Source: Gammaproteobacteria bacterium (GTDB taxonomy: Bacteria; Pseudomonadota; Gammaproteobacteria; GCA-001735895). Taken from it: DNA of 45,743 nt. A program made the translations under genes and the position numbers. Under the pieces are notes generated by a model. It saw nothing but the letters and a program-made list of their open reading frames with translations. It had not been told where the DNA came from and did not search any database. The DNA lies in the NCBI GenBank assembly GCA_024224415.1, contig JAAENK010000156.1:1-45743 (forward strand). The letters are read 5' to 3'. Positions 1 to 45,743 of this stretch are shown piece after piece (the stretch's first letter is position 1; every line of letters starts with the position of its first letter).

Positions 1-76
1 CTGATCCTTCAGTTGCCGGTATGAATTGCAGGCTTGCCCGGAAACGAAGCGTGGCACTAAATCTTGGGAGATAAAC

Positions 77-457
77 ATGTTTGTTAGAAAACTATCCGAT
101 GTCATTGGCACTGATCGTGATGTGGACTGGGGCAATGGACAAAGCCGCCGCCTGCTGGTGGAAAGGGACGGTATGGGATTTGCCTTTCTCGACACGACTG
201 TCAATGCTGGAACCGACCTTCTCATCCAGTACAAAAATCATCTGGAGTCTGTTTATTGCATCGAAGGAAGTGGTGCAATCACCGACGAAGCCAATGGGCG
301 GGAATACCCCATCGAGCCTGGCGTCATGTACGTGCTTGATAATCATGATCTGCATCGACTCCGCGCTTTCGAAGACTTGCGGCTCATGTGCGTATTCAAT
401 CCGCCAATAAAGGGGGATGAAAAGCATAATGTGGATACGGACGGAACCTCTTACTGA
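77..457 (+). CDS. ectC: L-ectoine synthase (cupin)
   Basis: MFVRKLSDVIGTDRDV...SRRLL...GMGF...YKNHLESVYCIEG...PGVMYVLDNHDLH...CVFNPP..GDEKH carries the EctC motifs. ATG at 77 follows GGGAG, so I prefer it to the ORF-track TTG at 26. Confidence 0.9.
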   Translation: MFVRKLSDVIGTDRDVDWGNGQSRRLLVERDGMGFAFLDTTVNAGTDLLIQYKNHLESVYCIEGSGAITDEANGREYPIEPGVMYVLDNHDLHRLRAFEDLRLMCVFNPPIKGDEKHNVDTDGTSY

Positions 458-465
458 TTTGCAGA

Positions 466-1076
466 TTTTCTGCCCTGGCAACCCGGGCCGTGGTGATGCC
501 ACCGATCATGCGGTTTAATATCGTTGATAATAATGGTGAGATCGATGTTAAGGCTGCCTACATTCCGGGTCTAGACAGTCTGGCGATTAAAATCAGTCCG
601 GGTTTTTTTGATAATCCCAAACTCGGCCTCGATATTCTTCCTTGTCAAACCATCGCCCAGGCCACAGAAAACGCTGATAATATCGTCACTACCACGCCAT
701 CGACGAAGCCATTGCTTAAATATAATGATGTAAAACCCGGTCAACATATCCCCGCGATGGGTTCTGATTCAGAACACAAGAATGAACTCGAGCCAGACAT
801 TTTCACCAGCGAAGATATGCGTTATTTCTGCGACCGACTGAGCCAAACCCGGGAACTCGGTGAACTTCACCACGCAATCGAAAAAGGCCTGGTTTCAAAC
901 ACTGACGAGTTCCCGAAATTGGTAGAATTATTGCTGGACAAAACCCAGCTCGGCAGTCAGAGTCTGAAATCACAGTCTGCGATTTTACCAGTACCGGAAT
1001 TCAGAATACTGCCATCGCAACCCTGGCTTACCAACGATGCCAGCAACATAAAGCCGGTACTAATTTTGAGAGTTAA
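466..1076 (+). pseudogene. eutC: Ectoine utilization protein EutC (ornithine cyclodeaminase/mu-crystallin family), truncated, internally deleted and frameshifted
   Basis: FSALATRAVVMPPIMRF...DVKAAY...AIKISPGFFDNPKLGL joins directly to ADNIVTTTPS...MGSDSEHKNE...GELHHAI. The family C-terminus (GRIIAG...ITVCDFTSTGIQNTAIATLAY...GTNFES*) lies in another frame from about 921, with its stop at 1074-1076. Confidence 0.85.
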
Positions 1077-1079
1077 ACT

Positions 1080-2261
1080 ATGCCTAAAGACGCCAGATTA
1101 AATTTCACCCTGGATGAATATGCCAGCCGGTTAAAAAAAACCCGGGACGCAATGTCGGAGAAAAATATCGACTGCCTCATCGTGGTCGACCCTTCCAATA
1201 TGGCCTGGCTTACCGGCTATGACGGCTGGTCATTTTATACGCATCAATGCGTGATTGTGCAACATGACCACGAGCCGATCTGGTGGGGTCGTGGTATAGA
1301 TGCACCAGGTGCTGTACGCACGACTTATCTAGACGAAGACAATATCATCAAATACCTGGATCATTTTGTGCAGTCTGATGTTTGCCATCCCATGGATGAC
1401 TTGAGCCGCGTACTCACCGAAATGAAGCTCGATATAGTAACTATTGGTGTGGAGATGGAAAACTATTATTTTTCTGCCGCTGCCTATCATTCGTTACAGA
1501 CTCATCTACCCAATGCCAACCTGATAGACGCGACCGCACTGGTCAACTGGCAGCGTTTGATTAAATCTGAACAGGAGCTCAGCTACATGCGCAGCGCCGC
1601 GCGTATCGTCGAAAATATGCACAGTCATATTTACGATATCATCCAACCAGGGCTGGCAAAAAATGAACTTGCGGCAGAAATTTTCCACCGCGGAATCAAA
1701 GGCAAAGATGAGCACTGGGGTGATTACCCGGCAATTATGCCGTTATTACCAACCGGGATGGATGCCACCGCAGCGCATTTGACGTGGGATAATTACAGAC
1801 TCAAGCTCGGTGATATCACTTTCTTTGAAATTGCCGGTTGTCATAAACGTTATCACTGCCCGCTCTCGCGTACCATTTCACTGGGCAAGCCACCACAAAA
1901 ATACCTCGATGCAGAAAAAGCGGTACTCGATGCCATGCATGCGGGGCTGGACAAGGCCAGGCCCGGTATGCTTTGCGAAGATGTCGCCATCGCCTTTTTC
2001 GACACGCTGGAAAAACACGGCTTCAAGAAAGACAACCGCACCGGTTATTCGATTGGCCTGTCCTACCCGCCCGACTGGGGTGAGCGCACTATTAGTTTAC
2101 GACGCGGTGATAAAACCGAACTGCAAAGGAATATGACTTTCCATTTCATGCCTGCACTGTGGCTGGACGATGGCGGCCTGGAAATCACCGAATCAGTAGT
2201 AATAAACGACTCCGGTTATGAAAGCCTGGCATCGGTACCGCAAAAACTTCTGGTGAAATAA
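1080..2261 (+). CDS. doeA: Ectoine hydrolase DoeA/EutD (M24 peptidase fold)
   Basis: DPSNMAWLTGYDGWSFY, VNWQRLIKS, GDYPAI, HLTW, RYHCPLSRT, GYSIGLSYPPDWGERT and TFHFMPALW motifs; adjacent to eutC. Confidence 0.9.
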   Translation: MPKDARLNFTLDEYASRLKKTRDAMSEKNIDCLIVVDPSNMAWLTGYDGWSFYTHQCVIVQHDHEPIWWGRGIDAPGAVRTTYLDEDNIIKYLDHFVQSDVCHPMDDLSRVLTEMKLDIVTIGVEMENYYFSAAAYHSLQTHLPNANLIDATALVNWQRLIKSEQELSYMRSAARIVENMHSHIYDIIQPGLAKNELAAEIFHRGIKGKDEHWGDYPAIMPLLPTGMDATAAHLTWDNYRLKLGDITFFEIAGCHKRYHCPLSRTISLGKPPQKYLDAEKAVLDAMHAGLDKARPGMLCEDVAIAFFDTLEKHGFKKDNRTGYSIGLSYPPDWGERTISLRRGDKTELQRNMTFHFMPALWLDDGGLEITESVVINDSGYESLASVPQKLLVK

Positions 2262-2366
2262 ACTATAGTGAAATACTTCTGCCCAGTTACCCAACAATCA
2301 GGCTATACTGCCGCGCGCAAATATTGATTCACCCTGTTTAAACATTTTTATATAAGGAAAAACTCT

Positions 2367-3083
2367 ATGAATTTCTCTCGCATTTCTCTGCTCATCAGCG
2401 GACTACTGCTGGTCATCGGCCTAAGCGCATGTCACGAGAAAGATAAACAAGCCACTAACACTGCGGAACCCGATACCATGCAAGAAGAACTCACCACCGA
2501 TGCAGATAAATTCAGCTATGCCCTCGGCATGATGATAGGCGAGCGCGTACTCAAGCAATACGGCGAAGTCGATTACGATACATTATTGAAAGGCATGAAA
2601 GCCCAGCATCAAGATCAGGAAACCCTGATGGATATCGCTCAGGCCGGCGAAGCTCTGGCTGCCCATCAGCAAAAAGCGGATGCTTCCAAAGGTCAGGAAG
2701 CTATTGCCGAAGGTGAAGCCTTTCTCAAGGCCAACGCGGAAATGGAAGGCGTCACAATTACCGAATCCGGCTTACAGTATTCAGTCCTGACCGCAGCGGA
2801 AGGTAACAAACCGGCGGCCACCGATACTGTCACCGTACACTACCGTGGCACACTGTTGAATGGTAAAGAGTTTGATAGCTCTTACTCGCGAGACGAGCCA
2901 GCGACATTCGCGCTCAATCGCGTTATCCCCGGCTGGACCGAAGGTGTACAGTTGATGAGCGAGGGCAGCAAATTTAGATTTGTCATTCCTTACCAACTGG
3001 CTTACGGCGAGCGCGGTACTGGTGCCGATATCGGGCCCTACGAAACCCTTGTGTTTGAAGTCGAGTTAATCAAAATCAACTAA
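2367..3083 (+). CDS. FKBP-type peptidyl-prolyl cis-trans isomerase (FkpA/Mip-like), probable lipoprotein
   Basis: Lipobox LSAC; SYALG dimerisation domain; TESGLQY, VHYRGTL, FDSSY, VIPGWTEG, IPYQLAYG; AAGGA RBS. Confidence 0.92.
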   Translation: MNFSRISLLISGLLLVIGLSACHEKDKQATNTAEPDTMQEELTTDADKFSYALGMMIGERVLKQYGEVDYDTLLKGMKAQHQDQETLMDIAQAGEALAAHQQKADASKGQEAIAEGEAFLKANAEMEGVTITESGLQYSVLTAAEGNKPAATDTVTVHYRGTLLNGKEFDSSYSRDEPATFALNRVIPGWTEGVQLMSEGSKFRFVIPYQLAYGERGTGADIGPYETLVFEVELIKIN

Positions 3084-3101
3084 TTGGCAAGACCTGCCGG
3101 C

Positions 3102-3998
3102 ATGGCAAGTCACGGGTTTTTTATTCGTGTGGCACCCTTTCTATTTGTACTGCTATGGAGCACCGGCTTCATAGCAGCCAAATACAGCATGAACAATGCA
3201 GACCCGTTTGTCTTCCTCTGTCTGCGCATGTCCCTCACCACGTTGATGCTGATCCCGATTATTTTCCTGGTGGGTGCCAAGTTCCCGGTCGGCATCTGGC
3301 AACACCGCCACGACATGGTCACCGGATTCCTGCTGCATTGCTGTTATCTTGGTTTTGTATTCTGGCCCATCAAGGAAGGCGTTCCATCCGGAATCGTCGC
3401 CATTATCATTGGCTTACAACCGCTACTGACAATGGCGTTAGCCGCCCTGTTCATCGGCGAATCCCTGAGCTTCAATAAAATTGGTGGATTACTGCTGGGT
3501 TTTGTTGGTATCGCCATTGTCATTGTCGGCAAGTTTGGTATCGCCCTGGGACTGGAAGGCGGCCTGTCAGGCTTTGAATTGAGCCTTTGCATCTTCGGCC
3601 TGCTAGGCATGGCCGGCGGGGTATTTTATCAAAAGAAGTTCTGTGAGCAGTCGCAATTGTTGACCGGCGCCATCATGCAATATATTGCTGCAGCAATAGC
3701 AACGGCTGCATTTGCTGTACTGTTTGGTGAAACCTGGCAAATCGACTGGACCGCAAGCTTTGTCATTGCTTTAAGTTGGCAAGTGTTTGGTCTATCCATC
3801 GGCGCAGTTGTGTTACTCATGGTGATTATCAAACTCGGAGAAGCCGGGCGCGTGTCGAGTATGTTTTACCTGGTGCCACCACTAGTAGTCATCGAAGCAC
3901 ATTTTCTGTTTGGCGAAACCCTCGGTATCATCTCCATTCTAGGTATGGGAATTTGCGTAATTAGCGTCTATCTGGTGAATCGTAACCCTGTTGTTTAG
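3102..3998 (+). CDS. DMT/EamA family transporter
   Basis: About 10 hydrophobic segments; FVLLWSTGFI, GLQPLLT and RVSSMFYLVPP motifs. ATG at 3102 preferred to TTG at 3084. Confidence 0.85.
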   Translation: MASHGFFIRVAPFLFVLLWSTGFIAAKYSMNNADPFVFLCLRMSLTTLMLIPIIFLVGAKFPVGIWQHRHDMVTGFLLHCCYLGFVFWPIKEGVPSGIVAIIIGLQPLLTMALAALFIGESLSFNKIGGLLLGFVGIAIVIVGKFGIALGLEGGLSGFELSLCIFGLLGMAGGVFYQKKFCEQSQLLTGAIMQYIAAAIATAAFAVLFGETWQIDWTASFVIALSWQVFGLSIGAVVLLMVIIKLGEAGRVSSMFYLVPPLVVIEAHFLFGETLGIISILGMGICVISVYLVNRNPVV

Positions 3999-4007
3999 CC
4001 CCGCTTC

Positions 4008-4016
4008 TGCTATAGT
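4008..4016 (+). promoter_or_regulatory. Extended -10 promoter candidate for the glutaredoxin gene
   Basis: TGcTATAGT upstream of the AAGGAG RBS. Confidence 0.4.
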
Positions 4017-4043
4017 CGATGGACAGGATTAAAAGGAGAAGTA

Positions 4044-4520
4044 ATGCCAGGTCGCAAAATACTTAATGCAGGAATGCTAGCTCTGTTACTGCTAGCTACC
4101 CCGGCAGCCACCTGTGCAGAAATCTATAAATGGATTGATGCGAATGGTAATACCGTTTACGGCAACAAACCGCCAAAAAATGCTGAACTGAAAAAAATAA
4201 CCGGCAAGATCAGCAGTTTTTCATCGGTCAATGTTGAGTCATTCGAGTACGATGCCAGCCTGGTAACCCCAGAACAGGTAAAAACCAAAACCGTGATTAT
4301 GTACTCCACCAGTTGGTGTGGATACTGCAAAAAAGCCGCGAAACATTTCAGAAGCAAGAGTATTCCTTTCAAAGAATACGATATAGAAAAATCGAAGAAA
4401 GCAGCCAAAGCCTACCGAAAACTCAAGGGACGAGGCGTACCACTCATCCTTGTTGGAAAGAAACGCATGAGCGGCTTCGACGCTCGAAGATTCGACCAGA
4501 TATACTACGGTAAAACCTGA
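4044..4520 (+). CDS. Exported glutaredoxin (NrdH-like) with N-terminal DUF4124 domain
   Basis: Signal peptide; EIYKWIDANGNTVYGNKPP (DUF4124-like); MYSTSWCGYCKKA CxxC; GVP cis-Pro motif. Confidence 0.85.
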   Translation: MPGRKILNAGMLALLLLATPAATCAEIYKWIDANGNTVYGNKPPKNAELKKITGKISSFSSVNVESFEYDASLVTPEQVKTKTVIMYSTSWCGYCKKAAKHFRSKSIPFKEYDIEKSKKAAKAYRKLKGRGVPLILVGKKRMSGFDARRFDQIYYGKT

Positions 4521-4532
4521 CAACTCGGGAGA

Positions 4533-4561
4533 TTGAAGGCGTCCTGAACATCACGTAAGAT
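4533..4561 (+). promoter_or_regulatory. Sigma70 promoter of tRNA-Pro
   Basis: TTGAAG-N17-TAAGAT ending 13 nt before the tRNA. Confidence 0.55.
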
Positions 4562-4574
4562 TCAATCCTCAAAT

Positions 4575-4651
4575 CGGGGTGTAGCTCAGCCTGGTAGAGC
4601 GCTGCCTTCGGGAGGCAGAGGTCGTAGGTTCAAATCCTGTCTCCCCGACCA
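4575..4651 (+). tRNA. tRNA-Pro (anticodon CGG)
   Basis: 77-nt cloverleaf; anticodon arm CTGCC-TTCGGGA-GGCAG; GGTTCAAATCC T-loop; encoded CCA. Confidence 0.95.
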
Positions 4652-4660
4652 GATATAATA

Positions 4661-5986
4661 TCACCGCCGCTCAAACACGGCCATCGACTCGACATGGGCA
4701 GTCTGCGGAAACATATCCATAACGCCAAAATGAGTTAATTCATAACCATTGTTACAGATAATTTTACTGTCACGCACCAGGCTGCTGGGCTGGCAGGATA
4801 TGTAAACTATAATGCGCGCTTTAAAGCGTTTGATTTGCTCGGCGATTTCCATCGCGCCGGAGCGTGGCGGGTCGAGCAAGATCTTGTCGAACTGCTGTTT
4901 CATCCAGGGCCAGTCGTTGTCGATTTGACTCAGGTCGGCGCTAAAATATTCGGTATTTTCGATGCTGTTCGTCTGTGCATTACTTTTGGCACGCTGTACC
5001 ATTGCCAGGTCGCCCTCAACGCCAGTTACTCTCTTGCATCCGCGCGCCATGGGCAGAGTGAAATTACCGAGTCCACAGAACAGGTCGAGCACCTGGTCTT
5101 CCGGTTCCAGCTGAAGTAATTTTAATGCCTGGGCTACCATCTGCTGGTTGATGTCGTTGTTAACCTGAACAAAGTCAACCGCGCTGAAGTTAACCCGGAT
5201 ATCTTCTTCGGGCAAAGGTGAAAATTGAAGTGATTGGTTTTCAGGAAACAAATTGCGAATAGAATCTGGACCCTTTGCCTGTAGCTGTAGATTGAAACCG
5301 GTTTGCTGGGCAAAGTCGGTTAATTTTTGCTGATCCGACTCCGACAATTCCTTCAAATGTCGTACCACCAGAATCACCCGATCATCATCGGCAGCGACCT
5401 CGATCTGGGGGATACTTTCGCGGGCATCAAGCTGTTCGATGAGTTCGGCAAGGTCTTGCAAGCGATGCCCTACTTCTGGGATTAACACTTCGCACTGAGA
5501 CATATCGGCCAAAAATGATGCGTTGCGTTCACGAAAGCCCACCAACACCCGACCTTTCTTGTGTACGTATTTCACGCCGAGCCTGGCCTTGCGGCGATAG
5601 CCCCATGGCTTTGAACGTAATGGCGGCAGAATATGGCTGGCTTCGAGTCCGGCGTGTTGCATCATGTCGATCAGGGTTTGTTGCTTGAACGCAACTTGAT
5701 CGTCGTTATCTAGATGTTGCAAGCTGCAACCACCGCAGCGATCAAAGGCTTCGCATTTGGGCTTCACTCTTTGGGCCACGGATTCAATTATTTCGATTGC
5801 CGTGGCCTGGTCAAATTTCTGGCTGGATTTTTGTATCTGTGCCTTAACCAGTTCACCTTTCAGGGCACCAAATACAAACACGGTCTTGCCATTTATATTG
5901 GTGATACCTCGACCTTCATGCGACATAGCTTCAATGCGCAGGGTTACCGACTCAGGTGATTGGCTACGCCGTCTTCGTCTCGCCAT
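4661..5986 (-). CDS. rlmD: 23S rRNA (uracil1939-C5)-methyltransferase
   Basis: TRAM N-terminus, C-x5-CGGC Fe-S motif, LDLFCGLGNF, LDPPRSGA, YISC, DMFPQTAHVES. Confidence 0.95.
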   Translation of the reverse strand: MARRRRRSQSPESVTLRIEAMSHEGRGITNINGKTVFVFGALKGELVKAQIQKSSQKFDQATAIEIIESVAQRVKPKCEAFDRCGGCSLQHLDNDDQVAFKQQTLIDMMQHAGLEASHILPPLRSKPWGYRRKARLGVKYVHKKGRVLVGFRERNASFLADMSQCEVLIPEVGHRLQDLAELIEQLDARESIPQIEVAADDDRVILVVRHLKELSESDQQKLTDFAQQTGFNLQLQAKGPDSIRNLFPENQSLQFSPLPEEDIRVNFSAVDFVQVNNDINQQMVAQALKLLQLEPEDQVLDLFCGLGNFTLPMARGCKRVTGVEGDLAMVQRAKSNAQTNSIENTEYFSADLSQIDNDWPWMKQQFDKILLDPPRSGAMEIAEQIKRFKARIIVYISCQPSSLVRDSKIICNNGYELTHFGVMDMFPQTAHVESMAVFERR

Positions 5987-5998
5987 TCGATACCACTC

Positions 5999-6772
5999 CT
6001 AAAGCTCGATCCAGGACTTTTCGAAAGCATGCAAATGCTCATGACCCAATTTAATCAGGGCGTTACGCACCATCTGGCATTCGCTTTGATACTGAGTTTG
6101 ATTAATACTGCCGCGGTTACGCTCATAGTTCAGGTAGATCAGATAAGTGTTCAGCACATCGGTTTCACCGTAGTCTCGGATCGACTTGATGTCGTCATCG
6201 AGATATGCATCCCAAACATTGTCACAACTCATATTCATCTTGCCGGGAAAACCACAGAGACTTGCGATTTCATCTAGTGGTGCATTGGCCTGAGATGAAT
6301 ACGCTGCGAGAACATCCATTAAGTCAGTATGACGCTGGTGATAACGATTCAAATAATTGTCGTCTCGAAAACTGCTATCACTGCTGCCATTCTCCCAGTA
6401 ATGTGCCGCATTGACAGGGTATAACAATGACCGGTAATGAATCACCGGTAAATCGAATCCGCTGCCATTCCATGAAACCAGGTCTGGCGAATAGCGTTCG
6501 ATACCACTGTAAAAACGTTGTAGTAAATCGGGCTCATCGGAAGCCAAATCGCCGAGCGACCACACTTTGAACTGATCACGACTGCGCAGCACTGCTGAAA
6601 TGCAAACCACTTGATGTAAATGATGCGGTAGAACCTCTGTATTTACCTGTTGTCGGCGCTTGTGGAATACCGCTTTAGCAACATCATCATCGGCCAAACC
6701 ATGCAGGTCATACAGGCGTCGACAACCGTCGATGTCGGGCACGGTTTTGATATCAAAAACTAAAACATTCAT
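5999..6772 (-). CDS. Predicted PolB-like 3'-5' exonuclease (DNA_pol_B_exo2 type)
   Basis: VLVFDIKTVPD, LVSWNGSGFDLPVI, HTDLMDVL, ETDVLNTY; sits between cysM and rlmD. Confidence 0.85.
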   Translation of the reverse strand: MNVLVFDIKTVPDIDGCRRLYDLHGLADDDVAKAVFHKRRQQVNTEVLPHHLHQVVCISAVLRSRDQFKVWSLGDLASDEPDLLQRFYSGIERYSPDLVSWNGSGFDLPVIHYRSLLYPVNAAHYWENGSSDSSFRDDNYLNRYHQRHTDLMDVLAAYSSQANAPLDEIASLCGFPGKMNMSCDNVWDAYLDDDIKSIRDYGETDVLNTYLIYLNYERNRGSINQTQYQSECQMVRNALIKLGHEHLHAFEKSWIEL

Positions 6773-6779
6773 TTAGAAA

Positions 6780-7664
6780 TTATTCGGTGGGGAATATATT
6801 TGCGGATAGATAACGGTCACCCCGGTCACATATCACAGTAACTATATGCGCATTTTCAACTTTCCGTGAGAGTCGAATTGCCGCTGCTACTGCACCACCT
6901 GACGAAATGCCACAAAACAGGCCCTCCCGAATTGCCAGCTGACGGGTCATTTCCTCGGCCTCGTCCTGCGACACATCAATAATGCGATCGACCTGACTAG
7001 CATCATAAATAGCCGGTACATATTCTTCCGGCCAGCGTCGAATGCCGGTAATCACCGAACCATCCTCCGGCTGCACACCAATAATTTGCACATGCGCAGC
7101 AGTTTCTCGAAAAAATCTGGAACAACCCATTATTGTCCCTGTGGTGCCCATTGAGCTGATAAAATGGGTAATCTCCTGGTTGGTCTGCCGCCAAATTTCG
7201 GGGCCTGTAGTTTCATAATGTGCTCTCGGGTTATCCACATTAGCGAATTGGTCCAGCACCTTTCCTTTGCCCTGAAGCTGCATTTGCAGGGCCAGGTCTC
7301 TAGCACCCATCATACCCTGTTGCTGAGTCACCAGAATAATTTCGGCGCCATAAGCTCGCATTGCAATCTGTCTCTCGCCGGTCATATTATCCGGCATAAT
7401 CAATATCATGCGATAACCGCGTGTCGCGGCCACCATCGCCAGGGCAATACCGGTATTACCACTGGTGGCTTCTATTAAAGTATCCCCCGGTGCGATTTCG
7501 CCACGCATTTCGGCATTATTTATCATACTGTAGGCAGGTCTGTCCTTTACCGACCCAGCCGGGTTGTTACCTTCCATCTTGAGAGTAATTTGATTGCTCG
7601 AACCTGCACCCAGGCGTCGCAATGACACTAACGGCGTGTTTCCTATATAATCTTCTAAAAACAT
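6780..7664 (-). CDS. cysM: Cysteine synthase B
   Basis: IGNTPLV, EGNNPAGSVKDRPA (PLP Lys), EATSGNTG, MGTTGT, GIRRWP, CDRGDRYLS. Confidence 0.95.
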   Translation of the reverse strand: MFLEDYIGNTPLVSLRRLGAGSSNQITLKMEGNNPAGSVKDRPAYSMINNAEMRGEIAPGDTLIEATSGNTGIALAMVAATRGYRMILIMPDNMTGERQIAMRAYGAEIILVTQQQGMMGARDLALQMQLQGKGKVLDQFANVDNPRAHYETTGPEIWRQTNQEITHFISSMGTTGTIMGCSRFFRETAAHVQIIGVQPEDGSVITGIRRWPEEYVPAIYDASQVDRIIDVSQDEAEEMTRQLAIREGLFCGISSGGAVAAAIRLSRKVENAHIVTVICDRGDRYLSANIFPTE

Positions 7665-7787
7665 GGTATTACCGTCAATCTGGGCGGTGTTGGATTTTCT
7701 GTCAATGGGTTTAAGTATCCGTATATTTTACTGTAATGGTGAATTGCATACCATGTGATTTGAATCCAGATTGAAGGTGAAATAAAT

Positions 7788-9791
7788 ATGAACATGAAGT
7801 TGTCCTTTTCGACAGTTCGCAGCATATCTGGTTTGTTGGTTTGCCTGACCATATTTTTAGCAACATCAATTAATGCACAGGACGTGACTACCGAGTCAGA
7901 TTTTTTCGAAGATGCACCGCTTATTCTCACCGCTTCAAGAATGAGCAAGCCACTAATGGAATCACCTGCATCGGTCAGTGTGATCGATCGGCAAATGATC
8001 AAGGCAGCCGGTATTCGTAAACTAGCAGATATTTTTCGGCTGGTACCCGGTTTTATTGTCGGTAACTTAAGTGGGAATACGCCGATAGTAACTTATCAGG
8101 GTCAAGGTGCTGTATTTGCACGACAAATCCAGGTTCTGGTTGACGGACGCTCAGTATTTATCCCCTCATTCGGTGGCGTCCCATGGGTCAATCTACCTCT
8201 ACTACTTGAGGATATCGAACGCGTTGAAGTTATTCGAGGTCCCAATGCGGTCACCTATGGCGCAAATGCGTTTCTAGCCACAATTAACATAATCACCCGT
8301 CACGCCACCGAGGATTTGGGTGCTCGCTATTCGCTCACTGCTAGCGATAGCACAAATCCCAATGTAAGAGACGCATATTTCAGACTGGGTTATCATTTTG
8401 ATGATATCGACTGGCGACTTAGTATCGGTACCCTAAAGGATGATGGCTTCGAGACGGTTAATGACTCACGGGAAACCGACAAGTTAAATTTTCGGCTCGA
8501 CTATCTGGCCAATAACAACCAGTTCTGGACCATTCAGCTTGGTACTAGCAATACGATTAGCGGCAAGGGTTCACCAGGCAGCGCGACCAATCAGGAACGT
8601 AACGAAGATGCTACTAATAGTTATCTCAATATTAACTGGGAACAGGTTCGAATCAGTAGTAGTACCAGTATTCGCTTAACGCATACCGAACAGAAGGTGA
8701 TTGATAATTATCAACCTGAGCCATTCTCGATTGGTCCTATCTCCAATGTAACGACCTTTATCGATTTTGACAGGTTATCAAACCGAACCGACCTCGAAAT
8801 CATTCAAACCGAAGAGTTCGACATTTTCCGCATAGTTTACGGTACAAGTTTTCGTGAAGATCGAGTCAAATCAATCTATTTACTCAATAGCAATGATTTT
8901 CATGATATTCATATTTCGCGTTTGTTTACCAGTATGGAATGGCGGTTTGCGCAAGACTGGATTCTCGATTTGGGCACTACACTGGAGGATTCCAGTATTA
9001 CCGATCAGGAGTATTCACCACGTTTATCGCTATTGCACAATTTAACCGAAAATCACATGCTCAGGTTTGTTGCCTCACGAGCCAAACGCAATCCCATTCT
9101 ATTTGAACACAGTGGTCTTACAATATTTTCTGCCAATGGGAATATTCCCGGTCCGGGGATGACTGATTTCGACATGAAGATATGGCAAGGCAATCCAAAC
9201 ATAGTACCCGAAGATCTGATTTCCTACGAAATTGGCCTTCGTAGTCAATATGCTGACAGTGCTATTTCCAGCGATGTAAAACTATTCAGCTACAGGATAA
9301 CGGACTATATTGACGAAGCTTCGTTTAACGAAGCCCATCCCCTTCTGGGTACTATCAGCGTCGGGACGTCAGAAAATGCCGATGGTTTTCGTGTCAACGG
9401 CCTTGAAGCTTCGTATAACATCACACCAATCAGCGATCTTGACATCAAAACCGGTGTTAGTTTTGTTAGTATAGATACTGAAAACAGCGACATTAAAGAG
9501 TCGTATCCAGAAGCTTCCGCGTTTATTACCGCACAATATGAATGGCAGTCGAAACATAGTATTTCGGCTAGTTATTATTATGTAGATGAAATGATATGGC
9601 TCCATACCCCCAGTAACACAACGATACCATCTATTAACAAACTTGATTTGAGATATTCTCATTTACTGGATGAATCGAGTGAAACCAGGATTGAAATAAT
9701 CGGCCAAAATATGCTGGAGGATTATATCGATAGTCTTCAGGAAAATATCAACGAAAGAGTTTACCTGTTAAGGATATCGGGCGGTTTCTAG
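7788..9791 (+). CDS. TonB-dependent outer-membrane receptor
   Basis: Signal peptide; plug motifs LTASR...SPASVSVI, RLVPG, VLVDGR, DIERVEVIRGP; beta-strand-like C-terminal part ending in Phe. Confidence 0.88.
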   Translation: MNMKLSFSTVRSISGLLVCLTIFLATSINAQDVTTESDFFEDAPLILTASRMSKPLMESPASVSVIDRQMIKAAGIRKLADIFRLVPGFIVGNLSGNTPIVTYQGQGAVFARQIQVLVDGRSVFIPSFGGVPWVNLPLLLEDIERVEVIRGPNAVTYGANAFLATINIITRHATEDLGARYSLTASDSTNPNVRDAYFRLGYHFDDIDWRLSIGTLKDDGFETVNDSRETDKLNFRLDYLANNNQFWTIQLGTSNTISGKGSPGSATNQERNEDATNSYLNINWEQVRISSSTSIRLTHTEQKVIDNYQPEPFSIGPISNVTTFIDFDRLSNRTDLEIIQTEEFDIFRIVYGTSFREDRVKSIYLLNSNDFHDIHISRLFTSMEWRFAQDWILDLGTTLEDSSITDQEYSPRLSLLHNLTENHMLRFVASRAKRNPILFEHSGLTIFSANGNIPGPGMTDFDMKIWQGNPNIVPEDLISYEIGLRSQYADSAISSDVKLFSYRITDYIDEASFNEAHPLLGTISVGTSENADGFRVNGLEASYNITPISDLDIKTGVSFVSIDTENSDIKESYPEASAFITAQYEWQSKHSISASYYYVDEMIWLHTPSNTTIPSINKLDLRYSHLLDESSETRIEIIGQNMLEDYIDSLQENINERVYLLRISGGF

Positions 9792-9797
9792 AACTGC

Positions 9798-10724
9798 ATG
9801 AAGGTGAATATTAAAACTGTATGGATTTCAATTTTAAGTATCACATTGTTGGTGATACTAATCGATTCCCCTGCGTCGACTGATATTAAAAAAACTATCA
9901 CTATTGTTAAAAGTAGTAACAACAGTTACTACAATCTGACAATCGACAGCTTGATCGAACGATCACCTAAAGACATTTCTTTCGAAGTTGTCCTTGCTGA
10001 TTCAAGCCATTTTAACAACTTGACGTTACTCAAAACTAATCCCGTCATCAGTCTTGGTAGCAAAGCCACTTCCCGGGTTCTTGGAAAATTCTCAGATCAA
10101 CCAGTAATAAGTTCTTATATCACCAATAATCAACTTCAAAGCCTTTCCCCGACGGCGACAAATCATTTTCCTGTTTTACTCGAGCAACCCTTTGAACGCT
10201 ATCTTGCATTTAGCCAAAAATTATTAAAACTGAACTCACTTGGCATTATCAACCGGCAACCGCAATTACTTACTCGCAGGCAGAAGATAATATTAACGCA
10301 ATTGAATTTAAATTTACGGCAATTTCAAACAGATAAGCCCGAAAGCCTGCTTAGAACTATCAGGCAATTAAAGAGTCAAAGTGATGCTTTGCTGATCCTG
10401 CCTGATCAAAACCTTTTCAATCGTAATACCTTGAAAGGCGTATTATTAACCAGCTATCGAAACCGTATACCTGTTATCAGTTACTCGCCAGCACATGTCA
10501 AATCGGGTGCACTGGCTTCGATATACTCGTCACCCGAAGATATTGGACATCATCTTGCCGATTTGCTTTCCCAATATCTGAGAAACAAGCTGAAACCAGG
10601 GCAAACCCCACAACTTGCACGTTATTTTTCGATTAGTATAAATAGTCGCGTTGCATATTCACTCGGATTAAGGCTGCCGAAGGAGTCAGACATAAGACAG
10701 TTCATCGACGAGACCTTACGATGA
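9798..10724 (+). CDS. Periplasmic substrate-binding protein (ABC_sub_bind-like) with no adjacent ABC transporter
   Basis: N-terminal hydrophobic segment; C-terminal DALLILPD...RIPVISYS...VKSGALAS...DIG...ISINSRVAYSLGL pattern. Confidence 0.75.
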   Translation: MKVNIKTVWISILSITLLVILIDSPASTDIKKTITIVKSSNNSYYNLTIDSLIERSPKDISFEVVLADSSHFNNLTLLKTNPVISLGSKATSRVLGKFSDQPVISSYITNNQLQSLSPTATNHFPVLLEQPFERYLAFSQKLLKLNSLGIINRQPQLLTRRQKIILTQLNLNLRQFQTDKPESLLRTIRQLKSQSDALLILPDQNLFNRNTLKGVLLTSYRNRIPVISYSPAHVKSGALASIYSSPEDIGHHLADLLSQYLRNKLKPGQTPQLARYFSISINSRVAYSLGLRLPKESDIRQFIDETLR

Positions 10725-13456
10725 ACAGACTTGGAATAAAGTATCAAATACTCGTAATTACATTCATTCCCGCATTCTTGATCGATGTTTTTTTTACATA
10801 TTCACATATTACAACCAGTATTTCCCAGGCGCAGGAGTTACTTCAAGCCAAAGGGCAAATAATTTCAAAACAAATTGCCGGTGCTTCCGAGTTCAACCTG
10901 TTTTCGGGTAACGATAAGCAAATCCAGTACATGCTTGATCAGACTATCGATACCCACGATATAATTCTTGCCGCAGCTTACAATCTTGAGGGTGACCTGA
11001 TCGCCGAATCAATGTCAGATATTTACAGTGCGAACGAATCGATTGATTACTTTTATTTTCATCAGGCAATCCTCTCCGAAAGCATTGCTGTTTCAGATGT
11101 GTTTTCTCCAGACCAGATTGATGGCTCACTCAACCAGACCATCGGTTGGGTGCATTTATATATTTCCAGGCAGCAACTCGATGAAACTAAAGCAAACGTA
11201 ATCCGCGATTCAATCATATTCTTTGTCATTGTTCTGATCATGACCCTGGTTCTTACTACCATTATTAGTCGAGGCATAACCTCGCCAATCTTCAAACTCA
11301 TGAATCATTTAGGACGTGTAGAAACCGGATATCTTGGTGAGCTGATTGAGCCGGTTGAAGAGAACGAAATCGGCGCGGTGCAACGTGGTTTCAATCGTAT
11401 GACCCAGTCTCTGTCAATTAACCGGAAGCATTTAAATGACCGAATTCAGCAGGCCACTCAGCAACTTAGTGAAGCAATAACCGACCTCGAAGCAAAAAAC
11501 AGAGAGCTTGGCTTTGCGCGTGATGAAGCACAAAATGCCAATCGCATAAAATCCGAATTCCTGGCCAATATGAGCCATGAGATTCGCACCCCGATTAATG
11601 GTATCAAAGGTTTCATCAGCCTGATGGGGCAGTCGGATCTAACCCCACAGCAGAAACGCTACGCTGACATTATTCTCAAATCGACGAATGACCTGACTAG
11701 TATCATCAACGAAATTCTCGACTTCTCCAAACTGGAATCTGGCAAACTACAAATTATTGAGGATGACTTTAATCTGTATGAAATCATCGAACAAACCCGA
11801 GATATCCTGTTCATTAATGTTATTAGTAAAAATATCGATTTGATATTAATAATTTATAGTGACACGCCGAAACTTGTCTGTGGCGATAAACTACGCCTCA
11901 AGCAAATCCTGCTTAACCTGATGGGTAATGCCATTAAATTTACCGATCAGGGACAGGTCGTGGTTCGAGTTGCGCTCGAACAGGCGTCGAATAATGAGGT
12001 GGAAATATTAATCACTGTTGAAGATACCGGTATTGGCATAGCGGATCAGGATCAGGAGTATTTGTTTACTGCATTTAGCCAGGTTGAATCAGCCGCTAAC
12101 CGACGCTACTCCGGTACTGGCCTGGGACTTGTAATCTGTAAGAATCTGGTGAATTTAATGGGTGGTGAAATAACCATGCAAAGTACCTATGGCGAGGGGT
12201 CAACATTTTCCATACACCTGCCTTTTTCGATTCCATTAAACATCAAACCCGAAGATCCAACTCCGGCACTAGATTTGACTACATTTATTTTCGCTTCACA
12301 AAAAACCTGCTTACAGGAAACCCAATCTTTATTTGATCGCACAGGTGTAGCAACCGAAGGTTTGTTAATTGATGCTACACAATCAACCGATCAAATCAGA
12401 GAAATAATTCAGAAAAATCTGAAATTTATCGACATCATTGTTTTCGATCTACGCCATATGACACAAAATCTTGATGACATCATCTATGATCAATTTATTG
12501 CTAATCATCGAGTGCTGGTAATGCATTATGATCAGAGCTTGATACCCGATCTTAAACTGAGTGACTACGAATTTGTCTCGAATATCACTACCAGCTCTAA
12601 TCTGACAAAGTTATTGGAGTCGATCCCTCAAAGCAACTATCCACAGCAATCCATAGAAACAAAACAGGTACTGCCTCAACAGAGTAAGAAAGTCCTGCTG
12701 GTGGATGATAACCAGATAAATTTAAAACTCGCTGCCGAGCTAGTTCGATTGTGGGGGCATCATGCAACAGAGGCCAGTCACGCCAGGGCGGCAATGGCTT
12801 TGTATCAGCAACAGAATTTTGATCTAATCATCCTCGATATACAAATGCCTGAAATCGATGGTACTACATTATTGAAAATGATGCGGGAAGAAAAATCCGG
12901 CAATAAGACACCATTTGTTGCGCTGACCGCGAACATTATGCCCGAAGAAGCTGAGCGGTTATTAAACCTTGGTTTCGATTATTATCTGAGCAAACCTATC
13001 GACGAAGAAAAATTCAAATCAATACTCGATGGCTCGTATTCTATTGATAAGTCAGAAAAGTCAATACCAATTGAAGGTGACAACCTCGACTTAAATAACC
13101 TTAGGTCGGTCGATGTAGAAAAGTCATTGATACTTTCCGCGAACAACCATTCACTGCTAATACAGATATTCGAATTATTGTTACGTGAGGTACCCACTCA
13201 CCAGAAACAGCTGGAAGAAGCAATGGAGATCTCGGATCAAAAAAAGATTTCTATGATATTACACAAGATCCATGGCATTACCTGTTACGCCAGCCTGCCT
13301 AAACTACGGCAACTTGTTCTAGCAGCTCAGCATCACTCACCTGGTAGCAGCATTGAATCATTTGATGACGGGATCCGAGCGATTATTGCTGAGCTGTATG
13401 TCATAAAAATAGAAACTGAAACTCTTATTGCAGAATACTCAGAACTGGTCGATTAA
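10721..13456 (+). CDS. barA: Tripartite hybrid sensor histidine kinase BarA/GacS
   Basis: Two TMs around a periplasmic domain, HAMP, FLANMSHEIRTP, N/G boxes (NAIKFT, DTGIG, GTGLGL), REC (LLVDD...LDIQMP...KP), HPt (LHKIHG); lies between acpS and cysM/rlmD. Confidence 0.85.
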   Translation: MNRLGIKYQILVITFIPAFLIDVFFTYSHITTSISQAQELLQAKGQIISKQIAGASEFNLFSGNDKQIQYMLDQTIDTHDIILAAAYNLEGDLIAESMSDIYSANESIDYFYFHQAILSESIAVSDVFSPDQIDGSLNQTIGWVHLYISRQQLDETKANVIRDSIIFFVIVLIMTLVLTTIISRGITSPIFKLMNHLGRVETGYLGELIEPVEENEIGAVQRGFNRMTQSLSINRKHLNDRIQQATQQLSEAITDLEAKNRELGFARDEAQNANRIKSEFLANMSHEIRTPINGIKGFISLMGQSDLTPQQKRYADIILKSTNDLTSIINEILDFSKLESGKLQIIEDDFNLYEIIEQTRDILFINVISKNIDLILIIYSDTPKLVCGDKLRLKQILLNLMGNAIKFTDQGQVVVRVALEQASNNEVEILITVEDTGIGIADQDQEYLFTAFSQVESAANRRYSGTGLGLVICKNLVNLMGGEITMQSTYGEGSTFSIHLPFSIPLNIKPEDPTPALDLTTFIFASQKTCLQETQSLFDRTGVATEGLLIDATQSTDQIREIIQKNLKFIDIIVFDLRHMTQNLDDIIYDQFIANHRVLVMHYDQSLIPDLKLSDYEFVSNITTSSNLTKLLESIPQSNYPQQSIETKQVLPQQSKKVLLVDDNQINLKLAAELVRLWGHHATEASHARAAMALYQQQNFDLIILDIQMPEIDGTTLLKMMREEKSGNKTPFVALTANIMPEEAERLLNLGFDYYLSKPIDEEKFKSILDGSYSIDKSEKSIPIEGDNLDLNNLRSVDVEKSLILSANNHSLLIQIFELLLREVPTHQKQLEEAMEISDQKKISMILHKIHGITCYASLPKLRQLVLAAQHHSPGSSIESFDDGIRAIIAELYVIKIETETLIAEYSELVD

Positions 13457-13464
13457 AATCCAGG

Positions 13465-13845
13465 CTAGTTTGACTCGAGTATAACCATGGCCACAACATA
13501 GTTTTTCTCATCTGACAGGGAAACAAACACATTGGAAACCTGGCATTGCTCGACTAGCTTCAAAGCAGCATGGTAAAAGCTTAGCTGTGGCTTACCGTGA
13601 GCATCATTACTCACTTCAATCGACTTGTAGTTAACACCCTGATCAAACCCGGTACCAAGCGCCTTGGCGGCTGCCTCCTTGGCTGCAAAACGCGTGGCAA
13701 GAAAAAGCGCTGGATGAGCACGTCGGTGAAACTGCTCAAACTCTGCGTCGGTTAAAATTCGACGCGCAAAACGTTCACCGTAGTGCTCGTACAAATTGGA
13801 AAATCTCGTCGTTTCGGCAATATCTACACCTATGCCGGCAATCAT
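13465..13845 (-). CDS. acpS: Holo-ACP synthase
   Basis: [30 protein letters not shown]. Confidence 0.96.
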
Positions 13846-14570
13846 GCGCGCGCTTCTATCATCAGGCGTTTCATTTCTCGAACTGAATTTCCGAGCCCAT
13901 TGAATACTGCATCGGCAATAATTGCATGCCCGATATTAAGTTCACTAACCAGCGGGTTACGGGCAATTGCCTTTACATTGTGATAATTCAAACCGTGCCC
14001 GGCATTAACCTGTAAGCCTTTGCCATGAGCGTGAGCAATGGCCTGATTTATTTCTTCTAATAGCCTGTCCTGCTCGGATTCGTTAGTCGCATCGGCGTAG
14101 TGACCGGTATGAATTTCAATGCAGTGAGCACCACATTCAACGACGGCATCAATTTGTTCAGCGTTGGCGTCTATAAACGGCGACACACGCGTTCCGACAG
14201 CAGCGAGACGGTCGCAGGCCTGCTTAACCTGGGCAAATTGTCCAACCACATCCAGTCCTCCCTCGGTGGTCAATTCCTCACGTTTCTCCGGCACCAGGCA
14301 AACATCTTCGGGTTTAAGTTCGCAGGCTAACACGAGCATTTCCTCAACCACCGCAATCTCCAGATTAATCTTTGTCTGTACTAGTTGCTTGAGCAGCAAA
14401 ACATCACGTTCCTGGATATGACGTCGATCCTCGCGCAAATGTAATGTAATGGAGTCAGCGCCTGACTGCTCGGCAATTTGTGCAGCGTAAAGCGGATCAG
14501 GATAGCGCGTACCGCGTGCCTGTCGCAATGTTGCTACATGATCGATGTTAACACCCAAAGTGATCGACAT
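13842..14570 (-). CDS. pdxJ: Pyridoxine 5'-phosphate synthase
   Basis: [50 protein letters not shown]. Confidence 0.97.
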
Positions 14571-14572
14571 AT

Positions 14573-15271
14573 TTATTTCCATTTATTAATTTGAAGATAT
14601 ATATCGCGAGATTTTAATCTTTTCCCCTGTAAGTTAAAATCAATAATACAACGCATGACTGTTTTGGCGATTTGCAAAACCTCACTATTATCAAATCGAT
14701 TGTGATTCCAGTCGATGATTAAACCGCCACTAATGGCATTGCCATGTGCTTTGTCGCAGCGTAGAAAGCCTCTGCTAGCCAGAAAATGGTAATACAACTG
14801 AGCCTGGACAGGATCACCGCTTTCGGCATCGAGAGTCATTTCTGGTAAATATCCCAATATCCACATTGCAGATCGTTCGAATCGTCGGAGGCATTGCTCT
14901 GTATCCGGCAGATTTATATTTTCCAGCAATTCACCATACTGGGCGAATAGTTCCGGGCTGGATTCCTGTTGAGGTAAAAAAGCTGCTATGAGCTCGTTAA
15001 CGTAGAGCAACGGCAAATACAGCTGCTCATTAATCGGTATAGGTTTGCCATCGATAGCAGTCAGGGTTTTTAATTCCTGGCGCCCACTCCAACTTACCAT
15101 GAGCTGGCAAAAAGGTTGATAGAGTCCAGTGGACTTGCCACTTTTACTGCCTTTGGCAAGCAAACTGATACGACCATATTCGAGGGTCATTAAGTCTAGA
15201 ATTAGACTGGTATTCCGCCAATCACGTCGATGCAGCAGGTAAGCAGGTTGATCAGTAACTCTGATCTGCAC
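14573..15271 (-). CDS. recO: DNA repair protein RecO
   Basis: [30 protein letters not shown]; follows era. GTG start at 15271 is inferred. Confidence 0.92.
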
Positions 15272-16154
15272 TGGAATACCCAAAGGCAGCCAACGAGCGC
15301 TCATCGTCAGCCCAGTCCTCCCTAACCTTCACCCACAGTTGCAAATAGACCTGCCCATCGACCAATTTCTCGATATCATGCCTGGCCAGACTACCGGTTT
15401 GCTTGAGTTGACGGCCTTGCTTGCCAATAACTATGGCCTTTTGTGATTTACGTTCCACCCAGATAGTTGCTGAAATTCGAGTCAGATCCGACTCCTCCTT
15501 GTAATGGTCAACACTGACGGTAATTGAATAGGGTAATTCCTGTGTTAATACCCGAAACAACTTTTCGCGCACTATTTCAGCAACAATAAAACGCATCGAC
15601 TTATCGGTGAGCTGGTCATCTGGAAACTGTGGTACCGCTATCGGTAAGTAGCTGATGATAAGTGCTTCGAGTCTATCCAGGTTTTCCTTTTCGAGCGCAG
15701 AAACCGGCACAATTTCAAAATCGGGGACTATTTCAGAAATCTTTTGCATGACTGGCAAACAGGCTGTCTTAGTCATTTGATCAATTTTATTTAATACGAT
15801 AACGACATTGTTCCTACCAGCGACACGCTTGAGAATTTTGACATCATCACCATTAAAGTGACTAATATCGAGCAGCACACAAATCAAGTCGGCATCTGCT
15901 AACATACTGATTGCCGCACGATTCATATAACGATGTATGGCTTTTTGATTACTATCGTGAATCCCCGGTGTATCGACAAAGATACATTGATAGCTTTGCG
16001 TGGTTTTGATACCGAGTATTTGATGGCGAGTTGTTTGTGGTCGATGCGCGGTGATGCTTAATTTTTCACCAACCAGGGCGTTCATCAAGGTTGATTTACC
16101 AGTATTGGGCTTACCAATCAGCGCCACATAACCGGTTTGAAACGAATCATTCAT
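15252..16154 (-). CDS. era: GTPase Era
   Basis: GKPNTGKST, PQTTR, DTPG, NKID, KH motif IVIGKQG. Confidence 0.97.
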   Translation of the reverse strand: MNDSFQTGYVALIGKPNTGKSTLMNALVGEKLSITAHRPQTTRHQILGIKTTQSYQCIFVDTPGIHDSNQKAIHRYMNRAAISMLADADLICVLLDISHFNGDDVKILKRVAGRNNVVIVLNKIDQMTKTACLPVMQKISEIVPDFEIVPVSALEKENLDRLEALIISYLPIAVPQFPDDQLTDKSMRFIVAEIVREKLFRVLTQELPYSITVSVDHYKEESDLTRISATIWVERKSQKAIVIGKQGRQLKQTGSLARHDIEKLVDGQVYLQLWVKVREDWADDERSLAAFGYSSADQSY

Positions 16155-16822
16155 GAGGTCAGTTGCTCAAATGCTATGCCAGCAGCAACTTGTTCGGCTT
16201 TTTTTCGGCTACCGCCCTTGCCACTTGTTTCCACAGAAAATGCCGGCACCCGACATTTCACGGTAAAAACCTGGTCGTGAGCTTTACCCGTGGTTTGGAT
16301 CACTTCATAATTCGGCAAATCGCTTTGCTTGCCCTGTAGAAATTCCTGTAAGCGCGTTTTTGGGTCTTTTAGCGACTGAGTATCTGGCAATGTATCTAGA
16401 TAATCACGAAACAAAAATAAAACAGCATCTCTAGCCTGTTCAAAACTGCTATCGAGACACATTGCTCCGATTAATGCCTCGAGTACATCCGACAGAATCG
16501 ATGCCCGACGAAAACCCCCACTTTTTAACTCCCCACCACCAAGATGAATATACTCCCCGAGATTATTTTTCCGGGAAATCTCAGCCAAGGTTTCTTCTTT
16601 AACAAGCGAAGCGCGAATACGGCTTAATTCACCTTCATCGGCATCCGGCAATTGCTGGTAGATATATTGAGTAATAGCCAGGCTTAAAACACTATCACCC
16701 AAAAATTCGAGGCGCTCATTATTGTTGCCACGGGAGAAACTACGGTGGCTTAGCGCCTGATCGAGTAACCCGGTTTGCTTGAATCGATAACCTGAAATGG
16801 CCTGGAAAGTTTCCGGCTTCAC
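16151..16822 (-). CDS. rnc: Ribonuclease III
   Basis: NERLEFLGDSVL signature; dsRBD DPKTRLQE...KKAEQ. Confidence 0.97.
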   Translation of the reverse strand: MKPETFQAISGYRFKQTGLLDQALSHRSFSRGNNNERLEFLGDSVLSLAITQYIYQQLPDADEGELSRIRASLVKEETLAEISRKNNLGEYIHLGGGELKSGGFRRASILSDVLEALIGAMCLDSSFEQARDAVLFLFRDYLDTLPDTQSLKDPKTRLQEFLQGKQSDLPNYEVIQTTGKAHDQVFTVKCRVPAFSVETSGKGGSRKKAEQVAAGIAFEQLTS

Positions 16823-17196
16823 CGATCAATTACTACAGACTCGCTGAAAGCTCCCCCGATATACAGATTACCGACATAGTCATCACGGGTCTCATAGGTA
16901 ACCGTTACTGTAGTCTTACCATCCTTGCGTGACATTTTGACGTTTTCACGATATATAGTTCGTATATTATTAACATCTAATCTTCTATACATTTTATCCC
17001 AAATGGCGCGCTTCGATTTCACATCAATACTGGCATCTTCCTGTATCGATTTCAAAATCTCCTTAATTTGATAATTTTCGTAGTACATCGGAAACACCTT
17101 GAAAAAGGTGGTTAATAGAAACGCAAAAATAGCAATAATAGCTAGCCAGGTTGGTAGAGATAAACCTCTCTGGCTATGTCTGTTAATCTTGCTCAT
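16819..17196 (-). CDS. DUF4845 family protein
   Basis: QRGLS followed by a hydrophobic helix; conserved position between lepB and rnc; ATG at 17196. Confidence 0.8.
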   Translation of the reverse strand: MSKINRHSQRGLSLPTWLAIIAIFAFLLTTFFKVFPMYYENYQIKEILKSIQEDASIDVKSKRAIWDKMYRRLDVNNIRTIYRENVKMSRKDGKTTVTVTYETRDDYVGNLYIGGAFSESVVIDR

Positions 17197-17207
17197 AACA
17201 TCTAACC

Positions 17208-18038
17208 TCAATCTGATATACGTGTGCCTATTCTGGAAAGCTCCAGTCCGGTGCCACCATTCCTCCAATCCCAGTGCATCCATATCATAACAGCCTTTCC
17301 GACCAGATTCTCCTCTGGTACAAATCCCCAGAAACGACTGTCGTTACTATGATCCCGATTGTCACCCATAACAAAATAGTGACCGGAAGGTACAAACAAT
17401 TCACCGTCAGCACTGTATCGAACATCTGGATTGGTCATCATTGTATAGCTGGTTTCGCCTAATTCTTCGTTAAATACTTTGCATTTTGCCTTGATGTTGT
17501 CACAACCCTGATTAATGACAAGTTCGCTAGATTCACCCAAACCCTGATAAGTTTCCAAAAGCTGAGTTTTTACAAGTTTACCATTAACCGATAAACGGCG
17601 ATTGTAGTAACTGATATGATCACCAGGTAATCCGATAACCCGTTTGATGTAGTCCAGAGATTCGTCTTTGGGATACCTGAAAACTGCAATATCACCGCGT
17701 TTGGGTTTTTCACCGCCGGTTATTTCAGTATGTATTACAGGCAAGCGCAAACCGTAATCATATTTATTTACCAATATAAAATCACCAACAAGCAGGGTCG
17801 GCATCATTGAACCAGAAGGAATACGAAAAGGTTCATAAACAAATGAACGCAATATCATCACCGCCAGTAGCACCGGGAAAAATGATTTTGAATACTCAAC
17901 GATTATGGGATCGTGTACAGATTTACTGGTAGCTTCCTTCTGCCTTTGTCTGGCAAACATAAAGTGATCGATCAGCCAGATCAGCCCAGATCCCAGGGTA
18001 CCCAGAACCAGGAGAAATTCGAAATCAAAGTGAATCAT
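17208..18038 (-). CDS. lepB: Signal peptidase I
   Basis: EPFRIPSGSMMPTL, DYIKRVIGLPGD, MGDNRDHSNDSRFWG. Confidence 0.97.
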   Translation of the reverse strand: MIHFDFEFLLVLGTLGSGLIWLIDHFMFARQRQKEATSKSVHDPIIVEYSKSFFPVLLAVMILRSFVYEPFRIPSGSMMPTLLVGDFILVNKYDYGLRLPVIHTEITGGEKPKRGDIAVFRYPKDESLDYIKRVIGLPGDHISYYNRRLSVNGKLVKTQLLETYQGLGESSELVINQGCDNIKAKCKVFNEELGETSYTMMTNPDVRYSADGELFVPSGHYFVMGDNRDHSNDSRFWGFVPEENLVGKAVMIWMHWDWRNGGTGLELSRIGTRISD

Positions 18039-18064
18039 TAAGTCTAAAAACCTCTATTAATACG

Positions 18065-19861
18065 CTAGCCATCTACTCTTAATATGGCAAGAAAGGCATC
18101 CTGTGGAATTTCAACACTACCAACCTGTTTCATTCGTTTCTTACCAGCCTTTTGTTTTTCCAGTAACTTGCGTTTGCGAGTCGCGTCACCGCCGTAACAT
18201 TTTGCAGTAACATTTTTACGCAATGCTTTAACATTGGTTCTGGCGATAATATTGGAGCCAATTGCAGCCTGTATTGCCACATCAAACATTTGACGTGGAA
18301 TTAGTTCTTTCATCTTCGAGGCCAGTTCCCGACCTCTATAATCAGCGTTACCTCTGTGTACAATGAGTGATAACGCATCGACCTTCTCTCCATTGATCAA
18401 CACATCGAGCTTAACCAGGTTTCCCGCTTCAAAACGTAGGAACTCATAGTCAAAGGATGCATATCCCCGACTGACAGATTTTAATCGATCAAAGAAATCG
18501 AGTACAACCTCACTAAGGGGTAATTCAAAAACCAGTGAAACCTGGTTTCCGAGATACCGCATATCTTTCTGCAAACCTCGTTTTTCGATACATAAAGCAA
18601 TCACCGCACCTATATACTCCTCTGGTAGTAATATATTGGCCTGTATCACAGGCTCGCGGATTTCATTGATTTTATTAACGGGTGGTAAATCAGCGGGATT
18701 GTGAATATCTATCACCTCACCCGCAGTTGTTTCAATCTGATAGACCACGGTTGGCGCTGTGGTTATTAAATCTAGATCGTATTCGCGTTCCAGGCGCTCC
18801 TGCACGATTTCCATATGTAACATGCCCAGGAATCCACAGCGAAATCCAAACCCCAAAGCCTGCGAGGTTTCTGGCTCAAACTGTAGGGCTGCATCGTTCA
18901 ATTTGAGTTTTTTCAGAGCTTCGCGACAGTTTTCGTAGTCATCGGAACTCACCGGGAATAATCCGGCGAATACGCGGGGTTGAACTTGTTCAAAATCGGC
19001 CAGTGGCTGATCGGCCGGCTGTTGACTGAGGGTGATAGTATCACCAACCCGTGCCGATTCGATATCTTTGATACCGGAAATAATATAACCAACGTTTCCT
19101 GCCTGTAATGCCTCGGTAGCCTGTCGCTTAGGTGTAAATACACCAACCTGATCGACCAGAAACTCCCTGCCAGTCGACATCATTTTAATTTTCTGCTTCG
19201 GCCGAATACCACCTTCCATGACACGAACCAGAGTGATGACCCCGACGTAATTATCAAACCATGAATCAATAATCAGCGCCTGCGTCCTGTTGTCAGATGA
19301 TCCATGCGGTGCTGGCACCAGGGTGATCAACTGTTCAAGCAAAGCCTCGATACCAACTCCGGTTTTTGCACTGACTTCGATGGCTTCGGAAGCATCAAGA
19401 CCAATGATTTCTTCGATTTCGAGTTTGACCCGATCAGGGTCAGCAGCCGGCAGGTCAATTTTGTTCAATACTGGAATCACTTCCAGGTCGAGGTCAATCG
19501 CGGTATAGCAGTTAGCTACGCTTTGTGCCTCGACACCCTGCGAGGCGTCGACAATGAGCAACGCCCCTTCACAAGCGGCTAAAGAACGCGAGACTTCGTA
19601 GGAGAAATCTACGTGACCGGGAGTATCAATAAAATTTAGTGTATAGGTATGGCCATCCTTCGCCTTATATTTAAGCGATACGCTTTGCGCCTTGATAGTA
19701 ATACCACGTTCCCGTTCCAGATCCATGGAATCGAGTACCTGGCTATCCATCTCACGCTCACTCAAACCACCACAAATCTGGATAAATCGATCAGCAAGTG
19801 TCGATTTACCGTGATCGATATGCGCAATGATTGAGAAATTACGTATGTTTTCCATCCGCAT
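18065..19861 (-). CDS. lepA: Elongation factor 4
   Basis: [34 protein letters not shown]. Confidence 0.98.
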
Positions 19862-20036
19862 GAATGAATCTAACCCCGGATTGATAGCCGAAAAAACCTG
19901 TCCGTTGCCGATTCAGGAGAGTCAGCACGAGCCAGATAAAAGAGCGCGAAGTTTACGGCAAACAGCAATAAATCAACAGCCCAAAACCAAAATTAGGCTT
20001 AGGGGATGAAAATCAATTGTGACTATCAGTGTTAAT

Positions 20037-21455
20037 TCAGGAGTCTTCGGGACGGATTGCCAGAAATACCGGGCCGGAACGACGTTGCACAAGAAGCGCG
20101 ACCGATTTACCGGTTTTCAAATCATCGGCAATTTCTTCAAACTCCTCTACCGATGAAACCTCCTGATTATCGATCATGGTGATGACATCGCCCTTTTGTA
20201 TGCCTGCATCCCGTGCAGCACCAGTAGTTTCAACATCTATTACCTGGACACCAGATCTGACTTTAAGTTTCTTGCGTGCTGATTCGGATAAAGGGTTGAC
20301 ACTCATCCCCAGGGCTGAGCTTTGTTTTGGCGTGTCACCATCTGGATTATATGCTGCTTGTGTAATCGAAGAGGGCAACTCAGCAATTCTGACTTTGATA
20401 TTCTTACGCTTCTTGTCGCGAATGATCGTCACATCGGCCTTCTTACCCACCGATGACCGACCTACAAGCGGTGGCAAGCTACTAGAACGCATCACTTTTT
20501 TGCCATTGAATTCGATGATCACATCGCCAACCTGCAATCCAGCATCCTCGGCCGGGCTTTGTTCAAGAACCTTGGCAACCAGTGCACCATACGGGTTTTC
20601 CATGCCAAATGATTCTGCAAGTTCTCGCGTGACTTCCTGAATTAACACGCCCAACCAGCCTCTGGAAACATGCCCGGTTTCCTTAATTTGATTGGCGACA
20701 TCGACCGCCATTTCAATAGGAATAGCAAATGACAGCCCCATGAAGCCACCGGTACGACTATAAATCTGTGAATTGATACCAACAACCTCACCGTCCAGAT
20801 TGAACAAAGGTCCACCGGAGTTTCCTGGATTGATGGCGACATCGGTTTGAATAAACGGCACATAGTTATCATTGGGTAGACTACGACCTTTGGCGCTAAC
20901 TATACCAGCTGTTACCGAGTGATCGAATCCAAACGGCGACCCAATCGCGAGCACCCATTCACCTACTTTAAGGTCATCTGAATCACCAAATTCAAGTACC
21001 TGCAAATTATCCGCATCGACCTTTAACACGGCGACATCAGAAGCCTTGTCGGATCCGATAATTCTGGCCACATACTCTTCACGATTAGCCATGCGCACGA
21101 TGACCTGGTCAGCGCCATCGATAACATGATGATTGGTAAGGATGTACCCGTCGCTGGAAATGATAAAGCCGGATCCTAACGATTGCCCGTGGCGGCGCTC
21201 ACCAAACTCATCCGGATTATTGAAAAATTTTTCTAACAACTCACCAAATGGTGAACCTTCTGGCAACTCCGGTATCGGGATTCCTGGATCTACCTTACTT
21301 TTCTGTGCTTTGGTTTTGGTACTAATATTGACGACAGAATTTTTTGCATTTTCAACTATCCCTGTGAAATCAGGCAGTGAAGCCAGACTCGTGACTGGCA
21401 GAATGAGAGCAACTATTACAAGTAACTGATAGAAATATCTATTCATATTTTTCAT
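20037..21455 (-). CDS. mucD: DegP/DegQ (MucD-like) periplasmic serine endoprotease
   Basis: GSGFII, TNHHV, SDVAVL, INPGNSGGPL and two PDZ domains; last gene of the rpoE operon. Confidence 0.92.
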   Translation of the reverse strand: MKNMNRYFYQLLVIVALILPVTSLASLPDFTGIVENAKNSVVNISTKTKAQKSKVDPGIPIPELPEGSPFGELLEKFFNNPDEFGERRHGQSLGSGFIISSDGYILTNHHVIDGADQVIVRMANREEYVARIIGSDKASDVAVLKVDADNLQVLEFGDSDDLKVGEWVLAIGSPFGFDHSVTAGIVSAKGRSLPNDNYVPFIQTDVAINPGNSGGPLFNLDGEVVGINSQIYSRTGGFMGLSFAIPIEMAVDVANQIKETGHVSRGWLGVLIQEVTRELAESFGMENPYGALVAKVLEQSPAEDAGLQVGDVIIEFNGKKVMRSSSLPPLVGRSSVGKKADVTIIRDKKRKNIKVRIAELPSSITQAAYNPDGDTPKQSSALGMSVNPLSESARKKLKVRSGVQVIDVETTGAARDAGIQKGDVITMIDNQEVSSVEEFEEIADDLKTGKSVALLVQRRSGPVFLAIRPEDS

Positions 21456-21501
21456 TGTTTGGTTAAACCTAAATGTTGTTGGCTAGTCTCACAGGTAACA
21501 C

Positions 21502-21951
21502 TCAAAATTGCCTGGTCAGTTCACTGTTGACATGAAGAACCTGAGGATAAAACTGTTTTGAGAGTTTTCTCTTTGCCAGTGTTGCTGAAATCAAAAAACC
21601 TGAAATAAAACCTGCAATAGCAGCTATCAAAGTCATCACCTCAGAGCCATCGGCTATCCAGTGGCCGAGGCCTGATGCTGCTACCATCATAAATAGAGGC
21701 AAACCATAAATTAACAAGCTGGCTCTTAAAAGACTGCTATCCGGTATACCCAGAACAACCCGGTCACCTGGTTTCAAATCGATATCACTTTGTATCACTA
21801 TTGGTTTGCTGCGATGACCTAGCAACCGTCCAATTGCACCCGTACCACATCCCTGGTTCAAATCGCAGTGACTACAGGCACTCTGGCGTAGCATTTCAAC
21901 CTCGACACGTCTGCCCACTGCTCGAATTACTGTCGCCTGCTCCTTTATCAT
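21502..21951 (-). CDS. rseC: RseC/MucC family protein
   Basis: SACSHC...GCG Cys motif plus two TMs; operon position. Confidence 0.92.
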   Translation of the reverse strand: MIKEQATVIRAVGRRVEVEMLRQSACSHCDLNQGCGTGAIGRLLGHRSKPIVIQSDIDLKPGDRVVLGIPDSSLLRASLLIYGLPLFMMVAASGLGHWIADGSEVMTLIAAIAGFISGFLISATLAKRKLSKQFYPQVLHVNSELTRQF

Positions 21952-21970
21952 AAGAACATTATAAGACTTT

Positions 21971-22966
21971 TCAGGGTTTTTTATAAAAAATTGATTCTGC
22001 CATGGTTTGCACAGTTACAGCAGGTACTTCCCCTATCGCGGTCACCGAATATTCATTCAAGACCCGGATAAAAGCATTTACTGCACCCATCGATGTTTTG
22101 CCGCGATGCAACTGGCTGGTCTGCTTTTCGATAAACACCGATAGAGATGCCAGGCCATCGGTATAAACCATTTGATGAAAAGTCTTGCCCGATTTTGTAT
22201 CACGCCTTTTTAACACCGACTCTTGCCTGAAGCCTGCTGGCATAGAATCTATTCGCCACGAAAAGGTTTCGTTAACGACGCTACCAGAATTTTCCCCACT
22301 GTGATAACGCACCAGGGTGTAGTCATCATTAATGAGGGGTATTTTGTTGATATCGAGCTGATCACCGTTTTTAACTAACTCCAGACTGGTAAACATTACT
22401 TGTTCGACGATCCGATTATGCTCATTAATTAAATTAGATTTCAGCAGCAATCCATTTTCGGCACTAACCCAGAATTTCAATCCATATCTATATTTGTCCT
22501 TTGGTTTAATCTCCACCACAATGGCTTCATAGTCGGCGATTCGATCCTTACCGATCAGTTTCATATCATACAGTTTGCTAACTCTTTCGATATCATCGGG
22601 AATAAATAGCGGTGAAAATGAATTCTTGCGGGAGACATCGACAACCACTTTACGGCTCGAAGGCCAGATACAGGTTAAGTTTTTATTATCACGAATTACT
22701 TCCCGTGCTTCACCATTAAGGGAGAGCAATCGTTCCCTTTCGCCCGTTTCATCTTTCATATGCGAAATGGACATACTTTCCAACTGGTTTTCGTGCATAT
22801 ATACGAAATTACCGCGATAATTCAAATTACGCATCGCATTTGACATCGACTGAATCCACTCGATAGCAGTAGGAGTGGATGCCTGACCTAAACCAGGCAG
22901 CATTAATAATGTCACCGTAAACAACCTGAGAGCCGAACTCAATTTAATTCCCCGTCGGTTCATCAA
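21971..22966 (-). CDS. rseB: Periplasmic anti-sigmaE regulator RseB/MucB
   Basis: LNYRGNFVY, LNGEAREVIR, YTDGLASLSVFIE, IGEVP. Confidence 0.93.
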   Translation of the reverse strand: MMNRRGIKLSSALRLFTVTLLMLPGLGQASTPTAIEWIQSMSNAMRNLNYRGNFVYMHENQLESMSISHMKDETGERERLLSLNGEAREVIRDNKNLTCIWPSSRKVVVDVSRKNSFSPLFIPDDIERVSKLYDMKLIGKDRIADYEAIVVEIKPKDKYRYGLKFWVSAENGLLLKSNLINEHNRIVEQVMFTSLELVKNGDQLDINKIPLINDDYTLVRYHSGENSGSVVNETFSWRIDSMPAGFRQESVLKRRDTKSGKTFHQMVYTDGLASLSVFIEKQTSQLHRGKTSMGAVNAFIRVLNEYSVTAIGEVPAVTVQTMAESIFYKKP

Positions 22967-22969
22967 AAG

Positions 22970-23611
22970 TTACTGCTGCGAATCATATCCAGCAACACGG
23001 GCCTGTGGAATCAGTCCCTGCATAGGAATCGAATATTCTGTGTGATTAACCAGATAGGCGTTGAGCTTTTGCTGCAGTGCTGGTGCATCATTAATAACTG
23101 TCCAGCGCATACCTTTACCCAGACCAGACGAAACAGTCACGGTGTTACCCAGTACTGGCTGGCTCGCGAGCTTTTCTATCTTTTGCTGTTGTACCGAAAC
23201 CACTGACTCATTGATCTGGCCTTGCTCGGGGTTTGTCGATACCGATTGCCAAATGCTTACCGAAACCAGAGCCACCGAAGCCGCTACTGCCATACCGGCA
23301 AAAGGTCTTAATGCCGCCCAGGACCAGAAAGAACCAGGTTCATTTGAATATTCTGAAGAAGTAGCTGAAGTTTTATCGACAGAGTCAATTTTACCAATCC
23401 TGGCCATAATTTGATGACTCAGGTCGTGATTAATTTGTACAGGTAATTCATGGCGCATTACATCACCAATCATCTGGTATCGACTCAGTTGATATTGCAA
23501 ATTAACATCACCAATAACTTCATCCAGCACAGCATGGCTTTGTTCATCATCTGAATACTCATCCAGTATGACGGATAGTTTTTCATCCAATTCACTCATA
23601 TCAATACCCAT
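22970..23611 (-). CDS. rseA: Anti-sigmaE factor RseA/MucA
   Basis: EKLSVILD, RYQMIGDVMR, TM AVAASVA, LNAYLVNH. Confidence 0.9.
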   Translation of the reverse strand: MGIDMSELDEKLSVILDEYSDDEQSHAVLDEVIGDVNLQYQLSRYQMIGDVMRHELPVQINHDLSHQIMARIGKIDSVDKTSATSSEYSNEPGSFWSWAALRPFAGMAVAASVALVSVSIWQSVSTNPEQGQINESVVSVQQQKIEKLASQPVLGNTVTVSSGLGKGMRWTVINDAPALQQKLNAYLVNHTEYSIPMQGLIPQARVAGYDSQQ

Positions 23612-23646
23612 TACTCAGCTAAACATACTTTTTTATAGATACTTAG

Positions 23647-24222
23647 TCACTCTAATAGAGGTCTAAGTTCCTTATCGATCACATCTCGCGCACGAAAAAT
23701 TCGAGATCGAACGGTGCCGATAGGGCAATCCATCACCTCCGCAATCTCTTCGTAGCTCAATCCCTCAATTTCTCGCAGCGAGATGGCCGACCTAAGATCA
23801 TCCGGCAACGCCTCTATGGCTGCGAATACGGTATTCCTGATTTCCTCGGTGAGCAGCAAGTTCTCCGGCGTTGCATACTCCTTTAAGCCCGATTCTCCTT
23901 CGAAGTGCTCGGCGTCTTCGACATCAACCACATAACTCGGTGACTTACGCGCCCTCGAAGCCAGATAATTCTTCGCGGTATTTGACGCAATTCGATACAA
24001 CCAGGTGTAAAACTGGCTATCCCCCCTGAAATTACCAATTGCGCGGTAAGCCTTGATAAACGTATCCTGGGCTATATCGTAGCATTCGGCCTTATCTGAC
24101 ACGAACCTACCGATCAAATTCACCACCTTATGCTGATATTTCTGTACCAGAATATCAAATGCCACGGAATCACCCGCCTGCACACGTTTTACCAGTTCTG
24201 CGTCAAGCAGATTTGTCCCCAT
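23647..24222 (-). CDS. rpoE: RNA polymerase sigma factor RpoE (AlgU)
   Basis: LVKRVQAGD, FRGDSQFYTWLYRIA, GLSYEEIAEVMDCPIGTVRSRIFRAR. Confidence 0.97.
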   Translation of the reverse strand: MGTNLLDAELVKRVQAGDSVAFDILVQKYQHKVVNLIGRFVSDKAECYDIAQDTFIKAYRAIGNFRGDSQFYTWLYRIASNTAKNYLASRARKSPSYVVDVEDAEHFEGESGLKEYATPENLLLTEEIRNTVFAAIEALPDDLRSAISLREIEGLSYEEIAEVMDCPIGTVRSRIFRARDVIDKELRPLLE

Positions 24223-24336
24223 CTATAGCCCTGAAATGTATTATTTAACCTGTTCTATTGTTACAGGCCTACGGCTATCGCCACTGCGCTAAGCACGACG
24301 ATACACTCATTAAATACTAGCATTTTAATCCCATAA

Positions 24337-24363
24337 ATGGACCTGCATTATTCAACAAAGTTC
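24337..24363 (-). promoter_or_regulatory. SigmaE-dependent (autoregulatory) promoter of rpoE
   Basis: The minus strand reads GAACTT-N16-TCCAT, matching the sigmaE/AlgU consensus. Confidence 0.75.
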
Positions 24364-24474
24364 ATGCCAATATCTACTATCCCTGTTTTTCTTTTGAGTT
24401 GTATCCAGGTTATCTATAACCTGTCTGAAAAACAGAAGATTTCTCTCATTACACTTTAAGAATTCAAAAAATCT

Positions 24475-24912
24475 ATGTGGCATCAACAGGAAATAAAATT
24501 ATTAGAGAGGAAGCGAGGCATTCATCTGGTTACCGACGAAATTCTGAGCCAACTCAAACAATTACCGTCAATCAATATTGGCATTTTGCACCTTTTCATA
24601 AAACACAGCTCGGCATCTCTCTGCATCAATGAAAATGCCGATCCGGATGTACGACACGACGTCGAAGCGCATTTTAATCACTTTGTTCCTGAAAACGCAG
24701 CATATTACCAACATACCCTGGAGGGCAGTGACGACATGCCCGCGCATATCAAGAGCATTACGATTGGTTCCAGTGTCGCCATCCCCATTGCAAACGGCCG
24801 ATTGAATCTTGGTACCTGGCAAGGCATTTATCTTGGCGAGCACCGTAATCATGGTGGGAGTAGAACTATAGTTGCGACGATTCAGGGGGAATACACGACA
24901 TCCCCGGTTTAA
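24475..24912 (+). CDS. yjbQ: YjbQ/UPF0047 family protein
   Basis: HSSASLCINENADPDV, EGSDDMPAHIK, LGTWQGIYLGEHR. Confidence 0.93.
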   Translation: MWHQQEIKLLERKRGIHLVTDEILSQLKQLPSINIGILHLFIKHSSASLCINENADPDVRHDVEAHFNHFVPENAAYYQHTLEGSDDMPAHIKSITIGSSVAIPIANGRLNLGTWQGIYLGEHRNHGGSRTIVATIQGEYTTSPV

Positions 24913-25011
24913 TCTTATGGGAGCATTGAGCTTTTCAATTTGCCATCACTCGATAATACGGCACAATACTGGGCTATTCATTTTTTGCACGCAGAGAGGA
25001 GATTTAAAGCA

Positions 25012-25656
25012 ATGAAAATTATACTACTGGGTCCACCCGGCGCCGGCAAAGGCACCATTGCCAAGGCACTCACACAATACGATGCCTCTGTGCAGATTTC
25101 CACCGGCGATATTTTACGTGCGGCGGTAGCGGCTGGCACAGAACTCGGTAAACAGGCCGAAGCGGCGATGAGCGCAGGTAATCTGGTTACTGACGAGCTG
25201 ATTATGGGTATTATGGAACAGCGTTTGCAGGAAGATGACTGTAAAGCTGGTTATCTGCTCGATGGCTTTCCACGCACGATTCCTCAGGCCGAAGCTTTGC
25301 AGGTGTTGCTCGAAAAAATGGGCGAAAAGCTCGATGCTGTGCTTGAATTACAAATCCCACGCGATGTGATTATCGACCGCCTGACCACACGTCGAACCTG
25401 CGCACAATGCGGCGAGATTTATAATGTGAAATCAAAGCCGCCTAAGGTTGACGGGGTTTGTGACGTTTGTGGTTCGAATGAAATCGTACAGCGCGACGAT
25501 GAAACGGTTGAAGCGATCAATAACCGCCTGGAGGTTTACCAGGCACAAACCGCGCCATTGTCAGCATTTTACCAGAATACAGGCCTGCTAGTCAGCGTAC
25601 AAACTTCAGATCTGAGTCCGGTAATGACGGCTTTAAAGCTCAAGATAGATAACTAA
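25012..25656 (+). CDS. adk: Adenylate kinase with 4-Cys zinc LID
   Basis: [28 protein letters not shown]...CDVC, QRDDE; GAGGAG RBS before the ATG at 25012. Confidence 0.96.
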
Positions 25657-27356
25657 ACCTTAAACTGCTGAATCAATTTCTGCAAACCCGCAGCCTGCTG
25701 GGAAACTATATCACAGGATTGTTTGGCAACTATAGAGCTGCTTGCGGTATCTTCTGCGACTGATTGAATCGCGGCCACATTGCGTGAAACTTCATCTGCG
25801 GTGCGTTGCTGTTCATCTGCGGCATGGGCAATTTGATTATTCATTGTGCTTATTTCATTCACGGAGGAGACGATAGTATCCAGTGACTGGCCAGCCGTTT
25901 CTGCCATTTCAACGGTTTTTTGTGCCTGACTCTGTCCTTTGTCCATGACCGTAACTGCCTGTCGGGTCCCGCTTTGAAGACCCTCAATCATGGCCTGGAT
26001 CTCTTCGGTGGATTCCTGGGTTCTACTCGCCAGGGTCCTGACTTCATCGGCGACCACTGCAAAACCCCTGCCCTGTTCACCGGCTCGTGCGGCCTCGATT
26101 GCAGCATTGAGCGCGAGCAAATTGGTCTGTTCTGCAATCCCGCTAATGACATCGAGTACGGTGCCAATATTGTCTGCCTGTTTCGCCAGATCCCTGATCA
26201 CATCGACCGCTGAGGACACATCACTGGATAATTGATGTATGCTGTCCACCGTTTGATTGACTATCTTCTTACCATTTTTTGCAGAATCATCGGCGGTTGT
26301 GGTTTCACTCACCGCACTGGAGGCGCTATCGTTAACATGCGCTGAAGATGCTGACATTTGTGCCGCCGCCGAAGCGATTGAACCGCTTTCCTGCTGCTGT
26401 CGAAGCGCACCCTCACTCACCGTAGCTGTTGTCGAATCTAGCTCTGTAACAGAATCCACAACCTGTGTTGAGACCCTGGCTACCTCCTCGACAGTACCAT
26501 GAATTTTTTCCATAAACTCATTGAAATGACCAGCTAGCTGACTAATTTCGTCACGCCTTTTGACTGGAATGCGTTGGGTTAAATCACCTTCACCCGAAGC
26601 AATACCTTCAAAACGAGCCGACATGCGCTTCAGGCGAGCTCCTACCGTAAATCTAAATAGCAAAGATATAGTACCTAACATGATTATCAGCGTAACCACA
26701 ACGATTGCTAAAATTGTCATATTCGTCAGAATGCCTGCTTGAATCTGTGGGCTGATGTCACTACTAACTTCGAGCACACCGCGCACGTCACCAAGTTTCC
26801 AGTCATTTTTAGGTGTATCTGCACGGCTATTATGGCAATTCACGCAGGCTTCACTGACCATTCTGTCGGCAACAGCCACTCTTAATACAGGTCTTCCACC
26901 GATGTTTAGCTCTTCGCTATATGTTGCATCCGGGTTTTGATCCAGGTAATTCCAGGCACGTAGTTGAAAATCATCAAGAGTTCGATTACTACGATTCGGA
27001 AAAGGATACTTGCTGTAGAGATTCAATACTGTTCCACTTTCCTGTAGCAACTGGCTCAAATCATGAATCATGGTGGCGGGTAAGGGAATGGCATTATTAT
27101 TGCCTTTATGGTCAATAGCGGGCCGTACATCCTGGCTTTTCAGGATTGTTTTTACAATATTATTGGTATAGTAAGCCCGTACGGTCTTAAACTGCGCCAC
27201 CGTTTTTTCGGTTTCACTGATCGCATTGTCAACCGCAATATTTTTAATCAGACTGGGTATCACAAAACTTAAAATGGCTACTGCAAGTAAGCCGACGGCC
27301 ATTACTGGTAAAGTCAGTTTCCAGAATATGCTCTTAAACTGAAATTTAATCATCAT
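25653..27356 (-). CDS. Methyl-accepting chemotaxis protein with periplasmic c-type heme (DUF3365/Tll0287-like) sensor
   Basis: TM-sensor (PLPATMIH...CVNCH...WKLGDVRG)-TM-HAMP, then [34 protein letters not shown]. Confidence 0.92.
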
Positions 27357-27401
27357 CGAGGCTCCACAAAAGGAATCAACCTGAACAGGTAGTTATCCCT
27401 G

Positions 27402-27428
27402 ATATCGACCATGGCTAAAAAAACTTTA
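27402..27428 (-). promoter_or_regulatory. Sigma28 (FliA) promoter of the chemoreceptor gene
   Basis: The minus strand reads TAAAGTTT-N11-GTCGATAT; consensus is TAAAGTTT-N11-GCCGATAA. Confidence 0.85.
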
Positions 27429-27444
27429 GACCTTTCTAGAGATA

Positions 27445-27819
27445 CTAATCCGGCGCTCCGATTTCGACACGTTCTACGCCGGCAACAAAAATTTTGCGCC
27501 CTTCGACGGTAGTAAAGTTATTGCTCTGTATATCTTCACGGCGCGCTTTATAGCTTATGCTCTGTCCCGACTGGGTATTGATAACATGCACTGTGACGAC
27601 GGTATTCTTGTCCTGGAGTTCCAGCGATATCATGACCCCGGCCGCAATCACCATAAGCAGCATAAATGACCAGGCAGCCTGTCGAAATAGCTTCTGCTTT
27701 TGCTGATTTTTCGGATTTGGCACGATTTTAAGCTGCGGATTCGTATTTTCACGCCGTGCCGAAAGCATCCACATGCAGCCAATAATTACCAGTACAGTCA
27801 CCAGTATCTTCGTTAACAT
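27445..27819 (-). CDS. Hypothetical membrane protein (two TMs plus small soluble domain)
   Basis: 124-aa ORF filling the gap; GAGG RBS; two hydrophobic helices. Confidence 0.75.
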   Translation of the reverse strand: MLTKILVTVLVIIGCMWMLSARRENTNPQLKIVPNPKNQQKQKLFRQAAWSFMLLMVIAAGVMISLELQDKNTVVTVHVINTQSGQSISYKARREDIQSNNFTTVEGRKIFVAGVERVEIGAPD

Positions 27820-28004
27820 TCGTAACCTCGTTATGTGCGGCCAAACACTACCATGTGATCATGCAGTGGTCTAATAAAACAGGACACATTAATGAGAGAC
27901 CATAACTATCAACATCATGTAAATGAGGCTGTATCAGTTTTTCAATCGCTGGGCATTCAATTTTATGTAAAATGCTGTAATTAGGTTTGCTTAATTTTAT
28001 TAAT

Positions 28005-30809
28005 ATGAAACACATTTTGACAACGCAATTACTAACGTCAGAAGACCAATACCTGTGGCAGCAGCTTGAATCCAGTCTCGAAAAGAATGATTTTAGGACC
28101 CAGGTAGCGCAGCTTGTTATTGCCTCCTCCTATGCACTGAAACAACTTATCCATACTCCAGAGCTGTTAAATGGCCTGCAAACACTCACCGAATTCAAGC
28201 TTGATGATTTCCCGGAAACAACAAGTAACCAGCAAGCAGTGGATCTGATTCAGGTCAAGCAATTACTCAGGCAATACCGGCATCGCAAACTGGTGGAAAT
28301 CATTTATCTCGACATAGTTAAACAAACACCCTTGCCCCTAGTCCTGCAACACCTCAGCGACCTCGCCGACCTACTCATAGCAAAGGCCCTCGAAGCCTGT
28401 GAAAAACAGCTGATCGACAAACACGGTCAACCACTCGATGCCGATGGTGAGCCGATGCATTTGAATATTATTGCGATGGGTAAACTCGGTGGTCGGGAGC
28501 TTAATTTTTCCTCCGATATCGACCTGATCTGCTGCTACGCCAATGATGGAGATCTTGGGGGATTTGGTCACCTTCCCTATCAGGAATTTTTTACCCGCGT
28601 GGTTAAGTCAGTTGCCAAATGTCTAGGCGAAAACACTGAAGACGGTTTTGTCTATCGTGTCGATTTGCGCCTGAGGCCATGGGGTGACTCCGGCCCTGTG
28701 GTGCTGAGCCATGCTGCGCTGGAACATTATTATCAGTTGCACGGTCGAGAATGGGAACAGTATGCGATGGTAAAAGCGCGCGTGTTAACCGGCAGCGAGT
28801 CGGACCGTAATTACCTGACCTCTATTTTCAAGCCCTTTGTCTATCGTAAATATCACGATTATCGTGTCTTCGAGGGCCTGGCGACGCTGAAGGACAAGAT
28901 TAACAGACAGGCCCAGGCACGCGGTATGCGTGACAATATCAAGCTAGGCCCCGGGGGCATTCGCGAAATAGAATTTTTTGTCCAGGCCTTTCAGATACTA
29001 AAAGGTGGGCGCAACAACCAGTTGCAATCTCCTCAAATATTTCATTGCCTGGACATTCTGCAAGCGCAACAGGTTATCGATATTGAAACCGTTAAAGACT
29101 TGCGTAATGCCTATGTTTACCTGCGCATACTGGAGAATCGCATCCAGATGCTTGGCGATGAGCAAACGCATAGCTTTCCGTCAGATGATATGTCTCGACA
29201 AAGAATCGCCAGCGCCATGGGTGAAGAAAGCTGGACAATTGTTGAACAAATCCAGCAACGGTATCGACAAACTATCAGTACACATTTTACCGATTTATTC
29301 AAACGCAACGAACAACCCGAGCAACAACACTTGGTCAGCGATGACAGTACTCAGCAGGAGCTGCTCGAATTTCTGCATACTCACGGTATCGACGCCGCAG
29401 AATCCATACAGCAACGCTTGCAGGCTTTTTTCCAGTCCAAGTCCTGGCATTTCATGTCGGCCAAAGCAAAGCAGCGATTTGGTACACTATTGCCCAGGCT
29501 GTTGGTCGAAGTCGCCAGAAGCAAACAACAAATCATCCTGTTTGAGCGGCTACTCAAATTATTTTCCAGCATCGCCGGTCGCAGCGTCTACTTTGAATTG
29601 TTAAACCAGAATGATTTATTGCTGGTCAAACTTACCGATTTATTCGACAAGAGTGAATGGATTGCCGACGAAGTCAGCCAGTATCCGATGCTACTCGAAC
29701 AGTTGATCCAGACCGGTGACCTGAGTAATCGATTCGACCGTAAAACTCTGGTAGCCAGTCTCAAACTACAGCTCAACAATGTCGTGGATGACGATGAACT
29801 GGAACTCGATGTCCTGCGATTGTTCAAACGCGAGCAGACCATTGTGATAGCGACCGCCGAACTCGCCGAGGAAATCAGCACAACCAAGGTCAGCCTATAT
29901 TTATCGGAGCTGGCGGAAATTCTGCTCGAAGCTGTATACCGACTCGCCAGCAAGACACTGCAGGATAAGTATGGCCTACCCCAATACAGCTCCGATGGAA
30001 CCACGCAAATCGCGGAAATGTCGATAATCGGTTATGGCAAACTTGGCGGTAACGAAATGCACTATCAATCAGACCTGGATGTCATTTTCCTGCATAACTC
30101 CTGCGGTGAAAAACAGCAAACCAGCGGTGAGAAATTGATAGATAATACTTATTACTTTTCTCGGCTGGCGCAAAAAATAATTTCCATGACTAGCGTCCTG
30201 ACCGGTTCTGGCAAGCTTTACGAAATTGACTCGCGCCTGCGCCCCGAAGGCAATTCTGGTCTACTGGTATCGTCGACCCAGGCCTATTTAAAATATCAGC
30301 TTGAAAAAGCCTGGACCTGGGAACACCAGGCGCTGGTGCGGGCACGCCCCGTAGCCGGATCCAGCTTACTCGGGGCCAACTTCGAGGACATGCGGCGAAC
30401 CATTTTGAGCCTGGCCAGGGACGAGGCAACACTAGGACAGGACGTGTTAGCAATGCGTGAGAAAATGTATCATGCCAAACAGCCATCCGAAGGTGAATTC
30501 AGGAATCTGAAACATTCCCACGGTTGCATGATCGACATTGAGTTTATGGTGCAGTACTGGGTGCTGTTACATGCAAATAAAAATGGCTCAATTTGTTCAT
30601 ATTCTGATAATATTCGTCTGCTTAACGAATTAATTCGGCTAGAATTAATATCCAGCTCATATTCGCAACTGATTGATAATTACCTTATTTATCATCGCTG
30701 GTTACATGAAACCGTGTTACAGAATAAACCTGCCGAAATTGCAACTGAAGCAATTGAAGCAGAGGTCACTCAGGTAATAGAATGCTGGAAAGAGTGTTTC
30801 AATATATAA
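28005..30809 (+). CDS. glnE: Bifunctional glutamine synthetase adenylyltransferase/deadenylase
   Basis: Two nucleotidyltransferase motifs (MGKLGGRELNFSSDIDL; YGKLGGNEMHYQSDLDV), RVDLRLRP, WTWEHQAL. Start uncertain (27987 or 28005). Confidence 0.95.
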   Translation: MKHILTTQLLTSEDQYLWQQLESSLEKNDFRTQVAQLVIASSYALKQLIHTPELLNGLQTLTEFKLDDFPETTSNQQAVDLIQVKQLLRQYRHRKLVEIIYLDIVKQTPLPLVLQHLSDLADLLIAKALEACEKQLIDKHGQPLDADGEPMHLNIIAMGKLGGRELNFSSDIDLICCYANDGDLGGFGHLPYQEFFTRVVKSVAKCLGENTEDGFVYRVDLRLRPWGDSGPVVLSHAALEHYYQLHGREWEQYAMVKARVLTGSESDRNYLTSIFKPFVYRKYHDYRVFEGLATLKDKINRQAQARGMRDNIKLGPGGIREIEFFVQAFQILKGGRNNQLQSPQIFHCLDILQAQQVIDIETVKDLRNAYVYLRILENRIQMLGDEQTHSFPSDDMSRQRIASAMGEESWTIVEQIQQRYRQTISTHFTDLFKRNEQPEQQHLVSDDSTQQELLEFLHTHGIDAAESIQQRLQAFFQSKSWHFMSAKAKQRFGTLLPRLLVEVARSKQQIILFERLLKLFSSIAGRSVYFELLNQNDLLLVKLTDLFDKSEWIADEVSQYPMLLEQLIQTGDLSNRFDRKTLVASLKLQLNNVVDDDELELDVLRLFKREQTIVIATAELAEEISTTKVSLYLSELAEILLEAVYRLASKTLQDKYGLPQYSSDGTTQIAEMSIIGYGKLGGNEMHYQSDLDVIFLHNSCGEKQQTSGEKLIDNTYYFSRLAQKIISMTSVLTGSGKLYEIDSRLRPEGNSGLLVSSTQAYLKYQLEKAWTWEHQALVRARPVAGSSLLGANFEDMRRTILSLARDEATLGQDVLAMREKMYHAKQPSEGEFRNLKHSHGCMIDIEFMVQYWVLLHANKNGSICSYSDNIRLLNELIRLELISSSYSQLIDNYLIYHRWLHETVLQNKPAEIATEAIEAEVTQVIECWKECFNI

Positions 30810-30826
30810 CCCGGGAGTAAAACACA

Positions 30827-31750
30827 ATGTCGATGGCCGATCGTGATGGTCTAATCTGGTTTGATGGTGAAATGGTTGCCTGGCGTGACGCTACTGTACA
30901 TGTCTTAACCCACACCCTGCACTATGGCATGGGCTGTTTCGAAGGTGTGCGCGCTTACCATGCAGACCAGGGCACCGCCATTTTTGCCCTCGAGGATCAT
31001 ACCAATCGCTTACTCGACTCCTGCAAAATTCTCGGCATGAAAAACCCCTACAGCGCCGAGCAGTTAAACGAAGCACAAATTGCAGCTATTCGTGAAAATA
31101 ATCTCGACAGCGCCTATATGCGTCCGATGTGTTTTTATGGCTCTGAAGGCATGGGGTTACGTGCAGACAAACTCAAAGTCCACTGCATTATCGCCGCCTG
31201 GGAATGGGGCGCCTATCTGGGACAGGAAGCTCTGCAAAAAGGTATACGTATAAAAACTTCATCCTTCACTCGCCATCACGTCAATATCGCGGTGACAAAA
31301 GCCAAGGCCAACGGGCAATATATCAATTCAATGATGGCGCTTAGTGAAGCTATTACCGATGGCTACGACGAGGCGCTACTGCTCGACCCTGAAGGTTATG
31401 TCGCAGAAGGTAGCGGCGAAAATATATTCGTTATTAAAGACGGCGTCATTTACACGCCGGAAGTTACTTCGGCTTTAAATGGCATAACCCGCAAAACACT
31501 TTTCATGCTGGCCAGGGACGCTGGTTACGACATCGTTGAAAAGCGTATAACCCGCGATGAAGTCTACATTGCCGACGAAGCATTTTTCACCGGCACCGCG
31601 GCGGAAGTCACTCCTATCGCCGAACTCGACAACCGCAATATCGGCTGCGGTTCACGCGGGCCGATTACCGAGCGCCTGCAAACCGACTATTTCGACCTGG
31701 TGCATGGCCGCAACGAAAAACATCTCAACTTATTAACTTTCATCAAATAG
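30827..31750 (+). CDS. ilvE: Branched-chain amino acid aminotransferase
   Basis: HTLHYGMGCFEGVRAY, KAKANGQY, EGSGENIF, FTGTAAEVTPI. Confidence 0.96.
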   Translation: MSMADRDGLIWFDGEMVAWRDATVHVLTHTLHYGMGCFEGVRAYHADQGTAIFALEDHTNRLLDSCKILGMKNPYSAEQLNEAQIAAIRENNLDSAYMRPMCFYGSEGMGLRADKLKVHCIIAAWEWGAYLGQEALQKGIRIKTSSFTRHHVNIAVTKAKANGQYINSMMALSEAITDGYDEALLLDPEGYVAEGSGENIFVIKDGVIYTPEVTSALNGITRKTLFMLARDAGYDIVEKRITRDEVYIADEAFFTGTAAEVTPIAELDNRNIGCGSRGPITERLQTDYFDLVHGRNEKHLNLLTFIK

Positions 31751-31757
31751 GGATAAC

Positions 31758-31970
31758 ATGGTCAATCCAGATACAGCCGCTCATCAAAGCGATTACGCCC
31801 AGCCAAATACAAAAACCGCAATCGAAGTCAAAGCCAACGAGCTGCCCATCCACTGCCCGCTTCCAGGCTCCAGCCTGTGGAACTCACACCCTCGTGTTTA
31901 TATTCCAGTACAGGAAAATGGCGGGGAAGCAAAATGCTCGTATTGTGGTACGATATTTAAGTTACTTTAG
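31758..31970 (+). CDS. zf-CHCC zinc-finger protein
   Basis: LPIHCP...WNSHPRVY...CSYCG. Confidence 0.88.
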   Translation: MVNPDTAAHQSDYAQPNTKTAIEVKANELPIHCPLPGSSLWNSHPRVYIPVQENGGEAKCSYCGTIFKLL

Positions 31971-31976
31971 TTCAAG

Positions 31977-32459
31977 GTGATTTCGATGACAAAACCCAGG
32001 CACTTATTCCCTCCGCTATTGGCGAAACCACTCGTATTGATCCCTGGGCGGTTGCATGCCACGCTGATCTCAACTGCACTGAATAAGTTGTTTGCCGAAC
32101 AGATTAGCGATGGTGAGCTTGAGTTTATGGATGGACGATGTCTACAGGTCGAAGTGGTGGATGCAGGTATACGATTCATGCTGTCCTTTGATGGAAGGCG
32201 CTTATTCGCAGCAAATACAACTCTTTCTCCAGATCTAATATTTCGCGGTAATGTCTATGATTTTTTGCTATTGGCTGCTCGCAAAGAAGACAGCGATACA
32301 CTGTTTTTTCAGCGGCGTCTAAAAATTGAAGGCGACACGGATATGGGATTGGCCATCAAGAATTTTCTTGACGCCATTGAGATCGAATCACTACCCTATC
32401 ATCGTTTCACGGATCATTTTTTTAGTCATGGCCTGTCCCTGTATGAGCGGGTGACTTGA
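31977..32459 (+). CDS. ubiT: SCP2-domain anaerobic ubiquinone biosynthesis accessory factor
   Basis: DGELEFMDGR, AARKEDSDTLFFQRRLKIEGDTDMGL..KN; adjacent to ubiUV. Confidence 0.88.
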   Translation: MISMTKPRHLFPPLLAKPLVLIPGRLHATLISTALNKLFAEQISDGELEFMDGRCLQVEVVDAGIRFMLSFDGRRLFAANTTLSPDLIFRGNVYDFLLLAARKEDSDTLFFQRRLKIEGDTDMGLAIKNFLDAIEIESLPYHRFTDHFFSHGLSLYERVT

Positions 32460-33357
32460 TACAATTTTCCATACCGGCATCACCATTCCAGTAACCATTA
32501 CATGCCATGTCGGGCATCCACTCTTCTAGCTCGGAATTGAAACGATCAGCAGATTGCGGCTGTTTTAGTACCGACGAAAAACGCTCAATAATATCGATAG
32601 TATGCTCAGACTGTGGACTGATACGTAATACATCGACACCCAGCTCTACAAACTGATCCATCTCACCCAGCAGATTTACGGTTCGTGCCGACTGTGTCTG
32701 AATGCCATTAATACACAGGAATGCCTCGTCTTCCCGCGTTGATAGTAATAGGCCATCGGGATATTTTTGGCAGCAAAACTGGCAGTCATCTTTTTGTAAA
32801 TTTTCGGCACGGGCGCTAAAGCAACGGGCCGAGTAGGCCAATGGCAACCGTCCCCAGGCAAATATTTCGGTTTCAATGATGTCTGGACGGTTGCGCTGGA
32901 ACTCAGCCAGTTCGGTGACTGAGAGTTCAACCGGTAGCGTCCATCGAATTAAGCCTTTTTCTCCAAGTTTTTGCAGGCTGCGACTATTGTAGATATTGAC
33001 CGATGGGCCGCTAACGAAAGGTTTACCAAGCTCGTGCAGAATCTGCACAGTGGCGATATCATTAGCCTCAATTAGAAAAGGGCTATGTGAACAGGTCTTT
33101 TTCAGTGCACTCAGTTCAGATGCAGCCTCAAGTAGTGTCAGGGTGGAGAGGATTACCGTTTTGCCCTGCTCCTGCATTTGTTCACCGATACGCATCCAGT
33201 CATCATTTCGCATAATACGGCGTTTGGAGCAGACAACTTCGCCAAGGTAGACAATGTCGACATCAGTTTTAGCTACCTGATGATAGAAATCCTCGATTTT
33301 TTGCTTCGACCAATAATATTGAATTGGCCCGAGGGCTAGCTGAGGCATCTTTTTCAT
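32422..33357 (-). CDS. ubiV: U32-family O2-independent ubiquinone hydroxylase subunit
   Basis: LGPIQYYW, VYLGEVVCSKR, LPLAYSARCF, DDCQFCC, INGIQTQS. ATG at 33357, immediately after the ubiU stop. Confidence 0.93.
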   Translation of the reverse strand: MKKMPQLALGPIQYYWSKQKIEDFYHQVAKTDVDIVYLGEVVCSKRRIMRNDDWMRIGEQMQEQGKTVILSTLTLLEAASELSALKKTCSHSPFLIEANDIATVQILHELGKPFVSGPSVNIYNSRSLQKLGEKGLIRWTLPVELSVTELAEFQRNRPDIIETEIFAWGRLPLAYSARCFSARAENLQKDDCQFCCQKYPDGLLLSTREDEAFLCINGIQTQSARTVNLLGEMDQFVELGVDVLRISPQSEHTIDIIERFSSVLKQPQSADRFNSELEEWMPDMACNGYWNGDAGMENCIKSPAHTGTGHD

Positions 33358-33358
33358 A

Positions 33359-34354
33359 TTATTGCCATGGCCTGGCATAGGCTCCAAGTGTGGATTGTGC
33401 ACCCTCGGAAACCTTCTGCAGTGCATTCATCCATTCGGCATCTGGCATGAAATTTTCGGGGTCGCGTTTGCTTGCATCAATTGCGGCACGCAAAACCTGG
33501 GTTACCTGCTTGACATAGGTAGGGCTGCGCTGACGGCCTTCTACTTTCAAGGCACCGACACCTATGCGCATCAATTCTGGTAACAATGACAATGTATTCA
33601 GGCTAGTTGGTTCTTCAATGGCATATCCGATTTTATTTTCAACCTGAAAACGCCCTTTGCACAAGGTAGGGTATCCCGCATTTTCCCCCTCCTCATAACG
33701 ATCAATCAATACGCCGTTAAGTCTCGACTCCAGACCCTGATCCGTTTCTTTCCAGCGAACTGCACTACCGGGTGAGCAGGCGCCGAAAGTATTAGGTGAT
33801 TGACCAGTAGCATAGGATGATAGCAGGCAACGTCCCTCCACCATCACGCACAGGCTGCCGAAACCGAACACTTCAATATCAACTGGGCTCTCCTTAATTA
33901 CCTGCTCAACCTGCTTAACCGACAGAACGCGCGGTAGTACCGCACGCTGAATGCCAAAATTTTCGTGGTAGAAGCGCAATGAAGCCGCATTGGTCGCAGA
34001 TGCCTGCACTGAGAGGTGGAGACGTAAATCAGGCCAGCGCTCCGAGGCATAATCGAGGAGGCCGATATCGGCGAGTATCAGTGCATCTACGCCTAAATGC
34101 GCAGCTTTGTCCACTGCCTGTTTCCAGCGCTCAAAGCCAGTTACCTGTGGGTAGGTATTAATGGCGGCAAAGATTTTCCTACCTTGTTGATGCGCGTACG
34201 AGACGCCCTCGTTGGCTTTTTTATCGTTAAAGTTCAAGCCTGCAAAGTGACGTGCATTGGTATCATCCTGAAACCCGATATAGACCGCATCGGCGCCATT
34301 ATCGATAGCGGCCTTCAAAGACGGCAGATTACCTGCCGGGCAAATCAACTCCAT
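33359..34354 (-). CDS. ubiU: U32-family O2-independent ubiquinone hydroxylase subunit
   Basis: MELICPAGNLPSLKAA, TNARHFAGLNF, LCVMVEGRC, GACSP, YPTLCKGRF, KVEGRQRS, C-terminal RPWQ. Confidence 0.95.
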   Translation of the reverse strand: MELICPAGNLPSLKAAIDNGADAVYIGFQDDTNARHFAGLNFNDKKANEGVSYAHQQGRKIFAAINTYPQVTGFERWKQAVDKAAHLGVDALILADIGLLDYASERWPDLRLHLSVQASATNAASLRFYHENFGIQRAVLPRVLSVKQVEQVIKESPVDIEVFGFGSLCVMVEGRCLLSSYATGQSPNTFGACSPGSAVRWKETDQGLESRLNGVLIDRYEEGENAGYPTLCKGRFQVENKIGYAIEEPTSLNTLSLLPELMRIGVGALKVEGRQRSPTYVKQVTQVLRAAIDASKRDPENFMPDAEWMNALQKVSEGAQSTLGAYARPWQ

Positions 34355-34387
34355 ATAAAATTCCTGCTTTGCATGAGTAAAGCGGCC

Positions 34388-34428
34388 ATTATCACTCTGA
34401 TTCGGTTGAGTGCAATAACCTTTATCAA
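34388..34428 (-). promoter_or_regulatory. ubiU promoter with candidate FNR/ANR site
   Basis: The minus strand reads TTGAT-aaag-GTTAT (one perfect half-site) abutting TTGCAC-N16-GATAAT. Confidence 0.45.
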
Positions 34429-34461
34429 TAGAATTTTATCATCAGGTTATTACTATGCGAG

Positions 34462-35346
34462 CTAGCCCGTTACTATCCGGTCAAAGTATCGCAAACGATA
34501 TAGCAGCCGTGGCGCTTCGGGATCATCGTTGAATCCCGAACGATCGTGTAAAACATTGTTACTGATCAAACCTTGTCCTGGCTGCAGAGTGGCACGGTAA
34601 ATATATGGTGAACCTGAATTCAGTATCTCATTCAGCGCTGTAACTGCCTGCTGTGTGAGACTGTCTTCACGCCAAATGACATGACGTTTGCGCGCCGTAT
34701 AACGCATATGTAAAACACCACCATCCCCCACCATAAAAACCGGCCCACGGCGGTCGGGTCGATTAACTTTTTCATCAACACGATTCTCCGGGATGATCAT
34801 TGCTTCTTCGTGCATCAAGGCGGCGACCAATGCAGGATCCCGATCACGTAGCAGAATATACGCAATCTCATGATCCATCAGTGCATTTTCTCCACCTTCA
34901 GCCGCAGCTCGAACACAATGTAACTGGAGGCCATAGATCTGTCGCGAAAGCTCATTGTAATACCCGTCGGTATGCCAGTGAATCGGGCGATTGGTATAAG
35001 GGATATAGTGTTTGTGCCAGTGGTCGTTTTTGACCTCCAGCGATGTGATTCCATCACTATCGGCACCGGTATTATTATCCAGAAATGCCAACCCAAATTG
35101 TGCTCCCAGTTGAAGGGGAACTGTTTTGTCTGGATCGTTTCCACTTGACCCAGAAAATATGACCATATTGGATTTGTGTATGCGCCACATCATGGCTTCA
35201 CGTTCAGCTAGACTGAGTTGAGCAGGGTCGTTGATCTCAACAATCAGTTGCTCAATATTGGTTGGATAATCCAGCAGTTTCTGTTCGCGCCATTGCTGAT
35301 AAGCGAGTTCGTTGTCCAGATCAAATTGTGGTTGTAATTGTTTCAA
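34462..35346 (-). CDS. TauD/TfdA-family Fe(II)/2-oxoglutarate dioxygenase-like protein
   Basis: HWHTDG (HxD), C..AAEGGEN, NNVLHDR (distal His), RLLYR.R. TTG start uncertain. Confidence 0.85.
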   Translation of the reverse strand: MKQLQPQFDLDNELAYQQWREQKLLDYPTNIEQLIVEINDPAQLSLAEREAMMWRIHKSNMVIFSGSSGNDPDKTVPLQLGAQFGLAFLDNNTGADSDGITSLEVKNDHWHKHYIPYTNRPIHWHTDGYYNELSRQIYGLQLHCVRAAAEGGENALMDHEIAYILLRDRDPALVAALMHEEAMIIPENRVDEKVNRPDRRGPVFMVGDGGVLHMRYTARKRHVIWREDSLTQQAVTALNEILNSGSPYIYRATLQPGQGLISNNVLHDRSGFNDDPEAPRLLYRLRYFDRIVTG

Positions 35347-35378
35347 AAAGCTTTAACTACATTCAGTTATACGTATTT

Positions 35379-36407
35379 TTAACTGACGTTTATCCAATGT
35401 CCATTGCTCTTCGGGGCTATTTCCCCTATCTCATAGGCATGAGGAGCCACCCTGAGAAATTCCTCTACTGCATCCGGCATTACGGCTACCAGTAATCCCC
35501 CACTGGTTTGTGGATCACATAAAATCTGTTGCTGCTGCTCGGTGAGCTCAGATACATGCTGCCCATAGCTAGTAAAGTTGCGTTGACCTCCTCCTGGAAT
35601 ACAACCCAGCTTGCGATATTTTTCGACTGCAGGGTCCAATAGAGGAACTTGTTCAAAATTGAGCTGGGCTGCCACATTACTACCCTGGCAGATTTCCAGA
35701 AGGTGTCCCAGCAAACCAAAGCCGGTGACATCGGTCATCGCTGTAACAGCAGCTAATTGTCCCAACTGCTCACCAATGGTATTTAGCTTACTCATGCTAT
35801 TGATGGCGACATCGCTGTGCTCAGGTTTGAGTACTTTTTGTTTTTGGGCCGTGCTCAAAATACCCACACCCAGGGCTTTGGTTAAATAGAGAATACTGCC
35901 CACTTTAGCCTGATTGTTTTGCTTCAAATTTGCAATCTTTACCCTGCCAGTAGCAGCGAGGCCAAAAATAGGTTCGGGTGCATCAATGCTATGCCCACCG
36001 GCTAGAATTATCCCGGCATCTTTACAGGCCTGGCGTCCACCATCGACTACCCTTCCGGCAACATCCGCACCCAGCTTTGAAATGGGCCAACCCAATATAG
36101 CAATCGCCATCATTGGAGACGCACCCATTGCGTAAATGTCACTTAAAGCATTGGTCGCTGCTATCTGTCCAAAAGTAAACGGGTCATCAACAATTGGCAT
36201 GAAAAAGTCTGTGGTACTGACAATTGCTTCGCCATTACCAATATCATAAACAGCAGCATCATCCTTTGATTCATTACCTACCAGTAAATGCTTGTCCATG
36301 GAAAATTCTACCTGACCATGAAGAATGCTTTCCAGTATTGAGGGTGCAATTTTACAACCACAGCCTGCCCCATGGCTATACTCGGTTAATTTGACCTGAG
36401 AAGTCAT
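35379..36407 (-). CDS. selD: Selenide, water dikinase (Cys-type)
   Basis: [53 protein letters not shown]. Confidence 0.97.
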
Positions 36408-36478
36408 ATGTTAGTAATTCAGATATAAAATAATGAACAGGATACGAGCATAACTACTACCATCATGGAAAGATAGCT

Positions 36479-36973
36479 TCATGCAATAGCCAATCGCAAC
36501 TCCGCCATCTGATTCGGGCTATTCTCAAAACCCCGTGCCTGGAAATTTATAGTCATCAACATACCCAGGCGGTTTTCTAAGATTGATGCGGCCAGGGGCT
36601 TTTGCAAATAATCACTGGCGCCCGCTTCGAAGGCCTCGTTGATGGTCAACGCGTAAGAGGTGCCTGACATCACTACTACCGGAATGTTATAAGTACCTGC
36701 ATGACTGGATATGAACTGGCAACCCTCAATGCCGTTGCCGTCTGGCAGGTTAATATCCATCAACACAAGGTCAAATGCTGGTACGCCGAATTCGTCTGGG
36801 CAATGATAATTCATTTCATGCATGCCTTCGGCAAGACTACTGGCCAGGGTAACCGAACCTACTCCGAGCTTGTCAAGCATCGCCGCAGTCAGACGTTGAA
36901 ATGATTCTGAATCATCAATCAAAAGTACACGACTGCCGACCAGGGCTTTTGACATTTTTTCAATCGGTAACAT
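36479..36973 (-). CDS. Stand-alone response regulator receiver protein
   Basis: VLLIDDS...LMDINLPDGNG...VMSG...YLQKP; short tail and no recognisable output domain. Confidence 0.85.
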   Translation of the reverse strand: MLPIEKMSKALVGSRVLLIDDSESFQRLTAAMLDKLGVGSVTLASSLAEGMHEMNYHCPDEFGVPAFDLVLMDINLPDGNGIEGCQFISSHAGTYNIPVVVMSGTSYALTINEAFEAGASDYLQKPLAASILENRLGMLMTINFQARGFENSPNQMAELRLAIA

Positions 36974-37009
36974 TTCTTATACCCCATAAAATTTTGATAT
37001 TTGTACTGA

Positions 37010-37037
37010 AGCAATAACCAGGCCAATCAAAGAATTG
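37010..37037 (-). promoter_or_regulatory. Sigma54 -24/-12 promoter with adjacent IHF site
   Basis: The minus strand reads TTGGCCTG-GTTA-TTGCT (GG-N10-GC). Plus strand 37025-37037 AATCAA-AGAA-TTG matches WATCAANNNNTTR. Confidence 0.6.
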
Positions 37038-37107
37038 CTTGCACCCCCCAGCGAATGGATGATTTTTTTTGCATTATGCAACGCGAAATGAAAAAACAAC
37101 CATGCAT

Positions 37108-37133
37108 AAAAAAAGGAGCCGAAGCTCCTTTTT
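37108..37133 (-). terminator. Intrinsic terminator after pnp (potentially bidirectional)
   Basis: AAAAAAAGGAGC-CGAA-GCTCCTTTTT hairpin flanked by A and T tracts. Confidence 0.9.
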
Positions 37134-37153
37134 CTTAATACTTACAGCCTTTG

Positions 37154-39253
37154 TTAGCTCGCTAAATCCTCAGCGGTAACGGCTTTCATGCTGAGTCGAA
37201 TACGCCCCTGACGGTCAACTTCTAGTACCTTGACCTTGACAATATCGCCTTCAGTTAACTTGTCGGTAACATTTTCAACGCGCTCATCGGAGATTTGTGA
37301 AATGTGCACCAGGCCATCTTTGCCCGGTAAAATATTAACGAACGCGCCGAAGTCCATGATCTTGGCGACTTTACCTTCGTAAATAACACCTACTTCAACA
37401 TCGGCAGTGACCATCTCGACACGACGACGTGCTTCATCACCAGCAGCTTTCTCAACCGAAGCGATTTTTACCATTCCATCATCGTCAACTTCTATGGTTG
37501 CGCCGGTTTCTTCGGTAATACCGCGAATTGTGGCGCCACCTTTACCGATAACATCACGGATTTTTTCGGGGTTGATTTTAAAGGTAATCAGGCGTGGTGC
37601 GTATTCAGACATTTCGGCACGGCTCTCGGTGATTTCCTTCGCCATTTCGCCGAGAATGAATAAACGACCATCTTTAGCCTGATCGAGCGCCTGGCTCATA
37701 ATTTCAGTTGTAATACCGTCAATCTTGATATCCATCTGTAACGCTGTGATACCTTCGGTTGTACCGGCAACTTTGAAATCCATATCACCCAGGTGATCTT
37801 CGTCGCCGAGAATATCGGTCAATACAGCAAAGTTATCACCTTCTTTTATCAATCCCATGGCGATACCGGCTACAGGTGCCTTTAAAGGTACACCCGCATC
37901 CATTAACGCCAAGCTAGCTCCACAGACACTGGCCATTGAAGACGAGCCATTCGATTCGGTAATTTCAGAAACGATACGGATGACATAGGGAAAGTCATCA
38001 AGTGACGGCATAACGGCCTGAACGCCGCGTTTTGCGAGACGACCATGTCCTATTTCACGACGCTTGGGCGTACCAACACGGCCGGTTTCACCCACGCTGG
38101 ATGGTGGGAAATTGTAATGCATCATGAAATTTTCTTTGCGCGTACCTTCGATCGCATCAATGATTTGCGCATCGCGACCAGTACCCAGAGTGGTAACCAC
38201 CAGAGCCTGAGTTTCGCCACGAGTGAAGACCACGGAGCCGTGGGCTCTTGGTAATACACCGGTACGTACGGCTATCGGACGAACGGTTTTGGTATCACGA
38301 CCATCGATACGCGGCTCACCATCTATGATACGACCACGTACAATTTTCTTTTCGAGCTTGCCGACCACTTCGCGTACGTCAGACTCGCTTGGGGATTCTT
38401 CTGCATCGGTTACCAGGGCTTCGACAGCAGCGTTACGAATTTCGCCGTTTCTGTTTTGACGATCCATTTTGTCTGCAATGCTATAAGCCTGGGTAATATC
38501 AGCGGAAAACTGGTTGCTGATGCTTTCCAGCAGGCTGTCATTCGACTCTGGCGCATTCCACTCCCACATAGTCGGATTGACTTCAGCGGTAAATTCGTTA
38601 ATTGCCTGGATAGCGGTCTGTAATTGCTCGTGACCGTAGACAACCGAACCCAGCATGACTTCTTCAGACAGGCAGTTAGCTTCTGATTCAACCATCAATA
38701 CGGCTTTCTCGGTACCTGCGACAACCAGATCGAGATCGGATTCTGCGGTCTGGCTCATGGTGGGATTAAGAATGTATTCACCGTTGATATAACCAACTCG
38801 AGCTGCACCAATCGGACCAGCAAATGGCATACCGGAAATTGCTATCGCCGCCGAAGCGCCGATTAAGGCAGGAATGTCGGGGTCGATTTCATTGTTCATT
38901 GAAACAACGGTTGCGACCACCTGTACTTCGTTGAGAAAACCTTTGGGGAACAACGGACGTATCGGACGATCAATCAAGCGACAGGTCAATGTTTCTTTTT
39001 CACTTGGTCGACCTTCGCGCTTAAAAAAACCGCCGGGTATTTTACCGGCGGCATAAGTCTTTTCCATGTAATCGACCGTTAGCGGGAAAAAGCCACGGCT
39101 CGGGTCGGCATCTTTGGCACCTACTACAGTCACCATAACCACAGTCTCGGCCATATTAACGAAAACCGCACCACTCGCCTGACGGGCTATCTCTCCGGTT
39201 TCTAGCGTAACCTGATGCTCACCGTACTGAAATGTCTTTTTTATTGGATTCAC
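37154..39253 (-). CDS. pnp: Polyribonucleotide nucleotidyltransferase
   Basis: [44 protein letters not shown] and S1 domains. Confidence 0.98.
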
Positions 39254-39267
39254 TCTTTATCTCGCTG

Positions 39268-39537
39268 TTATCGGCGCAGGCCTAATTTTCCGATCAAATC
39301 TTTGTAGCGCTGCTGATTTTTGGATTTTAGATAATCCAGTAAGTTACGACGCTGGTTAACCATTTTAAGTAAACCGCGGCGTGAATGGTGGTCGTGGATA
39401 TGTTCTTTGAAGTGCTCGGTCAGATGACTTATTTGATGGCTTAATAAAGCCACCTGTACTTCAGGTGATCCGGTATCACCTTCTTTCTGCTGGTGTTCAG
39501 CTATGATGGTTTGCTTCTGCTCAGCTGACATCGACAT
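39268..39537 (-). CDS. rpsO: 30S ribosomal protein S15
   Basis: [26 protein letters not shown]; 89 aa from the ATG at 39537 with a GAGG RBS. Confidence 0.97.
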
Positions 39538-39571
39538 GTGTTGAAACCTCGTAGGCCCGAAAAAGGCAGGT

Positions 39572-39600
39572 ATTCTACCTATCTGGGCAGGCAGTAACAA
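39572..39600 (-). promoter_or_regulatory. Sigma70 promoter of rpsO-pnp
   Basis: The minus strand reads TTGTTA-N17-TAGAAT. Confidence 0.6.
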
Positions 39601-39652
39601 GGACTTTCACGGTTAATATCGTAGTAAATATGGGGGATACCTGAGAAATAAG

Positions 39653-40561
39653 CTATCTTGCTGTATTCATTAGTCTTTTTGGTAAAATCAACCCCGTCTC
39701 AGAGGCTTCGCCAATACCGATAAACTGGCCTTTTTCGGTGACCAGGTTTAGCAATCCGCAATGCGCGATTGAATCAACCTGGATAGCCCTGCCTTGCTTC
39801 AGGTTTTCGCTTTCAGCTTCATCAACGATATATTCTTCGAAATCACTCAGCGCTGCTTTCACAGGCAACAAACAGGCATCCAGCGACTTGTCCGATAATT
39901 CGTCCAGCGCATAGCAATGCTGCCTCCAGAAAGGATGTACTCCGGTTCTTCGCAGATCAGCCAGGTAGGCGCCGCAACCCAGCACCTTACCCATATCTTC
40001 CGCCAGTGTTCTGATATAAGTGCCCTTGGAGCAGCTGACATCGAGAACCAGCCGATCCTGCTCGAACTCGACCAAATCCAGTTTGTAGATCTCTACCGAT
40101 CGGGCCTCGCGTTCAACTTCCTGGCCGTTCCTGGCGAGTTTGTACAGGCGCTGACCTTTGACTTTGACCGCAGAGTGCATCGGCGGTATCTGTTCGATAG
40201 CTCCTGTAAATTGCTTAATCACGGATTCAACATCCGCCAGGTTAACTTTTACCGCCGTTTCAGCGGTAGTTTCACCCTCCGCATCACCCGTAGTCGTTGT
40301 TTTACCCAATTGACAGGTTGCTCGATATGACTTACTCGCATCGAGTAAATAGGCGGAAAATTTGGTGGCCTGGCCGAAACATATCGGTAGCATGCCGGTC
40401 GCCAGAGGATCGAGACTACCGGTATGACCGGCCTTGTTGGCTTTGAAGAGATATCGAACTTTTTGCAATGCCTGGTTCGAACTTAAGCCTTTGGGTTTAT
40501 CGAGTAAAAGAATGCCATCGACATCGCGAAAACCCTTCGGTTTACGAGCACTTCGTCCCAT
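39653..40561 (-). CDS. truB: tRNA pseudouridine(55) synthase
   Basis: LLDKP, KAGHTGSLDPLATG, PPMHSAVK, CSKGTYIR. Confidence 0.97.
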   Translation of the reverse strand: MGRSARKPKGFRDVDGILLLDKPKGLSSNQALQKVRYLFKANKAGHTGSLDPLATGMLPICFGQATKFSAYLLDASKSYRATCQLGKTTTTGDAEGETTAETAVKVNLADVESVIKQFTGAIEQIPPMHSAVKVKGQRLYKLARNGQEVEREARSVEIYKLDLVEFEQDRLVLDVSCSKGTYIRTLAEDMGKVLGCGAYLADLRRTGVHPFWRQHCYALDELSDKSLDACLLPVKAALSDFEEYIVDEAESENLKQGRAIQVDSIAHCGLLNLVTEKGQFIGIGEASETGLILPKRLMNTAR

Positions 40562-40930
40562 TTACTCACCCGATCGGGATTGATCCTGCGCGACTGCGCT
40601 GTCGATCAGGTCGGAAAGATTGCGTCCACGCAAATTGGAATCGTCATAAATGAACTTCAATTTTGGGGTGATTCGCGCTTTCAATACCTTACCGATTTCG
40701 CGTTGCAGAAAACCACTGGCGCGGTTTAGCACAGTCAGGCTTTGTGGTGCAGCATCGGGATTTAACACGCTGAAATACACCTTGGCCTGAGACAGGTCCT
40801 TACTCACCTGAACTTCGAGAATACTCGGCGACGACAACCTTGGATCCTTGACGCTGTGTTGCACCAATGTCGCCAGTTCTCGCTGGATTTGCGAAGCTAT
40901 GCGTTCGCTACGCGGATAATCTTTCGGCAT
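40562..40930 (-). CDS. rbfA: Ribosome-binding factor A
   Basis: KDPRL, VSKDLSQAKVY, PKLKFIYD. Confidence 0.95.
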   Translation of the reverse strand: MPKDYPRSERIASQIQRELATLVQHSVKDPRLSSPSILEVQVSKDLSQAKVYFSVLNPDAAPQSLTVLNRASGFLQREIGKVLKARITPKLKFIYDDSNLRGRNLSDLIDSAVAQDQSRSGE

Positions 40931-40933
40931 TAC

Positions 40934-43537
40934 TTATTCAAGACTACGCGCGATTTCGATGCGTTCAAATACCTCGATCTGATCGCCGGGACGCACATCG
41001 GTATAGTTTTTAACCGCGATACCACACTCGGTACCCATACGCACTTCTTCGACTGCATCTTTGAAACGCCGTAAGGATTCGAGTTCGCCCTCGTAAATCA
41101 CCACGTTATCGCGCAGTACACGAATCGGCTGGCCTTTGCGCACTGTACCTTCTACCACTATCGAACCAGCAACATCACCAAATTTTGGTGAGCGGAAAAC
41201 ATCTTTAACTTCGGCGAGGCCGATGATTTTTTCCTGTGACTCAGGCGCTAGCATACCCGACATGACCGATTTTACATCATCGATAATGTCGTAAATAACA
41301 CTGTAATAGCGAATCTCGATACCATAATCGCCAGCAATACGTTTAGCCGCTGCGTCGGCACGAACATTAAAACCGATAACCATAGCATCAGAGGCTGCGG
41401 CCAGATTGATATCAGATTCATTGATACCACCAACACCACTAGTAACAAGCTTGGCGCGCACTTCTTCGGTGGATAACTTCGTCAAAGCTTCACGAATGGC
41501 TTCCGAGCTACCTTGCACATCCGACTTGACCAGCAGGTTAATCTCGGCCACCTCGCCCTCGGTCATCGCATCGAACATACCCTGTAGCTTGGCTTTCTGT
41601 TGGTCGGCGAGCTTACTTTCGCGGATATTGGCTTCACGTATTTCGGCGAATTCGCGTGCTTTACGCTCACTTTCGACGACGAACACTTCGTCACCAGCAT
41701 TAGGCACGCCAGATAATCCAAGCACAACAACCGGCATCGAAGGCCCTGCTGATTTAATGGTCTTGGCCGACTCGTCGTACATCGCGCGTACACGACCGTA
41801 TTGGGTGCCGGCAAGCAGGATCTGACCCTTCTCCAGCTGGCCAGATTGCACCAGTACGGTGGCAACCGGCCCACGGCCTTTGTCCAGTGTGGCTTCGACA
41901 ATAATACCCTTAGCATTACCTTTATCGACCGCCTTAAGTTCAAGAATCTCCGATTGTAATAGAATCGATTCGAGCAAAGACTCGACCCCTTCGCCGGTAA
42001 TCGCCGAGACGTGCACAAATATATTTTCACCACCCCATTCTTCGGGTATCACTTCGAGCGCAGCCAGTTCGTTCTTGACCCGATCCGGATCGGCATTTTC
42101 TTTATCGATTTTATTTACTGCAATGACGATAGGAACATTAGCCGCACGCGCGTGTTCAATCGCTTCTTTAGTTTGCGGCATCACACCATCATCGGCAGCG
42201 ACCACCAGTACGACGATATCGGTCGCCTGAGCACCACGAGCACGCATGGCCGAAAAGGCTGCGTGTCCTGGCGTATCGAGGAAGGTGACAATACCCTGAT
42301 CGGTTTCAACGTGATAGGCACCGATGTGCTGGGTGATGCCACCCGCTTCACCCGATGTAACCCGTGATTTACGAATATAGTCGAGTAGCGAAGTCTTACC
42401 ATGATCGACATGTCCCATGATAGTCACAACCGGTGGGCGCGATACTTTTTCGGCGCCGGACTGCTCAACCTTTTCGATGAGTTTTTTCTCAAAATCTTCC
42501 TTACTACTGGCCGCTACAACAGTATGTCCCATCTCTTCGACCACCAACGTTGCAGTATCCTGGTCCAGGATCTGGTTGATGGTAGCCATAGTGCCCATTT
42601 GCATCAGAACCTTGATTACATCGCCCGCCTTAATTGCCATGCGTTGGGCGAGATCGGCGACCGAAATCACTTCCGGCACTTCGACATTGCGCACCACCGG
42701 TGCAGTAGGTTTTTCGAAGGCGTGCAAATTATTATGATCGACCACCTGGCGCTGGCCCTTTTTGAATTTTTGCTTACGACTACCCTTGCTACCGCCATCT
42801 TTGACATGCAGCTCTTTACGACCATAACGTGTATGTTTGTCTTCACCGCGCTTGCCACCAGGTTTTGCAGTAGCTTTTTCGCTCGCTGCAGCGGCTGCGG
42901 CAGCAGCTTCGTTGGCTGCGCGCGTGGCTTCTTCGAGTGCAGTCTGGGCCGCCTGTGCGGCAATGACTTCAGCAGCGGCCGCCTGTTGCTTTTCTATAAT
43001 TTTCTTCGCCGCTTCGACTTCTTCGAGACTCCTCTGGTAAGCTTTTTGTTCGGCTTCGGCCTGTTCCTGTTCCGTCTTGAGTCTTGCCGCTTCTGCTTCA
43101 AGCATGGCCGCTTCGGCGAACTTTTCGGCTTCTTTATCGACAATTTCCTGTTCGGCTAATGCTTCCTGTTGAGCCTCGATATTTTCCTCCTCTTCCCTGG
43201 TGCGCGCTTCCTCGGCTTCGACATCGGCGCGTCGAACATAAGTGCGTTTCTTGCGCACCTCTACATTGATGGTTTTAGTTGTTGCATTTCGACCTGAGAC
43301 ACCGGCAACTTTCAACTCCGACTTACTCTTGCGCTTCAGGGTAATCTTTTTGGGACCACCCGACTCGGTTTTACCATGACTGGTGCGCAGCGATTCCAGC
43401 AGCTTCATTTTATCTTCATCCGAAATCGGATCATCCGCACCGGACACTTCGACGCCTGCCGCCTTCAATTGATCCAGCAGTTTTTCGATGCCGACACCGA
43501 TGACTTCGGAAAGTTGTTTTGCTGTCACGTTTGACAT
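40934..43537 (-). CDS. infB: Translation initiation factor IF-2
   Basis: [43 protein letters not shown]. Confidence 0.98.
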
Positions 43538-43592
43538 GATTACCTGTCCTAATACATTGTATTATTTGTCGCTACTGCGATTGATCCACCAA

Positions 43593-45104
43593 TTACTGAC
43601 TACTCTCAGCTTCGGCAAACCAGGGCTCACGCGCTTTCATAATAAGCGTCGCTGCGAACTCTTCATCGATACCATCGACTTCTATGAGTTCATCGGTCGA
43701 TTGCTCGGCCAAATCTTCCATGGTGCATATACCACGATGTGATAAGGTTTGTGCTAATTCCGGGGTCATAAATTCCATAGTTAGCAAATCTTCCTGCGGC
43801 TCGCCAGCTTCGGCAGTTTCCTCGCTCGCAATCGCCATGGTCAATAGCGCATCGCGGGCGCGACCACGTAATTCCTGCACGATTTCCTCATCGAACTCTG
43901 CTATCTCAACCAGTTCAGATTCAGGAATATACGCCACCTCGTCGATAGTTGTCAGTCCTTCCTGCACCAGAATGATGGCCACCTCTTCATCAACATCGAG
44001 CTGATTCATGAAATTTTCAACCAGTTGGCGCGATTCGCCTTCCGATTTTTCCTCGGCGGCGGCTTCATCCATCACATTCAATGTCCAGCCGGTTAACTGA
44101 CTGGCGAGTTTGATATTTTGACCACCGCGTCCAATCGCCTGAGATAACTTCTCTTCGGGTACAGCAATATCCATCGAGCCGGATTCCTCGTCGATAACGA
44201 TAGAAGCTACTTCAGCCGGAGACATCGCGTTCACCGCAAACTGTGCAGGATTCTCATCCCACAAGATGATATCAACCCGCTCACCGGCGAGCTCATTCGA
44301 TACCGACTGTACGCGCGAACCACGCATACCGACACAAGCACCGACGGGATCCATACGTGCATCGTTACTCTTTACCGCGATCTTGGCCCGCATGCCTGGA
44401 TCACGCGCTGCGGATACAATTTCGATCAAATCCTGCCCAACTTCAGGAACTTCGAGGTTAAACAGCTCGATTAAAAACTCCGGTGCAGTTCGGCTAATGA
44501 AAAGCTGCGGGCCGCGTACTTCAGAAGCAATTTTGTAGAGAAAGCCACGTACTCTATCACCAGGCCGAACCGATTCCCTCGGGATCATTTCTTCACGCGG
44601 GATAAATCCTTCGGCGTTATCGCCAAGATCAACATAAACATTACCACGCTCAACACGTTTCACCTGTCCCATTACCAACGAGCCTTCACGGTCTGAATAG
44701 GCGTCAATCACCTTGCGGCGTTCGGCTTCGCGTACTTTCTGTACTATGACCTGCTTGGCGGTTTGCGCGGCAATACGGCCAAATTCTACCGACTCGATTT
44801 GCTCTTCGACAAAGTCACCCAGCTGGATTTCCGGGTCATCAATTTGTGCTGCTTCCAGCGTAATTTGATGCAGCGGCTCTTCGAGACCACCATTTTCGCC
44901 GGGTTCACAAACTTCCCAACGTCGGTAGGTATCATAGTCACCAGTCTTGCGGTCGATATCGACACGGACTTCGATATCCTTCTGATATTTTTTCCGCGTT
45001 GCGGACGCCAGAGCAGCTTCGATCGCCTCGAAGATAATCTCAGGGTCGACACCTTTCTCATTCGAAACCGTATCTGCAACTAATAGAATTTCTTTGTTAT
45101 CCAT
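43593..45104 (-). CDS. nusA: Transcription termination/antitermination factor NusA
   Basis: [41 protein letters not shown], acidic AR1/AR2 domains. ATG at 45104 preferred. Confidence 0.97.
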
Positions 45105-45144
45105 CGTCGTTTCTCGCAATATCAATGGTTATCTGGCTAGTCGA

Positions 45145-45591
45145 CTAAACCTGTCCGACCAGATTTGCTTTACCAATGTCAGCTAACGGTAACTGATAAG
45201 TTTCACCGTCAACCTCAATCTCAATCAAATTGGGTTTAACCACACCCTGTAATACACCCTTGAAATTTCGACGCCCATCTACCGCAATGGCCATCTTGAT
45301 TTTCGCAGCCTGACCGCAATATCGCTGATAATCTTCAAGTTTAAACAACGGTCGGTCGAGTCCAGGCGAAGAAATTTCCAGGTCATATGCCTGTTGTATT
45401 GGTTCTTCGACATCCAGAATACCGCTTATCTGGTGACTAATACTCGCGCAGTCGTCAAGGCTGACACCATCATCATGGTCAATATAAACGCGTAAAGTGC
45501 CGTGACCACTGCCACCACTAAACTCCACGCCAACCAGTTCATAACCCATTGATTCAACGACTGGTTCAAACAATTCGGTTAAATCCTGCAC
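45145..45591 (-). CDS. rimP: Ribosome maturation factor RimP
   Basis: TLRVYID, LDVEEPI, LEISSPGLDRPL, GRRNFKG; GTG start inferred. Confidence 0.95.
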   Translation of the reverse strand: MQDLTELFEPVVESMGYELVGVEFSGGSGHGTLRVYIDHDDGVSLDDCASISHQISGILDVEEPIQQAYDLEISSPGLDRPLFKLEDYQRYCGQAAKIKMAIAVDGRRNFKGVLQGVVKPNLIEIEVDGETYQLPLADIGKANLVGQV

Positions 45592-45605
45592 GTCAAAACT
45601 CCAAT

Positions 45606-45627
45606 AAAAAAGGCCCATAAGGGCCTT
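45606..45627 (-). terminator. rimP-leader hairpin / terminator-attenuator between the tRNA and rimP
   Basis: The minus strand reads AAGGCCC-TTAT-GGGCCTTTTTT just upstream of the rimP RBS. Confidence 0.75.
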
Positions 45628-45686
45628 CCGAACTGTCTATCGACTGCTTCCTGGAACACTATCCATCAATAGTCAGACAAAAATTT

Positions 45687-45743
<57 letters not shown>

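Follow-up and report, generated by a model that had tools for sequence, protein, structure and literature searches.

We found that three genes at positions 7788–13456 of a 45.7-kb stretch of DNA (the whole stretch analysed, hereafter the window) form a real and conserved triplet of open reading frames (ORFs) on the forward strand, which encode a TonB-dependent receptor, a binding protein of family PF04392 and a hybrid kinase, and that this triplet is probably a binding-protein input to BarA. The best overall explanation, to which we assign a probability of about 0.6, is that the genes constitute one operon providing a BarA/GacS-type kinase with a protein-made input, in which the binding protein and the kinase are the core and the receptor lies upstream. 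The receptor gene ends with a TAG stop codon at 9791 and is separated by six bases from the ATG of the binding-protein gene at 9798, and an ATGA at 10721–10724 contains both the start of the kinase gene and the stop of the binding-protein gene; the co-orientation, the 6-bp gap and the overlap described in the initial annotation were all confirmed. Between cysM and the receptor gene (7727..7760, forward strand) lies a conserved spacer pattern that resembles a promoter, with a dyad about the −10 region; its function is putative. Its first half, T[TC]TAC[TG]NNAA, occurred in 23 of 29 spacers examined, and the full element including the dyad was matched by a regular expression in 15 of the 29, receptor-less loci included. 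This site was absent from the list of a consensus promoter scan, which returned 11 sites against a shuffle mean of 16.6.

Judged from its architecture, best-scoring model, periplasmic homology, chromosomal slot, collinear relatives and tree placement, the kinase (10721..13456, forward strand, 911 aa) is of the BarA/GacS type. All five domains (HAMP, HisKA, HATPase_c, Response_reg and Hpt, in the order HAMP-HisKA-HATPase-REC-Hpt) scored above their Pfam cut-offs, bearing out the complete BarA architecture including HPt that had been claimed, and H286, D706 and H851 were found in the expected phosphorelay motifs. The best NCBIfam model was BarA (NF008318; 545.3 bits over residues 1–868, cut-off 890), followed by TorS (399), LetS (367), ArcB (288), RcsC (266) and EvgS (192). 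The triplet is located between two groups of reverse-strand genes identified with NCBIfam and Pfam models. Upstream (4661..7664) are rlmD (4661–5986, RlmD 575.8 bits), a gene for a PolB-like 3'-5' exonuclease (5999–6772, PF10108 270.6 bits) and cysM (6780–7664, CysM 512.4 bits); downstream (13465..19861) are acpS, pdxJ, recO, era, rnc, a DUF4845 gene, lepB and lepA, and the order acpS-pdxJ-recO-era-rnc-lepB-lepA was also present at related loci. BarA was the best model for all 30 collinear representatives, which were drawn from the 150 best hits. A first kinase tree, in which the only reference proteins came from E. coli, did not resolve its deep nodes. A 52-row tree, whose representatives were picked as collinear hits of the query, a choice that favours BarA-like rows, split E. 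coli ArcB, EvgS, TorS and RcsC from all else (SH-aLRT 95) and put E. coli BarA on the same side of this split as the window clade. Models, periplasmic homology and tree all agree with the earlier assignment of the kinase to BarA/GacS, and its gene occupies the ancestral barA slot.

The binding protein (9798..10724, forward strand, 308 aa) matched Pfam ABC_sub_bind (PF04392) with 35.1 bits (cut-off 25.9), over residues 163–294 only. It has an N-terminal hydrophobic stretch (residues 2–30) and no cysteine within residues 1–40, and a search returned 288 relatives. Its AlphaFold2 model (pLDDT 88.2, pTM 0.83) showed a two-lobed alpha/beta fold, for which the top solved folds were 3lkv, 6hni/6hnj and 3lft. 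When the alignment was mapped on the model, invariant residues fell at the ends of beta-strands, predicted to be where such proteins hold their ligand. The receptor (7788..9791, forward strand, 667 aa) was identified by Pfam Plug (71.9 bits) and TonB_dep_Rec_b-barrel (88.1 bits). Its sequence begins with a signal peptide, a conserved TonB-box-like stretch and then the plug, ends in ...GGF, and on inspection carries no N-terminal signalling extension.

We examined related genomes for the same arrangement and found that the unit recurs in 36 of them, within a group of uncultured marine bacteria. The binding-protein gene was directly followed by the kinase gene at 36/36 loci, and the 4-nt overlap between them was seen at 32 of these (including L019); the neighbourhood survey thus supported the idea of a conserved unit. 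Since the same order is found at 36 related loci and the junction is base-exact in most, the arrangement is more than chance. The receptor is usual and not constant. Orthologues 43–60% identical to it were present at 25 of the 34 related loci covering the region, always 6–21 nt from the binding-protein gene where both were intact, and at L019 the receptor and binding-protein genes had been duplicated together. At the remaining nine loci the receptor gene was missing and deletion scars were left: two (L013 and L014) retain the last 16–24 receptor codons (E 1e-4 to 4e-4), and three (L017, L018 and L020) retain a weak match to the 5' part. Mapping of receptor presence on the kinase tree required at least four changes. 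The binding proteins of the nine receptor-less loci keep the 23 conserved sites checked, except for three changes in L026 and one in L030. This pattern suggests that the core is the binding protein plus the kinase, a pair that outlives the receptor. The receptor had been proposed as a part of the input module, but its repeated deletion with the pair left intact shows that it is not obligate, and its loss from a quarter of the loci means that the unit can do without a trans-envelope chain.

An unlikely alternative is that these genes represent an uptake system beside a co-located kinase, in which a nutrient would be imported through an ABC transporter encoded elsewhere and the link to the kinase would be only genomic, or the binding protein would have a dual role, as with some sugar-binding proteins. 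PF04392 is defined as a family of ABC-transporter binding proteins, and the solved members listed in Table 1 of PMC10443332 bind L-Trp, L-Tyr and L-Phe. Besides, the TonB-box-like stretch and the lack of a signalling extension are as in plain transporters, and our view of the genome is one 45.7-kb window. However, no ABC permease, ABC ATPase, TonB/ExbBD or FecI/FecR-type pair was detected among the 45 ORFs scanned in this window (19 + 26), where the sole ECF sigma factor was rpoE with rseABC (~21.5–24.2 kb), and the flanks at related loci consisted of syntenic housekeeping genes, so the earlier statement that no transporter or ECF partner lies nearby held for both. The overlapping binding-protein and kinase genes are also never separated, their pairing is kept where the receptor has been deleted, and on plasmids the same pairing involves another class of kinase, as described below.

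In the preferred reading, the proposed docking site for the binding protein is the periplasmic sensor domain of the kinase (residues ~29–160, 10805..11200, forward strand), located between two membrane helices (hydrophobic stretches at residues 4–30 and 156–188). This region scored 21.4 bits with Pfam sCache_4, slightly under the cut-off of 22.1, and aligned with residues 5–205 of E. coli BarA with an hhalign probability of 95.8% (E 8e-9). Its model (pLDDT 84.1) showed a single Cache/PDC-like fold, and the best structural match of the kinase N-terminal model was an integrative WalK-YycH model, followed by a LapD-type periplasmic domain. LapD-type domains bind a protein partner. These matches also fit a reading in which the PF04392 protein no longer binds a solute and instead modulates the kinase as a permanent periplasmic partner, like YycH/YycI on WalK, with the receptor as an unrelated neighbour. 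We consider such a ligand-free accessory quite improbable, even though Pfam recognises only the C-terminal half of the binding protein and the receptor is dispensable: invariant residues at strand ends predicted to line the cleft are consistent with a kept ligand site, the short spacing to the receptor gene and the joint duplication connect the binding protein with the receptor, and the binding protein of a comparable system in Cycloclasticus binds ligands (PMC10570129).

Under the operon reading with a ligand-responsive input, the cleft of the secreted binding protein would receive a small ligand, and the protein would dock on the small Cache-like domain; docking would set the His-Asp-His phosphorelay of the kinase, which may feed a UvrY/GacA-type regulator and thereby a Gac/Csr output. 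The receptor would bring or hand the ligand across the outer membrane, presumably with TonB, and could widen the range or sensitivity of a sensor whose binding-protein/kinase pair is able to work without it. The binding protein showed no specific signal with the periplasmic domain in a distance-correlation test (0.28 for the periplasmic part when the cytoplasmic part is controlled for, versus 0.47 for the cytoplasmic part with the periplasmic part controlled for). No fused binding-protein/kinase form was found, in a search that is weak evidence by the tool's own note.

The module recurs with the same sensor domain outside the window clade. Porticoccaceae, including the cultured Porticoccus litoralis DSM 25064, have, in a different gene neighbourhood, a divergent triplet of receptor, binding protein and BarA/LetS-like kinase. 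This kinase scored 482 bits with BarA, 426 bits with LetS and 37.2 bits with sCache_4, and the binding proteins were homologous to those of the window clade over 277 columns (hhalign 100%, E 8e-42). Similarly, two Massilia plasmids (NZ_CP012641.2 and NZ_CP103372.1) carry a regulator, a protease, a homologous receptor (plug 32% and barrel 25% identical), a homologue of the binding protein that is annotated as hypothetical (28.8% identity over 73% of the query) and a kinase, the shared genes being in the same order as in the window. These units are plasmid-borne, betaproteobacterial and uncharacterised, and differ from the window in the LuxR-type regulator and CPBP protease genes inside them and in the kinase, a 509-aa non-hybrid protein with a HisKA_3 domain. 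However, the N-terminal region of this kinase aligned with the sensor region of the window clade (hhalign probability 94.9%, E 4.6e-8). They bear out the earlier remark that like receptor/binding-protein pairs precede other kinases. Because the pairing is kept in both Porticoccaceae and Massilia, the binding protein travels with the sensor domain and not with one kind of transmitter. The initial annotation had also held that BarA gained this front end. Such a gain found no support: the two most divergent BarA lineages in the tree both carry the triplet, which may therefore be old.

Regarding known systems, the NCBIfam TOL_0244/OmpS family (NF053590) was the top receptor family for both the window (178.7 bits) and Porticoccus (189.2 bits); both receptors fall outside this equivalog because their scores are far under its cut-off of 645. 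According to PMC6304351, TOL_0244 was up sevenfold on n-C28 alkane and was compared with Alcanivorax OmpS. The closest described counterpart of the triplet is a cluster in the oil-degrading Cycloclasticus sp. P1 (PMC10570129; PMC8547461 gives the gene table as well), likened here by description, which has the same order of receptor (PahS, 687 aa), binding protein (PahP, 318 aa) and kinase (PahK, 771 aa), near the window's 667, 308 and 911 aa, and no ECF sigma factor. PahP, which binds ligands, polycyclic aromatic hydrocarbons in this system, was placed between PahS and PahK by co-immunoprecipitation, SPR, two-hybrid and FRET assays (PMC10570129). In contrast to the window kinase, PahK is 140 aa shorter and, according to its authors, has no periplasmic sensor domain (PMC10570129). 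The idea of a receptor-to-kinase relay thus has an experimental precedent, with the reservation that the receptor is not obligate. The novelty seen in the link to BarA/GacS was retained in part: in the available text of PMC10570129, PahK is named neither GacS nor BarA ('GacS' has 0 occurrences and the single 'BarA' comes from the surname Barak in the references), but the regulator PahR is annotated as GacA and csrA is among its targets. The proposed mechanism of receptor, binding protein and kinase is already in print for Cycloclasticus, and the BarA/GacS link partly so.

The hydrocarbon use tied to this system and to the closest receptor family (TOL_0244, OmpS as cited in PMC6304351) would also suit a BarA descendant with a narrow regulon, for example for hydrophobic-substrate use, that does not drive Csr/Rsm small RNAs. 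The score under the BarA equivalog cut-off, the MMPL-type transporter and LolA-like protein among the Porticoccus neighbours, and the lack of a cognate regulator gene or Csr/Rsm RNA inside the 45.7-kb window (Rfam gave only two tRNAs) point the same way. Such a specialised kinase nevertheless seems very unlikely, as the gene has stayed in the ancestral barA slot and its product keeps a complete phosphorelay, and the GacA annotation and csrA target of PahR argue against it.

BarA-UvrY of E. coli, GacS-GacA and LetS-LetA share with the window the kinase architecture, phosphorelay residues, a homologous periplasmic domain and the rlmD neighbourhood. In contrast, barA of E. coli K-12 stands alone between rlmD and gudD, and the window kinase, aligning with its product from residue 1, is 33% identical to it. 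In the available text of a 2020 review of GacS signals (PMC7695008), neither 'TonB' nor 'solute binding' appeared, and 'periplasmic binding protein' was confined to the references. Unlike FecA-FecR-FecI, where the receptor carries a signalling extension and an anti-sigma/FecI-type sigma gene pair is nearby, the relay here would pass from a soluble binding protein to a two-component kinase. In LuxP-LuxQ, TorT-TorS and XylFII-LytS, a transport-gene-free periplasmic binding protein signals by docking on a membrane kinase, and torT adjoins torS in E. coli. These systems differ from the window in their binding-protein families and kinase sensor domains and in having no outer-membrane receptor in the unit, but the binding-protein fold is common to them: the window protein has the type-I periplasmic binding fold of LuxP and XylFII, and 1zhh, 2hj9 and 5xsd were among its structural matches.

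The window contains three genes on the + strand: a TonB-dependent receptor (7788–9791, 667 aa, Pfam Plug and barrel), a binding protein (9798–10724, 308 aa, Pfam PF04392 “ABC_sub_bind”) and a hybrid kinase (10721–13456, 911 aa; HAMP, HisKA, HATPase_c, receiver and Hpt in Pfam). Six bases lie between the receptor stop and the binding-protein start, and the binding-protein stop and kinase start are joined by ATGA (10721–10724). The initial annotation, which had proposed the triplet from sequence alone as a trans-envelope input module for the Gac/Csr system, had described three co-oriented genes with this gap and this overlap, and the ORFs and junction bases agreed with it; its description was right in every point checked. 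We consider the feature to be real and conserved. Its best reading, to which we give a probability of roughly 60%, is that the binding protein provides an input to a BarA-type kinase and that the TonB-dependent receptor before it is optional. As had also been described, the triplet had no ABC permease, ATPase, TonB or ECF sigma/anti-sigma gene beside it: genes for a permease or ATPase of an ABC system, for TonB/ExbBD or for a FecI/FecR pair were absent from the 45 ORFs scanned across the window, and the sole ECF sigma factor was rpoE with rseABC, approximately 8 kb from the triplet. The window also lacked a UvrY/GacA-type regulator gene and a Csr/Rsm RNA, its Rfam matches being two tRNAs only. 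Elsewhere in the window, ectC (26–457) is followed by a 203-aa ORF (490–1101) and doeA (1080–2261). This ORF, which is possibly a truncated gene, matched only the C-terminal part of 326–330-aa EutC/cyclodeaminase models. Positions 25653–27356 encode, on the minus strand, a methyl-accepting chemotaxis protein whose sensor domain is Tll0287-like.

The best NCBIfam model for the kinase was the BarA equivalog NF008318 (545.3 bits, best of 132 families; kinase residues 1–868 against model positions 1–881 of 920), followed by TorS (399 bits), LetS (367), ArcB (288), RcsC (266) and EvgS (192); the score is under the curated NF008318 cut-off (545.3 vs 890 bits). This cut-off was reached by only 1 of 30 BarA-like representatives, all of which had BarA as top model (497–945 bits). 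These 30 were chosen by the analyst from the best 150 hits of a scan of 1.84 billion representatives, as proteins of 875–961 aa collinear with the query from the N-terminus; the other 120, mostly multi-domain kinases of 1100–2400 aa and fragments, were left out. All Pfam domains of the kinase were over cut-off except sCache_4 (21.4 vs 22.1 bits), and hydrophobic stretches at residues 4–30 and 156–188 flank a small periplasmic domain. BLASTP with E. coli K-12 BarA gave one alignment from residue 1 at 33% identity, with the receiver and Hpt at 30%. The phosphorelay residues H286 (SHEIRTP), D706 (ILDIQMP) and H851 (HKIHG) each aligned with E. coli BarA motifs; we take H851 to be the phosphate-accepting His of the Hpt motif, as in BarA. 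The complete BarA architecture including HPt that had been read from the sequence was thus borne out by Pfam domains and His-Asp-His residues.

Phylogeny agreed with the proposed kinship of the kinase with BarA. In a tree of 52 rows (quick IQ-TREE, LG+G4, outgroups from E. coli only), which included the 30 hand-picked representatives, a branch with SH-aLRT 95 set E. coli ArcB, EvgS, TorS and RcsC apart from the remaining rows. In the latter, E. coli BarA lay nested among the representatives, and the clade of the window kinase and its orthologues (support 100) was sister, at 88, to the group with E. coli BarA. This tree superseded an earlier one of 41 rows with E. coli hybrid kinases as sole references, in which deep nodes were open and branches long. 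The best PDB sequence match to the cytoplasmic part of the kinase was 7z8n, labelled only “Histidine kinase”, which is presumably P. aeruginosa GacS; no chain described as GacS was among the matches in sequence and structural searches of the PDB. The chromosomal slot has rlmD, a PolB-like exonuclease gene and cysM on the upstream side and acpS-pdxJ-recO-era-rnc-lepB-lepA on the downstream side, and rlmD adjoins barA also in E. coli K-12. We conclude from sequence that the window kinase is most probably the BarA/GacS-type kinase of its lineage; by tree and slot, it would be the BarA/GacS orthologue in its ancestral place. Another BarA-like gene may sit elsewhere in the source genome.

The N-terminal 205 residues of the kinase comprise a helix, approximately 130 periplasmic residues and a second helix. 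When the N-terminal regions of 28 orthologues were compared with residues 5–205 of E. coli BarA, hhalign gave a probability of 95.8% (E = 8e-9, 181 columns), indicating that the sensor domain was inherited and not replaced. A PDB sequence search with kinase residues 1–203 found nothing at E ≤ 10. The AlphaFold2 model of this region (pLDDT 84.1) showed a single Cache/PDC-like domain between two long helices, and in a structural search with the model just two solved structures passed E ≤ 0.001: an integrative model of WalK with YycH, and the periplasmic domain of a LapD-type protein; the sensor domains of WalK, KinD, CitA and DcuS came next. The best of these matches include domains that work through protein partners.

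The search for binding-protein relatives in the protein collection returned 288 proteins. A profile made from 30 of them, used against contigs of one genome per species, gave 42 loci, of which 36 (L001–L036) share one chromosomal slot and derive from uncultured Gammaproteobacteria, including the Olavius algarvensis Gamma 3 symbiont. Identity to the window proteins was 43–60% for the receptor, 35–53% for the binding protein and 47–71% for the kinase. The PF10108 PolB-like 3'-5' exonuclease gene located between rlmD and cysM in the window (5999–6772) is kept at this position in the related loci (57–78% identity). We found that the kinase gene directly followed the binding-protein gene in all 36 loci, some kinase genes being cut by contig ends. 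With the kinase start taken as the start codon nearest the aligned position, the two genes overlapped by 4 nt in 32 of the 36 loci (31 by script and L019 by separate inspection); the remaining junctions had a 1-nt overlap (two loci) or a spacing of 34–36 nt (two loci). Where both were intact, receptor and binding-protein genes were 6–21 nt apart. The neighborhood survey suggested for the triplet therefore gave a divided answer: the binding-protein/kinase pair was present in 36/36 loci and the receptor gene in only 25 of the 34 that include the stretch preceding the binding-protein gene (in L024 in two pieces). The constant unit is the pair, not the triplet.

The receptor gene was missing in nine of these 34 loci. 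In two of them (L013 and L014) the spacers between cysM and the binding-protein gene still encode the last 16–24 residues of the receptor (E = 1e-4 to 4e-4), and those of L017, L018 and L020 showed a weak match to its TonB box and plug start (E = 0.02–0.04). Because of these remnants, the nine loci do not represent ancestral absences. At least four changes of receptor presence or absence were required on the kinase tree (34 rows with known state; it has no row for L013 and L026, whose kinase genes are cut). The binding proteins of the nine receptor-less loci kept the 23 conserved sites checked, except for three changes in L026 and one in L030. The pair thus stays intact where the receptor was lost: binding protein and kinase make up the constrained core, and the receptor is in effect an accessory that goes along with the binding protein. 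A scan of the window for consensus promoters and terminators gave 11 sites against a shuffle mean of 16.6, i.e., no excess. The spacer between cysM and the operon contains a conserved element that resembles a promoter (7727–7760); an inverted repeat, which may be an operator, surrounds its −10 region. Its first half was found in 23 and the full element in 15 of 29 such spacers; the element upstream of the operon is also kept in most of the nine receptor-less loci.

Some loci showed rearrangements. For example, in L019 (3875–12040) a cysM fragment and the receptor and binding-protein genes are tandemly duplicated before one kinase gene; the copies are only 83% identical in DNA and thus represent a diverged duplicate, not an assembly repeat. 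In L024 (7897–9966) the match to the receptor gene falls into two pieces, and in L035 (4120–5077) the binding-protein gene is broken across two frames. These two genomes are closely related, and either the module is decaying in their lineage or the assemblies contain errors. Besides, L019 is filed as Polaribacter but has the gene content of the gammaproteobacterial window clade, and L041, one of the six loci outside the shared slot, is filed as Enterobacteriaceae but has that of Porticoccus; both are probably mis-binned contigs.

The receptor matched the Pfam Plug and barrel profiles, has a conserved TonB-box-like stretch before the plug and ends in a C-terminal F. Against the nearest family, that of TOL_0244 (NF053590), it scored 178.7 bits and did not reach the cut-off of 645. 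FecA-type signalling was rejected: the signal peptide is followed at once by the plug, which begins at residue 56, leaving no N-terminal signalling extension, and adjacent anti-sigma and ECF sigma genes are absent.

The binding protein matched PF04392 with 35.1 bits (cut-off 25.9) over its C-terminal half only. Its model (pLDDT 88.2, pTM 0.83) has a two-lobed type-I periplasmic binding fold, and the nearest solved folds in Foldseek were PF04392 members: 3lkv (E = 5e-14), CD0873 (6hni and 6hnj) and 3lft with L-Trp. Lower in the list came XylFII from its complex with LytS, and LuxP from that with LuxQ. For solved PF04392 proteins, a table in a review gives L-Trp, L-Tyr and L-Phe as ligands (PMC10443332). 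The invariant residues of the family (N42, Y44, G87, Y107, T109, Q130, N208, S228–P231 and S244–P246) are located just after beta strands of the model, and would mark the position where this fold binds its ligand. Profile and fold are therefore those of a PF04392 ABC binding protein, and a plain ABC uptake locus had to be considered. This was rejected, as the company of an importer was missing: neither permease nor ATPase genes were found among the 45 window ORFs or, in the related loci, inside the syntenic flanks. A transporter for the binding protein may be encoded elsewhere in the genome. With regard to contact between binding protein and kinase, no fusion of the two was found among 7991 longer-protein candidates at E ≤ 0.001, which is weak evidence according to the tool's own note. 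In a distance-correlation (mirror-tree) analysis of 21 genomes all distances tracked phylogeny (r = 0.90–0.94). The partial correlation of the binding protein with the periplasmic part of the kinase was 0.28 (11 of 2000 permutations were as high) and that with the cytoplasmic part was larger (0.47), so these 21 genomes gave no periplasm-specific signal.

The module was also found in other lineages. The other six loci (L037–L042) belonged to Porticoccaceae, including the cultured Porticoccus litoralis DSM 25064, and have the triplet in the same gene order between pdxH and serA/serC-like genes. Their receptor had TOL_0244 as best model (189 bits, below cut-off) and their binding protein is a 322-aa PF04392 member (50 bits). 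Their kinase (887 aa) scored best with BarA (482.5 bits) and LetS (426 bits, over the full length), with sCache_4 over its cut-off (37.2 bits) and Hpt present. Identity to the window proteins was only 24–28% for the receptor, 28–31% for the binding protein and 29–32% for the kinase; window-clade and Porticoccaceae binding proteins were nevertheless aligned by hhalign with 100% probability (E = 8e-42, 277 columns). In the 52-row tree the Porticoccaceae kinases branch off before the window clade parts from the group with E. coli BarA. Upstream of the P. litoralis triplet (L039, 2031–6957) are genes for an MMPL/HAE3-type transporter, a LolA-like/DUF1329 protein and a 478-aa protein that matched no family, a hint of the handling of hydrophobic compounds. 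A tblastn search of plasmids with the binding protein returned three records, two of which were Massilia plasmids with the unit beside conjugal-transfer genes (L048, 2012–8221 of NZ_CP012641.2; L049, 655–6884 of NZ_CP103372.1). The order there is LuxR-type regulator, CPBP intramembrane protease, receptor, binding-protein homologue (annotated hypothetical) and a non-hybrid HAMP/HisKA_3 kinase of 509 aa. Residues 18–223 of this kinase matched the window-clade sensor region (hhalign 94.9%, E = 4.6e-8), so that, with the window clade, the binding protein co-occurs with one sensor domain across two transmitter classes. This co-occurrence is the best indirect evidence that the binding protein may touch the sensor domain.

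A wider reading would be that, throughout the BarA/GacS family, the small Cache-like periplasmic domain serves for the docking of a binding protein instead of sensing a ligand directly. The unit of receptor, binding protein and kinase would then be the ancestral input, which the marine lineages of the window clade and Porticoccaceae would have kept, and which enterics, vibrios and pseudomonads would have lost or moved elsewhere. Room for it is left by three results: the occurrence of the triplet in the two most divergent BarA lineages of the 52-row tree, with like divergence of all three proteins (24–28%, 28–31% and 29–32% identity); the Massilia pairing of the same binding protein and sensor domain with another transmitter class; and the presence, among the best structural matches of the sensor domain, of domains that work through protein partners. 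We regard this extension to the whole family as unlikely; if true, it would account for the difficulty of finding a periplasmic ligand that GacS/BarA binds directly, and orphan binding proteins would be the missing input. The narrower reading, a binding-protein input to this BarA-type kinase with an optional receptor, has its own bearing on the matter. BarA/GacS tops the Csr/Rsm network, and the search for what reaches its periplasmic domain goes on; here the orthologue of the kinase has a binding protein of its own, and the two are translationally coupled in 32 of 36 related genomes. Together with P. litoralis DSM 25064 as a cultured carrier of a divergent copy, this makes the input of a BarA-type kinase testable with genetics and binding assays.

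Among known systems, the closest is that of Cycloclasticus sp. P1, which has receptor, binding protein and kinase genes in one cluster in the same order as the window according to its published description. In the accessible text of that study (PMC10570129, Wang et al. 2023), the cluster of pahS (receptor, 687 aa), pahP (binding protein, 318 aa) and pahK (kinase, 771 aa) was needed for growth on polycyclic aromatic hydrocarbons, as was the unlinked pahR (215 aa, annotated “global regulator GacA”); PahP was placed between PahS and PahK by co-immunoprecipitation, SPR, two-hybrid and FRET, and csrA was among the PahR ChIP targets. The pah gene table also appears in the accessible part of PMC8547461. 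The mechanism that the initial annotation had put forward, a receptor passing a ligand via the binding protein to the kinase, was thus already in print, which limits the surprise, and the tie to GacA is implicit in the accessible text (PMC10570129). That text never uses “GacS”, and its single match to “BarA” is the surname Barak in the reference list. Similarly, in the accessible part of a 2020 review of GacS signals, entitled “The Evanescent GacS Signal”, “TonB” and “solute binding” do not occur and “periplasmic binding protein” occurs in the reference list only (PMC7695008). Our literature search found no paper stating the BarA/GacS identity of such kinases or such a front end on a BarA/GacS orthologue. 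Among our own searches, no Cycloclasticus name was in the lists of the 288 binding-protein relatives or among the 120 listed of 158 proteins matched by a Porticoccaceae binding-protein profile, and an Atlas search for PahP-like proteins returned only PF04392 clusters. It is speculation only that PahK is a BarA-type kinase annotated from an internal start, as the difference between 911 and 771 residues is approximately the first helix plus the periplasmic domain. With regard to the receptor, the accessible part of PMC6304351 reports that TOL_0244, namesake of the nearest receptor family, was up sevenfold on n-C28 and compares it with Alcanivorax OmpS. What is new here is that the kinase, as judged from sequence, is the orthologue of BarA/GacS and has stayed in the ancestral position, and that constancy lies in the pair and not in the triplet. 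The Cycloclasticus hydrocarbon sensor is probably one member of a wider family, found beyond oil degraders, in which BarA-type kinases receive their input from binding proteins and the outer-membrane receptor would be an optional addition.
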